Origin: an uncultured Alphaproteobacteria bacterium
GTDB lineage: Bacteria > Pseudomonadota > Alphaproteobacteria > RF32 > CAG-239
Direction of reading: 5' to 3'
DNA length: 64,000 nucleotides
Assembly (NCBI GenBank): GCA_944392835.1
Contig: CALXYB010000003.1
Location: forward strand, 73,389-137,388
Shown here: piece after piece, positions 1-64,000 of the stretch
Numbering within the stretch: the first letter of the stretch is position 1
How the letters are laid out: each line of letters starts with the position of its first letter
The notes under the pieces: model-generated
The model's input: the letters and a program-made list of their open reading frames with translations, nothing else
Told to the model about the DNA's origin: nothing
Databases searched by the model: none
Program-made: the position numbers and the translations under genes

Positions 1-2
1 TT

Positions 3-368
3 AACGTTGCTATGCGCGAGTTGTTCTTGCAAATTGTTTACGGGCGTACCCAAACCGCATTTTCTGAAAATGGTTTGCCGATTGGTGCCGGTTTGGAAGA
101 TTTGGGCAAAGGCTTGCGTTCTCAAGTTGGTACCATGTATTCTACCAAAGTTAAAGGTCCGAGATATTTGGAAATGGCTGAAGGTTATGTTCTGAACGTT
201 GGTGTTGATGCCAATAATGAAATCATTGGCTACAAATTTGTTCACTTAGGTAAAATGATGGAAGCAATCAAAAACGGAACAGATCCTAAAACCGCTTTTG
301 AAAACAACATCAAAACCTATGGTCGTTTTGATGAAGCCGTCAAAGTTATTGACCCGAGAAAGGAGTAA
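3..368 (+). CDS. Hypothetical protein, 3' portion. The ORF is open to the window edge. It is probably co-transcribed with the downstream GGGtGRT gene.
   Basis: The reading frame is open from nt 3 with no upstream stop. It ends 4 nt before the start of the next gene. I recognise no motif. Confidence 0.35.
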   Translation, partial: NVAMRELFLQIVYGRTQTAFSENGLPIGAGLEDLGKGLRSQVGTMYSTKVKGPRYLEMAEGYVLNVGVDANNEIIGYKFVHLGKMMEAIKNGTDPKTAFENNIKTYGRFDEAVKVIDPRKE

Positions 369-371
369 GCC

Positions 372-1370
372 ATGTTATTTGAAGGATATGATAGAAGAAT
401 TGAAAAAATTACTCCGGTTTTGGCAAAATACGGTTTTTCAAAAATTGAAGAGACCAGAGATTTTTGCCTAAGCAAAGGTGTTGATGTTGAAAAATTGGTT
501 AAAGGTATTCAACCAATTGCGTTTGAAAATGCTGTTTGGGCTTATACCTTAGGTTGCGCTATAGCTCTGAAAGAAAATGTTAAAAATGCTTCCCAGGCTG
601 CTGAAAAAATCGGTATCGGCTTGCAAGCATTCTGCGTCCCGGGTTCTGTTGCAGACCAAAGAGCTGTTGGCTTGGGGCATGGTAACTTGGCCGCTATGTT
701 GTTAAGAGAAGAAACAAAATGTTTCTGTTTCTTGGCTGGTCACGAATCTTTTGCTGCCGCTGAAGGTGCTATCGGTATTGCTCGTTCTGCCAACAAGGTT
801 AGAAAAGAACCATTAAGAGTTATCTTGAACGGTTTGGGCAAAGATGCTGCTTACATCATTTCTCGTATCAACGGCTTTACTTATGTTGAAACCGAATATG
901 ATTATAGTACCGGCAACTTAAAAATCGTAGAAGAAAAAGCCTTTTCAACCGGCGATAAAGCCAAAGTAAAATGCTATGGTGCTGATGACGTATCAGAAGG
1001 TGTTGCCATTATGATTAAAGAAGGCGTTGATGTTTCTATTACCGGAAACTCTACCAACCCGACACGCTTCCAACATCCTGTTGCAGGCACATACAAAAAA
1101 TGGGCCGTTGAACACGATAAGAAATATTTCTCCGTAGCTTCTGGTGGCGGTACAGGTCGTACTTTACACCCCGATAACGTTGCAGCAGGTCCTGCATCTT
1201 ACGGTATGACCGATACCATGGGCAGAATGCACAGTGATGCGCAATTTGCCGGTTCTTCATCTGTACCAGCTCACGTTGAAATGATGGGCTTAATCGGTAT
1301 GGGTAACAACCCGATGGTCGGTGCAACGGTCGCTGTTGCCGTAGCTATTGAGGAAAGCCTCAAAAAGTAA
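372..1370 (+). CDS. GGGtGRT-family protein, uncharacterised (Pfam PF14057-like).
   Basis: The 332-aa product contains the eponymous SGGGTGRT motif. Its length fits the typical 329-345 aa range of that family. An AAGGAG-like RBS (gagaaaggagtaagccATG) lies upstream. Confidence 0.65.
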   Translation: MLFEGYDRRIEKITPVLAKYGFSKIEETRDFCLSKGVDVEKLVKGIQPIAFENAVWAYTLGCAIALKENVKNASQAAEKIGIGLQAFCVPGSVADQRAVGLGHGNLAAMLLREETKCFCFLAGHESFAAAEGAIGIARSANKVRKEPLRVILNGLGKDAAYIISRINGFTYVETEYDYSTGNLKIVEEKAFSTGDKAKVKCYGADDVSEGVAIMIKEGVDVSITGNSTNPTRFQHPVAGTYKKWAVEHDKKYFSVASGGGTGRTLHPDNVAAGPASYGMTDTMGRMHSDAQFAGSSSVPAHVEMMGLIGMGNNPMVGATVAVAVAIEESLKK

Positions 1371-1463
1371 TTAACAGTACAATAATAGCATTTCTAAAAA
1401 AGAGAGACCTTCTGGCCTCTCTTTTTTTATCAATAAGGAGTCTAAAAAATAGAGAAGTCTATA

Positions 1464-1577
1464 AAAGTCGGAATTGAACGAACCCTTGGGTTTGAATCCC
1501 GACGAAACGGAGTAAGTATTTGAAAACAAAAAAAATCCCTACACGAGGCAGGGATTTTTAACTGGTGAGCGCGTCGG
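1464..1577. repeat. Upstream copy of a ~114-bp tandemly duplicated segment. It contains a degenerate palindromic tRNA T-arm remnant, a terminator hairpin and the last 17 nt of tRNA-Lys.
   Basis: It is about 96% identical to 1668..1781, with a period of 204 bp. It ends in tggtgagcgcgtcgg, the reverse complement of the tRNA-Lys 3' end CCGACGCGCTCACCA, then diverges. Confidence 0.8.
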
Positions 1578-1667
1578 ACGGCCGCCGAAAAAACATCCTG
1601 TGAATGTTTTTTCAAGGAGACGCAATGAGACTAGCTGTATAGCAAGCTTAAAGCGCAGCTAGACAGC

Positions 1668-1781
1668 AAAGTCGGAATTGAACGAACCCTTGGGTTTGAA
1701 TCCCGACGAAACGAGGTAAGTATTTGAAAACAAAAAAAATCCCTACACAATGCAGGGATTTTTAACTGGTGAGCGCGTCGG
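1668..1781. repeat. Downstream copy of the 114-bp repeat. It is fused to the intact tRNA-Lys gene.
   Basis: The two copies are directly aligned by eye. Differences are the GA/AG transposition at acggag/acgagg and acacgaggcag versus acacaatgcag. Confidence 0.8.
1731..1765 (-). terminator. Intrinsic terminator for tRNA-Lys. It is bidirectional in shape. A duplicate copy lies at ~1527..1561.
   Basis: The sequence is aaaaaaaATCCCTacacaatgcAGGGATtttt. A 7-bp stem is flanked by an A-run and a T-run. It sits immediately 3' of the tRNA on the minus strand. Confidence 0.6.
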
Positions 1782-1842
1782 GATTCGAACCCGAGACCCT
1801 TTGATTAAAAGTCAAATGCTCTACCGACTGAGCTACGCACCC
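1767..1842 (-). tRNA. tRNA-Lys, anticodon UUU.
   Basis: The minus-strand reading is GGGTGCGTAGCTCAGTCGGTAGAGCATTTGACTTTTAATCAAAGGGTCTCGGGTTCGAATCCCGACGCGCTCACCA. The cloverleaf is drawn by hand, with two G-U pairs in the acceptor stem. The anticodon loop is CTTTTAA, and CCA is encoded. Confidence 0.9.
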
Positions 1843-2003
1843 ATTGTTTTTCAACAACGAGCATATAGATAGTCTATAAAAATTTTATAGTCAACAAAAA
1901 AAATAAAAAAAGTTAAAAAAAGTCAAAATGTAGTTTATTTGTTAATAATTATATGTTAGCATTCCATAAAATTTAATAATAATCACGACTTTTGAGGTTA
2001 GAA

Positions 2004-2333
2004 ATGGTTAAGGATATTCATTCAGAGCAAGAAGGCAGATACGATATTTTACAGAATGGTGCGGGTGAGCTTCTTATTATCATCAGATATCGCGAGGGTG
2101 GTCCTGAAAACCCGCGTTTGGTTTATGATGGCGGTGCGCATGCCTTGCTTTATCGGAGCCGTGAGAGTGCCGTTTTGTTAGATTCTATCAATATGGCCGC
2201 CCGTCAACCATTAAAGTCGGCTGATGAAGTTACTATGGTTGAGATTGAGGAGGACGAGGTTGCCCGCGAATATAAGGTTCCGGTACGCATTGTTCGTGAT
2301 TTAGAATCTTTGAGTGCCTCTAAGAGTGCCTAA
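2004..2333 (+). CDS. Hypothetical small protein. The start is chosen at the ATG that follows the GAGG RBS.
   Basis: The ORF is 110 aa. A GAGG RBS lies 7 nt upstream of the ATG at 2004. A terminator follows the ORF. I recognise no motif. Confidence 0.4.
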   Translation: MVKDIHSEQEGRYDILQNGAGELLIIIRYREGGPENPRLVYDGGAHALLYRSRESAVLLDSINMAARQPLKSADEVTMVEIEEDEVAREYKVPVRIVRDLESLSASKSA

Positions 2334-2364
2334 CTAAGCTAAACTTATGCACAACAGCGTTAAA

Positions 2365-2392
2365 ATAAGGGCTTTAAAAGCCCTTATTTTTT
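2365..2392 (+). terminator. Intrinsic terminator.
   Basis: The sequence is AATAAGGGCTTtaaaAGCCCTTATTTTTT. Confidence 0.6.
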
Positions 2393-2433
2393 GTTATATT
2401 GACAGCACTTGAGCTTAATTTGGATGAAGATAA

Positions 2434-4101
2434 ATGATAGCAAAATTATTTTTTGCCTTGCTGGCCGGAGGAATAACGGCGGAAGTTTTGACCAGAAGCA
2501 GGTTTGAAAAAGCGCTGTCTTTTTTGTTACTGTGTTTTTTGGCGCTATGGGGAGTTTGGATATTTGAGGCGGAAAGCCTTGGCTTGGTTAATAAATTTTC
2601 TTTTCATTGGATAGATGCCTCATTGATGCGTGTAAACATAAACCTCAACACATCGCCGGAGGTTTGTCGGCTTGTCTTTGCCTTGCTTATCATATCTGCA
2701 TTATCTGTTTTTTATAACACCTTTTACAAAGCCGAAACCGAAGGACTGCGCCTAAATGGCCTTTTGACCTTAAATTTGGCAATGCTGGTCTCAATAATAT
2801 GTTCACAAAATTTTATACAGTTGTTAACAGCTGTTTGCATTACAGATGTTCTTTGCCTTCTGATGATTAACGATATAGAGAGCAAGCGGCGCTATGCTTT
2901 TTATAACTTGCTTGCGGATATGGGGTTGTTCACGCTGTTTGCCTTAATCTGGAAGCAAACAGGCAGTATTGATTTGGCTGTTTTAGGCAAATATCATCGT
3001 CTTGGGCAATATCCGGAGCTAACCTTGGGGCTGTTGTTGCTCTGTGTTTTCATCAAATCCGGCATTTTTTTATGTCATGGCGGACTTTTGAGCCTGGCGA
3101 GTCTGACATTTAACCGTATTTTGGCAATTTCTTATTGTTCAGCGCCGATAGTTGGCATTTTGCTGCTGATTAAAACTTATCCCTTGTTGGAAAATATCCG
3201 TTATATGAAGGAAATATTTTTAGGTTTTGGCGGCGCAACCCTGCTTTGGGGTTTTGTTGGCAGTCTTGTTCTGGACAACATAAAAGATAAAGCATTGTAC
3301 TTTAACCAAATGATATATGCGTTTATGCTTGGGGCGCTGGCTTTAGGTACAAAAGATGTAGATGAACTGTTGCCTCTGGTTTTGGCTTTGGGTTTTGTGC
3401 TTAATGCTGTTTGGATGTTAACGACCATATCTGCCTCAAACGAACTATTTGTTTCCAATATGGGGGGATTTATTCGTCCTTTGAAGTTGCTTTTTGCCAC
3501 CATATTGGTTTTAAGTTTTGTGTTTGTTCAAATTTTAGGCTCAAGAATAACAGTACCCAATGAACTCTGGACATATAGTTTTGAGGCAATATTCTTGGTT
3601 GCTTTGGCGCATATCTCATTCCAAATCTTCTTAGGCAAGAGCAATGCGGATGAGCGTGTTTTAGCTTTTTTGAAAAATCCGTCGCTATTAAATCTTTTGC
3701 CTCTATGGATAATCTGCGGCATAATCATCTGGCAGCAGGAAAAGCCCACGACACAAATGTGGATAATCTGGGGAGCCTTTGTAGCATTTTGGCTGTCCGG
3801 CCCCTTAAGAACTTTGGGTAAAGCTTACGATTCAGAGAATCTTCAGGAGGCAGATTGGCTTCATGACTTTTATCAAGCTGTTTTGATTGCCCCGATAAAG
3901 ATTCTTGGGCGAGTTCTTTGGCTACTGATAGACTTTTTGATAATAGAGCGCACAATTGTGTCTTCTTTGACATCGGGGAGCAACTTGCTGGTCAGAGTTT
4001 TAGATCGTATGCATACGGGCAGTGTGTTTTCCAATGCTGGCTATGTGTTTTTAGGTTTAGGGCTGTTTGCCGCAATAATTTATGCAAAGGTGTATAACTG
4101 A
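2434..4101 (+). CDS. nuoL: Highly divergent NuoL-like antiporter-like polytopic membrane protein (complex I subunit L, MrpA/MrpD superfamily).
   Basis: It is a 555-aa multi-helix hydrophobic protein. It is first in an L-M-N ordered operon directly upstream of birA, matching the conserved alphaproteobacterial nuoN-birA-rnj synteny. The canonical HTWLPDA...TPVSALIHAATMV region is only faintly recognisable (KSGIFLCHGGLLSLAS). The stop overlaps the next start (TGATG). Confidence 0.5.
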   Translation: MIAKLFFALLAGGITAEVLTRSRFEKALSFLLLCFLALWGVWIFEAESLGLVNKFSFHWIDASLMRVNINLNTSPEVCRLVFALLIISALSVFYNTFYKAETEGLRLNGLLTLNLAMLVSIICSQNFIQLLTAVCITDVLCLLMINDIESKRRYAFYNLLADMGLFTLFALIWKQTGSIDLAVLGKYHRLGQYPELTLGLLLLCVFIKSGIFLCHGGLLSLASLTFNRILAISYCSAPIVGILLLIKTYPLLENIRYMKEIFLGFGGATLLWGFVGSLVLDNIKDKALYFNQMIYAFMLGALALGTKDVDELLPLVLALGFVLNAVWMLTTISASNELFVSNMGGFIRPLKLLFATILVLSFVFVQILGSRITVPNELWTYSFEAIFLVALAHISFQIFLGKSNADERVLAFLKNPSLLNLLPLWIICGIIIWQQEKPTTQMWIIWGAFVAFWLSGPLRTLGKAYDSENLQEADWLHDFYQAVLIAPIKILGRVLWLLIDFLIIERTIVSSLTSGSNLLVRVLDRMHTGSVFSNAGYVFLGLGLFAAIIYAKVYN

Positions 4102-5531
4102 TGATAACCTCTTTCAACTTTTTATCAACGATTATAGCCATTCCGTTTATTGGCGTATTATTTGCGCTCACAGCCAAAGATGATGATAAGACCCGAGGCC
4201 GCAACGCTTTTAATGTGAGTGTTTTTGCCGTAATAACCAATCTTTTGGTTTTGTGGCGCATAGCCGCATTGTTAGACATTTCAGCCACTGGTTTGCAGCT
4301 CACCGAACGCTATGACTGGTTAGAGAATCCCAAAATAAGCATTTCTTTGGGGATAGATGTTTTTTCGCTGTTGTTGATTGTGGCGGTTCACGCAGCGGTC
4401 TTAATCGGAATGTTCGGCGCAAGGCACAATAAGGAAGACGGCAAGGCATTGATGGTCTTTTCTCTGCTGTTTTTATGTATGATAACCGGCTTTTTCACGG
4501 CGGCGGATATTTTTTCTTTTTACATCTTTTTTGAGGCGATGCTGCTGCCTTTGTTTATGATAATCGGAATGTTTGGCGGCCTGCGCAAACAAAGTGTTTT
4601 GTCCCGATTCTTTATATATAATTTGTTGGGCGCCATCTTTTTGTTTTTTGCGACCGTCATTTTGTACAATTATCAAGGAGTCAATATTGCCTTAAATGAT
4701 GTAAGCAAAGTCAACCTGAATATGAAACTGGAGATATTTGTCTGGGGGGCTATATTTGTTTCGTTTCTTTCCAGAATTCCGATCTGGCCGTTTCATTACT
4801 GGATATCATCCATCAGCACGGGCTTGCGTAATCCGTTAGTTTTCATCATCACCAATCTGGTACCTTTAACGGGCGTATATGGTTTTATAAGGTTTTGGCC
4901 GAAGACAGTCCCCGGCGTGTTATCTTATTTTATGATAATATTAGAGATAATCTGCGTTATCTCAATGTTATTTATTGCCTTAATCGGCCTGATTAATAAG
5001 GACTTCCAGTATAAAATATTTTCTTTTATGACCGTCTGGTACATCATCTATTTATTAGCCGCTTTTTTGCCAACGGATACGGTTTTGCAAAATATCGGCT
5101 ATGCGCTGTTTTCGTTTTTGATTATTGCCGGCGGTATGGAGGTCTTGTCCAACCATATGGAAAAACAGCAAGAGAGTTTGGATATAAGTTCCGGCGGCAT
5201 ACTATGTGCGATGCCTAAAGCCGCCAGAATTTTCACCTTTTTTGTTTTGGCTGCAGTGGGAATGCCTTTGTCCTCAATGTTTTTGAACAATTTTGTCTTG
5301 ATAGCCAACTTGTTAGATAAAAACATCCGTATGGGCTTTTTGGTTATCTTTGCCATTATGGTTGTTGCCGCGGGCTTGTTGCAAGAGTTGTATTGGCTCA
5401 AAGACACAGAATGTTCTTTGCCGGACAAAAGCGGCATAGCCGACATTTCATATAAAGCTTATGTAATTTTGCTGATAATATGCGCATCGTTGGTTTTGAC
5501 ATTCATCAACCCCTTGTGGTTTATTGTTTAA
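4101..5531 (+). CDS. nuoM: Highly divergent NuoM-like antiporter-like membrane protein.
   Basis: The 476-aa product is translationally coupled to the upstream gene. The motif WPFHYWISSISTGLRNPLVFIITNLVPLTGVYGFIRF resembles the NuoM HxWLPDA...PVSALI...G.YG..R block. The PDA core is lost. Confidence 0.5.
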   Translation: MITSFNFLSTIIAIPFIGVLFALTAKDDDKTRGRNAFNVSVFAVITNLLVLWRIAALLDISATGLQLTERYDWLENPKISISLGIDVFSLLLIVAVHAAVLIGMFGARHNKEDGKALMVFSLLFLCMITGFFTAADIFSFYIFFEAMLLPLFMIIGMFGGLRKQSVLSRFFIYNLLGAIFLFFATVILYNYQGVNIALNDVSKVNLNMKLEIFVWGAIFVSFLSRIPIWPFHYWISSISTGLRNPLVFIITNLVPLTGVYGFIRFWPKTVPGVLSYFMIILEIICVISMLFIALIGLINKDFQYKIFSFMTVWYIIYLLAAFLPTDTVLQNIGYALFSFLIIAGGMEVLSNHMEKQQESLDISSGGILCAMPKAARIFTFFVLAAVGMPLSSMFLNNFVLIANLLDKNIRMGFLVIFAIMVVAAGLLQELYWLKDTECSLPDKSGIADISYKAYVILLIICASLVLTFINPLWFIV

Positions 5532-5543
5532 GAAGGAAGAAAG

Positions 5544-6971
5544 ATGAAGCCTGAAATTATTGCCATAATGCCGGAAGCCTCAATACTGCTAGGTTTGTTG
5601 ATAATGACCCTGGTCAATTTTTTTCGTCATTATAATACGCCGAAAACCTTTTTTACCTTAAGTAAGCTAACTTTGGTTTTTGCACTTTTGAGCACAATCA
5701 TTTTTTATAACCGAAGTTGGTTTCCGACAGTCTTTGAAAACACCGCTTACACCAGTTTGTTTAAGAGTATTATATATCTGTTGTCTTTAGCTTGGGCATA
5801 TTTGTCCTGCAAGTGGTTTTTAAACAAAAATATCTCAAGTTTTTCATATTACGGACTAATGCTCTTGTCTGTTTTGGGAATGTCCTTGGCAGTTTCTTCA
5901 CTTAATTTTTTAGCATTGTTTATTTGCTTGCAAGGCACATTTTTGCTCAACTGGTTCTTCATCCGCATCGGAGATGAGGATGAAGAGGAAAAGCATCAAG
6001 CATCTAACCGATTTTTAGGCTTTGCCGTGTTCTTTGCTTTGTTGTTTGCGGCAGGTTGCGGATTGCTTTATATGCGTACGGGAGATTTGGAATATGCGGA
6101 TATATACAGCCACTTCAGCCACACATCAAAATTAGTCTGGATTGATTATGCCGCGGCAGGAATGATTTTAGCCGCCATGATTTTTATGTTAGGTTTGGTA
6201 CCGTTTCACTTTTGGTATATTGATGTTATTGGGGTTGCGGTTTTGCCTGTGAGCGGATTCTTGAGCATAATACCGTTATTTGCTTATGTTGCATGCATAA
6301 CCGATGTTGTGCTGAATGCCTTTTTCCCTGTATGGAATGTGTTTAGACCTGTTGTCGTAATTTTTGGTATAATGTCTGTTGGTTTTGGCGTAATCGGCGC
6401 AAATGCAGAACAAAATATGCGAAGATTATTTGGTTTCAGCTCATTATATCATTTAGGCATAATCATTTTGTGCTTGTCTGCTTTTGATGACAATTCGGTT
6501 TTAAGTAGTTTTATTTATATGTTGGTATATGTCTTGGCAATGAGTGGTGTTTATACCGGATTTTTAGGCATCAGAAGCAAGGGCGTATATTTAAGCGAGC
6601 TCGGAACCGTGTCAGGTTTTTCGGAAGTAAGACCATATATTTCGGCAGCCTTTTTGGTCTTTCTGATTTCGCTTATTTCCACCCCGCCGTTACTAGGTTT
6701 CTTGGGCAAATTGTCGGTTGTAAACAATTTGGTCATTCAGGGCGAATATGAGATAATCTTGTTTGTTTTGTTGGCAGTGTTGATGTTGGCTTATGCATAT
6801 TTAAAGGTGATTAAAGCGCTTTATTTTGATGAGAGGACGAATTCCTTTGACCGCGTGGATAAAGGGGTGTATATATGCTTAACCGTAAATCTGATTTTGG
6901 TTTTGATATCTATCTTAAACCCCAAATATCTGATGAACGATGTTGAAGCCATGCTGACCACCATTTTTTAA
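5544..6971 (+). CDS. nuoN: Divergent NuoN-like antiporter-like membrane protein.
   Basis: The product is 475 aa. VPFHFWYIDVIGVAVLPVSGFLS matches the NuoN PFHFW(V/T)PDVYQGAPTPVTAFLA block. The N-terminus (EIIAIMPEASILLGLLIM) resembles the NuoN N-terminus. birA follows immediately, as in alphaproteobacteria. A GAAGGAAG RBS is present. Confidence 0.6.
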   Translation: MKPEIIAIMPEASILLGLLIMTLVNFFRHYNTPKTFFTLSKLTLVFALLSTIIFYNRSWFPTVFENTAYTSLFKSIIYLLSLAWAYLSCKWFLNKNISSFSYYGLMLLSVLGMSLAVSSLNFLALFICLQGTFLLNWFFIRIGDEDEEEKHQASNRFLGFAVFFALLFAAGCGLLYMRTGDLEYADIYSHFSHTSKLVWIDYAAAGMILAAMIFMLGLVPFHFWYIDVIGVAVLPVSGFLSIIPLFAYVACITDVVLNAFFPVWNVFRPVVVIFGIMSVGFGVIGANAEQNMRRLFGFSSLYHLGIIILCLSAFDDNSVLSSFIYMLVYVLAMSGVYTGFLGIRSKGVYLSELGTVSGFSEVRPYISAAFLVFLISLISTPPLLGFLGKLSVVNNLVIQGEYEIILFVLLAVLMLAYAYLKVIKALYFDERTNSFDRVDKGVYICLTVNLILVLISILNPKYLMNDVEAMLTTIF

Positions 6972-6985
6972 GAAGAGGCCAAAAA

Positions 6986-7708
6986 ATGTCAGCTTGGGAA
7001 AGATTTGATTTTGCGGAAACCACCAGCACCAATGATGAGGTCAAAAAGCTTTGCGAAACGGAGCAAGGCGGCAAAAAGCTTATGGTAACCGCAGCAAGGC
7101 AAACGGCGGGCAGGGGCAGACGCGGCCGCAGCTGGATAAGTATGGACGGCAATTTATTTGTTTCCTTTGGTGTTGAGGTTGAACCAAGAACTTTAGGGCA
7201 AATAACTTTTGTGATAGGTTTAAGCCTGTTAGAAGCGATTCGCCATTTTGCGCCCAAGATTGATGTTAAGCTAAAATGGCCGAATGATGTCTTGGTAAAC
7301 AGTAGCAAAATATCAGGCATCTTGCTGGAAAAAGCGGCCGGAAATTATCTGGTTGTAGGTGTTGGTGTTAATGTCGCGTCAGCACCTCAAGGAGAGGGCA
7401 TAAGCTATACCGTAGCCTCATTAAAAGAAGCCGGAATAACAACTGATAAGGAAGCATTTTTGCAAGTTTTTGCTAAAATTTTTGATGAGAGATTATCAGA
7501 GCTGAAAAGCAAAGGTTTTGCCCCGATAAGAGAAGCTTGGCTGAATAATGCCAAAAACTTGGGGCAAAAGATAACGGTAAATATGGAACACGAGAGTAGA
7601 GAAGGAAAATTTTTGGGCATAGATGAGAATGGTGCGTTACTTTTGAAAAGAGAAGATAAAACAGAAAAAATCTATGCCGGAGATATATTTTATTTAGAGG
7701 AAAAATAA
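6986..7708 (+). CDS. birA: Biotin--[acetyl-CoA-carboxylase] ligase BirA, group I with no N-terminal HTH.
   Basis: The GRGRRGRSW motif is the BirA biotin-binding signature. The product is 240 aa. The gene follows nuoN, as in alphaproteobacteria. Confidence 0.8.
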   Translation: MSAWERFDFAETTSTNDEVKKLCETEQGGKKLMVTAARQTAGRGRRGRSWISMDGNLFVSFGVEVEPRTLGQITFVIGLSLLEAIRHFAPKIDVKLKWPNDVLVNSSKISGILLEKAAGNYLVVGVGVNVASAPQGEGISYTVASLKEAGITTDKEAFLQVFAKIFDERLSELKSKGFAPIREAWLNNAKNLGQKITVNMEHESREGKFLGIDENGALLLKREDKTEKIYAGDIFYLEEK

Positions 7709-9376
7709 ATGAGCAGTTTTGATAAAGAAGGGCTGTATTTCATAGCTTTGGGCGGCGCGGAAGAAGTCGGTTACAACATGTATGTCTATGCCGCGGATGG
7801 CAAGTTGATAGTGGTAGATTGCGGCTATGGCTTTTTTAATGATGACTTTCCCGGAATGGAATTAGGCTTTGCATCGCCGGAGGCTTTGGAGGGAGAGATT
7901 GAAAATATTGAAGGCTTGTTTATTACACATTCACATGAGGACCATTTTGGCGCGGTGGCACATATTTGGCCCAAACTTCGTTGCCCGATTTATGCCACGC
8001 CTTTTGCCGCAGAGCATATTTTGGCAAGGTTAAGAGATTATAAATTGGAAAAAGAGCCGCAAATTAATGTGATAAAAGACGGCGAGAGTGTAAAACTTCA
8101 AAACTTTGAGGTGAAGTTTGCGTCATTAGTGCACTCAACTTTGGAAAACTCGGCTTTGCTGATTAAAACCAAATACGGCAATGTCGTTCACGCCACGGAT
8201 TGGCGCTTTGATGACGGAAGCTGTGATATGTTGCCTTTTGATTATAAGGCATTTAAGGAGTTTGCCGAGGAGGGGGTAGAGGCTTTTGTCTGCGATTCTA
8301 CCAATCTGATGGACACGGAAGAACAACCGACAGAGATGCAGGTCAGACAAAGCTTAATGAAACTTGTGCCGACATTTAAGAATAAGCTTGTGGCAACGTG
8401 TTTTGCCTCAAATGTTGTTCGTTTGGAAAGCCTGATTTTGGCTGCACATGAGGCAGGGCGCACACCGGTTGTCGCCGGCCTGAGTTTGAACCAGAATTTG
8501 AAGATGGCCAAAGATTGCGGCTATTTACAAAATCTGCCGCCATATGTAAATGCCAAAGATGCCGCAGATATTCCCAATGATGAGATAATGTACATTTGTG
8601 CCGGCTCACAAGGAAATTATCGCAGCGGTTTAACCCGAATAGTTAATCGTGAAAACAAGGATATGATTTTGTGTCCCGGAGATGCGGTTATTTTCTCATC
8701 TAAGATTATCCCCGGAAACGAGAAAAAAATAGAGCGTATGCAAGAAAAACTCCGCGACCAAGGCGTAGAGGTTATTAGTAAAGAGGAATATCTGGTGCAT
8801 TGTTCGGGACACGGCGGCAAGAAGGAAACCCGCCAAATGTACGAGATTTTGAAGCCAAATGTGCTGATAACCGTGCATGGCGAAAGACGCGTGATAAGAG
8901 AACATAGCCGCTTTGCCAAAAGTTGCGGCATTAAGCATGTCCTAATGCCGAGAAACGGCGATGTCCTATTGCTGAACGGTGATAATATTGAAACGGTAGG
9001 TGAGGTCCCGACAGATATCCTGGGTGTTGACCGCAACCAAATAACCTCAATTAATTCGCAACTTGTCAAAAACCGCAAACGTATAGCTTTTAATTGCAGC
9101 GTGTTTATTACGGCTGTTTTAAGCGAAGATTGGACGGTTGAATATTTGGATATCTCGGCCATAGATATCTTGGAAGAAGGGGCTTGGAATGCGCTTGCGG
9201 AAGAGATTAAGCCTGATATGATTAAGGCAATCCCCGAAGAGGTGATAAAGCTAAATCATCGGGAGAGCGCGGTTAAGGAATATATCAGCGCCAAAATCCG
9301 CAAACGCATATATAACCAAACAGGTATCAAGCCGGTCGTATTTATGCATTTTCATAAGAAAGAAACAACGGCATAG
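7709..9376 (+). CDS. rnj: Ribonuclease J, metallo-beta-lactamase fold RNase.
   Basis: HSHEDH is the HxHxDH motif. The product is 555 aa. The start overlaps the birA stop (TAAATG). The birA-rnj synteny is conserved. Confidence 0.8.
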   Translation: MSSFDKEGLYFIALGGAEEVGYNMYVYAADGKLIVVDCGYGFFNDDFPGMELGFASPEALEGEIENIEGLFITHSHEDHFGAVAHIWPKLRCPIYATPFAAEHILARLRDYKLEKEPQINVIKDGESVKLQNFEVKFASLVHSTLENSALLIKTKYGNVVHATDWRFDDGSCDMLPFDYKAFKEFAEEGVEAFVCDSTNLMDTEEQPTEMQVRQSLMKLVPTFKNKLVATCFASNVVRLESLILAAHEAGRTPVVAGLSLNQNLKMAKDCGYLQNLPPYVNAKDAADIPNDEIMYICAGSQGNYRSGLTRIVNRENKDMILCPGDAVIFSSKIIPGNEKKIERMQEKLRDQGVEVISKEEYLVHCSGHGGKKETRQMYEILKPNVLITVHGERRVIREHSRFAKSCGIKHVLMPRNGDVLLLNGDNIETVGEVPTDILGVDRNQITSINSQLVKNRKRIAFNCSVFITAVLSEDWTVEYLDISAIDILEEGAWNALAEEIKPDMIKAIPEEVIKLNHRESAVKEYISAKIRKRIYNQTGIKPVVFMHFHKKETTA

Positions 9377-9480
9377 AAAGCTTCTCAGGTCAAGTCCAAG
9401 AATAACAGTTATATAATATAGGGCACAAAAGATAGATATGCACTTGGGAAGCATCGCGATATGACAAAGGTTCTCAAAGC

Positions 9481-9521
9481 AGCCAGTGAGCGCTCAAGGG
9501 CGGCCCCTTGTCAAGCTGGCT
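9481..9521. other. Unusually GC-rich imperfect hairpin lying between convergent genes.
   Basis: The sequence is AGCCAGtgagcgctCAAGGGcggcCCCTTGtcaagCTGGCT. There are two nested inverted repeats and no adjacent U-run. Confidence 0.3.
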
Positions 9522-9530
9522 CCAATTTGG

Positions 9531-9977
9531 CTAGACGAGTTCGTCAACTTCTTCAAGAACTTTGTTTGTTTCGTAAAAATGTTTAAGATAATTATGTCCG
9601 GTGCGTTCAACCTCATCATCTTTGACGATGGTTTGGTTGTTGCCATAGACATTAACTCTGGTAGAGTGGTGGTCATCAGGTTCATCATAAACACCGCTGG
9701 CGCTCAAAGCTTCAATAGCACTGGGGATATATGCGCTGCCACTGCTCAAAGAATTATTTGCACCTTTTTCTTTTTTATCAAAAGAGGCGTTGTCTTTGTC
9801 TTTATCATGACGATTGTTATCATTGTTGACCGAAACATTATTGGAAGAATCAATAATTTCCACAAAAGACTCTCCTTCAGCCCCAACAAGATAGTTGTGG
9901 TCTGAATGCTTAACGGGAGCGTTTCGTGTTTGACTTCCGGTTGAGCTCGATACTTTTCTGGTAGACGATATGCTCAT
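9531..9977 (-). CDS. Orphan hypothetical protein, acidic and Ser/Asn/Asp-rich low-complexity, with no transmembrane segment.
   Basis: The product is 148 aa. A GGAGAAAG RBS lies 3-4 nt before the ATG. It is a separate transcription unit; a terminator lies between it and tatA. The plus-strand ORF 9486..9905 looks like antisense noise. Confidence 0.45.
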   Translation of the reverse strand: MSISSTRKVSSSTGSQTRNAPVKHSDHNYLVGAEGESFVEIIDSSNNVSVNNDNNRHDKDKDNASFDKKEKGANNSLSSGSAYIPSAIEALSASGVYDEPDDHHSTRVNVYGNNQTIVKDDEVERTGHNYLKHFYETNKVLEEVDELV

Positions 9978-10080
9978 AGTCTTTCTCCAAAAATTCTTGG
10001 ATATATCTAAACACCATAAATATATGTTATCACTATTTTTTTTATAAATCTAGAGTTATTTGGTATTAGGGGATAATAAT

Positions 10081-10110
10081 AAAAAACCGTGCGGGTTGAG
10101 CACGGTTTTG
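10081..10110 (-). terminator. Intrinsic terminator after tatA.
   Basis: The minus-strand reading is CAAAACCGTGCTCAACCCGCACGGTTTTTT. Confidence 0.6.
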
Positions 10111-10118
10111 AAAGGGGA

Positions 10119-10343
10119 TTATTCAGAGGCGCTGTCATCATCCTTTTTTTCTTCGGAAGAAGCATTTTTCTTTTTTGCCTCTTCAATTTTTGCTTCCAAT
10201 TCTTTTTTGCCTTTTTCGGCGGCCTGAGCTAAAAGTTTGAGCTTGTCCTGAGCCTGTTCCTTGAGCTCGGGAAGCCTGCCGGCACCGAAGATTACGGCCA
10301 CAATAACCACAACCAAGAACCAGCCCCAAAAACCTGAAAACAT
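10119..10343 (-). CDS. tatA: Twin-arginine translocase subunit TatA/TatE-like small membrane protein.
   Basis: The product is 74 aa. It has an N-terminal transmembrane helix, an FGAGRLPEL hinge, and a Lys/Glu-rich amphipathic tail. The gene is adjacent to nagZ, as in many alphaproteobacteria. Confidence 0.55.
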   Translation of the reverse strand: MFSGFWGWFLVVVIVAVIFGAGRLPELKEQAQDKLKLLAQAAEKGKKELEAKIEEAKKKNASSEEKKDDDSASE

Positions 10344-10345
10344 CC

Positions 10346-11434
10346 TTATTCTCCTTTATGTTGTTTCATTTTGTTCAGGACCTCCGTTGCATCATAGTCG
10401 TCCTGATATTTTTCAATCTGCCCAACAAGCGCCTCATATTCGGCGGCTATTGCCTCCAGATTAACCATATTAGGTTTATTGTGAAATAAGTTTTTAATTT
10501 TTTCAAATCTTATAATTGACTTATCCGACATAAATTCCGCACTTTGGCAAACTTCGGCAGCTTCTTGAGCAATTCCGTCGCAATAACAAACGCAGTCGCA
10601 ACCGGCAGCAATACATTTTGTCGTAATCTCGCGAAGGTTTCCTTTAAGCGCGCGCATATTAATTGAATCAGAGATAAGCAAGCCATCAAAACCGATAACC
10701 CCACGGATGAGTTCTTTAATGCCGAAGGCAGATTGCGTAATCGGATTTTTATCGTCAATTTCGGGTATGACGACATGCGCGGTCATTCCGGCAGGAGAGG
10801 CGGAAAGCGCGCGGAAAGGATAAAAATCTTTTTCAAGTTCTTTCAAGGATTGAGTCAGAACCGGCAAGCCTAAATGCGGATCAACGGTAATACGACCATG
10901 CCCCGGCATATGTTTAATGCAAGGACAAATACCGTTTTTGATATAGGTCTTAACCATAATTTTGCCCAAGCTAGCAGCTTGCTTTTCATCATTTCCGAAA
11001 CAGCGGCTTTTTAACACCGCGGCAGTTTCTTCAAAAGCCAAATCCAAAACGGGAGCATAGTTTAGATTGATACCGCAATCAATCAAATCATGGCTAATGA
11101 GCAGGGCATGGTCGCGCGTGGCAACATCTGCTTTTTGCGCCCCCATTTCCTGCTCCAGTCTCCCCAAGACATATTGTGAGGCATAAGGTCTGAACTCAGG
11201 TTCAGCCAAACGCCGAACTCTTCCGCCTTCTTGGTCTATGGCAATGATGATGTCTTCTCTTTGTGCCGCTTCCCTAATTTGCTTGCAAAGCTCAGCCACT
11301 TGCTTTCTGGTGCTGATGTTGCGTAAGAACAGCGTAACACCTAAAGGCTGATGCTGAGAAATAACTCGTTTTTCTTCATCGGTAAGAGAAAAACCGCTAA
11401 CGGATATAAGGGCTGCAGAGAGAGCTTGCGACAT
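10346..11434 (-). CDS. nagZ: Beta-N-acetylhexosaminidase NagZ (glycoside hydrolase family 3).
   Basis: The 362-aa product contains the KHMPGHGRITVDPHLGLP catalytic region, which is the KHFPGHG motif. Confidence 0.75.
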   Translation of the reverse strand: MSQALSAALISVSGFSLTDEEKRVISQHQPLGVTLFLRNISTRKQVAELCKQIREAAQREDIIIAIDQEGGRVRRLAEPEFRPYASQYVLGRLEQEMGAQKADVATRDHALLISHDLIDCGINLNYAPVLDLAFEETAAVLKSRCFGNDEKQAASLGKIMVKTYIKNGICPCIKHMPGHGRITVDPHLGLPVLTQSLKELEKDFYPFRALSASPAGMTAHVVIPEIDDKNPITQSAFGIKELIRGVIGFDGLLISDSINMRALKGNLREITTKCIAAGCDCVCYCDGIAQEAAEVCQSAEFMSDKSIIRFEKIKNLFHNKPNMVNLEAIAAEYEALVGQIEKYQDDYDATEVLNKMKQHKGE

Positions 11435-11443
11435 ATATTTTTC

Positions 11444-12103
11444 CTATAGCAAAAAAGACAAAATAAACTTGGCACTTTTCAGTAAGATGATGCCGAAAAT
11501 GTTTAAGTCAAAACCCAAACTCTGACCGACCGCCGGCAAGATAAAAGCTAACAAAACAATGGCAATCAGTCCGGCTCTTTCAGAATTGACATATCTTTGC
11601 GCCCATGGCTTGTTGACCCATCCGAACAAAATTTTAGAACCGTCTAACGGCGGAATGGGAAGGGCATTGAATATGGCTAAAACAACATTAAAAACCACCA
11701 TATTAAGCAAGAACAAGCCAAGGATTCCCTGAATTGTGCTCTGCGGCAAAAAGCTGACAGCTTTGAGAAGCAATGCGGATATGATGGCTAAAACCAAGTT
11801 GGTAACAATTCCTGCCGCGGAAACAATAATCAAATCGCGCTTAGAGTTTTTTAGGTTGTTGAAATTAACCGGAACGGGTTTTGCCCAACCGAACATAAAT
11901 CCGGCATGAGAAAAATATAAAAGAGCAGGGAGCAGAATTGAGCCGAAAGGATCAATATGTTTGAGCGGGTTAAGCGTCAGCCGACCGTAAATTTTGGCGG
12001 TGTTGTCTCCTAAGCGATAAGCCGCATATCCGTGAGCCAGTTCATGCAAAACGATTGCAAGAATAATCGGAACAAAATTTACAATCAGACTGACGATACT
12101 CAT
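11444..12103 (-). CDS. Site-2 protease family (M50) zinc metalloprotease.
   Basis: The motif HELAHG (HExxH) sits in the first transmembrane helix. The protein is polytopic and 219 aa. Confidence 0.7.
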   Translation of the reverse strand: MSIVSLIVNFVPIILAIVLHELAHGYAAYRLGDNTAKIYGRLTLNPLKHIDPFGSILLPALLYFSHAGFMFGWAKPVPVNFNNLKNSKRDLIIVSAAGIVTNLVLAIISALLLKAVSFLPQSTIQGILGLFLLNMVVFNVVLAIFNALPIPPLDGSKILFGWVNKPWAQRYVNSERAGLIAIVLLAFILPAVGQSLGFDLNIFGIILLKSAKFILSFLL

Positions 12104-13114
12104 TTATTTTTTCTTTACAATACAAGTTCCACCCAAAGCCTTAATATCGCGGCATAAGCTGTCTGCGCCGGCTCTGTCAGAGAAAGCACCGGCTTTAAGG
12201 CGATAAAAGACACCGTCAAAGTCAAGGTCGGCAGTCTCAATCTCGTGCGGCTGACCTTTCAACGGCGGATATTTTTTAACCAAAGTGTTCCAAGCATTTT
12301 CAGTTGCTTTTTTGTTTTGAGAGCTCATCAACTGAACTTGCCATGTTCCTTTAGGAGCAGAAGTTGCCGTGTTTTCTGCCGGAGCAGGGGTGGCAACCGG
12401 AGCCGGAGCCGCAACATTTTGCGCTTTCTGAACTTGAGCTTTCGCTTCGGTTTTGGCATTGATGCTCCAGTCTTTGTTTTCAACCTTAACCTTTTCGCCT
12501 TTAACAACTTTAACAGTTTCAACCTTTGCCGGAATAACAACTTTATCAGATGTTGCCGGAGTAGCTTGAGCCGCTTCCTTAATGCTTACAACTTTTTCTT
12601 CGGGAGCATCTTGTGCCGGTGTAACTTTTTGAGCTTTGGCGATAACTTTATCAGCTTCTTCAATTGTCGGAGAGGCCGCTGTTTCAAACATATCATCAGG
12701 GATAGAAGTCGGTTGCGCCGCGATAACCGGAAGTTTGGGCTCTTCCGGCGGCGGCAGCAGATTTTCAACCTTAGGCTCATCTGCAGTTTTCTTTTCTACG
12801 ATATCATAGACGGACTTATCTTGATTCAAAATCTCCATTCCACCCGGTTCGCTCGGCTGAACTTTGATGGCCGTCTGCGGACGGCGAATAACCGGAATCT
12901 CTTCGGGGTTTTCAACGGCATATTTGGGTGACAAAACAAACCAACCGACAACGGCTGCCAAAGCAACACCGGAAACTGCACCGATAAAAACACTTTTGGA
13001 GCGTTTCATCTCCATGCGTTTTTCCTCAAAATTAGTGGCTGATTGCTCGGCAATTTTCTGACGAAATTCGTTTAAGAAATCATCATTTTTGTCGTCCGGA
13101 AACTCCTGAAACAT
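12104..13114 (-). CDS. SPOR-domain peptidoglycan-binding protein with an N-terminal transmembrane segment and a Pro/Ala/Lys-rich linker.
   Basis: The C-terminus (WQVQLMSSQNKKATENAWNTLVKKY...FYRLKAGAFSDRAGADSLCRDIK) is SPOR-like. A GGAG RBS is present. Confidence 0.7.
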   Translation of the reverse strand: MFQEFPDDKNDDFLNEFRQKIAEQSATNFEEKRMEMKRSKSVFIGAVSGVALAAVVGWFVLSPKYAVENPEEIPVIRRPQTAIKVQPSEPGGMEILNQDKSVYDIVEKKTADEPKVENLLPPPEEPKLPVIAAQPTSIPDDMFETAASPTIEEADKVIAKAQKVTPAQDAPEEKVVSIKEAAQATPATSDKVVIPAKVETVKVVKGEKVKVENKDWSINAKTEAKAQVQKAQNVAAPAPVATPAPAENTATSAPKGTWQVQLMSSQNKKATENAWNTLVKKYPPLKGQPHEIETADLDFDGVFYRLKAGAFSDRAGADSLCRDIKALGGTCIVKKK

Positions 13115-13193
13115 TCTTCTTCTCCTGAAAATTTTTTAAGTTCTTTATGATAACTTTATACAATAAAACTTTATAATCCTTTAACGTCTTCAA

Positions 13194-14363
13194 TTAAAAT
13201 CTGGTATGCGGGTCAAATAATTTGCGATGCTCTTCAATAGCTGCAATATCTGTCATTCCGCCGATATATTCACAAATAACTTCGGCAATATCTTCATTAT
13301 TCATTTGTGAAGAGATGCGCGCGCGCTCATTCATCGGCAAAAGCTTCCAGTCATTCATAAATACGGCAAACAATTCTTCCACGATTTTTTGTGATTTCAT
13401 GTCCATGCGGGCAATAGGTGTTGCCGTATAAAAATATTCTTTCAAAAACTGCCGAAGAAGTTTGATATTGTTTTTCATCTCATCGGAGAAATCAATCATA
13501 AATTTCTTCTGTTTTCTCGCATCATCACAATCGGAGATATTATATTTTTGAATATTTTCTTTACTGTTTTTCAAAACATCAAAAATCATTTTGGCAATGG
13601 TGTTACGTGTAATGGCATAAATTTTTAGGTTGTCATCCGCATAAGGGTTCTGCTTGTCAAACTCAACCAAAATTTCGTCAATAAAAGGCAGTTCGCGGAG
13701 CTTTTCAATACTGAAAAATCCGGCGCGGAAGCCATCATCAATATCATGGTTGTTGTAAGCAATATCATCAGCCACGGCGCCGACTTGTCCTTCCAAGGAA
13801 GGATAATTTGCCAAATCCAAATTAAATTTTTTGTTATATTCATTGAGATATTTGTTGCTGACTTTTTTGATTGGCCCGTTGTGTTTGACCGTTCCCTCCA
13901 AAGTTTCCCAAGTAAGGTTTAATCCCTCAAATTCGGGATAATGGATTTCAAGCTTGGTCATAATTTTCAAGGACTGAATATTATGGTCAAATCCGCCAAA
14001 CTTTTTCATAGAATTTTGCAAGGCGCGTTCACCGGCATGCCCAAAAGGCGAATGCCCGAGATCATGAGCCAGAGCAATGGCTTCGCCGAGTTCTTCGTTT
14101 AAGCCGAGGCATTTGCAAATCGTGCGCGTAATCTGCGCAACTTCAATGCTGTGCGTTAGGCGTGTGCGATAGTTTTTTCCTTCATGGTAGGCAAAAACTT
14201 GTGTCTTGCCATCCAGTCGGCGAAAGGCAGAGGAGTGGATTAATCTGTCTCTGTCGCGTTGAAAAGGCGAACGAATAATATTGATAAAATCATTATAAAG
14301 CCGACCGCGGCTTTTTTCTGGCGTAATGGCATATTTTGCAGGGGTCATTTTTTTGTCTTTCAT
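13194..14363 (-). CDS. dgt: dGTPase-like HD-domain triphosphohydrolase.
   Basis: The HD motif is HDLGHSPFGHAGE. The product is 389 aa. Confidence 0.8.
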   Translation of the reverse strand: MKDKKMTPAKYAITPEKSRGRLYNDFINIIRSPFQRDRDRLIHSSAFRRLDGKTQVFAYHEGKNYRTRLTHSIEVAQITRTICKCLGLNEELGEAIALAHDLGHSPFGHAGERALQNSMKKFGGFDHNIQSLKIMTKLEIHYPEFEGLNLTWETLEGTVKHNGPIKKVSNKYLNEYNKKFNLDLANYPSLEGQVGAVADDIAYNNHDIDDGFRAGFFSIEKLRELPFIDEILVEFDKQNPYADDNLKIYAITRNTIAKMIFDVLKNSKENIQKYNISDCDDARKQKKFMIDFSDEMKNNIKLLRQFLKEYFYTATPIARMDMKSQKIVEELFAVFMNDWKLLPMNERARISSQMNNEDIAEVICEYIGGMTDIAAIEEHRKLFDPHTRF

Positions 14364-14422
14364 TTAATGGATTATTATATATACTTAAACCATATTCTTA
14401 AACATTTGGTAAAAGGCGCAAA

Positions 14423-15238
14423 ATGAAAATAGCAACTTATAACGTCAACTCTGTAAATGCCAGATTAGAAAACTTGAGCGCATGGCTTAATGCAACGCAG
14501 CCGGATATCGTCTTGCTGCAAGAGATAAAATCGGAGTTCAACGCCTTTCCGTTTTTTGATATTCAGATGTTGGGCTATGATGCCAAAATTTTGGGGCAAA
14601 AAAGTTATAACGGAGTGGCGATTTTGAGCAAACATAAGATTAAAATAATTCATGAGGGCTTGCCGAATTTTGCCGATGAAAATGCCCGCTATTTGGAAGC
14701 AGATGTTGATGTTGGGGGTAGAAACGTGCGCGTTGCCTCAATCTATATGCCCAACGGCAATCCACCCTATAATGCGCCGGATGATACAACAAAGTTTGAG
14801 TATAAATTGCGTTGGATGGATGCTTTTTTGGCACATACGCAAAACCTGCTGGAAGAGAATAAGACGGTTGTTTTAGGCGGCGATTTTAATGTTATTTTTA
14901 CGGATGCGGATGTCTATAACCCCGAGCTTTTTCGCAAAAATGCGCTGATGCGCCCCGAAACCAGAGAGCGCTTTCGCGCACTGCTTTATCAAGGTTGGTT
15001 TGATGCTTTCCGCACGCTTCATCCTCAAGATGTCGGTTATACCTTTTGGGATTATTCCGGCAATGCGCTCACGGCTGATTACGGTATGCGGATAGATTAT
15101 CTTATGCTCTCGCCAAAGGCTGCGGATATGCTAAACTCTTGCCAAGTAGATAAAAGCCCGCGAACGGGTGTAAAACCCTCAGACCATACGGCTCTTGTTG
15201 CAGAATTAAAGTTGGAAAATCATGAAGAAAAATATTGA
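14423..15238 (+). CDS. xthA: Exodeoxyribonuclease III.
   Basis: The N-terminus MKIATYNVNS...LQEIK and the 271-aa length are typical of the ExoIII/APE1 family. Confidence 0.85.
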   Translation: MKIATYNVNSVNARLENLSAWLNATQPDIVLLQEIKSEFNAFPFFDIQMLGYDAKILGQKSYNGVAILSKHKIKIIHEGLPNFADENARYLEADVDVGGRNVRVASIYMPNGNPPYNAPDDTTKFEYKLRWMDAFLAHTQNLLEENKTVVLGGDFNVIFTDADVYNPELFRKNALMRPETRERFRALLYQGWFDAFRTLHPQDVGYTFWDYSGNALTADYGMRIDYLMLSPKAADMLNSCQVDKSPRTGVKPSDHTALVAELKLENHEEKY

Positions 15239-17306
15239 TAAAAAATTTGACGGCGAAACCAAGTTGATGGAAGTTTATGCCATCGGTCGGCACGGAGATT
15301 TAATCGCGCGCCCGAGCGAAGGTTCTTCTTCCGCCAGAATTTATGTCGCGGAAAACAAAAAGATAAAACCCGCGCTTGAAGTCGGAGATAAATTTATCGG
15401 CAAAATCACCGCGCGCAAAGGCGAGGTTTGGGTCAAGCCTTTGGCAAGGGTGATGGCGGCGACAAATGCGGAGGCTCAGGAAAAAATTTTTGGTATTATA
15501 GAAAAGAGAGAAGGGCGCTATTACCTCAAACCCGCCGAAAAAAATCAGCATATGGATTATTTGCTGGATGATGTCGGCAAAAACAAGGTCGGCGATTTTG
15601 TCGCGGTTGTTTTAAGCGGCGAAAGAAGATTTAAGGAAGCAAGAATTATCAAAAATTATGGTCCTTTTAACCTGAACAAAGCTGTTTCTTGTTTGGTGCT
15701 GGATAAATACGGCATCCGTCAGGATTTTCCTGAAAAAGCAATCAAGGAAGCGGAAAAGAGCCCCAAGTTTTCAGCCAAGGGTCGGGCAGATTTAACGATG
15801 CTGCCGCTGGTAACCATAGACGGCGAAGATTCAAAGGACTTTGATGATGCGGTCTATGCCGAACGCACGGAAAACGGATTTAATCTGATTGTGGCAATAG
15901 CCGATGTGGCTTATTATGTACGCCCGGAAAGCGAACTGGACAGAGAGGCTTACAGAAGAGGCAATTCGGTTTATCTTCCGAATATGGTTGTGCCGATGTT
16001 GCCTGAAAAATTATGTAATGATTTATGCTCGCTCCGCCCCAAAGTTGAGCGTGCGGCCATAGCTTGTTTTATGAAGATAGACAAGAGCGGCAATTTGAAA
16101 AGTTATGACTTTAAACGTGCCGTCATAAAATCAGCTGCCAGACTGACTTATAAGGAAGTTCAGGAAGCTTTTGACGGCAAGTTTAATGCGCAAACTTCAG
16201 GGCTTTTTACCACGGTTATCCAACCTTTGTATGAGGCGTATTTTGCTCTGGCAAAGGCCAAGAAAAAACGTGGTGCTTTGGAGCTGGATATCCCCGAAGT
16301 TAAGATAAAAATTGGCAAGGATGGCTTAATTCAGTCTGTGTCAAAAGCCGAGCATTATACCAGTCATAATCTGGTAGAGGAGTTTATGATAAATGCCAAT
16401 GTCGCGGCGGCAAAAGTCTTGGCAGCGCAAAATCTGCCGGTAATGTATCGGGTGCATGAAAAACCGCAACCCGAAAAATTGCAGGAGATTGAGCCTCTGC
16501 TGCATAGTCTGGAGTTAAAGCTGCCGGATGAAAATGCTTTGAAACCTGCCCATTTTAACAAGATTTTGGAAGTCTGCGCCGCTAAGGGTTATTCGGACGG
16601 AATTAGCAATCTGATACTGCGTTTGCAATCGCAAGCCAGATATTCGCCGGAGCATTTGGGGCATTTTGGTTTGGGATTGGCGGATTATGCGCATTTCACA
16701 TCGCCCATTCGCCGCTATGCGGATTTACTCATTCATCGCGCCTTGATAAAAGCTTATCATATGCCGGACGGCGGTGCTTTGGAAGATAATATGAACAGAG
16801 AGCTGTTTAAGGAGATTGGCGAGCATATTTCGGCCACGGAAAGAAGTGCCGTTTCGGCGGAAAGGGATACCGTGGCAAGATTCTTGTCATCTTATCTGCA
16901 ACCGGCGGTCGGCAGCGATTTTGAGGTCAAGATATCAGGCATCGGCACAGCCGGACTCTTTGTCGCTGTGGAGAGTTTGGGGGCGGAAGGTTTGATTCCG
17001 ATGCGCACCTTGCCGGATGATGATTATGAATTGCATAATTTCGGTTTGGAATTATATGGCGAGACAAGCGGGCGAACTTTTGCTTTCGGAGATGTCATCA
17101 AAGCCAGATTAGAAGAAGCCTCGCCGATAAGCGGTGGATTAATATTTAAATTTGTAGATGAAAACGAAGGCGTTGATTATTATGAAAAAGGATTACGCGG
17201 AAGTTTTCGGCGCAAAGAGGGGAAGAAAGACAAAAGCGCTAAACCGAGGAAGCCAAAATCCAAGACCAAAAAAACAGGCAAAACCGGAAAGAAACACAAA
17301 AAATGA
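15222..17306 (+). CDS. rnr: Ribonuclease R (RNB family 3'-5' exoribonuclease) with a Lys-rich C-terminal tail.
   Basis: The product is 694 aa. RNB catalytic-region similarity is present (HFGLGL...YAHFTSPIRRYADL). The C-terminal KSKTKKTGKTGKKHKK tail is typical of RNase R. Confidence 0.85.
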   Translation: MKKNIDKKFDGETKLMEVYAIGRHGDLIARPSEGSSSARIYVAENKKIKPALEVGDKFIGKITARKGEVWVKPLARVMAATNAEAQEKIFGIIEKREGRYYLKPAEKNQHMDYLLDDVGKNKVGDFVAVVLSGERRFKEARIIKNYGPFNLNKAVSCLVLDKYGIRQDFPEKAIKEAEKSPKFSAKGRADLTMLPLVTIDGEDSKDFDDAVYAERTENGFNLIVAIADVAYYVRPESELDREAYRRGNSVYLPNMVVPMLPEKLCNDLCSLRPKVERAAIACFMKIDKSGNLKSYDFKRAVIKSAARLTYKEVQEAFDGKFNAQTSGLFTTVIQPLYEAYFALAKAKKKRGALELDIPEVKIKIGKDGLIQSVSKAEHYTSHNLVEEFMINANVAAAKVLAAQNLPVMYRVHEKPQPEKLQEIEPLLHSLELKLPDENALKPAHFNKILEVCAAKGYSDGISNLILRLQSQARYSPEHLGHFGLGLADYAHFTSPIRRYADLLIHRALIKAYHMPDGGALEDNMNRELFKEIGEHISATERSAVSAERDTVARFLSSYLQPAVGSDFEVKISGIGTAGLFVAVESLGAEGLIPMRTLPDDDYELHNFGLELYGETSGRTFAFGDVIKARLEEASPISGGLIFKFVDENEGVDYYEKGLRGSFRRKEGKKDKSAKPRKPKSKTKKTGKTGKKHKK

Positions 17307-18406
17307 GAATATTGTTTTTAGCAGTTTTACTAAGTATTGCAACGATTCGTGCCGGCTTTGCCGAGGAAATATCTCAGCTTGCCAAAATTTATACGGCAAT
17401 GGAACAAGCTTATGTAAAAAAGGTAGATATCGGCCAATTCGCGACTTTAACGCTCAAATCTTTGCATACATTAGACAAGAGATTGCAAGTTGCTGATGAC
17501 GGCAAGAGACTAAGCCTTTATGCAAACGGCAGAGTTGTTAAGGTGGTTTATAAGCCGGAAGATACCAATGATATCAAAGCTTGGGAAGAGGTTAGCAATG
17601 AGATAATTAAAGCAGCCGCAAAATATTCCGAAGACTTGGAGCGCCGCGATTTTGAGACGCTTGACCGCTTAATGGCGGATGCCTTGCCCAAGTTCGATTC
17701 CGCCTCAAGCTATTACAGCACTTTTGCCTCCAGCAAGAAGGATGAGAAAAAATATTATAATCCTTATGCCGAACGGCTGATAGACAATGTTTTATATATC
17801 AAAATCGGCGCTTTTAACAAATACAGCAAAGAAAATGTTTTAAGGACATTAGGCGAAAACAAGAATTTTTCGGGGCTTATTTTGGACTTGCGCGGCAATC
17901 AGGGTGGTTTGTTGTCGGAGGCTGTTGCCATAAGCGGCTTGTTCTTGGATGAGGGAAGTATTGTAACTTATACCATCGGCCGAGCAGAAGATATGAACAA
18001 ATATTACGTTGCGGAAGGCGGCGATATTTTGGCTGAAAAACCGATTATCATTTTGGTGGATGGTCAAACCGCATCCTCGGCGGAGGTGATGGCCGCCGCC
18101 TTGCATGAGCAGGGGCGTGCCACGGTGGTCGGAACCCAAACCTATGGCAAAGGCTCTGTTCAAAAAATGGTTTTGCTGGAAAATGACAGCACCATGGCCT
18201 TAACGGCAGCATATTTTTATACGCCGATGGAGCGCAAGATAGATAAAATCGGCGTTTTGCCAGATGTTTGTATGTCAGGCAGACGTGAGAATGATGTACC
18301 CGAGCGCATAATTTCTCAAGAAGAGACTGCTTGTCCGCAAGAGGAAAGAGCTGATTTTGATATAGATATTGAAGTTGCTCAGGCTTTATTGAACAAAAAC
18401 AAGTAA
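17303..18406 (+). CDS. S41-family carboxy-terminal processing peptidase, periplasmic.
   Basis: A signal peptide is present. The TASSAE serine motif and TYGKGSVQ lysine motif are present. The start overlaps the rnr stop (ATGA). Confidence 0.7.
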   Translation: MRILFLAVLLSIATIRAGFAEEISQLAKIYTAMEQAYVKKVDIGQFATLTLKSLHTLDKRLQVADDGKRLSLYANGRVVKVVYKPEDTNDIKAWEEVSNEIIKAAAKYSEDLERRDFETLDRLMADALPKFDSASSYYSTFASSKKDEKKYYNPYAERLIDNVLYIKIGAFNKYSKENVLRTLGENKNFSGLILDLRGNQGGLLSEAVAISGLFLDEGSIVTYTIGRAEDMNKYYVAEGGDILAEKPIIILVDGQTASSAEVMAAALHEQGRATVVGTQTYGKGSVQKMVLLENDSTMALTAAYFYTPMERKIDKIGVLPDVCMSGRRENDVPERIISQEETACPQEERADFDIDIEVAQALLNKNK

Positions 18407-18414
18407 AATTCTTG

Positions 18415-18442
18415 TTGACAAGAAGCTTAAAAAATGTATATT
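18415..18442 (+). promoter_or_regulatory. Putative sigma70 promoter for rpmG.
   Basis: TTGACA, a 16-nt spacer, then TATATT. It lies ~45 nt upstream of the rpmG ATG. Confidence 0.4.
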
Positions 18443-18487
18443 ACGCCTAAATGTTGATTTTGAAACCTATTTTAAAAGAGTAAAAAA

Positions 18488-18655
18488 ATGGCAAAAGCAG
18501 TAAAAGTTAAAGTAAAATTAGAGAGCACTGCCGGTACAGGCACATTCTATCTTGCTGAAAAGAATCCGCGGACTCATCCGGAAAAATTGTCTTTGAAAAA
18601 ATATGACAAGAAATCCAAGAAACATGAAGAGTTCGTAGAGAAGAAACTTAAGTAA
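18488..18655 (+). CDS. rpmG: 50S ribosomal protein L33. It is absent from the ORF track because it is under 60 aa.
   Basis: The translation is MAKAVKVKVKLESTAGTGTFYLAEKNPRTHPEKLSLKKYDKKSKKHEEFVEKKLK. This is the L33 pattern (STAGTG.FY...KN.R..PEKL.L.K.D). A terminator follows. Confidence 0.85.
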   Translation: MAKAVKVKVKLESTAGTGTFYLAEKNPRTHPEKLSLKKYDKKSKKHEEFVEKKLK

Positions 18656-18688
18656 TTTTTCAAAAAAAAGTTTAAGTTGTAAGTTTAG

Positions 18689-18724
18689 AAAAAAGTACCG
18701 AGCAAGAGTTCGGTACTTTTTTTG
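18689..18724 (+). terminator. Intrinsic terminator after rpmG.
   Basis: The sequence is AAAAAAGTACCGAGcaagagTTCGGTACTTTTTTTG. Confidence 0.7.
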
Positions 18725-18788
18725 TTGTCGTAATCTCAATATCGGGCAAAAAAGTAATGTTTAGCGTGTCGTCATGATTGAGGTTTGG

Positions 18789-19733
18789 CTAGCCTTTAAG
18801 CAAATCGGCTTTTTCATATTCTTTGTGCAGGTGTTCAATCTCAACATCGGTGTAGCGTTGGGTCGTGGTCAAAGAAGCATGCCCCAACAGCTCCTGAATA
18901 GAGCGGAGATCGGTGCTTTCAGCTAAGAGATGCGTGGCAAAAGAATGCCTGAGCGCGTGCGGCGTTACCGTATTAGGCAAGCCGAGCTCTGCTCTAATTT
19001 TTTCAAGACGGCGTTGAATAATACGCGGAGAAAGCCTTTCGCCTCTTGCGCCCAAGAAGAGGGCTTCGCCTTTTTTCATTTTGTAAGGACATTCTTGTTT
19101 GTAGGCTTCAACAGCCTCAATAACCGCAGGGAGCAGAGGAACAATTCTGGTCTTTTGCCCTTTACCCACAATCCGCATAAAATCTTTATTATCCAAGTCG
19201 CCGCAATTAAGGTTTAAGGCTTCGGAGATACGCAGTCCGCAACCATAGAGCAGAATAAATACGGCCTTATCGCGTAGGCTCATCCAGTAGGCATCATCGG
19301 GGTTTTTGGTGTTTTGTAAAGCAGATGCATTTTTGAGAACATCAAAAGTTTCATCAATATCTAAAGCTTTGGGCAGAATCTTGGGCTTTCTGGGGGAGGA
19401 TATGACGCTAATGGCAGAGTTTTTGACAATATCGGAGCGGTCCAACCACTTAAAAAAGTTTTTAACCGCCGAGATTTCACGGGCAATAGAGCTTTTTTCA
19501 AGATGCTTTGCTGCACGCGCTGCCAAATAAGCACGAAAATCGCGAACATCAAGTTTGCCGAGTTTGGCAAGATTTAAGGGTTTATCAAAGAAAGCAAAAA
19601 ATTCGGACAAATCACGAGCATAAGCATCCAGCGTATGTTCTGAATAACGCCTTTCATTTTTGAGCCAACCGCGCCATTTATTGATACAATCCAAGGCATC
19701 GTGCGCGGCATTAAATTTAATTTCGCTTTTCAT
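18789..19733 (-). CDS. xerC: Tyrosine recombinase XerC. The XerC versus XerD call is tentative.
   Basis: The C-terminal LRHSFATHLLAESTDLRSIQELLGHASLTTTQRYT, with the catalytic Tyr, is closer to the XerC pattern RHSFATH...QELLGHA. Confidence 0.7.
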   Translation of the reverse strand: MKSEIKFNAAHDALDCINKWRGWLKNERRYSEHTLDAYARDLSEFFAFFDKPLNLAKLGKLDVRDFRAYLAARAAKHLEKSSIAREISAVKNFFKWLDRSDIVKNSAISVISSPRKPKILPKALDIDETFDVLKNASALQNTKNPDDAYWMSLRDKAVFILLYGCGLRISEALNLNCGDLDNKDFMRIVGKGQKTRIVPLLPAVIEAVEAYKQECPYKMKKGEALFLGARGERLSPRIIQRRLEKIRAELGLPNTVTPHALRHSFATHLLAESTDLRSIQELLGHASLTTTQRYTDVEIEHLHKEYEKADLLKG

Positions 19734-19861
19734 AACAATAATTATATCAGAGCAGGGTTAAATTTTGGTATAAATCTTGACAATTATTTGCTTCTGGCGT
19801 AACCATACAGACAATCCAAATACAATTATATAACATTATGTTGAACTAAAATTTCATAATT

Positions 19862-20188
19862 ATGGAAAAATCATTAACCGCAGAAATTGTTTCGGTCAGT
19901 CATCCGTTTACATTTAGTAAAAAAGGCTTGGATCATAGTTGCATTAAGATGCTGATTAAGTTCAAAGACAACAGTTGCAAAATTCTGACTTTTATTTTGG
20001 ATTCAAAATATCAGGTTTCAGATATAAACAGTGAAAAATTATCAGCCTTAACGCCTTTTGTTTTTGCTTCATTGTGTGAAAAAGGCGATATTTTGAACAT
20101 AGAGCTTAGTGAGCAACTAGGAGACTGTTGGCGAGCTTGTGATGTTAGGCGGATAGAAAACCTGACCAAAAATTTGGCCTGCATTTAA
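19862..20188 (+). CDS. Hypothetical small protein.
   Basis: The product is 108 aa. It is followed by a good intrinsic terminator, which suggests it is transcribed. There is no clear RBS and no recognised motif. Confidence 0.35.
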   Translation: MEKSLTAEIVSVSHPFTFSKKGLDHSCIKMLIKFKDNSCKILTFILDSKYQVSDINSEKLSALTPFVFASLCEKGDILNIELSEQLGDCWRACDVRRIENLTKNLACI

Positions 20189-20207
20189 GGAAAATTGAAA
20201 AAACAAA

Positions 20208-20243
20208 AACAGCTGAATTATAAAAAATTCGGCTGTTTTTTTG
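20208..20243 (+). terminator. Intrinsic terminator.
   Basis: The sequence is AACAGCTGAATTataaaaAATTCGGCTGTTTTTTTG. Confidence 0.55.
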
Positions 20244-20322
20244 TGCGTAAAATACAAACAGATTTGTTTTAAAATCAGCAAATTGCTATTATCTGTTCAG
20301 GTAACAATTCAGAGGTACGAAC

Positions 20323-22500
20323 TTGTCGCAGATAATAGGCGTTTTGCTGCCTTTACCTTTTAATGATGTTTTTGATTATAAAACCGAGGAGGAAATTCCT
20401 CTCGGCTCTTTCGTTCGTGTACCTTTCGGCAGAGAAAAAATCGTCGGCGTTGTCTGGAAAATAGGGCGTTCTTCCAAGCTGGAAGAAAACAAAATTAAAG
20501 CCGTGATTGAGGTTTTAGCTTTTCCGCCGCTATCAGAGAATATGCGCAAATTTATCACTTTTGTCGCCTCGTATAATATGGCGTTTTTAGGGCTCACCTT
20601 AAAAATGACAATGGGCGTGAAGGCAGTTTTTGATGATAATCAGACCACCACGCTTTATCGCTTGTCCGGCAAAACTTTGGCAGAGGCAAAACTCAAAAAT
20701 TCCGATGCGCGCTGGCGGGTGATGGAGCTCTTAAAGCATTATCCATATAGTAAAGCGGAAATCTGTGCCGGAGCGGGTTGTGGAGCGGCAGTCGTCAAAA
20801 CCATGATAGATGCCGGAGTCTTGGAACCCTTTACGGTTGAGAAGAAAAAAACTTTTGCAAAACCAAATTCCAAGCACCAAAAAGTTAATCTGACACCTGA
20901 GCAAGCCGCGGCTGCCGAGCATTTGGTTGAGAAGATTGAAAACGGCTTTTCCGTAACGCTTTTGGATGGCGTAACCGGTTCGGGTAAAACGGAAGTTTAT
21001 TTTGAGGCGGTAGCCAAGGCTTTGGAGTGCGACCGCCAGGTTCTGATTATGGTGCCGGAAATCTCTTTGACCACCCAGTGGTTAAACAGGTTTGAAAAGC
21101 GTTTCGGGGTTAAACCGGCTTGCTGGCATTCAGGCTTGGGACAAAGAGAAAGAATGGATAATTGGACGGCGGTGATAGAAGGGCGTGCCAAGGTTGTTGT
21201 CGGCGCGCGTTCGGCATTGTTCTTGCCTTTTGCTGATTTAGGGCTGATTGTTATAGATGAGAGCCATGATCATTCTTTTAAGCAGGAAGATGTCGTAAAT
21301 TATCAGGGGCGGGATATGGCTGTCGTGAGGGCTAAGTTTGAAGGTTTTCCGCTGATTTTATCAACCGCCACGCCGGATTTGGAAACGGTTTGCAATGTGG
21401 AGAGCGGCAAATACGATTCTGTCCGTTTAACAAGCCGTTATGCGGCCGCTCTCTTACCCGAGATTAAGATTTTGGATTTAAAAAAAGACAAACCGCAAAA
21501 GGGAACATGGGGAGTCTCGTGGTTGGCTCCGACTTTGGTTAATGCCTTGAAAGAAAATTTGGAAAAAGGCGAGCAGTCTGTATTGTTCTTAAACCGTAGG
21601 GGCTATGCGCCGCTGACCATTTGCCGCGATTGCGGACATCGGATTCAGTGTCCGAACTGTACGGCTTGGCTCACCGAACATAAACGGACACATTCTTTGG
21701 TCTGCCATCATTGCGGCTATACGACATCTATTCCGTCTTGTTGCCCCGAGTGCGGCTCGGAAGAGGGACTGACAGCTTGCGGACCGGGAGTGGAAAGAAT
21801 AGCCGAAGAAGTTAAAGGCAGATTCCCCGATGCCAGAATAGAGATTTTATCAAGCGATATCACGTCTTCTTTGGCGGATGTTTCTGAAGTAATCCGCAAA
21901 ATGGAAAAAGGCGAGGTGGATATTTTAATCGGTACACAGATTCTTGCCAAAGGGCATCACTTTCCGAGTTTGACATTGGTTGGGATAGTTGATGCGGATT
22001 TGGGGCTGATGGGGAGTGATTTAAGAGCTTCGGAGCAAACATTTCAGTTATTGTCTCAAGTTTCCGGACGAGCTGGCAGAGGCGAGAAAAAAGGCACGGT
22101 TTATTTGCAAACCTTATATCCTGAAAACGCGGTATTACAAGCACTTATCGCCAATGATAGAGATAAATTCTTAACTTTGGAAAAAAAGATCCGAAAAATT
22201 TTAAAGATGCCGCCTTACGGAAAGTTGGCTGCGATTATTGTAACCGGCAATAATCAAAACGCGGTGGAAAATGTGGCAATAAGGTTGGGGCAGACAGCGC
22301 CGAATACGGAGAGTATTTCCACGCTCGGACCTGCGCCCGCACCGATATTTATGCTAAGAGGAAAGTATCGGTATAGATTGTTGCTGAAGACAGCAAAAAA
22401 TATTAAAATTCAGGATGTTATAAAAGAGTGGTTGCGCAAGGTTGAGCCTCCCTCAAATGTGCGGATTAGTGTGGATATAGACCCATATTCTTTTATGTGA
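20323..22500 (+). CDS. priA: Primosomal protein N' (replication restart helicase PriA).
   Basis: The product is 725 aa. It has Walker A (GVTGSGKTEVY) and DEAH-like (VIDESHD) motifs and a Cys-rich zinc-binding insert (CRDCGHRIQCPNCTAW...CHHCGY...CCPECGS). The start is TTG. Confidence 0.9.
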   Translation: MSQIIGVLLPLPFNDVFDYKTEEEIPLGSFVRVPFGREKIVGVVWKIGRSSKLEENKIKAVIEVLAFPPLSENMRKFITFVASYNMAFLGLTLKMTMGVKAVFDDNQTTTLYRLSGKTLAEAKLKNSDARWRVMELLKHYPYSKAEICAGAGCGAAVVKTMIDAGVLEPFTVEKKKTFAKPNSKHQKVNLTPEQAAAAEHLVEKIENGFSVTLLDGVTGSGKTEVYFEAVAKALECDRQVLIMVPEISLTTQWLNRFEKRFGVKPACWHSGLGQRERMDNWTAVIEGRAKVVVGARSALFLPFADLGLIVIDESHDHSFKQEDVVNYQGRDMAVVRAKFEGFPLILSTATPDLETVCNVESGKYDSVRLTSRYAAALLPEIKILDLKKDKPQKGTWGVSWLAPTLVNALKENLEKGEQSVLFLNRRGYAPLTICRDCGHRIQCPNCTAWLTEHKRTHSLVCHHCGYTTSIPSCCPECGSEEGLTACGPGVERIAEEVKGRFPDARIEILSSDITSSLADVSEVIRKMEKGEVDILIGTQILAKGHHFPSLTLVGIVDADLGLMGSDLRASEQTFQLLSQVSGRAGRGEKKGTVYLQTLYPENAVLQALIANDRDKFLTLEKKIRKILKMPPYGKLAAIIVTGNNQNAVENVAIRLGQTAPNTESISTLGPAPAPIFMLRGKYRYRLLLKTAKNIKIQDVIKEWLRKVEPPSNVRISVDIDPYSFM

Positions 22501-22580
22501 GAAAAAGGAAAATATTAATAAATTAGAAACCAATTATTATATATCATCTAGCCATCTTATAAGAAAATTGAGAGTTAAAA

Positions 22581-23135
22581 TTGAAAAAAGATTCTAAAAC
22601 AAAAATCGCTCGCGTTTATGCTCAGGCCTTGTATGAAGCTGCTGTTGAGAAAAAAGCAGTGGAGAAGGTGTCTGAAGATATCATTAAGCTTCATGATATC
22701 ATAAGCGCGGATGCCGATATCATAAAAAATTTGGCCAATCCGTTGTGGGCTGTTGAAGATAAGGTTTCAGCCCTGAAAGCTGTTGCGGTAAAGCTCAAAC
22801 TTGATTCTGAAACGCTGAATTGTTTGAACTTAATTGCCGAAAACGGCCGCTTTGCCGAAATGGCGCAGATTCTTGATGCATTCAAGCATATCTATTATGC
22901 CAAACACGGTATTACCGAAGTTGAGGTCGGCACGGTTAAGGCTTTGTCGGCAACACAGGATAAAAAGCTGAAGGCTAATCTTGAAAAAATGCTTTCTTCA
23001 AAAGTTGTTGTTAAATATCAGATTAAGCCTGAACTTTTAGGCGGATTAGTTATAAAATTTAACTCAAATATGATTGACGATTCTCTAAAGTCTAAGCTGA
23101 ATCGTCTTGAATTAGTGATGAAAGGTGGACAATAA
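22581..23135 (+). CDS. atpH: F-type ATP synthase subunit delta (OSCP).
   Basis: The gene is first in the atpHAGDC operon. The product is 184 aa, with an OSCP-like N-terminus ([12 protein letters not shown]). Confidence 0.85.
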
Positions 23136-24685
23136 TGTCTGTACACGCAAGCGAAATATCCTCCATAATCAAGGAGAAAATAGCCAAGTCGGACGTCAAT
23201 ATTGACGTTTCTGAGGTCGGCCGCGTTTTGTCTGTGGGTGACGGTATTGCCCGTATCTATGGTTTGGATAAGGTTCAGGCTAACGAGATGGTGGAGTTTG
23301 AATCCGGTGTTAAGGGAATGGCTCTTAACTTGGAGGAAGACAATGTCGGTGTCGTTATCTTTGGCTCAGACCAAGATATTAAAGAGGGTGATACGGTAAA
23401 GCGCACGGACAAGATTGTGAGCGTTCCGGTGGGCAAAGAGCTCTTGGGGCGCGTGGTTGATGCTCTGGGCGAACCGATTGACGGCAAAGGTCCGATTAAG
23501 GCGAAAGAATTTAGCTATTCCGAAGTAAAGGCGCCGGGTATCATTCCGCGGAAAAGCGTGCATGAACCGATGCAAACGGGTTTGAAAATCGTGGATTCTT
23601 TGATTCCGATTGGTCGTGGTCAACGTGAGCTGATTATTGGCGACCGTCAAACCGGAAAAACAGCCATTATCTTGGACACAATCATCAATCAGAAGCATAT
23701 TAACGAGCAGGCAAAGTCTGAAAGCGAAAAAATGTATTGCATTTATGTCGCTGTCGGACAAAAGCGTTCAACCGTGGCTCAGGTTGTAAAGACCTTAAAA
23801 GATCATGGCGCAATGGACTATACCATCGTTGTTGCCGCAACAGCGTCTGATCCGGCACCGATGCAATTTATCGCACCTTATTCGGGTTGTGCAATGGGTG
23901 AGTATTTCAGAGACCGCGGTATGCACGCCGTTATCTTTTATGATGACTTAAGTAAGCAAGCTACGGCATATCGTCAAATGTCCTTGTTGCTCCGCCGTCC
24001 GCCAGGGCGTGAGGCTTATCCGGGCGATGTGTTCTATCTGCACTCTCGTTTGTTGGAGCGCGCAGCTAAGATGAACGATGAGGAAGGGGCAGGGTCTTTG
24101 ACCGCGCTTCCGGTGATTGAAACCCAAGCTGGCGATGTTTCGGCCTATATTCCGACGAATGTGATTTCTATTACCGATGGTCAGATATTCTTGGAGACAA
24201 GTTTGTTCTACCAAGGTGTTCGTCCGGCGGTGAATGTTGGTATTTCCGTTAGTCGTGTGGGCTCAGCCGCTCAGATTAAGGCGATGAAACAAGTGGCCGG
24301 TAAGATTAAGTTGGAATTGGCTCAATATCGTGAAATGGCAGCTTTTGCCCAATTTGCGTCAGATTTGGATCAATCAACCAAAAACTTGTTGGCCAGAGGT
24401 GAAAGACTGACCGAACTCCTTAAACAACCGGTTTATCATCCGATGCCGGTGGCGGAAGAGGTTGTTTCAATTTTTGCCGGCGTAAGAGGTTATCTGGATA
24501 AGATTCCTGTCGCAGAGGTAAAAGCTTTTGAAGCAAAAGTTTTGGCTGAAATCAGAGCCAATCATCCGGAATATCTGGAGCAGATTCGCAAAGAGAAAGT
24601 TATCTCCGAAGAACTGGATAAAAAGCTAACAGAGTTCTTTGATGGTTTCTTAAGCGAATTTATCGGTGAAGAAAAAGCAGCATAA
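23135..24685 (+). CDS. atpA: F-type ATP synthase subunit alpha.
   Basis: Walker A is GDRQTGKT. Subunit-alpha signature blocks are present. The product is 516 aa. Confidence 0.95.
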
Positions 24686-24694
24686 GGAAAAACG

Positions 24695-25615
24695 ATGGCG
24701 GGCTTAAAAGAACTGAGAACCAGAATTGAGTCAATCAAATCCACGGAGAAAATCACTTCCGCAATGAAGATGGTTGCCGCAGCTCGTCTGCGGCGCTCCC
24801 AGGGTTTGATTGACAAATGCCGGTTCTATAACAACAATATTTTGGCCTCGGCAAACCGTGTTTTGTTAGAGCTTCGTCAGGCAGAGCAAAAGAAGAACAT
24901 TCGTTTTGTATATCCTGAACTGATGCGTGGCAACGGCAAAAGCGAAAACTATTTGTTGGTTGTGTTCACATCAGACCGCGGTTTGTGCGGAAGCTATAAC
25001 TCCAATGTTGCACGCGAAGCCGCAAAGCGGATTGAAGCCTTAAAAGAAGAAGGCAAAAATGTCAAAATTCTTTGTGTCGGCAAAAAGGGCAGAGATATTT
25101 TGAAGCGCAAATATGCAGACCAGATTGTGGACACGATTGAAGGCATTGCCAAAAAAGGTGCCAAATATTATGAGGCGGTAGACTTAGGACAGCGGATTTT
25201 AGACTTGTATAAGCAAGGTGAAATGGATGTCTGCGAAGTCGTTGTCAGCCGTTTCCGTTCGGCAATCAATCGTGAGATTGTAACCGAACAAGTCTTTCCG
25301 GTAGTGGTAGAGGATTTTGAGTATAATCGTCTGCATGCGCCGGTAAATGTTTATAAAGGTGCCTTTTATGATTATGAGCCCGGCTTGCTTGAAATTTTAG
25401 ATGGTATGATGCCGCTCATTTTCAGAAGCAGTCTGTTTCAGGCCGTGGTGCATAGCCAAGCCTCAGAGCATGGCGCTCGCATGACCTCAATGGACAATGC
25501 AACGCGTAATGCCAAAGACATGATTTCTGGTTTAACCTTACGTTATAACCGCATTCGTCAAACCGCGATTACCACCGAGCTGGTAGAAATTATCGCCGGT
25601 GCCGAAGCGCTTTAA
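24695..25615 (+). CDS. atpG: F-type ATP synthase subunit gamma.
   Basis: The N-terminus MAGLKELRTRIESIKSTEKITSAMKMVAAARLRR is canonical for gamma. The product is 306 aa. Confidence 0.9.
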   Translation: MAGLKELRTRIESIKSTEKITSAMKMVAAARLRRSQGLIDKCRFYNNNILASANRVLLELRQAEQKKNIRFVYPELMRGNGKSENYLLVVFTSDRGLCGSYNSNVAREAAKRIEALKEEGKNVKILCVGKKGRDILKRKYADQIVDTIEGIAKKGAKYYEAVDLGQRILDLYKQGEMDVCEVVVSRFRSAINREIVTEQVFPVVVEDFEYNRLHAPVNVYKGAFYDYEPGLLEILDGMMPLIFRSSLFQAVVHSQASEHGARMTSMDNATRNAKDMISGLTLRYNRIRQTAITTELVEIIAGAEAL

Positions 25616-25629
25616 GTGATGAAAATTAG

Positions 25630-27219
<1,590 letters not shown>

Positions 27220-27252
27220 CGGTTTCTTCCTGTTTCTGAAAGAGGTTAGAGA

Positions 27253-27636
27253 ATGGAAAAAGGCATTATCTTCAGAATATCACGTCCATACAAGATTTAC
27301 CGAACATCTATGGCACCGAAAGTTGTTGTTCCCGGAGTTAAGGGTGATTTGACGGTTTTGGTGGACCGTGCACCGACGCTGGTACAGTTGCGCAACGGTC
27401 TGGTGCAGATTTTGGATAAATCGGATAAGGTTGTGGAGCGCTATTTTATTAAAGGCGGCATTGCGGATATTGCGCGCAACCGTTGCGCAATCTCAACGGA
27501 GAAAGTTGTCGCTTACGAAAATACGAGTGTTGAGAAAGCCACAGCCAAGCGCGATGCGGCAATTTATGATGAAGATAAAGCCTATTACCAAATGATAATA
27601 GATTATATCCAAACTTTCGGAAACAAAGAAGTTTAA
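27253..27636 (+). CDS. atpC: F-type ATP synthase subunit epsilon.
   Basis: It is the last gene of the operon. The product is 127 aa. A terminator follows. Confidence 0.75.
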   Translation: MEKGIIFRISRPYKIYRTSMAPKVVVPGVKGDLTVLVDRAPTLVQLRNGLVQILDKSDKVVERYFIKGGIADIARNRCAISTEKVVAYENTSVEKATAKRDAAIYDEDKAYYQMIIDYIQTFGNKEV

Positions 27637-27639
27637 GTC

Positions 27640-27667
27640 AAAGCCCCTCGGAAGAGGGGTTTTGATT
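27640..27667 (+). terminator. Intrinsic terminator of the atp operon.
   Basis: The sequence is AAAGCCCCTCggaaGAGGGGTTTTGATT. Confidence 0.75.
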
Positions 27668-27747
27668 AAATAAAAAAAGCAAGCTTATTGAATAAGTAAG
27701 ATTCATTTCTTAAATTAAAGGAATAAGAAAACAACAAGGAGAAGACG

Positions 27748-28263
27748 ATGGAACTCGGAGAAGGAATACTAACCCGCCGCTCAATCAGAAAATTTGTTAA
27801 AGACAAAACCATTCCTGATGAAGATGTAAAATTTATTTTAGACGCGGCTATGCACGCACCTTCGGCAAGAAACAAACAGCCATGGGAGTTTGTTGTTGTT
27901 AATGATAAGAATATGTTTGGAAAAATTGCCGAGCTTCATCCTTACGCCGGATTTATAGAAGAAGCGTCTCTGGCAGTTTTTGTTTGCGGCAACTTAAATG
28001 AACAACATGCGCCGGACTATTGGGTCGGAGATACGGCAGCCGCATCGGAGAACTTGTTGCTCGCTTGCCATGCGAAAGGGCTGGGAGCTTGCTGGTGTGG
28101 CGTTTATCCGCAAGAAGACAGAGTTGAGAAGTTCAAAAAACTTTTGGGCTTACCGGAATATGTTACGCCCTTAAACCTGATTGTGATTGGCTATCCAGAT
28201 TTTCAGCCTTCACAACCCAATGATAGGTATAAGCCCAACAAAGTTCATTATAATCATTGGTAA
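27748..28263 (+). CDS. Nitroreductase-family flavoprotein.
   Basis: RRSIRKF and PSARNKQPWEFVVV are hallmarks of the nitroreductase fold. The product is 171 aa. Confidence 0.75.
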   Translation: MELGEGILTRRSIRKFVKDKTIPDEDVKFILDAAMHAPSARNKQPWEFVVVNDKNMFGKIAELHPYAGFIEEASLAVFVCGNLNEQHAPDYWVGDTAAASENLLLACHAKGLGACWCGVYPQEDRVEKFKKLLGLPEYVTPLNLIVIGYPDFQPSQPNDRYKPNKVHYNHW

Positions 28264-28264
28264 G

Positions 28265-28296
28265 AAAAAGCCCTCTTTGCAGAGGGCTTTAATTTT
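28265..28296. terminator. Bidirectional intrinsic terminator between the nitroreductase gene and glmS.
   Basis: The sequence is AAAAAGCCCTCTttgcAGAGGGCTTTAATTTT. Confidence 0.7.
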
Positions 28297-30136
28297 ACTC
28301 AACGGTAACTGATTTTGCCAAGTTTCTCGGTTGGTCAACTTCGCGTCCCAAGCCATCGGCAATATAGTAGGCCAAAAGCTGCAAGGGGAGGTTAGCCAAT
28401 ATCGGAAAAATACTATAAGATGCGTCAGGAATCTTAATCAGATAATCAAATAAATCCTGCGGTAAGTCCTCTTTTTCCGAAGCAACGGCGATTAACGGTG
28501 CATTACGAGCTTTGGCTTCGGCGCAGTTAGAAATCATTTTGGAAAGTGTAATTCCGGAGCCCAAAATAGCCATAACCGGCATATTTTCATCCAAAAGCGC
28601 AATCGGACCGTGCTTAAGTTCTCCCGCGGCATAAGCATTGGCATTAATATAGCTGATTTCTTTGAGCTTGAGAGCGCCTTCCAAAGCGCAAGTCAGATTA
28701 ATACCTCGCGCCATATATACGAAGTTATGATAATTTTTGAGCTTATCAGCCAAGGCTTTAATATCGGCTGAATGGCTCAAAACTTCTTCAGCTAAAGCCG
28801 GAAGCTCAAGTAAAGATTGCTTAATTGCTTGAAGCTGTCCTTGAGAAAGGGAAGATATTTGCTCAGCCCAATAGAGACCGAACCAATAAAGTGCAGCCAA
28901 CTGAGCCGTATAAGACTTTGTCGCGGCAACACTAACCTCAATGCCTGCATTAAGCGGAATAACATTCTCGCTGTAACGCGTAATGCTTGAGTCTGTTCTG
29001 TTAGTCAGAAGCAAGAGCTGTGCTCCTTTTTCTTGCGCTTGTTTGACTGCGGTAATCGTATCAGCCGTTTCCCCTGATTGTGAGATTCCGATAACCAAAG
29101 AGTTCTCATCAGTCAGATTATGCTTATAAATATATTCGCTGGCGGCCTCAATATGTACGGGAAGATGCAACCATTCCTCCCACAAATTTTGCGCAAAAGC
29201 CGCCGCGTGTAAAGATGTTCCGCAAGCAATAATGCTGATGTTTTTAATCTTTGTAAAATCAAGACTTATTGTGCATTCATCAAGGCTGACAGGTTGGTCA
29301 ACCGCCGGAATATGCGCCGCCAGACATTGACGTAAGATATTCGGCTGTTCATTAATTTCCTTGAGCATAAAATGCTTGTAACCAAGCTTGCTGATAACAT
29401 CTGGTGAAAACTCAATTTTCTCAATCGGTTTAATCACCGGCTCTCCGCTGAGCTTTTTAACCTCAACGCTGTCTTGCCGAACAATGGCCAGCTCGTTGTC
29501 AGCCAAGTGGATAATGCCGCTGACTTTGCCGATGATTGCGGGAATATCGCTGGCAATATAGTTTTCATTATTTCCGATTCCGATAATCAAAGGCGCATTT
29601 TTACGCACGGCAATAATCTTGTCCGGCTCATCTTGGTGCATAATGCAAAAAGCAAAAGCACCGCGGAGTAGCTTAACCGCAGATATAACGGCTTGTTCCA
29701 GGGAATGAGATTTTTTATATTCTCTGTCAATGAGGTGAACGGCGGTTTCCGTATCGGTTTCTGAATGAAAAACAAAGCCTTCGGCTTGCAGTTCCTGGCG
29801 AAGCTCCTGATAGTTTTCAATAATTCCGTTGTGCACCAAAACAAGCTTTCCGTCATTAGAAAGATGGGGGTGTGCATTTTCGGTTGTTGCCTTACCATGC
29901 GTAGCCCAACGAATATGACCAATTCCGATGTGAGAAGAACCAAGCTTAGCAGATTGTGTCTCAAGCAGGTTCTTCAGGTTTTCAAGTTTTCCTTTGGCTT
30001 TGAAAACATCAATCATATTATTGTCGTTCAGGGCAATTCCGGCAGAATCATAACCACGATATTCAAGATTTTTTAGACCGGATAACAAGGTAGACGCAAC
30101 GGCATTATTGCCGATATATCCAATTAAACCACACAT
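28295..30136 (-). CDS. glmS: Glutamine--fructose-6-phosphate aminotransferase (isomerising).
   Basis: The true start is MCGLIGYIG, with the catalytic Cys2. An AAGGAG RBS is present. The 36-aa extension in the ORF track is an artefact. The product is ~613 aa with SIS domains. Confidence 0.9.
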   Translation of the reverse strand: MCGLIGYIGNNAVASTLLSGLKNLEYRGYDSAGIALNDNNMIDVFKAKGKLENLKNLLETQSAKLGSSHIGIGHIRWATHGKATTENAHPHLSNDGKLVLVHNGIIENYQELRQELQAEGFVFHSETDTETAVHLIDREYKKSHSLEQAVISAVKLLRGAFAFCIMHQDEPDKIIAVRKNAPLIIGIGNNENYIASDIPAIIGKVSGIIHLADNELAIVRQDSVEVKKLSGEPVIKPIEKIEFSPDVISKLGYKHFMLKEINEQPNILRQCLAAHIPAVDQPVSLDECTISLDFTKIKNISIIACGTSLHAAAFAQNLWEEWLHLPVHIEAASEYIYKHNLTDENSLVIGISQSGETADTITAVKQAQEKGAQLLLLTNRTDSSITRYSENVIPLNAGIEVSVAATKSYTAQLAALYWFGLYWAEQISSLSQGQLQAIKQSLLELPALAEEVLSHSADIKALADKLKNYHNFVYMARGINLTCALEGALKLKEISYINANAYAAGELKHGPIALLDENMPVMAILGSGITLSKMISNCAEAKARNAPLIAVASEKEDLPQDLFDYLIKIPDASYSIFPILANLPLQLLAYYIADGLGREVDQPRNLAKSVTVE

Positions 30137-30141
30137 TTCCC

Positions 30142-30666
30142 TTACTCCTTGATATAGCCGATTTTGCGCAAGGTGTTGATGACGTTTGTTTTGTTGCGTT
30201 TTTTTATGGGGCGGATAGGTCTTCCGGCATAAACCGTCCAAGGTTCAAACTTGTAGTTTGACGGAACAAAGCTGAGCGCACCGATGCAAACACCTTCGGG
30301 AATATCATTGTTAGGCATAATGACGGAGTTTGTGCCCACGCCGGTATATTTGCCGAGTTTAACATTACCCTGAATTTCTTTAACTTCGGGAATGGAATGC
30401 GTAACTAATTCGTTGACATAGTCGTTACTGCTGAGCCAAACTTTAACGCCTGCGGCCAAGCTTGAACAATCGCCCATTTCAAAGGTATATTTTCCATCAC
30501 CGCCGGCAATATAAGTTCCGGGAGCAATCTCGCAGTCAGAACCAATGTGGCAGGCAGAGGAAATGCGACAAAAATCCGCAATACGCACATTGTTGCCAAC
30601 TTCCACAAGTTCAGGTTTTTTAATAACGACATACTCGCCGAGCGTAAAATTCTTTCCGTGTTTCAT
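30142..30666 (-). CDS. Hexapeptide-repeat (left-handed beta-helix) acetyltransferase.
   Basis: Imperfect hexapeptide repeats are present ([LIV]-G-x-x-x-x periodicity). The start is chosen at MKHGK, with a GGAG RBS 8 nt upstream. It ends 5 nt before the glmS start. Confidence 0.6.
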   Translation of the reverse strand: MKHGKNFTLGEYVVIKKPELVEVGNNVRIADFCRISSACHIGSDCEIAPGTYIAGGDGKYTFEMGDCSSLAAGVKVWLSSNDYVNELVTHSIPEVKEIQGNVKLGKYTGVGTNSVIMPNNDIPEGVCIGALSFVPSNYKFEPWTVYAGRPIRPIKKRNKTNVINTLRKIGYIKE

Positions 30667-30756
30667 ATTCAAAAACTCCACAATTATTCAACTGAGGATA
30701 TTCTTGAACATTCAACAGGATTTGACAAACCAAATAAAATTACGAATTATTACACG

Positions 30757-30784
30757 CAAAAAAAGCCCCCTTTAGGGGGCTTTC
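30757..30784 (-). terminator. Intrinsic terminator after aas.
   Basis: The minus-strand reading is GAAAGCCCCCTAAAGGGGGCTTTTTTT. Confidence 0.7.
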
Positions 30785-30788
30785 GTAT

Positions 30789-32969
30789 TTATTCCGCAGC
30801 GGGAATAATTTTAAGTTCTTCCATAACCTCTTTTTTCAGGGTTACATTATCCGCTTTTCCTGTGGCAAAAACGGGAAGTTTATCCCTATAAAGAATCACT
30901 CTTGGCAAGAAGAGCTCGGACATTCCGTTGTTTTTGATATAAGAGTGCAAAACATCTTGAGTTACCTGGTTGTTGTTGGTAACCAAAACAATCTGTTCGC
31001 CCTTGCTCTCGTGCGGCACGGCTACCACGCCGTATTGAAAATCAGCGCCCATCCACTCATAAGCTTTGCAAACCATTTCATGGACGGCATTAAGCGAGAC
31101 CATTTCGCCGCCGATTTTGGCAAAGCGTTTGATGCGGTCTTTGATATAAACAAAGCCGATTTCATCAATCTCTACCACATCGCCGGTATGATACCAACCA
31201 CCTTCAAGCGGCACGAGCTTTCCGGGGTTGTCGGGCATAATATAGCCGAGCATGATGTTTGGTCCTTTAATCACCAATTCGCCGCCTTTTTCAATACCCT
31301 CAACCGGCTCAATTTTATATTGGATTGCAGGCAAAAGCTTGCCGATAGAGCCAAAACGGTTAAAGATTCGGTTGTTTGCCGTAACCACGGGCGAGCATTC
31401 GGTTGCGCCATAAGCTTCTAAGACGCGTATTCCCAAACGCTCCATCCACATATTGCGCGTATCGGGCTTAACAGCTTCCGCACCGCCAAACATAAAGCGC
31501 ACGTTGTGGAAGTCAAACGGATGTGCGATTTTAGCATAGCCACGGAAGAAAGTATCCGTTCCAAACATAATAGAAGCGCCAATTTCATAGACGATTTCAG
31601 CCACAACACGATAGTGTAGGGGAGACGGATATAAGAAAAGTTTAGCACCTTCCAAAAGCGGGAATAAAGTTCCCACCGTCAGACCAAAGCTGTGGAACAT
31701 CGGCAAAGCATTAAACACCGTATCTGTGGTGTTAATCGTCTCAATGGCAGACATTTGCTTAATGTTTGAGATAATGTTTGCATGGCTCAAAACAACGGCT
31801 TTAGGCGCACCCTCAGAACCTGAAGTAAAGAGGATGACAGCTTTTTTGTTTCCGCCGTCTTTGTGCGGCACGCGTTTAATTTTGTAGCGCAAATAGGCAT
31901 TGATTTTATCCCATAAGCCTATTTCCTTGCGCAAAGATTCCAAATAAACAATTTTCAAACCATGCGCTTTCAAGACCTCAATCGTGCTTTCAAGCTTAGC
32001 TGTTTTAATGAAGGTTGATGAAGTAATGACCATACGCACTTCGGCAGTTTTGCACATAGAGGCCATATTTTTAGCCCCGACCGAGAAGTTGAGCATCACG
32101 GGGATTCTGTCATAAGCAGACAAGCCGAAGAAAGAACAAACCGCCGCAATAGAGTTTGGCAACAAAATAGCCACGGGTTCGCCTTGGGGCGTACGGCGTT
32201 TAAAATACTTACCCAAAACAAAAGACTTAATAATAATGTCTTTGTAAGTATTTGGCACGCGTTGAATATCCTCAACAAAATGCGGACGTTTATATAATCC
32301 TTTTTTAGCGTGAACTTTAGCCGTTTTCATCAGCTGAGCAAAAAGCGAAATATTAGGGTTATAGTTACATTCAAAGGACATCTCGCGCAAAATCATATAA
32401 ACTTCGTTGCTGATGTGGTCGCGTTGGCGGCGAAGCTCATCTTTGAGCTTAAAGCTGCGAGGCTTTCCGACCGTAATTTTCATCTTTGGCAAAGGACGAT
32501 GCGGGAGCTTTCCCTTTGTTTTGGAAAAATAGCCATATTGTGGTCCATTAATCCAAACAGGAATAATCGGTGCTTTTGATTTATCAGCAAGCAGACCGGG
32601 CGCTTCATAAATTTTCATCAAGCCGCCGTTTTCGGTAACCCGACCTTCGGCAAAGATAACGCAAAGTCTGCCGCCATTTACGATAGCAATCAACTCCTTA
32701 AGGTCGCTAGGCTCAATTGGGTTAAACAAAACGATATCGGCCGTACGCATAAAAAAGCGTATCCATCTTTTGCGGTACAAATGTCCGTTCAGCGCAAAGA
32801 CAGGATTACCCGGCAGAAAAGCAAAAAGCAAGACAGGGTCAAGAAAAGACACATGGTTGGAAACATAGACACCTTTAAGAGGCAAAGATTTTTCATCAAA
32901 GTCAATATGGCATCTGACCTTAAAACACCTGAAAAAAAGTCTCAGGCAAAAACGTACGAAGTCCCTCAA
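30789..32969 (-). CDS. aas: Bifunctional 2-acylglycerophosphoethanolamine acyltransferase / acyl-[ACP] synthetase (Aas).
   Basis: The N-terminal PlsC-type motif NHVSFLDP is present. The C-terminal AMP-binding domain has LFTSGSEGAPKAVVLSH and YGATE. From the chosen start it is collinear with E. coli Aas. The start is reassigned to a TTG, with a GGAG 9 nt upstream. This gives 37 residues before NHVSF, as in E. coli. The ORF track's 59 additional residues look like translated AT-rich intergenic DNA. Confidence 0.8.
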   Translation of the reverse strand: MRDFVRFCLRLFFRCFKVRCHIDFDEKSLPLKGVYVSNHVSFLDPVLLFAFLPGNPVFALNGHLYRKRWIRFFMRTADIVLFNPIEPSDLKELIAIVNGGRLCVIFAEGRVTENGGLMKIYEAPGLLADKSKAPIIPVWINGPQYGYFSKTKGKLPHRPLPKMKITVGKPRSFKLKDELRRQRDHISNEVYMILREMSFECNYNPNISLFAQLMKTAKVHAKKGLYKRPHFVEDIQRVPNTYKDIIIKSFVLGKYFKRRTPQGEPVAILLPNSIAAVCSFFGLSAYDRIPVMLNFSVGAKNMASMCKTAEVRMVITSSTFIKTAKLESTIEVLKAHGLKIVYLESLRKEIGLWDKINAYLRYKIKRVPHKDGGNKKAVILFTSGSEGAPKAVVLSHANIISNIKQMSAIETINTTDTVFNALPMFHSFGLTVGTLFPLLEGAKLFLYPSPLHYRVVAEIVYEIGASIMFGTDTFFRGYAKIAHPFDFHNVRFMFGGAEAVKPDTRNMWMERLGIRVLEAYGATECSPVVTANNRIFNRFGSIGKLLPAIQYKIEPVEGIEKGGELVIKGPNIMLGYIMPDNPGKLVPLEGGWYHTGDVVEIDEIGFVYIKDRIKRFAKIGGEMVSLNAVHEMVCKAYEWMGADFQYGVVAVPHESKGEQIVLVTNNNQVTQDVLHSYIKNNGMSELFLPRVILYRDKLPVFATGKADNVTLKKEVMEELKIIPAAE

Positions 32970-33184
32970 AACAAAATTCTCCGCAATTAACGAATAATAC
33001 TTATGTAAACAAAAAGCCAATATTTTGTAAAGTGATATTTTGGCGCAAATTTTGTCAAGCTTAAAAATGAGAGCTAATTTATTGAAATATATAAATAAGT
33101 TTAAGGTTTTCCAGAGGGGATAAATTAAAAGATTGATTTTTAACATACGAAGTTATACAAGAAAAACAGTAACATAATGTGAAT

Positions 33185-33228
33185 AATTATTACAATCAAT
33201 TCTGCCGATTGTTACAAATTATTACAAT
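33185..33228. promoter_or_regulatory. Repeated motif in the divergent aas/fadL intergenic region; putative operator.
   Basis: AATTATTACAAT occurs at 33185..33196 and 33217..33228. The imperfect palindrome TTACAATC-n9-GATTGTTA lies between them. Confidence 0.35.
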
Positions 33229-33288
33229 AAATAGGGCAGAAAAAACACACAATATGTTATATAGGACTAACAACCTAAAGTGTGACTT

Positions 33289-34587
33289 ATGAAAAAACTT
33301 TTAACTTTAACGGCAGTTGGAACAATTCTGGTTTGTTCAGATGCCTTAGCTTCCGGTTTCAACCTCAAAGAACAATCTGCTGCGGCACAAGGTAACGCCT
33401 TTGCCGGAGCCACGGCCGGAGCCGAAGATATTTCTTATTCATTTTTTAACCCAGCAGGCTTAACGCGTCATAAAGGCACAAAGGTTTCGGTAGGTGGCAC
33501 ATGGATAGCACCTCGCTCACGAGCCAAAAGAGCGCATGCTGATACGATTATCCCCGGAGATGATTTTCCCGGATTTCAAAATTCCGGCTATACCGGAGAT
33601 ATTGTGCATGCAGCGGTTGCACCGGCGATGTACATGTCGCACCAGTTAGATGACAGATTTACATTAGGTTTGTCGCTCAATGTTCCTTATGGAATGATAA
33701 CCAAATATAATGACCTTTGGGCTGGTCGTTTCCACGGAACTTTGTCAAAGGTAACCACGGTTACCGTAACGCCGATGGTGGCCTATAAGGCAACGGATGA
33801 GTTGTCCTTGGGTGCAGGTTTACAAATGCAATATATTAAAGCCACCTTGCGTAATGCAGTGCGCATTCCCAATCCGGGAATACCGGGTGTCGGCCCTGTT
33901 TTGCCGGGAGTAGAAGATAAGGCACGTCTGGAGGGTGATACTTTTGACATCGGTTATCAGTTAGGTGCTTTGTACGAGCTAACGCCGCAAACCCGTTTTG
34001 GTGTCGGCTATCGTAGTCAGATTAAGCACAAACTCAAAGGTGATATTGAGTTTGATGGTTTGATGCGAGCTATGGCCAATCAAGATATTACGGCACGTTT
34101 GACCACGCCGGCAAACTTAACCATCGGTGCATATCATGACATAAATGATAAATGGTCGGTTATGGCAGAATTTGGCCGTACTTATTGGTCCTCATTTGAG
34201 GAACTGCGCATTAAAGGCAACAAAGGTCTGGACAACGTAACCGAAGAAAAATGGAAAGATACCACTTTTTACTCTATCGGTGCCAGCTATAAGGTTGATG
34301 ACCAGTGGAAGTTGAGAGCAGGTTTTGCCGTAGACCAAAGCGCCGTAGGGCAGGAATATCGTACACCGCGTATTCCGGATGCGGACAGATTATGGTATTC
34401 TGCCGGTGTTGAATATAAGTATGATGAAAAATGGACATTTAATGTTGGTTATACTTACATTCGCGCAGAAAAAGGCAAGGTTAAGTTGAATGGGATGCAT
34501 GAAGGCGATGCCGCGAGAGGAACATTACGCGCGGATTATGAAAATGATATTCATATCCTAGCCGCCTCAATCAACTATAACTTCTAA
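33289..34587 (+). CDS. fadL: FadL/TodX-family outer-membrane long-chain fatty acid or hydrophobic-compound transporter.
   Basis: A signal peptide is present. The N-terminal SGFNLKEQSAAAQGNAFAGATAGAEDISYSFFNPAGL matches the FadL N-terminal hatch motif. The C-terminal Phe (NYNF) is typical of OMP beta-barrels. The product is 432 aa. Confidence 0.8.
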   Translation: MKKLLTLTAVGTILVCSDALASGFNLKEQSAAAQGNAFAGATAGAEDISYSFFNPAGLTRHKGTKVSVGGTWIAPRSRAKRAHADTIIPGDDFPGFQNSGYTGDIVHAAVAPAMYMSHQLDDRFTLGLSLNVPYGMITKYNDLWAGRFHGTLSKVTTVTVTPMVAYKATDELSLGAGLQMQYIKATLRNAVRIPNPGIPGVGPVLPGVEDKARLEGDTFDIGYQLGALYELTPQTRFGVGYRSQIKHKLKGDIEFDGLMRAMANQDITARLTTPANLTIGAYHDINDKWSVMAEFGRTYWSSFEELRIKGNKGLDNVTEEKWKDTTFYSIGASYKVDDQWKLRAGFAVDQSAVGQEYRTPRIPDADRLWYSAGVEYKYDEKWTFNVGYTYIRAEKGKVKLNGMHEGDAARGTLRADYENDIHILAASINYNF

Positions 34588-34591
34588 TAAA

Positions 34592-34626
34592 AATAAAGCC
34601 CTCATAAAAAAGAGGGCTTTATTTTA
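34592..34626. terminator. Bidirectional intrinsic terminator.
   Basis: The sequence is AAATAAAGCCCTCataaaaaaGAGGGCTTTATTTTA. Confidence 0.7.
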
Positions 34627-34863
34627 GGCTTCATCAACCAAAGTGATTTTAATTTTCTTTTGATAATGTGCACAAAGCCGAAAGAATTTGTAAATATCGC
34701 CGCAACTGCCGCGCTCCATTCGTTCAATCAGACCATATGGTAGCTTAGACTTTTGTGCAACTTTGCTGAGTCTTTGGCGTTTGTCGCGCCGTTCTAACCA
34801 AAGAGCCAAACCAAGCTCTTTGAAAAACTCTGTTCTAACATGAGATTTTGAAATTTCGTTCAT
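34624..34863 (-). CDS. XRE-family (Cro/C1-type) helix-turn-helix transcriptional regulator.
   Basis: The product is 79 aa. The HTH core is LSKVAQKSKLPYGLIERMERG. An AGGAG RBS is present. Confidence 0.65.
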   Translation of the reverse strand: MNEISKSHVRTEFFKELGLALWLERRDKRQRLSKVAQKSKLPYGLIERMERGSCGDIYKFFRLCAHYQKKIKITLVDEA

Positions 34864-34886
34864 CTGTTCAACTCCTATTTTGCATA

Positions 34887-35060
34887 AAACAAAACCGCTC
34901 TCAAAGGAGAGCGGAGGAGTTGGAAACTGCTAATAGTCAGTACGCTTATTCGCCCGTTAAAAACGGCTTATATCACGTCATCCTCCATTATAGGAGGTTA
35001 TATTTGGTTCTATTAGGGGAGTTTCCACACTCCGCCGATGGCATAACCATTTCCACCGAC
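34887..35060 (-). ncRNA. Candidate novel small RNA (~170 nt) with its own promoter and intrinsic terminator. Alternatively it is a structured 5' leader of the XRE gene.
   Basis: The terminator CCGCTCTCctttGAGAGCGG plus TTTTGTTTT lies at 34887..34914 on the minus strand. Internal hairpins are CCTCCtataatgGAGG and GCCGTTtttaACGGGC. Long-range complementarity exists between GGAGTGTGGAAACT and AGTTTCCAACTCC. There is no ORF of 60 aa or more. Confidence 0.4.
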
Positions 35061-35067
35061 AAGGTGA

Positions 35068-35095
35068 AGTATAATGATAATTTGCTAATTTTCAA
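35068..35095 (-). promoter_or_regulatory. Near-consensus sigma70 promoter driving the candidate sRNA/leader.
   Basis: The minus-strand reading is TTGAAA, a 16-nt spacer, then TATACT. It sits between the recG stop (35105) and the sRNA 5' end. Confidence 0.45.
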
Positions 35096-35104
35096 TAAAG
35101 ATTT

Positions 35105-37183
35105 TTATTGCTGATAAGTTTTGACGGCTTCATCTCGCTCAAATAAGTAGAGCAAAATGCGCAAAGCCGCGCCGCGCGGCGTGGCAAGCTTTTCATCTTG
35201 AGCTACAATCATCTGCGCGTCTTTGTTTGCTGTGTAGAGCAGATGTTTATGTTCATTCATATCTGCAATCCTAAATTCGCAAAAGCCCGATTGTCTGGTT
35301 CCGAGAATTTCGCCGCCGCCACGCAGTTCCAAATCTTTTTCGGCAATCAAAAAACCGTCTTCGGTTTCGCGCATAATATTAAGCCTTTCGCGCGCTGTTT
35401 CGCTGAGCGGAAAAGAGTAAAGCAACATACAGGTAGAAGCCTCAAAGCCGCGCTTAATCCGTCCGCGTAGCTGGTGGAGTTGCGCTAAGCCAAAACGTTC
35501 GGCATGTTCAATAATCATAACCGTTGCCTCAGGCACATTAACCCCGACTTCTATGACCGTTGTTGCCACCAGAATTTTAATCTCACCGGACTTAAAACGC
35601 TCCATAACAGCGTCTTTTTCTTTTTCCTTCATTTTGCCGTGAACCAAGCCCACATCTTCACCAAAGATTTTTTTTAGTGTTTCAAAACGTTCTTCAGCGG
35701 CGGCAAGGTCAATTTTTTCAGATTCTTCCACTAAGGGACAAACCCAATAAGCTCGGCAGCCTTGCGCGATTTTGCGTTGCAAAGCGGCGGCCACTTCTTG
35801 GAGCTTGGTGATTGGCAAAACTCTGGTATCAACCGGTTTGCGACCTTTAGGCGGTTGGTCTATTTTAGAATATTCCATATCTCCGTATGCGGTCAAAACC
35901 AAAGTTCTCGGAATAGGAGTTGCGGTCATAACCAAAATATCTGGTTTGTTACCTTTATCAGACAAAGCCAAACGCTGATGCACGCCGAAACGATGTTGTT
36001 CGTCAACCACGACGCAGGCAAGGTCTTTGAACGTAACCGCTTCCACAAACAAGGCATGCGTGCCGATTAAAATGTCTATTTTGCCGGCTTCGAGGTCTTG
36101 TAAAATTTTGGTGCGAGACTTGCCTTTAACACGTCCGGTTAAGAGTTCCGCCCGAATACCGATTTCTTCACACAAGGGTTGCATCGTTTCCAGATGTTGC
36201 TTGGCCAAAATTTCGGTCGGAGCCATAATCGCCGCTTGTGTGCCGCATTCCACGGCATTAAGCATAGACATCAGTGCAACGATGGTTTTTCCACTGCCGA
36301 CATCGCCTTGCAACAAGCGCAACATCCGATAAGGCGAGGCTTGGTCGGCAAAAATCTCTTTCAAAACTTTTTCCTGCGATTCGGTAAGCGTGAAGGGAAG
36401 CTTCTCCAATATTTTTTTGCGCAAAAGTCCGTTACCTTTAATAATGCGTCCTTGTTGCTTTTTGACCTTTTCTCTGACCAAAGCCAAAGCAAGCTGATTG
36501 GCAAGCATTTCGTCATAAGCCAAACGTTTGCGGGCAGGTGCGGAAGGAAGTAAGTCAGCCTCGCTTTGCGGATTATGAACAAGGCGCAAAGCCTCGTTGA
36601 ATGAGGGCAGATTTTCAGCGGACTTAAAACGCTCGTCTAACCACTCAGGCATTTGCGGCACGCGAAGCAGAGCTTGCTTGATGTATTTATTAATCATCTT
36701 GTTTGTAACGCCGGCAGTTAAGGGATAAACAGCCTCAACGGTTCTAATCTTATCCATCTCTTCCGGCTTGCCGATATAATCCGGATGGCTCATTTGCAGA
36801 CCACCGTTAAAACTCTCTAACTTTCCGCTGATAACTCGTTCGCTTCCTTCGGGCAGATTACGCTTAAGTGTCTCGGGATAAGCGTGGAAGAAACTCAAGG
36901 TAATGTCGGCGCTACCGTCCGTGCAGATAATTTTGTAAGGGAGCTTTTTGAGCTTGGGCTCAATATGCTCCAAAACTCTAACCTTGATGGTGATGATTGA
37001 ACCGATGTGCGCGTTAATCAGCTTTGGCGAATAGCGGCGGTCTATAACGGAGGAAGGCAAATGCCACAAAAGGTCAACGATTTTTCCGCCGGCCAAATTC
37101 CGCACATACTTGGCGGTCTTTTCACCGATACCGTTTAAATTCTCAATCTCTGCAAAAAGCGGATATAAAAGCGGCGGCCGCAT
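35105..37183 (-). CDS. recG: ATP-dependent DNA helicase RecG.
   Basis: The product is 692 aa. Walker A is GDVGSGKT, and DEQH is VVDEQHRFG. Helicase motif VI is QLRGRIKRG. Confidence 0.9.
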   Translation of the reverse strand: MRPPLLYPLFAEIENLNGIGEKTAKYVRNLAGGKIVDLLWHLPSSVIDRRYSPKLINAHIGSIITIKVRVLEHIEPKLKKLPYKIICTDGSADITLSFFHAYPETLKRNLPEGSERVISGKLESFNGGLQMSHPDYIGKPEEMDKIRTVEAVYPLTAGVTNKMINKYIKQALLRVPQMPEWLDERFKSAENLPSFNEALRLVHNPQSEADLLPSAPARKRLAYDEMLANQLALALVREKVKKQQGRIIKGNGLLRKKILEKLPFTLTESQEKVLKEIFADQASPYRMLRLLQGDVGSGKTIVALMSMLNAVECGTQAAIMAPTEILAKQHLETMQPLCEEIGIRAELLTGRVKGKSRTKILQDLEAGKIDILIGTHALFVEAVTFKDLACVVVDEQHRFGVHQRLALSDKGNKPDILVMTATPIPRTLVLTAYGDMEYSKIDQPPKGRKPVDTRVLPITKLQEVAAALQRKIAQGCRAYWVCPLVEESEKIDLAAAEERFETLKKIFGEDVGLVHGKMKEKEKDAVMERFKSGEIKILVATTVIEVGVNVPEATVMIIEHAERFGLAQLHQLRGRIKRGFEASTCMLLYSFPLSETARERLNIMRETEDGFLIAEKDLELRGGGEILGTRQSGFCEFRIADMNEHKHLLYTANKDAQMIVAQDEKLATPRGAALRILLYLFERDEAVKTYQQ

Positions 37184-37210
37184 GGTTTCTTAAACTTTCC
37201 TCAAGAAAAA

Positions 37211-37222
37211 TGTTGCTATAAT
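37211..37222 (+). promoter_or_regulatory. Putative extended -10 promoter element for mfd.
   Basis: TGcTATAAT lies about 50 nt upstream of the mfd start. The -35 is weak. Confidence 0.3.
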
Positions 37223-37273
37223 GCGCATATTGTATATATTTTATTCCAAATAGTAAATGAATAAGATAATCAA

Positions 37274-40200
37274 ATGCACGCAGATATAGAAAAACTTGCG
37301 GATTATACGTTTTCTGCGGTGGCCGAGGGGTATGATGCCTTTCTGCTCCGTGATTTTTTGCACACCTCAAAACAAGATATTTTATACATTGTAAGTGATG
37401 GCTTGAGTTTGGAGCGAACAGCGGACTTGATCAAACATATCTCGCCAGAAACCGAGGTTCTAAAACTTCCGGCATGGGATACGGTGCCTTATGACCGTGT
37501 TTCGCCCAATGCCAATATTGTGGCGGAAAGACTGGCAACTTTAGGCGAGCTGACTCTAAACCCGAACAAGAAGAATAAACGGATAATCATCGCCAGTGTC
37601 GGCGCGGTCGTGCAAAAACTTCCGCCGGCCAAAATCTTCAGAAATTCCGTAAGAGAAATAAAAGTCGGCGGCAAGCTCGATTTTAATGATTTTGTACATT
37701 ATGCGGTTGTCAATGGCTATAACCGTGTTGAACAAGTTATGGAACTCGGAGAATATGCCGTTAGAGGAGATATCTTAGATATTTTTCCTGTCGGCACACC
37801 GGAACCCCTGCGTATAGATTTATTTGATGACGAGGTGGAAAAAATCCGCACCTTTGATGCCTTCAGCCAACGCACCACAGGCGAGCTCAAGAGCTATAGT
37901 TTTCAGGTTGTGGGCGAGGTTGTGTTGGATAACAACACCATCAAAAACTTCCGCACGGCTTATCGCGAAGCATTTGGAGCTGCGGCACAGTCTGATGAGC
38001 TTTATGAAGCTGTTTCGGCAGGGCGCAAATATATGGGTATGGAAAACTGGCTACCTTTTTTCTATGAAGAACCTTTGCCGACTTTGTTTGATTATCTTCC
38101 TGCGGCACATATTGTGCTGGACCGTAATGTTAATGAAGCAGTCTTGTCCAAGGAAGACGGCATAATGGACTATTATCAGGCTAGACAAGAGGCTTTGAGC
38201 ATTAAATCCGCGAGCGAGGTAGATACTTATCGGCCGGTTAACCCCGAGCTTATGTTCATTAACAAAAAAGAGTTTGAGAACAAGGTTAAAGCGCGCAAAG
38301 CCATCAGATTTACATCTATGAGCCTACCGGAATCTGAGGGCGTAATCAATGCCGCGATTATTCCGGGGCGCAATTTTTCGCATGCCAAAAATGTCAATGC
38401 CGCGCAAGTCTACGCCGAACTCAAGGATTATCTGGCAGAGAATGCCAAATTAGCAAGAATAATTTGTTGCTATTCCGAAGGCTCAAGAGAACGCTTATTT
38501 ACCTTAATGAGCGAATATGACATTAAGGATGTGAGCTTTGCCGAAAATTGGGCAGAGGCTTTGAAAAAAGCCGAACATAAACAAGTTACGATGCTGGTAA
38601 TGAACCTGCCGCATGGCTTTAGGGGAGACGGGCTTTGCCTGATTTCTGAGCAAGATATTTTAGGCGAACGTCAAAACCGCAAAACCGCCAAAAAAGTAAG
38701 CAGCAAAGATTTTATTGCCGATGTTTCGTCCTTGTCTGTCGGCGAATTGGTGGTGCATATAGAACATGGTATCGGCAAATTTTTGGGGCTGGAGAATATC
38801 ACGGCAGGCGGAGCCCCGCATGATTGTCTGAAAATCTTATATGCCAATGACGCAAAGTTATTTGTACCGGTAGAAAATATTGATGTCATCTCGCGTTATG
38901 GTATGGAAGATGACAATATTCAGTTAGATACTTTGGGCGGTCTGGCATGGCAGGCGAAAAAAGCCAAAGTTAAGGAAAAGATTCGTGATATTGCGGAGAA
39001 GCTGATTAAGATAGCCGCCGAAAGACATCTGAAAGTAGCGGATTGTTTTGTCCCGCCAGAGGGTTCGTATGACGAGTTTTGCGCCAAGTTTCCCTATACG
39101 GAAACGGATGACCAACTTAATGCCATTACGGATGTATTGAAGGATTTGAATCAAGGCTCGCCGATGGACAGATTGGTCTGCGGCGATGTCGGCTTTGGCA
39201 AAACGGAGGTTGCTTTGCGTGCCGCTTTCACCGTGGCAATGTCCGGTGCGCAGGTTGCGCTGATTGTACCGACAACATTGCTTGCCAGACAACATTATTA
39301 TAATTTTAAGAAACGTATGGAAGGTTTTCCTGTTCGGGTAAAAATGCTTTCGCGTCTGGTAAGTGCCAAAGAAGCGGCAGAAACTAAAAAAGGTTTGGAA
39401 GACGGTTCGGTAGAAATCGTCATTGGCACGCACGCGCTGTTATCAAAGGATATCAAGTTTTGCAATTTAGGACTTTTGATTATTGATGAGGAGCAACATT
39501 TCGGCGTTGCGCACAAAGAAAAACTCAAAGCCCTAAAGTCAAATGTCCACGTCTTGACCTTAACCGCCACACCGATACCGCGCACATTACAAATGTCTTT
39601 GACGGGCGTAAAGCAATTAAGCATTATTGCCACCCCGCCGGTGGACCGCTTAGCCGCGCGTACTTTTGTTATGCCCTTTGATAAGGTTATGATAAAAGAA
39701 GCCATTTACCGCGAGAAGTTTCGTAACGGCCAAACCTTTTTTGTCTGCCCGAGAGTGTCGGATATTTTCGGTATGGAAAAAGAGCTCAGAGAGCTCGTGC
39801 CGGATATAAAAATTTTGGTGGCTCACGGACAAATGCCGGTCAGCAAGTTGGAAGATGTTATGAACGAATTTGCCGACGGCAAGGCGGATATGTTGCTGTC
39901 AACCACGATTATTGAATCGGGTATTGATATGCCGTCGGTTAATACGATGATTATTCACCGCTCGGATATGTTTGGCTTGGCACAGTTATACCAGCTTAAG
40001 GGACGAGTAGGGCGGTCAAAGGTCAGAGGCTATTGCTATTTTACCGTGCCCAAACAAAAGAACCTAAAACCCATTGCCGAGCGCCGTTTAAATATTTTGC
40101 AGGCGCTGGATACTTTGGGCGCAGGCTTTTCTTTAGCTAGTCATGATATGGATATCAGAGGCTCAGGTAATATCTTGGGCGAGGAACAGTCAGGGCATAT

Positions 40201-40756
40201 TAAAGATGTCGGTATTGCCTTGTATCAGCATATGTTGGAAGAAGAGATAATGCGCCAAAAGAGCGGTGCAGAACAGGAAAAAGAGCAAGCAGAGATAGCC
40301 GATTGGGCACCGCAAATCACCACCGGTATTCCGATTATGATTCCCGAAGCTTATGTGCGCGATTTGGGTGTGCGTTTGGGGCTGTATAAACGCATTGGCG
40401 AGATTAAGGATAAGGCCGGAATTTTGGATATGCGCGAGGAATTAACCGATCGTTTCGGCAAGCTCCCCGAAGAGGTAGATAACTTGCTTAAAACAGTAGA
40501 GATAAAACAGCTTTGCCGCGAGGCCAATATTGAAAAAATAGATGCCGGAGCCAAGGGAATTCTGATAGCTTTTCATAACAATGTTTTCAAAGCGCCGGAG
40601 AAACTGATAAATTGGGTTGCCAAGCAGTTTGGCGTGGTAAAAATCAGACCGGACCAAAAACTTTTCATAGAGCGCGATTTGCAAAACTATGCCACCCGAG
40701 TTGAAACCATAAAGACCTATGTCGGAAAACTGGTAGATATGGTCAAAGGAGCATAA
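37274..40756 (+). CDS. mfd: Transcription-repair coupling factor Mfd.
   Basis: The product is 1160 aa, with a UvrB-homology N-terminus. Helicase motifs are GDVGFGKTEVA and IIDEEQHFG. A TRG-like region is present. Confidence 0.9.
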   Translation: MHADIEKLADYTFSAVAEGYDAFLLRDFLHTSKQDILYIVSDGLSLERTADLIKHISPETEVLKLPAWDTVPYDRVSPNANIVAERLATLGELTLNPNKKNKRIIIASVGAVVQKLPPAKIFRNSVREIKVGGKLDFNDFVHYAVVNGYNRVEQVMELGEYAVRGDILDIFPVGTPEPLRIDLFDDEVEKIRTFDAFSQRTTGELKSYSFQVVGEVVLDNNTIKNFRTAYREAFGAAAQSDELYEAVSAGRKYMGMENWLPFFYEEPLPTLFDYLPAAHIVLDRNVNEAVLSKEDGIMDYYQARQEALSIKSASEVDTYRPVNPELMFINKKEFENKVKARKAIRFTSMSLPESEGVINAAIIPGRNFSHAKNVNAAQVYAELKDYLAENAKLARIICCYSEGSRERLFTLMSEYDIKDVSFAENWAEALKKAEHKQVTMLVMNLPHGFRGDGLCLISEQDILGERQNRKTAKKVSSKDFIADVSSLSVGELVVHIEHGIGKFLGLENITAGGAPHDCLKILYANDAKLFVPVENIDVISRYGMEDDNIQLDTLGGLAWQAKKAKVKEKIRDIAEKLIKIAAERHLKVADCFVPPEGSYDEFCAKFPYTETDDQLNAITDVLKDLNQGSPMDRLVCGDVGFGKTEVALRAAFTVAMSGAQVALIVPTTLLARQHYYNFKKRMEGFPVRVKMLSRLVSAKEAAETKKGLEDGSVEIVIGTHALLSKDIKFCNLGLLIIDEEQHFGVAHKEKLKALKSNVHVLTLTATPIPRTLQMSLTGVKQLSIIATPPVDRLAARTFVMPFDKVMIKEAIYREKFRNGQTFFVCPRVSDIFGMEKELRELVPDIKILVAHGQMPVSKLEDVMNEFADGKADMLLSTTIIESGIDMPSVNTMIIHRSDMFGLAQLYQLKGRVGRSKVRGYCYFTVPKQKNLKPIAERRLNILQALDTLGAGFSLASHDMDIRGSGNILGEEQSGHIKDVGIALYQHMLEEEIMRQKSGAEQEKEQAEIADWAPQITTGIPIMIPEAYVRDLGVRLGLYKRIGEIKDKAGILDMREELTDRFGKLPEEVDNLLKTVEIKQLCREANIEKIDAGAKGILIAFHNNVFKAPEKLINWVAKQFGVVKIRPDQKLFIERDLQNYATRVETIKTYVGKLVDMVKGA

Positions 40757-41443
40757 ATGAGCGAGAACTTTTGCAATCTGGACTTTTATAATATGCTGGT
40801 GCATATCGTCTTCAAAAACCGTGTTTCGGAAGAGAATGTTGCGGTAAAAAATGCTTGGGAAAAAAACGGCACTTTATTTTTTGACTTATATTTTTATCGC
40901 GCGAAAAAAGGCAAGCTGATAGATGCCGCTCTGGTGCGCGACTTGTATGATTTGAACACCGAAAAATATTATTATTCGGCACAAAATTTTTATCAAGAGT
41001 TTTTGCAAAGCCGAGAAATAGCTGCCGCACAAGCGGATAAGAAGCCTAAGGCCAACCCGATTGTTGTAGATGTCAAACAATTGGAAAGCATAAAGGATGA
41101 TTTAATCATTTTGACCTTTATGGCCAAATGCAATTCAAGTTTTACGGAGATTAAGATAAAAACTATCAGAAATTACATCACCCGCCTACGGCCGGAAACC
41201 AAAACTTTGAGTGAGCAGTATATCAATGCATATCTTAAGGACTTAAATCCAGATGAAGATGATTTTTATTTGTCTTTGATAAACATAAAGACCAAAACAC
41301 CGGAAGAAGCCACAGCTCTGGCGACAGAAGCTTTTAAAGTAAGCGCTTCAGACGGAGCTGTAATGTATAACGAGCGCATATATCTGGCGGAACTTTTGCA
41401 AGCTTTAAGGGAATATGGCTTGGAGCCGGACATAGGCTTTTAA
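40757..41443 (+). CDS. Hypothetical protein with C-terminal TerB-like region. It is translationally coupled to mfd.
   Basis: The product is 228 aa. The start abuts the mfd stop (TAAATG). The C-terminus ATALATEAFKVSASDGAVMYNERIYLAELLQALREYGL resembles the TerB-fold pattern (ADG...E...L..L...GL). Confidence 0.4.
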   Translation: MSENFCNLDFYNMLVHIVFKNRVSEENVAVKNAWEKNGTLFFDLYFYRAKKGKLIDAALVRDLYDLNTEKYYYSAQNFYQEFLQSREIAAAQADKKPKANPIVVDVKQLESIKDDLIILTFMAKCNSSFTEIKIKTIRNYITRLRPETKTLSEQYINAYLKDLNPDEDDFYLSLINIKTKTPEEATALATEAFKVSASDGAVMYNERIYLAELLQALREYGLEPDIGF

Positions 41444-41584
41444 GCAATTCATTAGCATAAGCTGATATGTAAAAACGCAAGGAAATCAGAAGCAAACAAG
41501 GGCAAGAGACCGAAAAGAATAAAAAAAGTTGCCATAAAGACGATTCGGCGCTATACTGATAATAGTGTATGATTTTAACAATAG

Positions 41585-41610
41585 GTGTGGTGTGTGTGTA
41601 TGTATGTGTG
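41585..41610. repeat. Imperfect (TG)n/(CA)n simple-sequence tract.
   Basis: The sequence is gtgtggtgtgtgtgtatgtatgtgtg. It lies in the convergent intergenic region. Confidence 0.7.
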
Positions 41611-41635
41611 AACAACAGAGCCTATCTGTTAAGAG

Positions 41636-41669
41636 AGCATCCGCCAACTCGTTGGCGGATGCTTCTTTC
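41636..41669 (+). terminator. Intrinsic terminator.
   Basis: The sequence is AGCATCCGCCAACtcGTTGGCGGATGCTTCTTT. Confidence 0.6.
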
Positions 41670-41701
41670 AAATAAAAGGGGCTGAGGCGGCACTTGCCTA
41701 A

Positions 41702-42163
41702 CTAGAGATTTTGCCCTCTAGATCCGCCGGGGAAGGGCATATATTGTCCGACACCACCGAAGAAGCGCTTGAAGAAGCCTTGTTGTTGACCGAGTGTTTC
41801 GGTCTTATCTTCATTAATAGCCACTTGTTTGCCGTCTTTTTCGCTCATACGGTCAATATCAATCACTTCGTTCTGCTCATTAAACTTGATGGTTAAGACA
41901 TCGCGGCTGACTTCCTTGGGGGCAAGAAAAGCAATACGCTCAATTTCGGAAGACATATAAATCCACGTATTTTTATCAAAAGAAACAACTGTTGACGGAC
42001 TACCCAAAATAGATTTCACCTCATATTTTGATTGCCCAAGCTTTACTTGTTCGATTCTTTCATTAGATGGCATATTACCATTGTGCGTAATAAACAAATC
42101 ACGACTACAAGCAGATAGAGAGCAAATCAACAGTAGAGATAAGAACACTTTGTTTATTGACAT
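41702..42163 (-). CDS. bamE: Outer membrane protein assembly factor BamE (SmpA/OmlA lipoprotein).
   Basis: The lipobox is LSAC. The SmpA_OmlA core is VKLGQSKYEVKSILGSPSTVVSFDKNTWIY. The C-terminal tail is Gly-rich. Confidence 0.65.
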   Translation of the reverse strand: MSINKVFLSLLLICSLSACSRDLFITHNGNMPSNERIEQVKLGQSKYEVKSILGSPSTVVSFDKNTWIYMSSEIERIAFLAPKEVSRDVLTIKFNEQNEVIDIDRMSEKDGKQVAINEDKTETLGQQQGFFKRFFGGVGQYMPFPGGSRGQNL

Positions 42164-42227
42164 TTAATCTTCCTTATTAGTATATAAAATTAAATATTGT
42201 CATTTATATAACATAAGGAAAGCATTA

Positions 42228-42749
42228 ATGCAAAAAAATTTTTCATATCCGATTGTTGTAGATGAACTAACGCGCACCGAAAAAAAATATCATCTCAAGG
42301 CAACAAACAAGGATTTAGAGTATTTAACCGAGGTTCTGCAAGTTCCCGCGGTCAAAGACTTTGAGGCTGAAATATTGTTAAAAAACAATCCAAAAGAACA
42401 CATTCTTAATGTATCAGGCAAGGTAAGAGCTGAGTTAGAATTAGAAAGTGTGGTCAGTTTGGAGCATTTTACCAAAGTCTATGAGCCTGAGTTCTCATTG
42501 GTTTATGATACACAAATGACATATAAAGAACAAAGAGCTTTGTTAGAAGATGATAATGCGGCAGATGTTCCGGATATTATAGAAAACGGCAAAATAGATT
42601 TAGGGCAGATAGCAATAGAACAAGTTGCGTTAGTAATGGAGGATTACCCGAGAAAAGAGGGTGAGGTATTTGAGTTTATATCAGAGTTTGATGAAGAAAC
42701 AACCAAGGCTCAAAATCCATTTAGTGTTCTGGCTAAGCTCAAAAAATAA
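42228..42749 (+). CDS. yceD: YceD/DUF177 family protein (large-subunit rRNA accumulation).
   Basis: It sits immediately upstream of rpmF-plsX-fabH, the conserved yceD-rpmF operon. The product is 173 aa and acidic. Confidence 0.6.
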   Translation: MQKNFSYPIVVDELTRTEKKYHLKATNKDLEYLTEVLQVPAVKDFEAEILLKNNPKEHILNVSGKVRAELELESVVSLEHFTKVYEPEFSLVYDTQMTYKEQRALLEDDNAADVPDIIENGKIDLGQIAIEQVALVMEDYPRKEGEVFEFISEFDEETTKAQNPFSVLAKLKK

Positions 42750-42895
42750 AAATTATGCTTGCAAAATTATAAAATATTGGATAAAAGGGCACTAAAGCTT
42801 TCCGAAAGTTAAAATATCTGTTGATTTTAAAAGTCAATTAGTTTATTAGAAACGTTTGGAAAATAAGAATAACAGTAACTTTAGAGTATAAGAAA

Positions 42896-43084
42896 ATGGC
42901 TACACCAAAGAAGAAAACATCTAAATCTCGTCGCGACATGCGTCGTTCTCACGATGCTTTGGGTGCAAATTCCTATATGGAATGCCCAAATTGCGGTGAG
43001 TTGAAGAGACCTCATAATGTTTGCCCGAAGTGCGGACACTATGACAATCGTGAAGTTGTTGCACAGAAGGCAACTAACGAATAA
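42896..43084 (+). CDS. rpmF: 50S ribosomal protein L32, with a C4 zinc-ribbon variant.
   Basis: [16 protein letters not shown] is the L32 signature. CPNCG...CPKCG provides four Cys. Confidence 0.85.
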
Positions 43085-43104
43085 TTGAACTTACTTTTAT
43101 ATGA

Positions 43105-44169
43105 TTGGAGCCGGTTTTGTCTGAAAATAATCTGGTTATTTCAATCGACGCAATGGGGGGAGATAATTCCCCCCGAGTCGTAATAGAGGGCTTGGCAATT
43201 GCAGCCAAGAAAAATCCGGACACCAAGTTTTTGTTGTTCGGTAAAGAGGCGCAAATTAGAGAAATCCTCAACAATTATCCTCAGCTTCAAAAGGTTTGCG
43301 AGATTCGCAACGCTGATGAAGTCGTCCGCAATGAAGACAAACCGTCTTCGGTCATTCGTAACAAAAACACCAGCATGTATATGGCAATAGATGCCGTCCG
43401 CAAAGGCGAGGCGCAAGCTGTGGTCTCAGCCGGCAATACGGGCGCTTTGATGGCTATATCTAAAATGGTGTTAAAAACAATCCAAAAGATTCATCGTCCG
43501 GCAATTGTGAGCATGATGCCCCACATCAACGGCAAGTATGTTATGCTGGATTTAGGTGCGAATACCGAATGCAGTGCCATCAATCTGGCAGAGTTCGCTA
43601 TGATGGGTGATATTTTGGCGCGTTGCGCTTTGGGGATTACTCGTCCGCGCGTGGCATTATTGAATATTGGCGCGGAAGAAATGAAGGGCAAAGAAGAGAT
43701 TCATAAAGCCGCTCAGATGATTCGCAACTCACATATGAATATTGATTTTATCGGTTATATTGAGCCGCATGAGATTCCCAACAACAAGGCAGATGTGATT
43801 GTTGCAGATGGTTTTACGGGCAATATTGCCTTAAAGTCCATAGAAGGAACGGCGCGTTTGGTTATGCGGATGATAAAAAATGCGGTTAAGGGTTCTTTCT
43901 TGGCAAAAATCGGTTTGCCTTTTATGATGGGAGTCGTTTTAAGAATCAAAAAGACGATGGACCCACGGTTGTACAACGGAGCAATGTTTGTCGGGCTTAA
44001 CGGTTTATCCGTAAAAAGTCATGGCGGAACGGATGCTTTGGGTTTTTCTGTTGCGGTAAACAATGCGGCAAGTTTGGTTCGCCAAAACTTTGTTGCCGCC
44101 ATTCGCAACGAAATTGAAAAAATAGATTTGGATGAATTATCACAGGAAGCAATTTATGACTTGTATTAG
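43105..44169 (+). CDS. plsX: Phosphate acyltransferase PlsX.
   Basis: ISIDAMGGD is the PlsX N-terminal signature. The start is TTG at 43105, or more likely TTG at 43117 with a GGAG 6 nt upstream. Confidence 0.85.
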   Translation: MEPVLSENNLVISIDAMGGDNSPRVVIEGLAIAAKKNPDTKFLLFGKEAQIREILNNYPQLQKVCEIRNADEVVRNEDKPSSVIRNKNTSMYMAIDAVRKGEAQAVVSAGNTGALMAISKMVLKTIQKIHRPAIVSMMPHINGKYVMLDLGANTECSAINLAEFAMMGDILARCALGITRPRVALLNIGAEEMKGKEEIHKAAQMIRNSHMNIDFIGYIEPHEIPNNKADVIVADGFTGNIALKSIEGTARLVMRMIKNAVKGSFLAKIGLPFMMGVVLRIKKTMDPRLYNGAMFVGLNGLSVKSHGGTDALGFSVAVNNAASLVRQNFVAAIRNEIEKIDLDELSQEAIYDLY

Positions 44170-45136
44170 ATCAGAGATTATTGGGCACGGACACTATCAG
44201 CCGGCAAAAGTTTTAACAAATGATGATATGGCCAAGATTGTTGAGACCAGCGATGAATGGATTACCGAAAGAACAGGTATCAAGTCCAGACATATTGCCG
44301 CTGAAGGTGAGTTGACATCAGATTTGGCAATGCATGCAGCCGAGATGGCTTTAAGAACGGCAGGCATCAGTGCAGAAGAACTAGATTTGATTGTTGTCGG
44401 TACCGTAACTCCGGATAATACGTTTCCTGCAGTTGCAACAAAAATAGCAGCAAAGTTGGGTTGCCGTCATGGTATTCCTGCTTTTGACCTTTCAGCAGCT
44501 TGCTCAGGCTTTGTATATTCTCTGACAATGGCAGATAATATGCTGCGTTTAGGCCAAGCCAAGACAGCTTTGGTTATTGGCGCCGAGACTCTTTCTCGCG
44601 TAACGGACTGGACAGACCGCAACACTTGTGTTTTGTTTGGAGACGGTGCGGGCGCAGTAGTGATTTGCGCTTATGAAGGCAAGGGCGACACAACAGACCG
44701 CGGAGTCTTGAGCACAAAAATCTTTTCAGACGGTGCGCAATATGACAATTTATATTGCAAAGGCGGTGTTTCAAGCACTCAGACGGCAGGTTTTACATTT
44801 ATGAACGGCAAGGAAGTATTTAAAAGCGCCATTGGTTGCTTGACACAAGCCGCGGAAACAGTTGCCGAGCAAGCCGGTATTAAGGTAACAGACATTGATT
44901 GGTTGTTGCCCCACCAAGCCAATATTCGCATTATTGAAGGTGTTGGTAAAAAATTAGAGTTACCGGAGAGCAAGGTTATTGTAACCATTGATCATCAAGC
45001 CAATACATCCGCCGCATCAATTCCTTTGGCATTATCAGAATGCTTAGAGAGCGGAAAAATCAAAAAAGGTGATTTGGTTATATTCAACTCTATGGGTGCA
45101 GGCTTCACTTGGGGCGGCGCACTGGTCAGAATTTAA
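44156..45136 (+). CDS. fabH: 3-oxoacyl-[ACP] synthase III.
   Basis: The product is ~326 aa. The active-site Cys context is AFDLSAACSGFVYSL. The C-terminal GFTWGGALVR is present. The start is chosen at MTCIRSEIIG; the longer ORF-track N-terminus is an artefact. Confidence 0.9.
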   Translation: MTCIRSEIIGHGHYQPAKVLTNDDMAKIVETSDEWITERTGIKSRHIAAEGELTSDLAMHAAEMALRTAGISAEELDLIVVGTVTPDNTFPAVATKIAAKLGCRHGIPAFDLSAACSGFVYSLTMADNMLRLGQAKTALVIGAETLSRVTDWTDRNTCVLFGDGAGAVVICAYEGKGDTTDRGVLSTKIFSDGAQYDNLYCKGGVSSTQTAGFTFMNGKEVFKSAIGCLTQAAETVAEQAGIKVTDIDWLLPHQANIRIIEGVGKKLELPESKVIVTIDHQANTSAASIPLALSECLESGKIKKGDLVIFNSMGAGFTWGGALVRI

Positions 45137-45247
45137 TAAAATATCTGTTTAATAACTTTGACGAGATACTTGTCATTGTTTTTAAGATGGTATAGTCCTG
45201 TATATCAGTTAATTTGATATGTAATTAAGAAGCAAAGAGGAAAGAAA

Positions 45248-45532
45248 ATGAAAACAATTACCCGTGCAGATGTTGCCGAAACCATTTATGAAGAAATCGG
45301 TTTGTCCCGCAAAGATTCTAATGATATCTTGGATATGATTTTAGATGAGATTGTACAAGAGCTTTCTGCAGGCAATGATGTAAAGCTTTCATCTTTCGGT
45401 ACTTTTGCTTTGCGTAACAAGAAGGCTCGTGCCGGACGCAATCCTAAAACCGGTGTTGAAGCCGAGATTTCACCGCGTCGTGTTATCTCGTTCAAACCTT
45501 CTCAAACCATGAGAAAAATCATCAACGCTTAA
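45248..45532 (+). CDS. ihfA: Integration host factor subunit alpha.
   Basis: The product is 94 aa. The beta-arm GRNPKTGVEAEISPRRV is present. The gene follows fabH and precedes merR, as in alphaproteobacteria. Confidence 0.85.
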   Translation: MKTITRADVAETIYEEIGLSRKDSNDILDMILDEIVQELSAGNDVKLSSFGTFALRNKKARAGRNPKTGVEAEISPRRVISFKPSQTMRKIINA

Positions 45533-45554
45533 ATTTTAAGACAGGAAAACTGCT

Positions 45555-45953
45555 ATGGTTGTAAATAAATCAAAAGCAGCATTCAGAACGATTGCCGAAG
45601 TTGCCGATGAGTTGGGCATTGCTACGCATGTTTTGCGCTTTTGGGAGACCAAATTTCCGCAAATAAAGCCGATGAAAAGGAGCGGCGGCAGACGTTATTA
45701 TCGTCCGGATGATGTTAAACTTGTTAGTATTATTAAAGATTATCTTTATGAAAAAAGATATACAATTGAAGGTGTTCAAAAGATTTTTAAAGAAAAAGGT
45801 TTAAAGAACCTTTTAGGAGAAGAGATTCAAAAAGACTTTTTTGAAGTTCCGGAAGAACCTTTGAATGAGCAGACGCAAGAGTTTTTAAGTTCCTTGCAAC
45901 AACAGTTAAAAAAGATGCGTCAAGAACTGAGTGAGGCAATAGAAAAGATATAA
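45555..45953 (+). CDS. MerR-family transcriptional regulator.
   Basis: The N-terminal HTH is [24 protein letters not shown]-terminal coiled coil is present. This is the conserved ihfA-merR pair. Confidence 0.75.
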
Positions 45954-46023
45954 AAACATTTTTTTTAGCAAAAAAGCAGTTGCATAAAAAAAATAATGTG
46001 ATAAACCAATAGGCGTTAAGTTT

Positions 46024-46061
46024 CGGGACGTAGTTCAGCTTAGGTGAGCGCTTGCATGGGG
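46024..46061 (+). pseudogene. Truncated 5' fragment (~38 nt) of tRNA-Pro: acceptor 5' strand through anticodon loop, with no T-arm.
   Basis: CGGGACGTAGTTCAGCTTAGGTGAGCGCTTGCATGGGG corresponds to the first 38 nt of the intact tRNA at 46266. It then diverges. Confidence 0.6.
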
Positions 46062-46265
46062 CTTGAGGCGGAAAGATGTTCCTGAGAAACATCTTTCAAC
46101 GAAAGGCGAAGTTTTGTTAAAGAATAATCAAGCGACAGCGCAGATTATGAATGTTACAAAACGAGTGCCCGCAGCGAGTTAGCCTTGCGAAGCAAGACTT
46201 ACGAGCCAGACAAGAAGTCGGAGACTTCTTGCAAGAAGACAAAAGTATTATTGATGGAGACATAA

Positions 46266-46342
46266 ACGGGACGTAGTTCAGCCTGGTAGAGCGCTTGCAT
46301 GGGGTGCAAGAAGTCGGAGGTTCGAATCCTCTCGTCCCGACC
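46266..46342 (+). tRNA. tRNA-Pro, anticodon GGG.
   Basis: The sequence is CGGGACGTAGTTCAGCCTGGTAGAGCGCTTGCATGGGGTGCAAGAAGTCGGAGGTTCGAATCCTCTCGTCCCGACCA. The cloverleaf is drawn by hand, with anticodon loop ATGGGGT. CCA is encoded. Confidence 0.8.
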
Positions 46343-46346
46343 AGAT

Positions 46347-46376
46347 ATAAAAAGACCACCCAAAGAGGTGGTCTTT
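46347..46376 (+). terminator. Intrinsic terminator after tRNA-Pro. It is copy 1 of a duplicated hairpin.
   Basis: The sequence is AAAAAGACCACCcaaagaGGTGGTCTTTTT. Confidence 0.7.
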
Positions 46377-46388
46377 TTATATCTGTAT

Positions 46389-46426
46389 TGTCGGACGCAG
46401 GATTTGAACCTACGACTTCTTGGATT
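46389..46426 (-). pseudogene. Inverted, degenerate 3'-half fragment of a Pro-like tRNA: variable loop, T-arm and acceptor 3' strand, with no CCA.
   Basis: The minus-strand reading is AATCCAAGAAGTCGTAGGTTCAAATCCTGCGTCCGACA. The tRNA-Pro 3' half is AAGAAGTCGGAGGTTCGAATCCTCTCGTCCCGACCA. Confidence 0.5.
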
Positions 46427-46555
46427 TCTAAAAGCGAATAAGAGCGCTTGTTTGTCAAAAAAACGGAAAATGTCAAATTTTGTACAAAAAAAGTTGAAAA
46501 AAACATATTTTTGCAGTATAAAGAGATAAGTACAAAATATAAAATACAAACTATT

Positions 46556-47254
46556 ATGGAAACGGCACTTGCAAATGTACTTAGAAATTTTATAGTCCTT
46601 GCGGATAATGATGGGACTATAAGGGATACAAATAATGTGAAAGACAAATGTCTGAACGACTTTTGTACCCGAGAAATTGGACCGATGTTGCAGTCTTGCG
46701 TCTTGCCGACTGAAATTCATCGGCAGTTACATGGAAAACCCATGTCGGAGATTTTTGTGGAGATTGCTAAGAAATGCTATGAAAAGACCATCTCTTTAGA
46801 AGAAGGTCAGGAGCTAACAAAAAGGTTGAATCTCTACATCAGACCCGAATACATTTCCCGACCTGTGTATAATGGAGCTATTGAGTTCTATTCTGCATTA
46901 AAAAACATGGGGCTTCCTATGTATATTTTGACCGGAATGGAACCAGACCTTGTTGAAGAAGGTCTGAATGCAAACGGAATGAAGGGAATATTTGATGGTA
47001 TTCTTGGAGCTCCAAAAAACAAAAGGGAAAATATTGCTGAAATATTAGCTAGCCATAAAGGCTGCAGAATTTTGGCAATGGGTGATTCCTATGAAGAATA
47101 TGCCGAAACCACGGCATATCCAGGGACGATATTTCTTGCCTTTGATTTTGAACAAAGGAAGAAGAGGGTATTTCCGGAAAATGTGAATGTTCTTACCCAA
47201 TACGGGGAGAGCGTTTGGCAAGAAATTGAGGTGCAGTTAAAACAGCGTCTCTAA
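46556..47254 (+). CDS. HAD-superfamily hydrolase.
   Basis: LADNDGTIRDT is the DxDGT motif I. The start is chosen at METALANV. The longer ORF-track start overlaps the tRNA fragment. Confidence 0.55.
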   Translation: METALANVLRNFIVLADNDGTIRDTNNVKDKCLNDFCTREIGPMLQSCVLPTEIHRQLHGKPMSEIFVEIAKKCYEKTISLEEGQELTKRLNLYIRPEYISRPVYNGAIEFYSALKNMGLPMYILTGMEPDLVEEGLNANGMKGIFDGILGAPKNKRENIAEILASHKGCRILAMGDSYEEYAETTAYPGTIFLAFDFEQRKKRVFPENVNVLTQYGESVWQEIEVQLKQRL

Positions 47255-47264
47255 AATAATTATT

Positions 47265-47295
47265 AAAAAAGACCACCTGAAGAGGTGGTCTTTTT
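47265..47295. terminator. Bidirectional intrinsic terminator. It is copy 2 of the duplicated hairpin.
   Basis: AAAAAAGACCACCtgaagaGGTGGTCTTTTT is nearly identical to 46347..46376. Confidence 0.7.
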
Positions 47296-47297
47296 GT

Positions 47298-49220
47298 TTA
47301 GTAATAATATCTTCCGCCCATGCGGTCTCTTTGTCGTTGTTTCATATATTTTTCAAGAGCCTTGTAAGGGGTTCTTTTGGGAGAAATACAATTGAAGAAA
47401 GCATTAGCTAAGCTATAACCGGACATATTACGACTGGTTTTAATATCCAAAGAATCTTTAATCTTCTGTTGTTGTCTTTCTTTTTCGGATTCTGGAATAT
47501 TAAGGCGGTTAATATATTCAGCATATTCCAAAGCATCTTGTTTTTGTCTTTTTGTCAGATTAACGATACTCTTGCTGATACGAAATGAAACTTCAGGATA
47601 AGCGGCTTCCATTTCAAGGTCTTTAATAGATGAAAGAAATTGGTCTAGGTCAGTATTTACGGTATCCTTAGCCGAGTTTGTTAATTCATAAAAGCGCAAC
47701 ATTTCTTTAAACCAAGGGGTTGTATAGGCATGGAGTTGATAGCCTGCATCCATATTTTGCAAAACCATAAAACCGCGTCTTTCACTCCATAAAATAGAGT
47801 TAATGGTTTTAGGTTGGATGCCAATAGCTCCGGCATTAATCTTTTTTTCCAAATGGTTATTCAGTTTTTTAAGGTACAAACCGTAAGCTTCATGTTTGGC
47901 AAAAGGATAGGTAACATCCATAATCTCTTCCAACAAATGCTTAGTATCTTTATCATTAATTTGCGGAGTTTCCAAAGTTCTTGGTGTCGTGTTATTCATC
48001 AGTCTGCGCAAAATTTCAATATTAGTAGTTAGATTACCTTGAGAATCTCTTGTAGAGGCATCATATTTTTTGATGTTAAGTAAATTATCGGACTGAATGT
48101 CATAATCAGGATATTTTTCTTCAACATATTTAAGGACACGCTCTAACTTTTGTTTGCGATAATCAACATCCAAGTTTGGGTCAAGACCTTTAACAGCATC
48201 ATAGTACAAAACCATACGTTTAAGAATTTTATGCTGTTCGGGTTGTTGATTATGAATATAAGAACGCAAGTTAGGGAAGCTTTCATTGATGGCAATAGCA
48301 TCAAGTCTGATTTGCTCAAATCTATTTTCATCGCTTGAAGGTATTTGCTCGGCAATACGACAAAGACGTGTAATATTATAAGGTGTAACCCGAGAAGTTA
48401 AGCATCTGAAAACAAAACCGCTGCTTCCGTGGTCGGTAATATCTGTTCCCCACAGATTTCCGACCGAACTTAGAATTTTATTTTTTCCGCTTTTAATGAG
48501 TGGAACTACGTTATTAATGGCACCATAAGCCAAGTCATCATCAATAGAGGGTAGTTTTTCAATATATTTATCAAAATGGAGAGCAAAGAGCATAAATTTA
48601 GCTGGGGTCAATTTATCAATTGCTTTATCCATAATATCCAGACGTTTTACTTCATCTTGCGCATCTCTGATATTTCTTTTGGTAAAGATAGGGGTTTTAA
48701 CTTGCCCCATATTAGCAATTAATACGCCATAATCCACGGAATAAAACTTATCTATAATTTCCCTTTTAGTAAATTCAACATCCGTTTCATGGTGTGTATT
48801 ATAAAAGACAGAGATATTTATACTATCATTTTTTGCATAGTTCAGAACCTTAGGGAAGGTTTGAGCAATTTTATCAATCAAAATATCATTTTCATCAATG
48901 CTTTGAGGTTCCTTGATATAGTTGCTCAGAACACGACATAAAAGGTTTTTATCATCATCTTCGTTCAATGTTTGAGCAAAATCTGAGAATTTATTGGAGA
49001 TTTGGATAATCTTATGCAATTCAATAGGGTTTTTTGTGCAAAGTTGATAAAGCAATTCAGCTTGAGGAACTTTGAACTTTTTACCAATATTAAGGTTATC
49101 AGCAATATGTGAGATTAATTTGAAATTTTGAGCTTGTATATGCACATCATCAAAATTATTTTTAAGCCGTTCGTTGATGTCATTCACCAGAACGGACGAA
49201 AGAGAAGAATTTTCTGTCAT
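47298..49220 (-). CDS. Large orphan hypothetical protein, Asn/Lys/Ile/Asp-rich with a basic C-terminal tail.
   Basis: The intact ORF is ~640-655 aa, with the start at either GTG 49265 or ATG 49220. It has no recognisable catalytic motif. It ends ...KQRQRDRMGGRYYY. Confidence 0.4.
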   Translation of the reverse strand: MTENSSLSSVLVNDINERLKNNFDDVHIQAQNFKLISHIADNLNIGKKFKVPQAELLYQLCTKNPIELHKIIQISNKFSDFAQTLNEDDDKNLLCRVLSNYIKEPQSIDENDILIDKIAQTFPKVLNYAKNDSINISVFYNTHHETDVEFTKREIIDKFYSVDYGVLIANMGQVKTPIFTKRNIRDAQDEVKRLDIMDKAIDKLTPAKFMLFALHFDKYIEKLPSIDDDLAYGAINNVVPLIKSGKNKILSSVGNLWGTDITDHGSSGFVFRCLTSRVTPYNITRLCRIAEQIPSSDENRFEQIRLDAIAINESFPNLRSYIHNQQPEQHKILKRMVLYYDAVKGLDPNLDVDYRKQKLERVLKYVEEKYPDYDIQSDNLLNIKKYDASTRDSQGNLTTNIEILRRLMNNTTPRTLETPQINDKDTKHLLEEIMDVTYPFAKHEAYGLYLKKLNNHLEKKINAGAIGIQPKTINSILWSERRGFMVLQNMDAGYQLHAYTTPWFKEMLRFYELTNSAKDTVNTDLDQFLSSIKDLEMEAAYPEVSFRISKSIVNLTKRQKQDALEYAEYINRLNIPESEKERQQQKIKDSLDIKTSRNMSGYSLANAFFNCISPKRTPYKALEKYMKQRQRDRMGGRYYY

Positions 49221-49376
49221 AATCAAAAACCAATTAGTTAAAATAGAATGAAGGAAAGCTAGCACAGCTTTATTGAAAAAGCAAATGATTTTCTGTCTAA
49301 AATTAATTTTGTTACATAAATGGTGAATAACTAAGCAAGATGATTATATAAAAAAGAAAACAAAAGGAGAAAAGAC

Positions 49377-50024
49377 ATGAAAAGATTAAGTTCAGCCAGA
49401 AAAGATTATTTACATGTTATGAGTATGTTATGGGATTTTTTTACAAGTAAAACAGGCGCATTTATAATTGGTGTTGGAGCAATTGTTATCGGTATGTATC
49501 AATTTTACATCAGCAAACCGATTTTGGAATATGAATCAGCACATACCAATATTATTTCTGCGGCAGATGTAAGTGATTTGAAAGTAACTGTTAAAGAAAG
49601 AGAATATAAGGATATGTATTTAACGACTTTAACTTTGCTGAATACAGGTTCTCAGGCCTTAGATGGCGGAGATGTATCCAAAATCGGTCATGATCCGATA
49701 AGAATAATTGTCCCCGAAGATGCGCGTTTAGTGGCTTATAACATTAATACCAAACAGACTTCTCCGGCAGTTTCGGCTAAGCTTGTGCCCTATGACGGAG
49801 ATATAGTAATTGATTTTGATTTTTTGAATCCCGACAATCAGATAGCCATAAATCTTTTGCACGAAAAAGAAAGCGATAAATTTGAGATAGTTGGTAGCGC
49901 GGTTAATGTTAATAGTATAAGCAGAGCTTGGAGTCCTGTTCAAAAGCGAGAAATGATAATAGGTATATTGTTGGTTTGCTTTGCGTTATATATTTTTGCT
50001 AATATTTTAAGCAGGCGCTCATAA
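49377..50024 (+). CDS. Hypothetical bitopic membrane protein, with N- and C-terminal transmembrane helices.
   Basis: The product is 215 aa. Hydrophobic segments are GAFIIGVGAIVIGMYQFYI and MIIGILLVCFALYIFANIL. An AAAGGAG RBS is present. Confidence 0.4.
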   Translation: MKRLSSARKDYLHVMSMLWDFFTSKTGAFIIGVGAIVIGMYQFYISKPILEYESAHTNIISAADVSDLKVTVKEREYKDMYLTTLTLLNTGSQALDGGDVSKIGHDPIRIIVPEDARLVAYNINTKQTSPAVSAKLVPYDGDIVIDFDFLNPDNQIAINLLHEKESDKFEIVGSAVNVNSISRAWSPVQKREMIIGILLVCFALYIFANILSRRS

Positions 50025-50097
50025 AAAGACTTTACAATAGGGTAAATTAGAATATGTTGTTTGCCATAGGTACAACAACATATTTGTAAGGAAAAAA

Positions 50098-50649
50098 ATG
50101 TTACATCCATGGCATGGCGTAGGGGCAGGCGAGAATGCTCCGGAAATTATTACCGCAATAATAGAAGTTCCGCGCGGTTCCAACATAAAATATGAATTGG
50201 ACAAAGCCAGCGGTTTGTTGAAAGTTGACCGCATTTTGTATAGTGCGGTACATTATCCGGCGAATTATGGCTTTATTCCGCAGAGTTATTGTGATGATAA
50301 TGACCCGTTGGATATTTTGGTCTTGGGGCAGGAACCTGTTTTACCTTTGTCAATTTTGCGCGCCAAACCGATAGGTGTTATGAAGATGTTTGACCAAGGC
50401 GAGATGGATGACAAGATTATTGCCGTCCACGTAGATGACCCGGAGTATGCGCATTATAAGAGCATAGACGAGCTTCCGCCACATTGTTTGAAGACTTTGC
50501 GCCGCTTTTTTGAGGACTATAAAGTTCTAGAAAACAAGCAAGTTATTATAGAAACCTTTTTAGGGCCAGATGAAGCCAAAAAAACCATCAAAGAAGCAAT
50601 GGCTTTATATCAGGAAAATAAGGAACATTTAACCGGATATGAGGGGTAA
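50098..50649 (+). CDS. ppa: Inorganic pyrophosphatase, family I.
   Basis: DPLDILVL and [21 protein letters not shown] are PPase signature regions. The product is 183 aa. Confidence 0.85.
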
Positions 50650-50767
50650 GAAGAAGGCGGTTTTCCACAAACCGCCTTTTATATTGCCAAAGAAAGCTGA
50701 TAATTATTGCACTAAAGCAAATCTGATGTTAAATTTGCGCAATAGGATAACTTTAGGATTGCGTTTC

Positions 50768-51763
50768 ATGCCGCAGATTTCTTTAATTATACCGTTGTAT
50801 AATGCTGAAAAATATTTGGAAGCATGTTTGGCATCGGTTGCAGCTCAAAGCTTCAGAGACTTTGAAGTGCTGTGTATTAATGATGGCTCTAAAGACAAAA
50901 CGGAAGAGATAGTTCAGAGTTTTGTCGCCAAAGATTCTCGTTTCAAACTCATCAATCAGGAAAATGCAGGCTGTTCGGCTGCCAGAAACCACGGTATAGA
51001 ATTAGCCGAAGCACCGTATATTGCTTTTTTGGACCAAGATGACATGCTTCATCCGCAAGCCTTTGAAGCCCTGTATTATATGGTAACAAGGTTTAATGCG
51101 GATGTTGCCGCATTTAAGAATAAGACCGTACCGGATGACTTTGTGCCGCAAGAAATTAAGCATTACAATCTGGAGGAGTTAGACTATAAGTTCAGTACAA
51201 CTCCTTTTGATGACTTTTTTGCCGGAAAGAAAAACGGGCGAGGCGGCTCAGTCTTGGTTTGGAACAGATTATACAGCAAAGCTGCCGTAAAAGGGCTTGA
51301 TTTTCCCGTAAATGTCCAGCCCGCTGAAGATACGATATATACACTCAAGGTTTTGTTCCAGATAAAGAATATGGTAACAACGGATGCTGAGTTTTTGTTT
51401 TATAGAGACAGTTCTACTTCGGTAATGAATCAGGGCAAGACGGAAAAATATGTCAAATCGCACGCCTTGGCCGCACAGGTAATGTATGAATATTTCATAA
51501 AGTCAGGCCTGGCGCAAGGAGAGCGGAAAAAATTGCTAAATCATTATTTGGCAAGGTTTATATTTAAGTCTTTAGTTTCACAGCCATTGCGCCTGCCGCC
51601 GGAGAAGAGTAAGCGGTACGAGTTTTGGAATTTTGCCCGAGAATGTGTGGCGATTTTGAGACAAGGCGGCGCTTATGAGCCCAAGGTTTTGGGCTGGCGG
51701 TTTAATTTGGCTTCTTATTTGTTTTTGCATAAACAATACTTAATGGCGAGGGCTTTGGTATGA
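50768..51763 (+). CDS. Family 2 glycosyltransferase (GT-A fold).
   Basis: ISLIIPLYNAEKYLEACLASV...CINDGSKD is the classic GT2 N-terminus. The DxD is FLDQDD. The start is chosen at MPQISLII. Confidence 0.7.
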   Translation: MPQISLIIPLYNAEKYLEACLASVAAQSFRDFEVLCINDGSKDKTEEIVQSFVAKDSRFKLINQENAGCSAARNHGIELAEAPYIAFLDQDDMLHPQAFEALYYMVTRFNADVAAFKNKTVPDDFVPQEIKHYNLEELDYKFSTTPFDDFFAGKKNGRGGSVLVWNRLYSKAAVKGLDFPVNVQPAEDTIYTLKVLFQIKNMVTTDAEFLFYRDSSTSVMNQGKTEKYVKSHALAAQVMYEYFIKSGLAQGERKKLLNHYLARFIFKSLVSQPLRLPPEKSKRYEFWNFARECVAILRQGGAYEPKVLGWRFNLASYLFLHKQYLMARALV

Positions 51764-52737
51764 AAGTTGATGTTGCGGTCCAGTCCTACAAAAAACCGGA
51801 ATCTTTGCTCTATACGCTGATGAGCTTAAAAAAAGTTGCCGGAGATTTGATAGATACGGTTTATATCAATGACGATTGCTCCAATGATGGTTCTGTAGAG
51901 CTATTTAAGGATATTCGGGTTAAGGAATATTTCAGCCCCTGGAAGTTAGATGTTCGGGTTAATACGAAGAATGTCGGCATCAATCAGGTATATATGCTGA
52001 AATATCGTCCGGATTATATGAATTGGCTGTTTGTCTTGAGCAAGTTCAAGCGTTTTATAGATTCAAAAATGAGCCATAACAAAGATGACATTCGTTATCA
52101 GTATGCCATAGATAATACGGATAAAAAATATCTGATGATCATCCACGATGATGTCAAATTTTTCAAAAACATCGTGCAGTTATATTTAGATACGATGGAC
52201 GGCAATCCGAATTTGGCAATCGTTGGAGATTTAGGGCAGTGTTGGCGTTGCAAATTTGCGGATGTTTGCAGTCCAAAGAAGCTGATGCAAGGTTTTCGCC
52301 CGTCAAAATATTGGCCGATAAGCCCAAACAAAGATGAAAAGGGCAATTTTAACCTCAAAAAAGGCTATACAAGAGCTTGCCGCATCAATGAATGGTGCTG
52401 TATGGTAGATGTGGAAAAGTGCAAGGATATAACCAAGCGCAAGCACTGCTTTATCGGCAATATGTATAAATACTCTGACACTTCAGCTTTTTGGTTTAGC
52501 AAAATGCTGGAATGCGGCTATGATTTTTGTGATCCTTTGCCGTCAGAGGCTTTGCGCACGCAGTTAGAGATTAGTCCCGAGCATGAGGAATATTATCTGC
52601 ACGCCTGGCAAGGCCACCCCGGGCATTCGGTTTGGGCAGACCAAGGTATGGGCATTGTAAAATATAATCGTGATGAGATTATAGATTTAATGAAAAAAGA
52701 ATTTGGATTTGATTTTCCGCATAAATTGATAGGGTAA
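51760..52737 (+). CDS. Putative glycosyltransferase, GT-A-like.
   Basis: VAVQSYKKPESL...INDDCSNDGS and IHDDVKF look like a DxD-containing GT-A fold. The start overlaps the upstream stop (ATGA). It has a Cys-rich region. Confidence 0.4.
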   Translation: MKVDVAVQSYKKPESLLYTLMSLKKVAGDLIDTVYINDDCSNDGSVELFKDIRVKEYFSPWKLDVRVNTKNVGINQVYMLKYRPDYMNWLFVLSKFKRFIDSKMSHNKDDIRYQYAIDNTDKKYLMIIHDDVKFFKNIVQLYLDTMDGNPNLAIVGDLGQCWRCKFADVCSPKKLMQGFRPSKYWPISPNKDEKGNFNLKKGYTRACRINEWCCMVDVEKCKDITKRKHCFIGNMYKYSDTSAFWFSKMLECGYDFCDPLPSEALRTQLEISPEHEEYYLHAWQGHPGHSVWADQGMGIVKYNRDEIIDLMKKEFGFDFPHKLIG

Positions 52738-52741
52738 AAAA

Positions 52742-53590
52742 ATGTATTGTAAAAAGAAAAATAATAAGATAGAGGGTGTGCCGAGCTTTTATAAAAAGAG
52801 CAGCATACATTTAACCGGAAAAAATAATAAGATTATCTTTGGTAAAAACTGCAATATCATAAATTGCCGCATAAAGCTCTATGGAAATTCTACGTTAGTT
52901 TTAGGTGAAAACTGCCATTTTGAAAATACCTTAATAATGCTGACCGATTCTGAGGCCAGATTTGGCGATAACACGGAAGCCTCACGCGTAACTGTAACTT
53001 CAACGGGAAACTCTTTGTTGGACTTGGGCGCTGGTTCGGTAATTTGCGGCGAATTTGATATGCGCAACAAAGGCATCATCAAAGCCAAAAGGTTATGGAC
53101 AACTTGGGGTCCGCATATTGCCGCCAACCATGGCAAGATAGAATTTGGCGATGGCGGAACTGCCGATTCCATTATTTATAACAGCGATTTTCATCCGATG
53201 TATGATTTGGAAGGCAATTTGCAGAATGAAGAACAAGATGTCATTATAGGCAATCAGGTTTGGATAGGAAGAAAGTGCTTTATCTTTAAAGGAGCCAAGA
53301 TTGGTGATGGCAGTATCATTTCTTCCGGAACTTATACAGGCAAAGAAATTCCGCCGCATTCTTTGGTCGCCGGAAATCCGGGACGTATTGTTCGCAGAGA
53401 CATTGTTTGGGCAGTAAAAGATAAGCCGGAGTTAAAGAAACATTTTCCGCTAGCTCCGGATGATGAAGAGGCATTTAGAGCATTTTATCATGAAGCCTAT
53501 GAGGTAAATCGCACAATAAAACAAAGAAAAGGTTGTTTGTGGCTGAATTGGCTAAGAGTGTATATGGCCTTTATTTCATCAAAAAAGTAA
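52742..53590 (+). CDS. Hexapeptide-repeat sugar O-acetyltransferase (left-handed beta-helix; LacA/WcaB/NeuD-like).
   Basis: The C-terminus ...IGNQVWIGRKCFIFKGAKIGDGSIISSGTYTGKEIPPHSLVAGNPGRIVRR is present. AGNPGRIVRR is a hallmark of polysaccharide O-acetyltransferases. Confidence 0.65.
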   Translation: MYCKKKNNKIEGVPSFYKKSSIHLTGKNNKIIFGKNCNIINCRIKLYGNSTLVLGENCHFENTLIMLTDSEARFGDNTEASRVTVTSTGNSLLDLGAGSVICGEFDMRNKGIIKAKRLWTTWGPHIAANHGKIEFGDGGTADSIIYNSDFHPMYDLEGNLQNEEQDVIIGNQVWIGRKCFIFKGAKIGDGSIISSGTYTGKEIPPHSLVAGNPGRIVRRDIVWAVKDKPELKKHFPLAPDDEEAFRAFYHEAYEVNRTIKQRKGCLWLNWLRVYMAFISSKK

Positions 53591-53605
53591 AAAGGAGAAG
53601 ATAAA

Positions 53606-54493
53606 ATGGGAGCAACACTTTTTGCAAAAAATATAATCAGACTGTTTAAGTTTGACCTAAAGCATTTTTACAAAACTCTCCGCAAATACGAGAACTTGGA
53701 CTTAATGCTGGATAATCTGAAATACGAGATTGCCGATGAGGTCAAAGACATCAAACTGCCAAAAGTATTAAAACCCTTAGACAGCATAAAAGAGATTATA
53801 AGAAGCCAAAAAAGTGTAGCTCGTTTCGGCGATGGCGAGTTTAATCTGATATTGGGGAACGCAATCGGTTTTCAGGAGTTTGACCCCAAACTTCAGGAAA
53901 GATTGATAGAGGTTCTGACTTGCCCTGATGAAGATATGTTGATAGGCATATCTGACAGATTCGGCAGTTTGGACAATCTGGAGCTCAATGTTCGCAATTA
54001 TTGGCGCGATTTCTTGGGCAAGCATCGTCAAGAGATATATAAGCTGTTGGATTTTAATCGTACTTATATAGACACGCATATTACGGCCTATGGTGTGGAG
54101 ATGGTGGATCATACCACCGAGGAAGCGAGAGCCGCAAGCGAGATTTTTTATAACGAAGTTCGCAAGATTTGGGAAGGTCAGGACATCACAATCATCAAAG
54201 GTGCGGGCGAAGAGCATTTCACCCACGATATTTATGACAATGCCAAATCCGTAAGCTATATTTATGGGCCTAAAGCTCACGCCTTTAGAGAATATGACAG
54301 AATTTTTGCCGAGGCTAAGGAGCTGCCGAAAGACAGACTCATAATCATCATTCTCGGCCCGACCGCCAAACCTTTGGCTTATGACTTACATAAGTTAGGC
54401 TATCGCGCCTTAGATTTAGGACATATGGCCAAAGCTTATGAATGGCTGAAGACAAGGGATAAGATTGTCGCTGGGAAATTTTTTGCAGCCTAA
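53606..54493 (+). CDS. GT-D type glycosyltransferase (DUF1792-like).
   Basis: The RFGDGEF motif is present. The size and composition recall the DUF1792/GT-D family. Confidence 0.45.
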   Translation: MGATLFAKNIIRLFKFDLKHFYKTLRKYENLDLMLDNLKYEIADEVKDIKLPKVLKPLDSIKEIIRSQKSVARFGDGEFNLILGNAIGFQEFDPKLQERLIEVLTCPDEDMLIGISDRFGSLDNLELNVRNYWRDFLGKHRQEIYKLLDFNRTYIDTHITAYGVEMVDHTTEEARAASEIFYNEVRKIWEGQDITIIKGAGEEHFTHDIYDNAKSVSYIYGPKAHAFREYDRIFAEAKELPKDRLIIIILGPTAKPLAYDLHKLGYRALDLGHMAKAYEWLKTRDKIVAGKFFAA

Positions 54494-54514
54494 ATCAAAG
54501 GGTTATAAGAGAAA

Positions 54515-55372
54515 ATGAAAATATTGGTTCATCTGCACTTGTTTTATCAGGATATGCTGACCGAAATGCTGGAGCTTTTGCGCAATCTGGACGGCTATGA
54601 CTATGACTTGTTTGCCACAATGTGCAAGGCCTCGCACGAGACTTTGGACGGATTGCGCCGCTTTAAGCCCGAGGTTACGATAATAGATGTTGAGAACAGG
54701 GGCTATGATGTCGCACCTTTTGTTAAGGTGTTGCAGCTGGCAGATTTGAAGCAATATGACTATATCATTAAGATTCATAGCAAACGGAATTTAAAGCGCC
54801 GCGCTTGGTTAAAAAATACGTCTTTTAAGGGCGATGGCTGGCGCAAAGCACTGGTAGGCTTTATGTCTACACCAGAACAACTTCGCAAGACTTTGGCTTT
54901 GTTCAGAAATCCGGATGTAGGGATGGTTTCCCATTATAACCTGATAACTGAGGCGGGCAAGGAAGATGTCGTAGCCAACAAGAGAGCGGACAAGTTGCTG
55001 GCGGAGATGGGCTTGCAAACAAAAGAGCACAAATTTGTCGGCGGCACAATGTTTATTGCCAGAGCCTATTTGTTCAAGCCGCTGAAAGAATACCCCTGCA
55101 AGATGGAGGACTTTGAGCCTTATAGCAAGGATGTACATGGCGGAACTTTGGCTCATGCTTATGAGCGCTTGTTTGGTTATGTCGTAACTGCGCAACAAAA
55201 AGAGATTGTTTCGTATGAGACGGAGACAAAAGCAATTAAATTCTGGCACATCGTCCGCCGCATACTTTTGACCATCGGCAGAACGATTTTACAAGTAAAA
55301 ATAAACAGCAAGAACAAACTGATAATAAAGTTCTTTAAGTTACCTGTTTGTTCTTGGCAGTTAAAAGATTAA
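54515..55372 (+). CDS. RgpF-like (rhamnan synthesis protein F family) glycosyltransferase.
   Basis: The N-terminal KILVHLHLFYQDML...NRGYDVAPF resembles the RgpF family signature. Confidence 0.5.
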   Translation: MKILVHLHLFYQDMLTEMLELLRNLDGYDYDLFATMCKASHETLDGLRRFKPEVTIIDVENRGYDVAPFVKVLQLADLKQYDYIIKIHSKRNLKRRAWLKNTSFKGDGWRKALVGFMSTPEQLRKTLALFRNPDVGMVSHYNLITEAGKEDVVANKRADKLLAEMGLQTKEHKFVGGTMFIARAYLFKPLKEYPCKMEDFEPYSKDVHGGTLAHAYERLFGYVVTAQQKEIVSYETETKAIKFWHIVRRILLTIGRTILQVKINSKNKLIIKFFKLPVCSWQLKD

Positions 55373-55848
55373 GCTAAAAGGTTTAATACTCCGAGCAAGA
55401 AAGCTCCGGCAATAATACCTGCAAAAACATCATCAAGCATCACGCCCCAAGCATTTTTGAGCTTAGTATCCGCCCATTTGACCGGCCCGAGTTTGACAAT
55501 GTCAAATATCCGGAACAAAACAAAGCCTATGAGGTAGACCAGCCAAGCATTAAGGTTTTGGTATAAGAGCTGTCCGACAAACACAAAGGTCAGCATTTGT
55601 CCGGCAAATTCATCAATAACCACAAGGGAAGGGTCTTTTTCTTCTTGGTGAGAGATAATCTCATGCGTTGCCCATACGCCGATAAAGAAAGCGATGATGG
55701 TTGCCGCCAAAATTCCGGCAGTACCGAAAAAATAAGCCATAAGGAAGGCAACCGGGAGTGTGCCGAGAGAGCCGACCGTACCGGAAGCTTTAGGCGCATA
55801 GCCCAAACCGAAATAAGAAGCAAGAATATGAGCAATTTTGTTTTTCAT
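55369..55848 (-). CDS. pgpA: Phosphatidylglycerophosphatase A.
   Basis: The motifs VGSLGTLPVA, VIDEFAG and FRIFDIVK are PgpA motifs. The start is chosen at MKNKIAHIL. Confidence 0.8.
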   Translation of the reverse strand: MKNKIAHILASYFGLGYAPKASGTVGSLGTLPVAFLMAYFFGTAGILAATIIAFFIGVWATHEIISHQEEKDPSLVVIDEFAGQMLTFVFVGQLLYQNLNAWLVYLIGFVLFRIFDIVKLGPVKWADTKLKNAWGVMLDDVFAGIIAGAFLLGVLNLLA

Positions 55849-55942
55849 CTTAAAAAATCCTTTCTGTTTGAGAATATTTAAGCATAAAAAAAACTCTCCG
55901 CAACTCAAAAATTGCAGAGAGTTCTTTCTTGTGAATTAAGTG

Positions 55943-58579
55943 TTAGATTTCAAACTTCGTAACACCTTTGTAGGCGTAGCGATAGAGTTGTTTGATTTCA
56001 TCAACCAGCGGATAACGCGGATTAGCGCCGGTGCATTGGTCATCAAAGGCCAAGAGAGAAAGCTCATCAAGGTCAGCCTCAAAAGTCTTTTCATCAATAC
56101 CCCATGCTTTGATGGAGGCAGGGATGTTAAGAGTCTTTTTGAGTTCCTCAATTTTCTCAATCAACAAATCAAGCTTTTCTTCTTTTGTGTTTCCGCCCAA
56201 GTTCAAATATTCGGCAACGCGTGCATAACGAGACTTCGCGCAAGGATATTTGTATTGGGAAAAAGCAGCCTGACGGAACGGATGGTCCGAAGCATTGAAA
56301 CGCATAACCTGAGAAAGCAGGAGCGCATTAGCAATACCATGCGGAATATGATATTTTGCACCGAGTTTATGCGCCATAGAGTGGCACAAACCGAGGAATG
56401 CGTTGGCAAAAGCCATACCAGCCATCGTTGCCGCATGGTGAATTTTCTCACGAGCCACAGCATTTTGAGAGCCTTCATTGTAAGAAGCCGGCAGATATTT
56501 AAATATCAGGCGGATAGCTTCAAAAGCCAAGCCGTTTGTATATTCTGTTGACATTGTTGATGCAATCGCTTCCAAAGAGTGAACCAAAGCATCAATACCG
56601 CCGGCAGCGCACAAACCTTTCGGCATGGAGAGAACGAGGTTCGCATCCACAATAGCCATATTCGGTGTGAGGGCATAGTCTGCAATCGGATATTTTACGC
56701 CGGTTGCATCATCGGTGATAACGGCAAAAGACGTAACTTCCGAACCCGTACCTGATGTTGTCGGCACAGCCACCATATAAGCTTTTTTGCCCATTTCCGG
56801 AAATTCAAAAATACGTTTGCGAATATCCATAAAGCGCATAGCCATATCTTCAAACTTGAGCTCAGGGTGTTCATACATTAGCCATACGATTTTAGCAGCA
56901 TCAATCGGCGAGCCGCCACCGAGAGCGATAATAACATCCGGTTGGAAAGCATTAACCAAATCCAAAGCCTGATGGATGGTTGACAAATCCGGATCCGGAT
57001 GAACATCAGAGAAGATTTGGAAACTGATTCCGACTTCTTCCAAAACATCCGTAATCGGGCGTGTATAGCCTAAATCAAACAAAGGTTTATCAGTAATGAT
57101 AAAGGCTTTTTTGCGCCCTTTAAGCTCGCGTAAAGCATGCGGCAAACATCCGGCCTTAAAGTAAACTTTCGGCGGCACCTTAAACCACAACATATTTTCC
57201 TGACGCATAGCAATCGTTTTAATATTCATCAAATGTTTAACTCCCAAGTTTCCGCTGACTGAGTTTCCGCCCCAAGAGCCGCAGCCCAAAGTCAAGGACG
57301 GTTCCAAAATAAAGTTGTATAAGTCGCCAAGCGCACCCTGAGAAGACGGGCTGTTGACGATAATACGCGCCGTCGGAATAAGCTCGCCATAATGCGTAAT
57401 GCGGTCGTGATTGTTGGGGTTGGTGTACAAAACAGCCGTATGACCGGCACCGCCGAACATAACCAAAGATTTTGCTTTTGCGGCGGCTTCTTCAAAGTTT
57501 TTAGCCTTGTACATAGCCAAAACCGGAGACAATTTTTCAGCCGAGAAAGGTTCTTGAGGTCCGACTTCCGAAACTTCGGCAATCAAAACTTTGGTATATT
57601 CAGGAACTTTAATTCCGGCCATCTTTGCAATGGTCGTTGCTCGTTGACCAACAATGTCTGCGTTAACATGACCATTTTCCAAAAGCATTTTGCCAAGTTT
57701 TTGTTTTTCTTTTTCGTTTAAGAAATAAGCGCCGCGAGTAACAAATTCTTCCTTAACCGCATCATAAATATCTTTAACAATAATGACGGATTGCTCGGAA
57801 GCACAAATCATACCATTATCAAAAGTCTTAGAGATTAAGACGGAAGAAACGGCGGGTTTAATCTCGGCTGTTTCATCAATAACCGCCGGCACATTACCCG
57901 GACCAACGCCAAGAGCCGGCTTGCCGGAAGTATAAGCGGCTTTGACCATCCCCGGACCACCTGTTGCCAAAATGGTATCAACTTTCGGGTGTTGCATCAA
58001 ATACTGGGAGAGCGTAACGCTCGGGTGTTCAATCCAAGCAATAATATCTTTCGGTGCACCGGCCTTAACAGCTTCCTCAAGCATAATACGAGCGGTTTCA
58101 ACCGTGCATTTTTTAGCTCTCGGGTGCGGGGAGAAGATAATGCCGTTACGAGTCTTCAAAGCCAAAAGGGTTTTGAAAATGGTTGTTGAGGTCGGATTCG
58201 TTGTTGGAATAATACCGGCAATAACACCAATCGGGTCGCCGACCTTCATAATACCGTTCAAGGGGTCTTCTTCCAACACGCCGCAGGTTTTGGTATTTTT
58301 GTATTTATTATAAATATATTCTGCGGCAAAATGGTTTTTGATAACCTTATCTTCCATAACACCCATACGGCTTTCTTCAGCAGCCATCTGAGCCAAAGGA
58401 ATACGCAATGAACTCATCTTAAGAGCCACGCGCTTAAAGATTTCGTCCACTTGCTCCTGAGTATAGGTTGCAAAAATTTTCTGAGCGGCACTAACCTTGC
58501 TGACCAAGTCATCAATATACTTTTCTTCATCAAGGATATTTTGTTCTGCCGATTTGTCTTCTTTTTTCTTCAAAGCCAT
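55943..58579 (-). CDS. adhE: Bifunctional acetaldehyde-CoA / alcohol dehydrogenase AdhE.
   Basis: The product is 878 aa. It is collinear with E. coli AdhE. The ALDH-domain catalytic Cys context is FDNGMICASEQSV. The Fe-ADH C-terminus has GGGSPIDAAK and HSMAHKLG. It ends in a ...RYAYKG-type tail. Confidence 0.9.
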   Translation of the reverse strand: MALKKKEDKSAEQNILDEEKYIDDLVSKVSAAQKIFATYTQEQVDEIFKRVALKMSSLRIPLAQMAAEESRMGVMEDKVIKNHFAAEYIYNKYKNTKTCGVLEEDPLNGIMKVGDPIGVIAGIIPTTNPTSTTIFKTLLALKTRNGIIFSPHPRAKKCTVETARIMLEEAVKAGAPKDIIAWIEHPSVTLSQYLMQHPKVDTILATGGPGMVKAAYTSGKPALGVGPGNVPAVIDETAEIKPAVSSVLISKTFDNGMICASEQSVIIVKDIYDAVKEEFVTRGAYFLNEKEKQKLGKMLLENGHVNADIVGQRATTIAKMAGIKVPEYTKVLIAEVSEVGPQEPFSAEKLSPVLAMYKAKNFEEAAAKAKSLVMFGGAGHTAVLYTNPNNHDRITHYGELIPTARIIVNSPSSQGALGDLYNFILEPSLTLGCGSWGGNSVSGNLGVKHLMNIKTIAMRQENMLWFKVPPKVYFKAGCLPHALRELKGRKKAFIITDKPLFDLGYTRPITDVLEEVGISFQIFSDVHPDPDLSTIHQALDLVNAFQPDVIIALGGGSPIDAAKIVWLMYEHPELKFEDMAMRFMDIRKRIFEFPEMGKKAYMVAVPTTSGTGSEVTSFAVITDDATGVKYPIADYALTPNMAIVDANLVLSMPKGLCAAGGIDALVHSLEAIASTMSTEYTNGLAFEAIRLIFKYLPASYNEGSQNAVAREKIHHAATMAGMAFANAFLGLCHSMAHKLGAKYHIPHGIANALLLSQVMRFNASDHPFRQAAFSQYKYPCAKSRYARVAEYLNLGGNTKEEKLDLLIEKIEELKKTLNIPASIKAWGIDEKTFEADLDELSLLAFDDQCTGANPRYPLVDEIKQLYRYAYKGVTKFEI

Positions 58580-58717
58580 TTTGTTTTCTCCATAGGGCTA
58601 ATATCCAAAATTCGGCAAAAGTATAAGCAAAAAAGATTAATGTTTTATTGCTGATATTAAGATTCTAAAAATATTTTTGTGATACTTAAGAAAAAAAATT
58701 GATAAGGAAGATTGCAA

Positions 58718-59266
58718 ATGAAACTCATAATTTTCAGACACGGCGAAACAGACGGCAATGTAAAAAACATTGTGCAAGGGGCAGGGGTAGATTGCCCCTT
58801 AAATGAACATGGAAAAATGCAGGCGGCAGAACTGAGAGATAAGCTGGCAAAGCTTAATCTGCCAGCAATCTATTGTTCTCATATGACCAGAGCCAAGCAA
58901 ACGGCGCAGATTGTGGCAGGGGCAAACAATACTAAGGTCATTGAGCAAGATGGTCTGGAAGAAGTTCATTATGGGATTGCGGAAGGAATGTTGTCGGCGG
59001 AAGCGCATATAAAATTTGCAGATATTTTTAAGGCAATCAAAGATGAGAATAATCCCAATCGTTTTGATGTGTCTATCCCCGGGGCAGAGAGTGTTCGCCA
59101 AGCAACGGAAAGGGGACTAAAAGCCCTGACCGAGATAAAGAAAAATTGCACTTATGATATGGTCGGCGTAGCCACGCACGGTGCCTTAATGTATAATTTA
59201 TATTATCATTATTTCGGCACCGAGCGCGTCTTTGCCAATTGCGAATATTTTGAACTGGAACTCTAA
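58718..59266 (+). CDS. Histidine phosphatase family protein (phosphoglycerate mutase-like).
   Basis: The N-terminal LIIFRHGETDGN is the RHG motif. A catalytic His is also later in THGALM. An AAGGA RBS is present. Confidence 0.7.
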   Translation: MKLIIFRHGETDGNVKNIVQGAGVDCPLNEHGKMQAAELRDKLAKLNLPAIYCSHMTRAKQTAQIVAGANNTKVIEQDGLEEVHYGIAEGMLSAEAHIKFADIFKAIKDENNPNRFDVSIPGAESVRQATERGLKALTEIKKNCTYDMVGVATHGALMYNLYYHYFGTERVFANCEYFELEL

Positions 59267-59310
59267 AAAAACACCTCATTTGCGGCCGGCAAATAAAGGT
59301 GTGTTTTTCA

Positions 59311-59580
59311 TCATAAAAGTCTGTAAGTTGTCTGTTCAACTTTGCAAACATAACGAGACTTAAACCCATAACAACAAACGACAGAAACCATAAGTGAAAA
59401 GCCGAAAACAAAACAATAAATATTAATGCCGAAATGACTCATCACCCCAACCAGAGAGAATATAGCCATTAACAAAACATCAACACAGGTTTGCATGTCG
59501 TAAAATCCATAAAGAGGGGCTTTTTTGTAAAGCGCAAAAGCTATTAAAATAACCAATGCAACAATTAAGAAAGTAGCCAT
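59311..59580 (-). CDS. Hypothetical small membrane protein, possibly not a real gene.
   Basis: The product is 89 aa, with two hydrophobic helices. There is no clear RBS. Confidence 0.25.
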   Translation of the reverse strand: MATFLIVALVILIAFALYKKAPLYGFYDMQTCVDVLLMAIFSLVGVMSHFGINIYCFVFGFSLMVSVVCCYGFKSRYVCKVEQTTYRLL

Positions 59581-59696
59581 AATATAATAATTTTAAAAGT
59601 TAATATTCAGGCAAAAAATCATAAGCGCAAAATAATCATCTACATGCTAAAATGATATTCTGCGCTTATTAATTTTTGCTTAAAACAAATTAAAAA

Positions 59697-62510
59697 TTAT
59701 AACTTTTGTTTCAAATATTTTGCTGTGTAGCTGATAGGGGATTTTGCCACTTCTTCAGGCGTACCTTGAGCAATAATTTTTCCGCCGCCATCTCCGCCTT
59801 CAGGGCCAAGATCTATGATATAATCTGCGGTCTTAATCACATCAAGATTATGCTCAATCACAACCACCGAGTTTCCCTGGTCAACCAAGGTGTGCAGAAC
59901 TTTGAGCAAGCGGTTGATATCTTCAAAATGCAAACCAGTAGTTGGTTCATCCAAAATATACAAGGTCTTGCCCGTTGCGCGTCTGGAAAGTTCTTTGGAG
60001 AGTTTGATACGTTGTGCTTCACCGCCCGAAAGTGTTGTTGCTTGTTGTCCGAGGTGGATATAACCGAGTCCGACCTTACGCAACAAATCAAGCCTATTTT
60101 TGATGGATGGAATAGCGTCAAAAAAGACATAAGCCTCATCAACGGTCATATCCAAAACATCGGCAATGGATTTATCCTTAAACTTAACTTCCAAAGTCTC
60201 GCGATTAAATCTTTTGCCTTTGCAAACATCACATTCCACATAAACATCGGGCAAAAAGTGCATCTCAATTTTGGTAACGCCATCACCCTTACAAGCTTCA
60301 CATCTTCCACCGGCGACGTTAAATGAAAATCTTCCGGCCGTATAACCGCGAGCCTTAGCTTCAGGCAAGTTGGCAAACCAATCTCTGATATAAGTAAACA
60401 AACCGGTATAAGTTGCAGGGTTAGAACGTGGTGTACGTCCGATGGGGGATTGGTCAATATCAATGATTTTATCAATATTTTCCGCCCCGATAAGCTTGTC
60501 ATATTTTCCGGCAGGTTCGCGACTGCCGTTAACTTCTTTGTTGAGGGCTTTGAACAAGGTTTCCAAAATAAGTGATGACTTTCCGCCGCCGGAAACACCC
60601 GTAACACAGGTGAGTGTGCCGAGCGGAATTTTAACATCCACATTTTTAAGGTTGTTTGTCTTTGCGCCTTTAAGCCCTATAAATTTGCCGTTGCCTTTGC
60701 GGCATTTGGCCGGAACGGCAATAAATCTTTCGCCGTTTAAGTATTGAGCCGTCAAACTATCAGGATTTTTAAGCACTTCCTCAACCGTGCCTTTTGCCAT
60801 AACTTGGCCGCCTTTCTCTCCTGCACCGGGACCCATATCCACCAAATAATCAGCTGCGCGAATAGCATCTTCATCATGCTCAACAACAATCACGGTATTA
60901 CCGATATCACGCAGGCGTGTCAGTGTTTCCAACAAACGGTCATTATCACGTTGATGAAGACCGATGGAGGGCTCATCCAAAACATACATAACCCCGGTTA
61001 AACCGGAGCCGATTTGCGAGGCTAAGCGAATACGTTGAGACTCACCGCCGGACAAAGTTCCTGATTGCCGATTAAGCGACAAATAATCAAGCCCGACATT
61101 ATTTAAAAAGCTTAAACGGTCAACAATTTCCTTAATGATTTTATGAGCGATTTCGGCTTTTTTCGGAGAGAGAGTTTTTTCCACGCCCATAAACCATTCA
61201 TGCGCTTTTTTAATAGACATTTCGGAAGCTTCCATAATATCAAGCCCATTAACCTTAACCGCCAGAGCTTCAGGCTTAAGTCTCTTGCCGCCACAAAATT
61301 CGCAAGGCGCAGCGGATTGATATTTTGAGAACTCTTCTCTGACCCAAGCGGAATCCGTTTCCAAAAAGCGCCTTTCCATATTGGGAATAACCCCTTCAAA
61401 AGGCTTGTCTGTCATAAAGCGAGAATAATACATCGGTACACAGACATTACCAGAGCCGTATAAAATAACTTTTTGTGCTTCTTCGGGAATATCTTTCCAC
61501 TTGGTAGAAGGCGAGATATTTAAGAATTGGCACAGAGAGTTAATCGTCTGCCCGTAAAAAGAAGAATGCGTTGTGTTCCAAGGCGCAATAGCCCCCTGAG
61601 AAAGAGACAAATTCGGGTTTGGAATAATCAAATCAGGGTCCATATAAAGCTTTGCCCCGATACCGTCGCAATGCGGACAAGCGCCGAACGGGTTATTAAA
61701 AGAAAATAATCGCGGCTCAATTTCTTCAATCGTAAAACCGGAAACAGGGCAGGCGAACTTGGAGGAAAAAACGGTGCGTTCTTTGTTGTCTGCATTTTCG
61801 GCATATACAATGCCGTTGCTAAGTTTTAAACCGGTTTCCAAAGATTGAGCCAAACGTTCGCTGATGCCGTCTTTGACCACAATACGGTCAACAACGACCT
61901 CAATGTCGTGTTTGAAGTTTTTGTTAAGCGTGGGCAGGTCTTCAATCGTATAAATTTCGCCGTCAATTTTTAAGCGTTGAAAACCTTGTTTCTGCAATGA
62001 TTCAAATTCTTTCTTAAATTCGCCTTTTTTGCCGCGAGCAATAGGGGATAGGAGCAAGAGTTTTGTCCCAAAAGGCATCTCCAAAATGCGGTCAACCATT
62101 TGAGAAACAGTTTGCGATTCAATCGGCAAGCCTGTTGCGGGAGAATAAGGTGTTCCGGCGCGTGCCCAAAGCAGACGCATATAATCATAGATTTCCGTAA
62201 CCGTACCCACTGTTGAACGCGGGTTGTGCGAGGTTGTCTTTTGTTCAATGGAGATAGCCGGCGAAAGTCCTTCAATAGAGTCAACATCAGGCTTTTTCAT
62301 CAGCTCCAAAAATTGGCGCGCATAAGCAGACAAACTTTCCACATATCGGCGTTGCCCTTCGGCATAAATTGTGTCAAACGCCAAAGAAGATTTTCCTGAG
62401 CCGGAAAGCCCCGTGATAACCGTCAGTTTGTCTTTGGGAATATTGATGTCCACATTTTTCAAATTGTGCTCTCTGGCACCTTTAATTTCAATAAATTTTT
62501 CGCTAGCCAT
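59697..62510 (-). CDS. uvrA: Excinuclease ABC subunit A.
   Basis: There are two ABC ATPase modules ([10 protein letters not shown] and [10 protein letters not shown]). Zn-finger Cys clusters are present. The start is chosen at [19 protein letters not shown]. The ORF-track 37-aa extension is an artefact. Confidence 0.9.
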
Positions 62511-62635
62511 TTCAACCTCACTCAAATTGAGCATAATATAGATAATAGCAAGCATAAAGGCAAATAAAATTTTGTTGCAATTTGCGGCATTTTGATTATG
62601 ATGAACAAGTTGTTTAAACAATAAGAATTTGTTAT

Positions 62636-63754
62636 ATGTCGGGAACTTTTACTAAAATAATCTCAGCTTTGAGTTTGTTATTGCCATTTGGCGCATTGGC
62701 AGATGTCAATGTGGCTGTTGTTGCGCCCAAGGCCGGAGAATATAAAACTCTGGGTGATGAGATTATTTCCGGTGTTCGTATTGCCGTTGATGATATCAAT
62801 GCGCAAGGCGGGTTAAAAGGAGAAAAGATTAACCTGATTACGGTAGATGACCAATGTGATGATCGTTTAGCTGTTTCTACGGCGCAAATGATGGCGGTTA
62901 ACACATCGCCGACGGATAAAATGTCTTTGGTTATTGGTCCTTATTGTAATAATGCCTTTGACGAAGTTTCAGACATCTATGCCAAAGCCAAAATTTTTCA
63001 AATAATTCCAACGTCTATCTCAGCCAAGGAAGCAACAAAAAACCAAAAAGGTTTGGTTAAGATGGTTGGCTACAAGGACAGACAAGGCAAAGATTTCTAC
63101 AACTACTACAAACATCATTTTGCCAGCAAAAGAGTTGCTCTGGTTTATGACAGCAACAACCGTGAGGTCGTGGAGATTGCCGCCGCCATTCAAGGAGAGT
63201 TTCGCAAAGAAGGCAATGCCGACAAGCTTCGCGCATTTAGCTTTGAGACATATAATAATGACTATGACAAACTAGCCGAAGCCGTACTCAAAAACAACAT
63301 TGATTTAGCCTATATTCTTGGCCGTTCCGAGAGTATCGCCAAGCTTTCCAAAGAACTGAAGTCAGAAAACAAAGACTTTGTGATATTTACCAACAAATAT
63401 CAGGCGCAGGAAGATTTCAGTCGCATTATGGGAGATTTGGCTGAAGGCTCATATTTTATCGGCTTGCCTTCCTTAAAAGATAATCCGAACTTTGCCGAAA
63501 CTTTGGTCAAGCTGCGTTTGCTTGGGGTTGAGCCCAAAGGCTTGGCTGTTTACGGCTATTCAGCGGTCAAACTATGGGAAGAATTGGTTGAAAAAGCCGA
63601 TTCGTTTGCCTATGACAAATTAGCCTCGGTGCTGAATACCCAAACGCTGGACACAAGCTGGGGAGAAACCATGTTTAATAACGGAAATCCTGAAAATTCA
63701 GTCAATTATGGAATTTATCAGCTTCAGGCCGGTGAATATACACAGGTCTATTGA
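62636..63754 (+). CDS. Periplasmic substrate-binding protein, type I PBP fold (branched-chain amino acid LivJ/LivK-like), of an ABC transporter.
   Basis: A signal peptide is present. [50 protein letters not shown] matches the LivK family N-terminus. Confidence 0.65.
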
Positions 63755-63832
63755 TTTTGGTTTTAATCTCAATTTTTTCATATTATATTACACGATAGTT
63801 TTTAATTCATAGTAATAAGGTAAAATCTGTTA

Positions 63833-64000
63833 TGGTTGGAAGTATAAATAAAGTCATTTTGGTTGGCAATTTGGGTGCAGATCCGAAGGTCAGCAACACC
63901 GCCAGCGGCACAAAAATTGTTAACTTAAACATTGCCACTTCTGATAGCTGGAAAGACAAGGTCTCCGGCGAAAGAAAAGAGCGCACGGAATGGCACCGCG
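63833..64000 (+). CDS. ssb: Single-stranded DNA-binding protein, 5' portion. It runs off the window edge.
   Basis: NKVILVGNLGADPKV...TEWHR is the canonical SSB OB-fold N-terminus. uvrA lies nearby, divergently transcribed. Confidence 0.8.

Follow-up and report, generated by a model that had tools for sequence, protein, structure and literature searches.

Three consecutive membrane-protein genes in the 64-kb stretch of alphaproteobacterial DNA analysed here (the window) are the 3′ remnant of an ancestral alphaproteobacterial nuoA–N operon, preserved in its original position. The encoded NuoL-, NuoM- and NuoN-like proteins retain the antiporter-like fold of complex I and almost nothing of the canonical proton relay, yet all three genes are under strong purifying selection, so the membrane module probably performs a job other than respiration.

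The NuoL-like (ORF1, 2434–4101, 555 aa), NuoM-like (ORF2, 4101–5531, 476 aa) and NuoN-like (ORF3, 5544–6971, 475 aa) genes are intact and lie on the plus strand. Directly downstream on the same strand are birA (biotin-protein ligase, 6986–7708), the ancestral 3′ neighbour of nuoN, and rnj (RNase J, 7709–9376), the second ancestral neighbour. An earlier note on this DNA had described this order of intact genes, and its coordinates proved exact. The overlap between ORF1 and ORF2 is 1 nt, and the gaps that follow measure 12 nt (ORF2–ORF3), 14 nt (ORF3–birA) and 0 nt (birA–rnj), so that the five genes form one tightly packed string with no terminator between the N-like gene and birA. A terminator-like hairpin (2362–2390, plus strand; 13-bp stem followed by a T-run) separates ORF1 from a small upstream ORF, which suggests that the triad begins its own transcription unit. 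A weak promoter-like site on the plus strand (2373–2400; TTTAAA-16-TATATT with an extended TG), a consensus match only, lies 34 nt upstream of the ORF1 start codon. The adhE gene that had been noted in the same window is present at 55943–58579 on the minus strand.

The three ORFs are homologs of NuoL, NuoM and NuoN, with a likeness far beyond chance. The Proton_antipo_M model (PF00361) matched ORF2 (E = 5e-26, 92 bits) and ORF3 (E = 2e-31, 110 bits), for which the top NCBIfam models were NDH_I_M and NDH_I_N, respectively. Both proteins scored below the NCBIfam cut-offs (ORF2, 195.5 bits against 263.8 bits for TIGR01972; ORF3, 218.4 bits against 332.6 bits for TIGR01770), and the NuoM equivalog cut-offs stand at 550 bits or more. 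ORF1 alone gave no Pfam (PF00361 or PF00662) or NCBIfam match at E ≤ 1, and a single member of its family (P0042) carries a precomputed PF00361 match; ORF1 was placed by its family profile and its structure. The best 17 matches of the family profile in the PDB were all ND5, NuoL or NdhF (best E = 3.5e-12), with a few weaker matches to MrpA and NuoN. With a pLDDT of 82, the AlphaFold2 (AF2) model of ORF1 resembles chain L of complex I: Foldseek ranked Paracoccus NuoL first (TM 0.77, E = 1e-19), and the best 50 matches were all chain L or NdhF. The best PDB matches of ORF2 and ORF3 were Paracoccus NuoM (4e-30) and NuoN (1.7e-29). Remnant and canonical subunits are only 17–23% identical, with about 17% between the L-like protein and canonical alphaproteobacterial NuoL, whereas canonical subunits share 54–66% among themselves. 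These results show that the antiporter-like fold is kept in the L-, M- and N-like proteins.

To assess the proton relay, we compared 62 L-like, 62 M-like and 59 N-like sequences with canonical reference sets (43 NuoL, 46 NuoM and 75 NuoN) in which 21 key channel positions are 100% conserved. In the L-like proteins, the TM5 Glu (E144) is replaced by Cys, Phe or Ser and is acidic in 0/62 sequences; H254 in TM8 and H334, H338 and K342 in TM11, all present in 43/43 canonical sequences, have disappeared; and the TM12 Lys-Asp motif (K399 and D400, likewise 43/43) is deleted, leaving only the equivalents of D178 and K229, as D162 and K208. The M-like proteins (E. coli numbering) carry K234R, K265L and E407N in 62/62 sequences each, where the original residues occur in all 46 canonical sequences; H322Y is found in 61/62 and H348 has become Phe or Tyr, while E144 is kept in 52/62 and H241 in 62/62. 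Among the N-like proteins, K247 is kept in 0/59 sequences, and the formerly NuoK-facing E133 (7/59) and K217 (4/59) are variable, all three being present in 75/75 canonical sequences; K395 (42/59) and H224 (57/59) are largely retained. HMMER alignments to the Paracoccus subunits gave the same residue mapping, and in many cases the substituted residue does not itself vary. Most of the 21 positions are thus replaced or deleted, and this erosion of proton-channel residues supports the interpretation offered in the earlier note. Its reading of the conserved motif block as eroded in the L- and M-like proteins and partly kept in the N-like one, which reads LVPFHFWYIDVIGVAVLPVSGFLS, also held. Taken together, the alignments show the loss of nearly the whole canonical relay: the TM8 Lys/His and TM11 His/Lys residues, the TM5 Glu of the L- and N-like proteins, the TM7 Lys of the N-like protein and the TM12 Lys-Asp motif of the L-like protein. 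The divergence is global and extends beyond the channel, with 19% of ionisable and 31% of Gly/Pro residues kept at canonically invariant positions (Fisher p = 0.09), and a ‘selective sealing’ of the channel is therefore not demonstrated statistically.

Several polar or charged intramembrane residues are retained or newly fixed (D162 and K208 in the L-like protein; E145, R225, H232 and N396-N397 in the M-like protein; K389 in the N-like protein) and could support a non-canonical ion path. The trimer, or its subunits individually, might then act as a stand-alone cation/proton antiporter, a uniporter or a regulated leak in the pH or Na+ homeostasis of a fermenter energised by an F-type ATPase, and F1 ATPase genes do lie within the window. 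The strong selection on all three genes, the pairing of E145 with R225, the invariance of N396-N397 at the TM12 break, the high conservation of the broken-helix motifs of the M-like protein and the presence of K389 in 71% of N-like sequences fit this reading. We nevertheless regard it as unlikely, as the TM8 Lys/His and TM11 His/Lys residues that link the half-channels are replaced in all three proteins, mostly by hydrophobic residues, the L-like protein has no TM12 Lys-Asp motif and the Lys-to-Arg exchange in TM7 of the M-like protein removes a titratable group. Mrp antiporters (MrpA and MrpD with MrpB, C, E, F and G) are likewise stand-alone, redox-uncoupled assemblies with PF00361 subunits; however, the triad descends from Nuo, with Nuo models outscoring MrpD about threefold (195 against 60 bits and 218 against 79 bits), has no mrpB/C/E/F/G-like genes nearby and lacks the Lys and Glu residues on which transport by Mrp depends. 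Membership in the Mrp cation/proton antiporters was rejected, given the low MrpD scores and the lack of other membrane-subunit genes flanking the triad. A DAB- or CUP-type CO2-hydration module was also rejected, since no DabA (DUF2309)- or CupA/B-like family occurred in any annotated neighbourhood.

The lateral helix HL of NuoL, a feature that the earlier note had proposed to look for, is present in the L-like protein with an alphaproteobacterial signature and unchanged length. In the AF2 model, a 52-residue helix (residues 475–526; 3856–4011, plus strand) is followed by the terminal anchor helix TM16 (residues 531–554; 4024–4095, plus strand). HL is the most conserved segment of the L-like family, with P487, G492, R493, L495, W496, L497, D500, F501 and E505 found in 62/62 sequences. 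Canonical alphaproteobacterial NuoL also has P487, G492, R493, L495, W496 and D500, and it has an invariant Asp at the position of E505, whereas L497 and F501 are specific to the remnant (Lys and Gly in canonical NuoL); the motif residues occur in 35–43 of the 43 canonical sequences. The helix spans 52–53 residues in remnant and canonical proteins alike, and the sole PDB match of the L-like C-terminal segment was the HL of Paracoccus NuoL (residues 623–693), with an identical LGRVLW motif. Charges beside the N–M and M–L junctions are also kept. Conservation is highest in the M-like protein, where 80 positions reach ≥95% and the broken-helix motifs are among the best-conserved parts. From the HL signature with its exact length, and from the three genes never occurring apart, we infer that the predicted L-M-N arm probably still assembles, clamped by the lateral helix.

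A conserved clamp and conserved inter-subunit junctions would also be expected if L-M-N were the membrane module of another energy-converting complex with partners encoded elsewhere, such as a ferredoxin- or hydrogenase-linked module of the Ech/Mbh/Fpo-like kind or the HymABC-type hydrogenase. Related metagenome-assembled genomes (MAGs) do encode HymABC hydrogenases with NuoE/F/G-like subunits, together with PFO (PMC4967309), and there is precedent for incomplete complex I operons taking on other modules (PMC4453560). This reading is quite improbable, because the known complexes all need NuoH/B/D/I-type connectors and an intact relay, no such connectors were found near the triad in 65 genomes, and the face of the N-like protein toward NuoK/J/A is relaxed and variable. 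The known partial operons (Nuo11 lacking NuoEFG, and the NDH-1, Fpo and Campylobacter types; PMC4453560) resemble the triad as nuo subsets re-used after module loss, but they have lost the NADH-oxidising N-module while keeping the Q-module, NuoH/A/J/K and working pumps; the triad consists of pump subunits only, without the pump residues.

The genomic context shows the triad to be the remnant of a nuo operon, since in all 24 canonical loci with a length of 15 kb or more the order is nuo(E)FGHIJK-L-M-N-birA-rnj, as the earlier note had supposed from the L-M-N order and the nuoN-birA-rnj synteny. In the remnant clade, comprising about 60 species-level gut or rumen MAGs, the order is [tRNA-Lys / small ORF]-L-M-N-birA-rnj. 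The break between nuoK and nuoL is common to all of these species, the L, M and N genes were never seen apart in the relatives examined, and the triad is intact and syntenic throughout except at one locus (L041), where frameshifts are accompanied by one in rnj; the genes flanking the locus vary among subclades. Canonical loci have nuoE–K directly 5′ of the triad. Neither the window nor the roughly 10 kb around the triad in 65 related genomes contained a nuoA–K homolog, and none occurred in 70 related loci, so the co-encoded NuoA–K that would define a complex I system are missing at this locus, and the absence of preceding nuoA–K genes that the earlier note reported extends to every relative examined. 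These data show that nuoA–K were deleted from this locus in the ancestor of an anaerobic, gut-associated Rhodospirillales-like clade. As to lifestyle, adhE and F1 ATPase genes occur in the window, and related gut MAGs are reported to lack any terminal oxidase (PMC6431628) and to encode FeFe-hydrogenases and PFO (PMC6431628, PMC4967309). From the local absence in relatives, the relaxed NuoK-facing residues of the N-like protein and the reports on terminal oxidases, we infer a probable genome-wide loss of complex I. As the inspection took in roughly 78 kb of this genome and some 20 kb from each relative, a complete nuoA–K set could lie elsewhere, with the triad as the sole L, M and N of a working complex I, possibly with reduced pumping. 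Such an arrangement is very improbable in view of the nuoK/nuoL break shared by about 60 species, the loss of the pumping residues, the free variation of E133 and K217 in the N-like protein, the reported lack of every terminal oxidase in related MAGs and the low identity to canonical subunits.

The triad is under strong purifying selection, similar to that on birA. The dN/dS values (NG86) were 0.07–0.17 for the L-like, 0.02–0.08 for the M-like and 0.07–0.28 for the N-like gene, compared with 0.10–0.15 for birA; the better-resolved pairs gave 0.02–0.17, the value of 0.28 being that of the N-like gene in the closest pair. ORF lengths are conserved down to about 21–24% identity. These dN/dS values, the intact genes in about 60 species and the invariant replacement residues contradict the description of the triad as a relic in the sense of decay, and a pseudogene was ruled out, with no general frameshift, stop or length decay and dN/dS far below 1. 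Although the packed L-M-N-birA-rnj string, with a terminator 5′ of L and none between N and birA, would suit non-functional relics kept open only to avoid polarity on the essential birA and rnj, this idea is effectively refuted by the dN/dS values of 0.02–0.17, as polarity avoidance puts no limit on missense changes, and it also leaves the conserved M-like positions, the invariant replacements, the fixed HL length and the conserved ORF lengths unaccounted for.

Purifying selection on all three genes indicates that the triad is kept for some new purpose. We somewhat favour a reading, drawn from sequence and predicted structure, in which L-M-N forms an assembled, non-pumping complex put to other use, most likely as a pseudo-transporter that has a structural or scaffolding role in the cytoplasmic membrane. 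Deletion of nuoA–K in the clade ancestor would have left L-M-N in place 5′ of birA-rnj. The relay residues would then have been lost while the arm remained assembled and held by the HL clamp, and the N-like residues once facing NuoK would have been freed to vary while the junction charges were kept. With the relay gone, the junction charges kept and the NuoK-facing residues free to vary, the complex would have ceased redox-driven or canonical Mrp-type proton translocation, and a non-respiratory role requiring the assembled trimer may have maintained it. The scaffold role is arrived at by elimination, and flanking genes differ among subclades. Of the new functions suggested in the earlier note, a canonical cation/proton exchanger is disfavoured, because the Lys/His of TM8, the His/Lys of TM11 and most of the charges in TM5 and TM12 have been lost, and a membrane scaffold fits better. 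The wider proposition, that the distal arm with its HL clamp can persist as an autonomous, selected membrane machine once redox modules, E-channel and relay have gone, we rate at slightly below an even chance. If it is correct, pumping is not the only cellular function of antiporter-like modules; the second one could be membrane organisation, or new transport or binding at the invariant Arg and Asn-Asn sites of the M-like subunit.

The canonical alphaproteobacterial and mitochondrial distal arm (NuoL/ND5, NuoM/ND4 and NuoN/ND2; Paracoccus denitrificans, PDB 8qby) shares with the triad the L-M-N-birA-rnj order, the antiporter-like fold with its broken TM7, and HL with TM16 and the motif P..LGR.LW...D...I[DE]. 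The triad differs from it in having no upstream nuoA–K, in the replacement or deletion of most of the relay residues, in scores under the NCBIfam cut-offs, with ORF1 below Pfam detection, and in the length of the L subunit (555 aa against a canonical median of 688 aa). A parallel in terms of catalytic loss is found in Acetobacteraceae, where the ‘deranged’ respiratory proteins are a bc1 complex and a COX1-like protein without cofactor ligands (PMC10715153). These are likewise alphaproteobacterial respiratory subunits without catalytic residues, encoded by intact genes and presumably structural (PMC10715153). However, they are proposed to stabilise respiratory complexes or partners that those bacteria still possess (PMC10715153), whereas the rest of the parent complex of the triad is apparently gone; in addition, a whole three-subunit arm is preserved here and the selection on it is quantified.

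The clade thus offers a natural dissection of complex I, in which the preserved features (the fold, the junction charges, and the HL motif with its exact length) distinguish the needs of assembly from those of pumping. That the module is retained at all suggests a role for antiporter-like modules that lies outside bioenergetics and has so far gone unrecognised. Homologs of ORF1 are without a name or an annotated domain, and annotation would wrongly make the M- and N-like proteins subunits of NADH dehydrogenase. Metabolic reconstructions could then infer respiration in error for these Alphaproteobacteria, which are common in the gut and rumen. Because these MAGs have been discussed in debates on mitochondrial and hydrogenosomal origins, the dismantling of their complex I is also of evolutionary interest.

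The region upstream of the triad is conserved as well. The small ORF (1992–2333, plus strand) encodes a conserved, soluble, beta-rich protein of about 104–109 aa, with Met5 at 2004 probably being the true start. The earlier note had called it an orphan; in fact, its family is highly conserved and comprises 383 clusters, and the gene lies immediately 5′ of the L-like gene in most relatives, and the protein could be a partner in the new function if the module is indeed an autonomous machine. In almost every relative, the tRNA-Lys(UUU) gene (here 1767–1842, minus strand) and the small ORF form a divergent pair; the tRNA gene marks the upstream boundary of the former nuoA–K site. The tRNA reported in the earlier note is thus a conserved neighbour, and the integration scars described beside it are a 114-nt direct repeat (1464–1577 and 1668–1781) that carries a second copy of the 3′ end of the tRNA gene with its terminator hairpin.

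The three consecutive genes of the triad, all on the forward strand and all intact, encode ORF1 (L-like, 2434–4101, 555 aa), ORF2 (M-like, 4101–5531, 476 aa) and ORF3 (N-like, 5544–6971, 475 aa). ORF1 and ORF2 overlap by 1 nt, a gap of 12 nt separates ORF2 from ORF3, and birA (6986–7708) and rnj (7709–9376) follow downstream. Pfam PF00361 matched ORF2 (E = 5e-26) and ORF3 (E = 2e-31), and the top NCBIfam models were NDH_I_M for ORF2 and NDH_I_N for ORF3, with scores well under the curated cut-offs (195 vs 264 bits and 218 vs 333 bits, respectively). The best matches of these two proteins were Paracoccus NuoM and NuoN, with the plant mitochondrial subunits ND4 and ND2 next. ORF1 had no match in Pfam or NCBIfam. 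Its family profile, searched against the PDB, hit ND5/NuoL chains only (E = 3.5e-12). The AlphaFold model of ORF1 (pLDDT 82, pTM 0.79) retrieved complex I chain L in all of the top 50 Foldseek matches, the best being NuoL of the alphaproteobacterium Paracoccus with a TM score of 0.77 and an identity of only 16%. These matches together confirm the L-M-N identity and order assigned in the earlier note. By exact-sequence look-up in public sources, none of the three had a name.

To place the triad, 80 canonical alphaproteobacterial loci were fetched using the Paracoccus NuoN sequence. Each of the 24 loci that reached 15 kb displayed the order nuo(E)FGHIJK-L-M-N-birA-rnj; our full-text literature search yielded no statement of the nuoN-birA-rnj synteny, which is established here from these loci. 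In the window, L-M-N-birA-rnj is thus the ancestral nuo operon's 3′ end, unchanged in position. Using E. coli queries, phmmer revealed no real homolog of NuoA, B, CD, E, F, G, H, I, J or K in the 64-kb window, and no real NuoA–K homolog within ~10 kb on either side of the triad in related loci. A profile scan of species-representative genomes yielded 65 such loci, all from uncultured Alphaproteobacteria MAGs of gut, rumen or caecal origin (mouse, deer, chicken and human samples among the hosts), including Ca. Scatocola (Rhodospirillales by NCBI taxonomy) and ‘Azospirillum sp.’ UMGS bins. Essentially every locus that was long enough carried L-M-N-birA-rnj with three intact ORFs. The exception was L041, the sole related MAG with a split N-like gene, in which both this gene (5511–6892) and rnj (7670–9323) are frameshifted or split; errors of assembly or sequencing are a likelier cause here than real pseudogenisation. 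The most divergent member (~21% identity) keeps the order small ORF-L-M-N-birA-rnj within wholly different outer flanks.

Proton-channel residues were compared in an alignment of 62 L-like, 62 M-like and 59 N-like remnant sequences with 43 NuoL, 46 NuoM and 75 NuoN canonical sequences, and relay positions are given in E. coli numbering. With E. coli NuoL as its sole partner, the ORF1 family gave a weak hhalign match (34% probability) that did not settle the TM5 and TM12 positions of the L-like protein; these were settled once the 43 canonical alphaproteobacterial NuoL sequences joined the alignment. All 21 key relay positions are 100% conserved among the canonical sequences. In the L-like protein, E144 is replaced by Cys, Phe or Ser and is acidic in none of the 62 sequences, H254, H334, H338 and K342 are Ser or hydrophobic, and the K399-D400 break motif of TM12 is deleted; D178 (60/62) and K229 (62/62) are kept. 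The M-like protein keeps E144 in 52 of 62 sequences and H241 in all 62, while K234 is Arg, K265 is Leu and E407 is Asn in 62/62, H322 is Tyr in 61/62 and H348 is Phe or Tyr. In the N-like protein, E133 and K217 are variable (kept in 7/59 and 4/59) and K247 is kept in 0/59, with K395 (42/59) and H224 (57/59) largely retained. HMMER alignments to the Paracoccus subunits reproduced this mapping. The full set of channel residues is thus clearly not present in the 62, 62 and 59 remnant sequences, and the erosion that the earlier note had proposed is borne out. D138 was considered as a shifted TM5 acid of the L-like protein and rejected, as only 34 of the 62 sequences carry it. Among canonically invariant positions, 19% of the 78 ionisable ones were kept, compared with 31% of Gly/Pro positions (p = 0.09); since the divergence is general, we do not claim selective removal of ionisable residues or selective sealing of the channel.

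Conservation in the L-like protein peaks in its C-terminal lateral helix (HL). HL residues P487, G492, R493, L495, W496, L497, D500, F501 and E505 are invariant in 62/62 sequences; the majority also belong to the canonical alphaproteobacterial NuoL signature (35–43/43), and L497 and F501 are specific to the remnant. The HL spans 52–53 residues in every remnant and canonical sequence. The single PDB match of the C-terminal segment was the HL of Paracoccus NuoL (residues 623–693, with LGRVLW identical), and the AF2 model shows one unbroken helix (475–526) followed by a terminal TM helix (531–554). Of the three subunits the M-like protein is the most conserved, with 80 positions at ≥95%, including the broken-helix motifs R225-I-P-x-W-P-F-H-x-W and G387-x-P-x-S-x-x-F-x-N-N. 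Complex I is built so that the TM12 charge of a subunit adjoins the TM5/TM7 pair of the next. On that architecture, the retained charges would map to the N–M junction (K395 of N; E144/R234 of M), and the M–L junction would hold N407 of M with D178/K229 of L. Each subunit has lost its central-axis residues, and the TM5/TM7 pair of the N-like protein, which once faced NuoK, is both lost and variable.

This residue pattern suggests that the NuoK/J/A partner is absent, that the L-M-N assembly may still be clamped by the HL, and that canonical lateral proton transfer has probably ceased. We therefore favour, with moderate confidence, a pseudo-transporter in which L, M and N still assemble but no longer pump, retained for a membrane role that lies outside respiration and is probably structural. 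A non-canonical ion transporter or leak would account for the polar sites that are retained or newly fixed, but it seems unlikely given the lost TM8 and TM11 connectors, the TM12 deletion in the L-like protein, the Lys-to-Arg change in the M-like protein and the absence of the small Mrp subunits. Docking of the triad onto another module encoded elsewhere is rather improbable, and docking onto a distant nuoA-K set in the same genome is slightly more so; neither agrees well with the relaxed NuoK-facing surface of the N-like protein or with the metabolism of related gut MAGs, which are reported to be devoid of all terminal oxidases and to ferment via PFO and FeFe-hydrogenases (PMC6431628, PMC4967309). 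The concept nearest to an LMN-only remnant is that of the ‘deranged’ respiratory proteins of Acetobacteraceae, whose retention is proposed to be structural (PMC10715153). In the partial complex I operons that are known, NuoEFG have been lost and working pumps kept (PMC4453560). Our full-text literature search found neither an account of an LMN-only remnant nor a metabolic reconstruction of the remnant clade covering complex I.

Selection on the triad was estimated as NG86 dN/dS over pairs with unsaturated dS; the window's comparisons with the related loci L008 and L010 were left out because dS was saturated. The values were 0.07–0.17 for the L-like, 0.02–0.08 for the M-like and 0.07–0.28 for the N-like gene (0.28 coming from the closest pair, with very few substitutions), compared with 0.10–0.15 for birA and 0.02–0.04 for rnj. 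These values refute the notion, which we consider barely credible, that the ORFs are kept open merely for read-through into birA-rnj. The length of ORF1 homologs stays at ~550 aa throughout, from 96% down to ~21–30% identity. Searched with the family profile, 1.84 billion representative proteins gave 142 members at E < 1e-30 and only 481 matches at E < 1e-3; the ORF1 family is coherent and far from ordinary NuoL. Identity to canonical alphaproteobacterial subunits is 17% for the L-like protein of the window and 23% for each of the M-like and N-like ones; the canonical subunits are 54–66% identical among themselves. The intact ORFs in relatives, the low dN/dS and the steady ORF1 length argue against the decay that the word relic in the earlier note would imply.

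Synonymous divergence differed 3–4 fold between adjacent genes of the same genome pair when window positions 2434–9376 were compared with the related loci L006, L007 and L008. Against L007, dS was 0.9–1.5 for L/M/N and 0.26–0.36 for birA/rnj. The closest pair is a mosaic, with a dS of 0.02 for the N-like gene and 0.42 for the small upstream ORF. This unevenness suggests inter-strain recombination, or codon constraint that varies strongly from gene to gene of the operon.

The small ORF (1992–2333) upstream of the L-like gene had been taken for an orphan. It belongs instead to a family of 383 clusters, its homologs among the matches listed (at least 120) are all at least 63% identical, and its dN/dS is 0.01–0.06. 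Nearly all relatives have it in a divergent pair with tRNA-Lys(UUU), and its usual place is immediately before the L-like gene, although in one subclade it is ~6 kb distant. Its membership of the triad system is uncertain because a terminator-like hairpin (2362–2390) parts it from ORF1. The integration scar proposed beside the tRNA corresponds to a 114-nt direct repeat (1464–1577 and 1668–1781, 96% identical, 204 nt apart) that copies the last 15 nt of tRNA-Lys and its downstream terminator hairpin; it resembles either a tandem duplication on a small scale or what is left of an att-site.

The rest of the window carries housekeeping genes together with adhE (55943–58579, reverse strand) and F1 ATP synthase genes, the latter forming a string of delta/OSCP, alpha, gamma, beta and epsilon at about 22.5–27.7 kb on the forward strand. 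In a fermenter that has adhE and apparently does not respire, this string would fit with an ATPase running in reverse to energise the membrane. The protein at 44132–45133 had no record by exact-sequence look-up. A 655-aa ORF without a Pfam match (47298–49265, reverse strand) falls where the GC content of the window is lowest (48000–50000; GC 0.33 vs about 0.42) and adjoins a glycosyltransferase gene block (50.6–55.4 kb); the region may be a horizontally acquired surface-polysaccharide island. Just downstream of rnj and convergent with it is a 148-aa ORF (9531–9977, reverse strand) without a Pfam match, for which the source contig carries a gene call and which is followed by a TatA-like 74-aa gene. 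At the start of the window, a GGGtGRT-family gene (372–1370, forward strand; PF14057, E = 8e-198) is preceded by an ORF ending at 368 that encodes a 234-aa protein without a Pfam match. The upstream position of this pair is conserved in the closest relatives, and in the related locus L001 a Fer4_20/Pyr_redox_2 oxidoreductase lies farther upstream of it.

Follow-up and report, generated by a model that had tools for sequence, protein, structure and literature searches.

A multicopy structured RNA family preceding small, putatively XRE-type regulator genes in uncultured human-gut Alphaproteobacteria

The stretch of DNA analysed here (the window, 64 kb at its full length) carries on its minus strand, between recG and a small regulator-like gene, a real structured RNA at 35062-34886 that belongs to a new, well-supported structured RNA family, absent from Rfam and of a kind previously known from Bartonella alone. 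We consider it probable that this RNA is a promoter-driven structured leader whose terminator attenuates the small XRE-family regulator encoded just downstream, making it a functional counterpart of the Brt/Trp pairs. It would then be a covariation-backed, sequence-unrelated example, in uncultured human-gut Alphaproteobacteria, of an arrangement that has been published as specific to the genus Bartonella (PMC5387305). The family comes from a poorly studied gut lineage and comprises dozens of natural variants, one of them with a different expression platform, which can be used to learn which parts of the RNA matter. Its multicopy status, the lack of conservation of a loop bearing TATAAT and the Brt/Trp analogy are points beyond the preliminary description of this DNA. 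The features of the locus are as follows.

35105-37183, minus strand: recG, with its stop codon at 35107-35105; one source names the product 'ATP-dependent DNA helicase RecG'
35068-35095, minus strand: sigma-70-type promoter, with the -35 element TTGAAA at 35095-35090, a 16-nt spacer and the -10 element TATACT at 35073-35068
34886-35062, minus strand: structured RNA, predicted length ~177 nt, the start being inferred from the -10 box and the 3' end set at the end of the U-run
35034-35060, minus strand: P1 hairpin, in which 35060-35053 pairs with 35041-35034, with the conserved loop AAAUGGUUAUG
35020-35033, minus strand: 5' strand of P2a, GGAGU-G-UGGAAACU, with G 35028 bulged; partner 34928-34916
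35010-35016, minus strand: 5' strand of P2b, CUAAUAG; partner 34936-34930
34982-34997, minus strand: P3 hairpin, CCUCC-UAUAAU-GGAGG, with arms like an anti-Shine-Dalgarno (anti-SD) and a Shine-Dalgarno (SD) sequence
34942-34978, minus strand: P4 hairpin, with the outer stem ACGU/GCGU, the inner stem CCGU/ACGG and the internal loop GAUAUAAG / GCGAAUAA
34916-34936, minus strand: 3' strands of P2, with P2b at 34936-34930 and P2a at 34928-34916 (AGUUUCCAACUCC)
34886-34914, minus strand: intrinsic terminator, with the stem-loop CCGCUCUC-CUUU-GAGAGCGG at 34914-34895 followed by the U-run UUUUGUUUU at 34894-34886
34872-34876, minus strand: SD sequence AGGAG of the downstream open reading frame (ORF), 18 nt past the terminator stem
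34624-34863, minus strand: 79-aa ORF, putatively a divergent XRE-family helix-turn-helix (HTH) protein, type A, with its ATG at 34863

The minus-strand TTGAAA-16-TATACT promoter that had been placed beside recG is found at 35095-35068, its -35 element nine bases past the recG stop codon; 10 of its 12 positions agree with the consensus, and it ranks first among the promoter-like sites of the kilobase scanned. The strong intrinsic terminator reported close to the ribosome-binding site is likewise present (34914-34886). Written as DNA it reads CCGCTCTC-cttt-GAGAGCGG and then TTTTGTTTT, the stem being 8 bp, and 22 nt separate the end of the U-run from the ATG in the window copy. A weak promoter-like sequence inside the terminator, TTGAGA-16-CAAAAT, was rejected as a promoter because its -10 element is not conserved and because transcription from it would start within the SD sequence. 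The window has a G+C content of 42%. Beyond recG, the ORF at 37274-40756 (plus strand), which from its sequence we take to be mfd (transcription-repair coupling factor, 1160 aa), is divergent from recG, with a gap of ~90 nt between the two.

The predicted 177-nt transcript has a minimum free energy (MFE) of -65.6 kcal/mol compared with -42.4 ± 3.8 kcal/mol in 200 dinucleotide shuffles (z = -6.1), none of which equalled the window RNA. The stable hairpins and the long-range complementarity of the 5' and 3' portions that had been noticed earlier are all present in the MFE fold, and the long-range pairing, GGAGU.GUGGAAACU / AGUUUCCAACUCC, is also backed by covariation. Related sequences, in which the preliminary description had proposed to look for covariation, bear the fold out. 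In the RNAalifold consensus of 65 distinct full-length copies aligned with MAFFT, 22 of 37 pairs show compensatory changes. Counts were also made over seven helices (P1; P2a and P2b, which close a junction; P3; P4a and P4b; and the terminator), with partners slid by 1-3 columns and 500 shuffles as controls. Standard pairs occupy 92.7% of the cells of these helices compared with 39-48% for slid partners, 27 pairs are changed on both sides compared with 7-12, and 358 cells carry both-side changes compared with 10-62; the observed values were reached in 0 of 500 shuffles. The unpaired cells come mostly from copies whose 5' and 3' halves belong to different paralogs. Three loci (L019, L074 and L105; alignments A2/A3) have the 5' strand and the 3' strand of P2 from different paralogs, so that the helix is broken, and such copies may be either true recombinants, exchanged across the invariant P3-P4 core, or chimeras of metagenome assembly.

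Covariation is distributed unevenly along the RNA. The P1 stem has both-side changes at six of its eight pairs around a loop in which GGUUA is nearly invariant, P2a is paired in 96.7% of cells with five compensatory pairs, its three central positions being hypervariable and covarying between invariant ends, and P2b has both-side changes at all seven pairs. The P4 helices are paired in 99.6-100% of cells with three and two compensatory pairs, and P4a covaries at three of four pairs. At least five different stem sequences occur at the terminator in the family, every one of them paired and followed by UUUUGUUUU. The CCUCC/GGAGG stem of P3, on the other hand, is nearly invariant, and covariation therefore neither supports nor contradicts it. 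The hairpin that had been described as presenting TATAAT in its loop does exist in the window, but the loop varies among homologs (UUUGU, UUUCAA, ACUUGU and others) and the TATAAT is thus incidental. The near-symmetric internal loop of P4 is conserved, with the motifs GAWAUAAG / CGAAUAAG across the family; these motifs were in the search pattern, which accounts in part for their invariance. Matches found by the model only (L091:10052, L099:9221, L023:9908 and L143:692) retain them for the most part, and in L150, the most distant match, they are more degraded. The RNA may also contain a pseudoknot between GGUUA of the P1 loop and UAACC ahead of P3: every substitution seen keeps the pairing through wobble, there are zero double changes, and the candidate interaction competes with two pairs of P3.

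Relatives of the 79-aa protein are few, forming 8 clusters of which one is labelled 'MAG ... Azospirillum sp.', and a protein-based search of genome contigs yielded one locus only. At every locus derived from the protein, ~200 nt upstream are conserved, including the promoter and the terminator, and the flanking genes differ. A pattern built from the conserved RNA core was used to search metagenome contigs and gave at least 120 matches, from human gut wherever a sample source is listed, with at least 88 distinct RNA sequences among the matches listed. Covariance-model matches number at least 110, including tandem copies and multiple copies per contig; the model built on the gut RNA (R1) scores the window RNA at 188.9 bits (E = 1.7e-44) and covers it over the full model. 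Up to 3-4 copies lie on single contigs, for example on ERZ1643251.251 (L023, with two copies, L028 and L052), and in L099 tandem copies are ~550 nt apart. No second copy was found in the 64-kb window by blastn or the covariance model. The hosts are human-gut metagenome bins with the source labels 'Azospirillum sp.' or 'Alphaproteobacteria bacterium'.

Family members share the order of elements seen in the window. Among the matches listed, the promoter (TTGCAA/TTGAAA-16/17-TATAAT) is found at the same position in 90 of 95 distinct copies and the terminator with its U-run in 79 of 95, an SD sequence and start codon lie 22-29 nt past the U-run in 73 copies, and an HTH ORF follows the RNA in every full-length copy. 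The stretch separating terminator and ORF holds no conserved promoter. The closest relative, L001, has in common with the window only a 479-bp module of promoter, RNA and ORF (window 34631-35108, L001:2759-3234; 87.7% identity), which lies between rpsA and dnaK in L001 and between recG and a porin gene in the window. Where the same porin gene (92% amino acid identity) occurs in L090/L135, homology ends at the porin stop codon over the ~150 nt of each locus compared. It thus seems that a given site either carries or lacks the ~480-bp module. One RNA copy is preceded by a region, L047:1652-4893, that encodes a pair of paralogous P-loop (GxxGSGKS/T) proteins of ~305 aa and a pair of paralogous proteins of ~220-240 aa.

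The ORFs that follow the RNA encode proteins of 75-110 aa (one type, 160 aa) and fall into at least six highly divergent sequence types, with 17-31% identity between the window protein and the other types. Common to the types is a central HTH-like core, and most also share a C-terminal strand of the form K-I-K-I-x-L-x-D. The XRE label given earlier to the downstream gene holds through profiles rather than through the window protein by itself, which in Pfam reaches only HTH_25 at E = 0.04, whose own family profile gave no HTH match in the PDB, and whose AlphaFold2 model (pLDDT 54) is unusable. Type B lies above the Pfam cut-off for HTH_3 and the remaining types have weak matches to the XRE clan. 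The window type matches a profile of the other small types (hhalign, 96.7%, E = 3e-10), and the profile of the non-window types in turn matches the XRE-family structures C.BclI, HipB and HigA at E ~ 1e-6, which together make the XRE link significant; an all-type profile has matches to HigA, Stl and C.BclI with E-values as low as 1e-7. Assignment of the 79-aa protein as an XRE-family HTH protein is therefore supported indirectly.

One variant of the family, termed G and present at no fewer than 17 loci, retains P1-P4 intact and lacks the 3' strand of P2 and the terminator. Its invariant leader sequence CUCCU(UAC) is complementary to GUAAGGAG, the SD sequence of the ORF directly after it. In L026:210-860 and ~16 similar loci these terminator-less copies continue straight into a 110-aa ORF or an internal 78-aa HTH ORF, and further 3' a second same-type HTH gene is found together with a separate hairpin and a terminator. 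A conserved RNA domain that is joined in some copies to a terminator and in others to an SD-sequestering helix is to be expected of a cis-regulatory leader, and that one core feeds two kinds of platform argues for cis-regulation.

The preliminary description had left two readings open, an independent small RNA (sRNA) or a leader containing a terminator or attenuator, and the anatomy of the family favours the latter given the frequencies of the promoter (90 of 95) and terminator (79 of 95) and the position of the start codon. With only 22-29 nt past the U-run and no conserved promoter there, the ORF can be reached solely by read-through. We propose that transcription starts at ~35062 and that the default fold consists of P1, the terminator and, between them, a long P2 that closes a junction containing P3 and P4. 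The majority of transcripts would stop at the U-run, releasing an abundant short RNA, and read-through transcripts alone would carry the regulator ORF. The leader would in this way be an attenuator, holding the regulator at a low level until an input of some kind lowers termination. Promoter, RNA and small HTH gene would together form a multicopy module dispersed in the genomes of uncultured human-gut Alphaproteobacteria. When the nascent window RNA is folded as far as the 3' arm of the terminator, the 5' arm stays unpaired, and termination is thus the thermodynamic default. No conserved antiterminator was found that survives the changes in terminator sequence: pairings such as GGCGGAG/CUCCGCU, or GGAGG with a second CCUCC, are possible in the window and were rejected because they are lost where the terminator differs, and the folds of nascent transcripts are inconsistent across copies. 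Read-through could be triggered by a protein, by a ligand or by simple leakiness. Recent duplication or gene conversion, and not function, could account for part of the very high conservation of RNA and promoter relative to the proteins. Since the terminated short RNA would accumulate in any case, the sRNA and leader options are not exclusive; the released RNA is an expected by-product that may have a function of its own.

The attenuating leader has to be weighed against several other explanations, two of which accept the RNA and differ as to its main role. P1-P4 might form the aptamer of a riboswitch-like sensor, with the terminator or the SD helix of variant G as its platform, that places paralogous regulators under one signal. 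This we regard as unlikely, in spite of the multi-helix junction with near-invariant junction and internal-loop nucleotides beside strongly covarying stems, the use of the same core with two different expression platforms, and the response to haem concentration that has been reported for the Brt1 leader from a reporter assay (PMC8070961). A conserved alternative antiterminator was not found, the regulated genes are diversified transcription factors rather than metabolic or transport genes, and the gene context, with copies among unrelated housekeeping genes, suggests no ligand. Moreover, the invariance is partly imposed by the search pattern, and the stems, promoter and 5' untranslated region are highly conserved as well, which duplication or gene conversion fits equally. 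It also seems improbable that the ~177-nt RNA is mainly a trans-acting sRNA that pairs with other mRNAs through its CU-rich, anti-SD-like segments (CCUCC, CUCCU and ACUCCUCC), with the downstream HTH gene merely loosely coupled to it. The near-consensus promoter of its own, the Rho-independent terminator with a U-tail, the conserved CU-rich motifs, the complementarity of AACUCCU to the conserved AGGAGUU SD region of most family ORFs and the proposal of such a role for Brt1 (PMC5387305) all point in that direction. However, the CU-rich motifs lie mostly inside stable helices of the predicted fold, and the constant linkage to the HTH ORF across a gap too short for a separate promoter makes pure independence of the RNA unlikely. 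A trans-acting role is compatible with the attenuating leader as a dual function and is not a true alternative to it.

Two further explanations would deny the element a role in host regulation or its existence as an RNA. The conservation might stem from the spread of a mobile or selfish module, resembling a toxin-antitoxin or defence system, as the ~480-bp segment shared by the window and L001 at different sites, the porin-gene relative in which homology ends at the porin stop over the ~150 nt compared, the multiple copies and the chimeric copies would suggest. We consider this very unlikely, because the module is without a transposase, integrase, terminal repeat or toxin-like gene, the core pattern had no match in viral contigs and blastn of the RNA none in plasmids including pBGR3, PADLOC matched only generic HTH proteins, and divergent copies precede a conserved, housekeeping-type XRE regulator, which points to an old regulatory arrangement. 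The other possibility is that there is no RNA gene at all, only hairpins formed by chance or, on one strand or the other, a short coding region. The earlier statement that the region has no sizeable ORF needs amending, since an 88-aa antisense ORF spans 34848-35114 (plus strand) and a 35-aa sense ORF, which begins within the -35 box, overlaps the region too. It stands as regards coding: stops or frameshifts break the antisense frame in 58 of 65 homologs, homologous RNAs vary between 171 and 191 nt with indels whose lengths are not divisible by three, and protein coding was thus rejected for either strand. With covariation far beyond the controls in addition, an explanation that dispenses with the RNA is hardly credible.

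The RNA is not a catalogued one, which is the outcome of the Rfam check that had been recommended. At the gathering threshold Rfam 15 gives two tRNAs only in the window, in a search of the region at E ≤ 10 every family stayed below its gathering score, and six related loci gave no match. The top match, sRNA-Xcc1 (RF02221), covers the 3' arm of P3, P4 and the 3' strand of P2; its 24.7 bits (E = 0.056 for a search of 551 nt) fall short of the gathering score, 53, and the match was rejected as a partial resemblance at chance level and not membership. The alpha-r14 and NfeR1-type sRNAs are, like the gut RNA, multicopy in Alphaproteobacteria with CU-rich, CCUCC-type anti-SD motifs, which they display in hairpin loops. 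None of them is known to be tied to a downstream HTH gene, and the corresponding Rfam families gave no match even at E ≤ 10. Terminator-based riboswitches and attenuators likewise have a structured 5' leader and a terminator directly before the ORF, with an alternative, SD-sequestering platform in some copies. Unlike typical leaders of these kinds, the gut RNA is without a conserved antiterminator, controls (if our proposal is correct) paralogous transcription factors, and is multicopy with promoter and stems conserved as well. A survey of structured RNAs in the human microbiome reported HTH-XRE genes as the second commonest neighbours of its candidates (Fremin & Bhatt 2021); the core motif of the gut RNA gave no match in the 200 of its 408 supplementary files that were covered, and the RNA may thus still be one of those candidates.

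The closest parallel is in Bartonella. Nine Brt RNAs of 194-203 nt are reported from Bartonella henselae as highly expressed and highly structured, each of them closely followed by an XRE-type trp gene that is transcribed poorly (Tu et al. 2016, PMC5387305). The Brt family was published as specific to the genus, its members having been found by BLAST with 74-100% identity (PMC5387305), and according to a review, deletion of the 3' stem-loop of Brt1 de-represses trp1 (PMC8070961). Brt is absent from Rfam 15, and the searchable literature contains no mention of it outside Bartonella. Both RNAs are ~175-205 nt long and highly structured, with their own promoter and a 3' stem-loop, and both lie a few tens of nucleotides before a same-strand XRE-family HTH gene that has no promoter of its own. 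Both are also found in multiple copies per genome in Alphaproteobacteria, the proteins being less conserved than the RNA, and each has a 5' hairpin followed by a long-range helix with ends of the GGAG/CUCC type, as judged by eye for Brt, for which RNAalifold prefers another long-range pairing. They differ in their 3' ends (a canonical terminator with a U-run in the gut RNA, the hairpin GCGAGGGCGCUCGC with no U-run in Brt), in their partners, which are mostly 75-110 aa and barely recognisable as XRE in the gut lineage compared with 108-152 aa for Trp, and in their hosts, an uncultured gut lineage and Bartonella. Expression and function have been tested for Brt1/Trp1 alone.

Covariance models were applied in both directions, with plasmid pBGR3 and Bartonella trp loci as the source of Brt sequences. 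The gut-RNA model R1 gave no more than 8 bits on these sequences, and not at Brt. A broadened model, R2, had its best match exactly on Brt1 with the same order of helices, at 10.5 bits (E = 0.32). Conversely, the Brt model R3 recovered held-out Brt copies at 181-212 bits and gave nothing at the gut RNA. Since the models fail both ways, the gut RNA is not a demonstrable member of Brt, although it would work like the Brt/Trp pairs. Elsewhere in the window, R3 has a weak match at 30720-30811 (plus strand; 11.6 bits; E = 0.0037, roughly calibrated, for 10 kb searched) that is probably spurious. It lies at the 3' end of a 785-aa ORF (30789-33146, minus strand) in which we recognise by eye an acyltransferase-like N-terminal part and an AMP-binding, acyl-ACP synthetase-like part, and which is presumably Aas-like.

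A further connection to Trp comes from divergent copies of the gut RNA that precede not a small HTH gene but the XRE regulator canonical for Alphaproteobacteria, a protein of 154-171 aa whose HTH domain shares 50% identity with B. henselae Trp1. These copies include L023 (67 bits), L143-145 (68 bits, E ~ 1e-15) and, from a more distant species, L150 (29.7 bits, E = 2.4e-6), which is ~30 nt ahead of the XRE gene. No related RNA was found upstream of the Magnetospirillum orthologue or at one other alphaproteobacterial XRE locus. The occurrence of divergent copies before a Trp homologue suggests that the combination of such an RNA with an XRE gene arose earlier, and is more widely distributed, than had been supposed, and common ancestry of the gut RNA and Brt is possible. 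A more far-reaching proposal, to which we give little credence, is that both derive from one ancient alphaproteobacterial RNA-XRE module in which P1-P4 is a sensor that, by way of terminator or SD-sequestering platforms, switches on the whole diversifying XRE family at once. If this were true, P1-P4 would sense a small molecule or a dedicated protein and constitute an RNA switch with a single input and many regulators.

Two observations were made on these loci in passing. At Brt loci (L137:1291-1500 and others; alignment A5) the segment UCCCGGAA occurs twice, giving UUCCGGGAG two mutually exclusive partners, of which no description was noticed in the accessible text of the Brt literature; the duplicated segment is a candidate switch in the Bartonella RNAs. 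Between the RNA copy and the canonical XRE gene, L023:10085-10410 and L143:874-1200 contain a second structured stretch, with the hairpin GGUGACGGACGAAUAAUCCGUCACC, in which the CGAAUAA motif appears again, and a second terminator-like hairpin just before the gene.

Follow-up and report, generated by a model that had tools for sequence, protein, structure and literature searches.

The partial copies of tRNA-Pro(GGG) that surround the intact gene in this DNA are best explained as the borders of copies of a conserved element, here called X, that inserted at position 37/38 of a copy of the tRNA and would now be carried in the leader of the tRNA-Pro transcript and freed by RNase P; we give this reading a probability of roughly 0.55. 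Comparison of many copies shows that X belongs to a family of conserved structured elements whose fold is carried by one strand, and which are tied to tRNA genes, take their flanks from the local tRNA and are constrained in sequence. We infer the transcription and processing of X, its sequence-specific insertion with local duplication, and any role in the cell.

The tRNA-Pro gene and its partial copies

The window, by which we mean the whole 64-kb stretch of DNA analysed, comes from an uncultured alphaproteobacterium of the gut and was compared with loci of up to 15 kb from relatives and from metagenomes, which are given L-numbers. The features around the tRNA-Pro gene are collected in Table 1.

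Table 1. Features at the tRNA-Pro locus, in order along the window.
Feature	Position	Strand	Evidence
Promoter-like block TTGCAT-N11-TGTGATAAA	45980..46005	+	Conservation and position in relatives
5′-half copy, tRNA-Pro positions 1-38	46024-46061	+	Local alignment against shuffles
X core, 149 nt, three hairpins	46062-46210	+	Covariance model R1: 141 bits, E 1e-30
tRNA-derived hairpin CAAGAAGUC-GGA-GACUUCUUG	46211..46233	+	Sense 41-53 plus antisense 39-49
AT-rich spacer, from the hairpin to the mature tRNA 5′ end	46234..46266	+	
Intact tRNA-Pro(GGG)	46267-46343	+	ARAGORN; Rfam tRNA model, 59.2 bits
Perfect 19-bp palindromic hairpin with A and T tracts	46342..46385	.	Inverted repeat
Relic head of a second (X′) unit	46386..46452	+	Aligned with intact X′ heads
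Inverted 3′-half fragment, tRNA positions 41-75	46390-46422	-	47 nt past the tRNA-Pro gene

An earlier sequence-only reading of this DNA had recognized the intact gene, and the Infernal-type tRNA search that it proposed returns the gene with the Rfam tRNA model (59.2 bits), ARAGORN agreeing; only the coordinates given then, 46266..46342, were 1 nt off. The 38-nt copy of the 5′ half that had been placed upstream is real. It comprises the 5′ strand of the acceptor stem, the D arm, the 5′ strand of the anticodon stem and the loop to 37/38, past which it breaks off within the anticodon loop. Identity to positions 1-38 of the tRNA is 89% in an ungapped alignment; when two 1-nt gaps are allowed, 36 of 39 columns match. 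The local score is 31, and among 300 shuffles the mean is 8.9 and the highest value 15. The copy and the gene are direct repeats whose starts are 243 nt apart, with a gap of 204 nt between them. The inverted copy of the 3′ half reported downstream is equally genuine (score 23, against a shuffle mean of 7.5 and maximum of 12), and both fragments stand far above their shuffled controls.

Other pieces of the tRNA had been overlooked. An exact sense copy of positions 41-53 (46211-46223) and an exact antisense copy of positions 39-49 (46223-46233) pair with one another as a 9-bp hairpin, and a copy of positions 22-31 lies at 46441-46450. A counterpart of the hairpin is found in all the anticodon-loop-type copies compared, and in L036 and L098 it varies along with the tRNA variant. 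The palindromic hairpin at the end of the gene is a putative bidirectional terminator, a function assigned provisionally because a strict terminator scan made no call there.

Across species the promoter-like block has the consensus TTGCAT-N11-TGTG[A/C]TAAA. A simple sigma-70 scan made no call at this block; its conservation and position suggest that it is the ancestral promoter of tRNA-Pro. In relatives that lack X (L037, L059, L060) it ends 14-17 nt upstream of tRNA-Pro. In X-bearing relatives it ends 17-21 nt upstream of the 5′-half copy, and the intact tRNA-Pro now lies 260-288 nt from the block. The 5′-half copy therefore sits at the original start of the gene. The position of the block lends support to a history of insertion at tRNA-Pro.

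A conserved fold on one strand

The core of X is about 150 nt in length and the full unit about 245 nt, and the junctions of the element are conserved (GGCGAAG, GAGUGMCCGCAGCGAGUUAG and CUUACGAGCCAGA). Evidence for the fold comes from two alignments. That of 19 diverse copies, made with MAFFT and RNAalifold and with no use of the covariance model, gives 32 base pairs, of which 24 exhibit compensatory double changes. An alignment of 35 distinct copies to R1 has 92.6% of cells paired, compared with 30-41% in controls in which the partners were slid, although these pairing figures are somewhat inflated by the fitting of the alignment to R1. Double changes occur there in 25 of the 32 pairs, and the covariation score of 0.475 (controls 0.04-0.07) was reached by none of 500 shuffles. 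There are 52 G·U pairs compared with 12 A·C mismatches, or 27 compared with 12 when one invariant G·U pair is removed, so the structure is carried by one strand. For 15 of the 19 copies tested the more stable fold is that of the sense strand (Wilcoxon p = 0.002), and one helix ends in a GC-GNNA-GC apex in 27 of 35.

The sequence is constrained as well. Between the window and L005, where coding genes are 91-96% identical, there is not a single mismatch in 257 nt taking in the intergenic spacer, the 5′-half copy and X; the least conserved stretch is the hairpin with its spacer (46211-46266), at 84% identity. When the window is compared with L035 and L024, identities are 71-76% for X and 67-80% for coding genes, and ordinary intergenic spacer aligns over about half of its length with ~66% identity. 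X changes no faster than the coding genes nearby, and these rates point to selection. Copies at different tRNAs are 60-75% identical, barring local tandem duplicates and closely related genomes, a divergence that fits long vertical descent with local tandem duplication (L094, L098, L091) and not a recent burst.

In searches of Rfam 15 with the window and 13 loci only tRNA exceeded the gathering threshold, and relaxed searches gave only low-scoring chance matches (45900-46600 at E up to 10; L089, L099 and L104 at E up to 1). The sequence-only reading had named, as a finding that would count against it, conservation of the fragments in distant relatives within a known RNA. Half of this is borne out: they are conserved within one structured element, and that element does not correspond to a known RNA.

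A number of other assignments were considered and set aside. A small protein was one of them, but X has no conserved reading frame and the lengths of its copies are out of register. Helix H1 was rejected as an intrinsic terminator, since its stem is rich in A and T, the U-tract is often missing and the scan made no call. No tmRNA or two-piece tmRNA was found at any locus by ARAGORN -m. On inspection, both a closing helix from the left junction to the 3′ tail and a pseudoknot between the H1 loop and J2/3 proved inconsistent across copies. The GCUUGC-GCGAGU pairing predicted by RNAalifold occurs in Pro-type units only, and it is not general because the other types lack GCUUGC.

Occurrence of X at tRNA genes

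How general is X? A search with the MerR sequence of the window leads to related MAGs labelled Alphaproteobacteria, 'Azospirillum sp.' and Candidatus Scatocola, and among 80 related loci tRNA-Pro(GGG) often follows merR at a widely varying distance, or lies inverted some kb away. The arrangement of 5′-half copy, ~204 nt and tRNA recurs in L024 and L035 (MerR 74 and 71% identical to that of the window, respectively) with starts 241-243 nt apart, and with somewhat different spacings in L006, L039, L036 and L033. In other relatives tRNA-Pro comes straight after its promoter and there is no X. The 5′-half piece adjoins X in L024, L035, L006, L039, L101 and L036, and it fits each species' own tRNA, the match being 100% in L024 and L036.

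Nor is X confined to tRNA-Pro. Metagenomes were scanned with a pattern made from the X core alone, with no tRNA sequence included, and this gave 30 loci, largely from human gut assemblies. Twenty-nine of these adjoin tRNA or tRNA-fragment sequence. A tRNA gene is found beside X in 24, and in five X adjoins fragments of tRNA or a tRNA truncated where the contig ends: L098, L109, L111 (where the sole called tRNA, a tRNA-Ser, is 1.7 kb from X), L094 (with tandem X units) and L096. Only L116, a contig of 1.1 kb, has no tRNA sequence. The neighbouring genes are those for Gly(GCC), His(GUG), Lys(CUU), Ser(CGA), Val(UAC), Asp(GUC), Arg(CCU), Thr(CGU), Pro(GGG) and Pro(UGG); covariance-model searches add Ala(GGC) in L050 and, weakly, Lys(UUU) in the window, so that X is found with 12 isoacceptors over all loci.

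The flanks of each X copy are pieces of its own neighbouring tRNA. In the anticodon-loop type, found at tRNA-Pro, the order is sense 1-38, X, sense 41-53, antisense 39-49, spacer and tRNA. In the convergent T-loop type a terminator and antisense 76 to ~58 precede X, which is followed by a short antisense/sense fold-back of the T arm, a terminator and a tRNA on the opposite strand. The downstream type runs tRNA, terminator, antisense/sense fold-back, X, the sense 3′ end and a terminator. L117 provides the complement of the window layout: an intact tRNA-Pro(UGG) and its terminator are followed by positions 26-37, X, positions 40-77-CCA and an identical terminator. This record is labelled an unverified phage and is bacterial by gene content.

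The site of X is consistent between copies. It lies after a G-run at a 7-nt loop, which is 37/38 in tRNA-Pro and the T-loop GGG-TT-CGAACC elsewhere; the start of X directly follows GGG in 19 of 28 copies, and in the T-loop copies a CGAACC-like sequence comes right after X. The tRNA-His copy reads as a clean insertion between ...GATGGGGCT and CGAACC, its left junction also being written ...GGGGCT. The DNA of the T arm, GGGTTCGAACCC, is nearly palindromic, which would explain why X is found in both orientations. The anticodon arm of tRNA-Pro, GGGGTGCAAG, resembles a half-site and may be a target on that account.

Decayed copies of X are present in L023, L012 and L015 and in the window beside tRNA-Lys, and many relatives have none; X is therefore dispensable. 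The window unit at tRNA-Lys scores just 13 bits with R1. Tandem Repeats Finder reported nothing there because fewer than two full copies are present, and a separate repeat search did find the repeat.

Possible origins on other replicons were also considered. There was no plasmid match to X, and a scan of viral contigs gave two chance matches only, both inside coding DNA. The lone 'phage' record is a faecal scaffold of unverified status (MT837050); it carries radC and sugar-nucleotide genes and is therefore bacterial.

The downstream fragment and the second unit

Intact X′ units are found after the tRNA-Pro terminator in L005, L035 and L029. In the head of each, the tRNA 3′ half is present in antisense and is joined by a linker to positions 22-37 in sense; the X′ body comes next, and after it a sense 39-53 piece. 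This downstream paralogue is 84-89% identical across the three species. The window aligns to these heads over 46386-46452, up to AGAGCGCTTGT, and contains antisense 41-75 (46390-46422), the linker and sense 22-31 (46441-46450), with no X′ body. Past AGAGCGCTTGT the window and L006 are unrelated to X′, and the sequence there is the upstream region of the HAD gene. The inverted 3′-half copy is thus what remains of a second unit and not a separate recombination scar.

A proposed origin and expression of X

The elements of the locus can be assembled into a single scheme. X would have entered a copy of the tRNA at the junction of the G-run and the loop, with a local duplication that kept an intact gene. 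The old tRNA-Pro promoter would then drive, in order, the 5′-half copy, X, the tRNA-derived hairpin, the spacer and the intact tRNA. X in the window does sit between the conserved promoter block and the tRNA and, the old promoter being upstream of X, it would therefore be made within the tRNA-Pro precursor. Cleavage by RNase P at the 5′ end of the tRNA would release X, and the hairpin at 46211-46233 may protect or define its 3′ side. The downstream inverted fragment is the leftover head of X′, which is complete in relatives.

Where X is of the convergent or downstream type it is bracketed by two terminator-like hairpins, no promoter is evident, and its transcription is uncertain. An own promoter was sought for the convergent units; some loci have a co-directional gene upstream and others a divergent one, and no promoter common to them was seen. 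These units are among the weak points of the reading, as are the decayed copies, the many relatives that lack X, and the flanks, for we know of no process that makes them match the tRNA at 12 different genes.

Alternative explanations

Is X a purely selfish DNA element? It would then be non-autonomous and PATE-, REPIN- or MITE-like, with hairpins conserved for transposition and not for any role as RNA. A trans-acting enzyme that recognises hairpins of single-stranded DNA would move it, with GGG-NN-CRA in the palindrome of the tRNA T arm, or the look-alike anticodon arm of tRNA-Pro, as its targets. We think this unlikely, though several properties speak for it. The junctions are precise and consistent, a palindromic target would account for both orientations, and presence differs between relatives, some of which carry decayed copies. 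There are tandem arrays with a period of 244-245 nt (L094, L098), and relatives contain sister modules Y and Z, X being nested inside Y in L089. Hairpins of single-stranded DNA would also fit the base-pair bias, read as G·T. REPIN, MITE and PATE-type repeats are short, non-coding, hairpin-rich and intergenic, often near terminators, sometimes tandem, and patchy in distribution. X is likewise short, non-coding, hairpin-rich, intergenic and patchy among relatives.

It differs in that the fold is multi-branched and not one long palindrome, that the flanking (inverted) repeats come from the target tRNA, and that the association with tRNA genes is strict. These repeats are tens of nucleotides in length, unlike TIRs or TSDs. 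Moreover, copies within one genome are divergent. L106 has an X at tRNA-Gly of 143 bits and one at tRNA-Ser of 56 bits, and in the window the Pro copy scores 141 bits and the Lys copy 13; such divergence within one genome or contig speaks against a recent burst. Orthologous copies in different species hold their structure and change no faster than coding genes do, and GNNA apex loops are an RNA-type motif. None of the 30 pattern matches has a transposase beside it. Orientation relative to replication offers a test for a single-stranded DNA transposon; here the sign of the GC skew, taken on the X-sense strand, varies between copies and there is no orientation bias.

X might instead be what is left of an RNA resembling an intron, perhaps a small ribozyme that spliced or cleaved itself, with today's copies residing in dead partial tRNA copies. 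Entry into tRNA loops would have occurred at the RNA level, and fixation in DNA via cDNA with fold-back junctions. We hold this to be improbable. In tRNA-Pro X does occupy 37/38, the canonical position of tRNA introns, its conserved single-stranded junctions and GNNA loop recall catalytic RNAs, and sense/antisense fold-back junctions are found beside X in every type. Against this, X is nowhere flanked by two intact tRNA halves, ARAGORN in intron mode finds no such copy, and removal of X would leave a faulty anticodon arm because positions 38-39 are missing. Group I introns are known in the anticodon loops of bacterial tRNAs, as in cyanobacterial tRNA-Leu, tRNA-Ile of Azoarcus (~205 nt) and tRNA-Arg of Agrobacterium. 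X resembles these as a small structured insert in a tRNA anticodon loop, a situation known in Alphaproteobacteria too, but it has no group I core. Neither Intron_gpI nor any other intron or ribozyme family was matched in the relaxed Rfam searches (45900-46600; L089, L099, L104; E up to 1-10). The tRNA copies that host X are incomplete, X is found in T-loops as well and in either orientation, and its boundaries (...GGG/CUKRAGG and ...CCAGA/, the slash marking the boundary) lack the group I hallmarks of a 5′-exon U and a terminal G. A broader proposal, that X, Y and Z together form a new class of RNAs whose members insert into the 7-nt T- and anticodon loops of tRNAs by themselves, is a long shot. 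If true, the class would be a bacterial counterpart of tRNA introns, intron- or ribozyme-like and with a mechanism of its own.

RNAs built on tRNA-like frames include tmRNA, with its tRNA-like domain, and engineered tRNA scaffolds. Comparable in manner are L117, L099 and the Y units, where a tRNA loop has given way to a structured body that is closed by the T or anticodon stem and followed by the acceptor 3′ strand and CCA. The window unit differs in having no acceptor 3′ strand of its own, and from tmRNA in having no tag reading frame; neither ARAGORN nor Rfam finds a tmRNA. The nearest published analogue of the gene layout in the window is the tRNA-Thr gene of Caldiarchaeum, which was disrupted by a mobile element that left a 5′ tRNA fragment, explained by its authors as insertion plus recombination (Sugahara et al. 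2012, PMC3293823). There, too, a 5′ tRNA fragment lies upstream of the functional copy with inserted DNA between (PMC3293823). The archaeal insert measures 1.8 kb, carries a recombinase gene and is found in an organism with tRNA splicing, while the insert in the window is 0.2 kb, non-coding, bacterial and structurally conserved (PMC3293823). The phenomenon in general is treated in work on tRNA fragments that were mis-annotated (PMC9897764).

Finally, the fragments had been taken to record repeated recombination or integration at the tRNA, and to mark the start of the adjacent region of orphan genes, here read as the boundary of an island. Insertion or duplication events at the gene stand; their attribution to integrase att sites, left as scars of repeated integration and excision by islands or prophages, does not, and it is very improbable indeed. 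Integrase crossover sites are typically in the anticodon loop and T-loop of tRNAs, where the X junctions also lie, and close strains do vary in gene content: L005 lacks the HAD gene and ppa at this locus, and L006 lacks the 215-aa ORF at the merR/tRNA-Pro locus. Transfer RNA genes are moreover the classic targets of the Islander model, in which integration splits the gene, the element restores it and a displaced fragment marks the island end (PMC4383910), and 46024-46061 is indeed a partial direct repeat of 1-38 beside the intact gene. Nevertheless, the locus fails three of the four defining features of an island. Instead of kb-sized foreign DNA between the direct repeats there are some 200 nt with neither integrase nor cargo, it is the 5′ half and not the 3′ part that is duplicated, and a conserved element with RNA-like covariation sits precisely at the joint, whereas integrase products are seamless. 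A single core at 12 tRNAs, its flanks matched locally each time, likewise differs from such islands.

The neighbourhood agrees. The order of genes is mfd, bamE, yceD, rpmF, plsX, fabH, hup, merR, tRNA-Pro and HAD hydrolase, followed by a 655-aa ORF, the 215-aa ORF, ppa, glycosyltransferases and adhE. A Pfam scan of the 18 flanking ORFs (37.3-58.6 kb) found no integrase or phage domain, and only the housekeeping families of mfd, bamE, yceD, plsX, fabH, hup, merR, HAD, ppa, glycosyltransferases and adhE. The downstream genes had been described as a region of orphans, and a comparison of merR..ppa synteny in relatives had been proposed. These genes prove to be syntenic or conserved across the clade. 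The 655-aa ORF has no Pfam domain, but its homologues are 74-91% identical in many related MAGs, on contigs of up to 2 Mb, and its synteny is kept in L005, L006 and L012. The island reading is largely refuted.

Significance

X is a member of a family of structured, tRNA-nested elements with no Rfam match, and our literature searches found no description of an X-like element. Fragments of tRNA genes are routinely taken as the footprints of integrases; here they are the outline of a conserved 150-nt fold. The hosts are common but uncultured Alphaproteobacteria of the human and animal gut, and the tRNA genes concerned are of many specificities. The covariance model R1 provides a concrete model with which further members can be searched for. 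As an RNA gene, if it is one, X founds a new family whose members are probably processed together with tRNA precursors. If it is a mobile element, its landing site is the most conserved sequence of tRNA genes, with an intact gene somehow preserved, and its behaviour would be relevant to the ways in which split, intron-bearing and permuted tRNA genes arise.

X units at other tRNA genes

The sequence of the window places an X-type unit at its tRNA-Lys(UUU) gene too, where the region 1464-1842 has the convergent layout (terminator, antisense copy of the tRNA 3′ end, the structured element X, T-arm fold-back, terminator and, on the other strand, the tRNA). Here 1464-1577 and 1668-1781 form a direct repeat of 114 nt (96% identity, spacing 204), which includes a terminator hairpin together with the tRNA-Lys 3′ end copied in antisense; inverted T-arm copies are also found within the unit. 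Beside the tRNA lies a decayed X-like core (1578-1720), which scores 13 bits (E 0.19) with R1, the covariance model of X.

In two related loci, L103 (1700-1770, by tRNA-Val) and L113 (2510-2580, by tRNA-Arg), the first hairpin of X, H1, is substituted by a common sequence, TCAAAATAGACA..., that adjoins the start of a divergent gene. This sequence may act as a promoter of X at these loci. An X unit is also borne by tRNA-Pro(UGG) in MT837050.1 (L117), labelled 'UNVERIFIED: Bacteriophage sp.' in GenBank. The record carries radC, two sugar-nucleotide epimerase/dehydratase genes and UDP-galactopyranose mutase, and looks like a bacterial chromosomal fragment.

Additional modules

A second conserved module, Y, is present in related loci, where it occupies the T-loop of an incomplete tRNA copy in sense orientation. 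It reads GGTTCGA|CTACMAGC...GGCGRGACGG..CGCCGG...GCGCAGWG..|AATCC, and is followed by the tRNA 3′ end with CCA and then by a duplicated copy of the terminator of that tRNA. L089 has X nested adjacent to Y. An Rfam search of Y gave no match at the gathering threshold.

An array adjoins tRNA-Ala(GGC) at 9650-10900 of another related locus, L050. It comprises three diverged X copies and a GC-rich third module, Z, inserted within antisense copies of the tRNA-Ala T-loop; every unit has the same terminator at its end.

Positions of module Y and of further features of the window
Feature	Locus	Position	Strand	Remark
655-aa ORF	window	47298-49265	-
tRNA-Lys(UUU)	window	1767-1842	-	second tRNA besides tRNA-Pro
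Y	L005	6790-7480
Y	L006	7551-7740
Y	L012	4658-4840
Y	L023	6751-6874
Y	L027	7119-7360
Y	L033		-	downstream of tRNA
Y	L089	6700-6806

Gene content around tRNA-Pro

Relative to L005 and L006, the window shows strain-level gene differences around tRNA-Pro, at 46416-47264 and 50009-50654. In L005, Y-X'-Y units (X' being the paralogous X unit) take the place of the HAD hydrolase gene (window 46556-47254), and ppa (window 50098-50649) is missing from the corresponding position. L006 lacks the 215-aa ORF (window 49377-50024), and has ~760 nt extra between merR and the tRNA promoter.

The 655-aa ORF lies in a region of low GC (33-36%), and no Pfam domain was found in it. Its homologues occur in many related gut MAGs at 74-91% identity, which makes its product a clade-specific protein.

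How stable is the position of the tRNA itself? In the relatives L009, L010, L033, L036-L039, L041, L059 and L060, the tRNA-Pro(GGG) gene is found 1-5 kb downstream of merR and is read from the opposite strand. From this arrangement we infer that the tRNA-Pro cassette was inverted or relocated in the history of the clade, and any X unit present would have moved with it.
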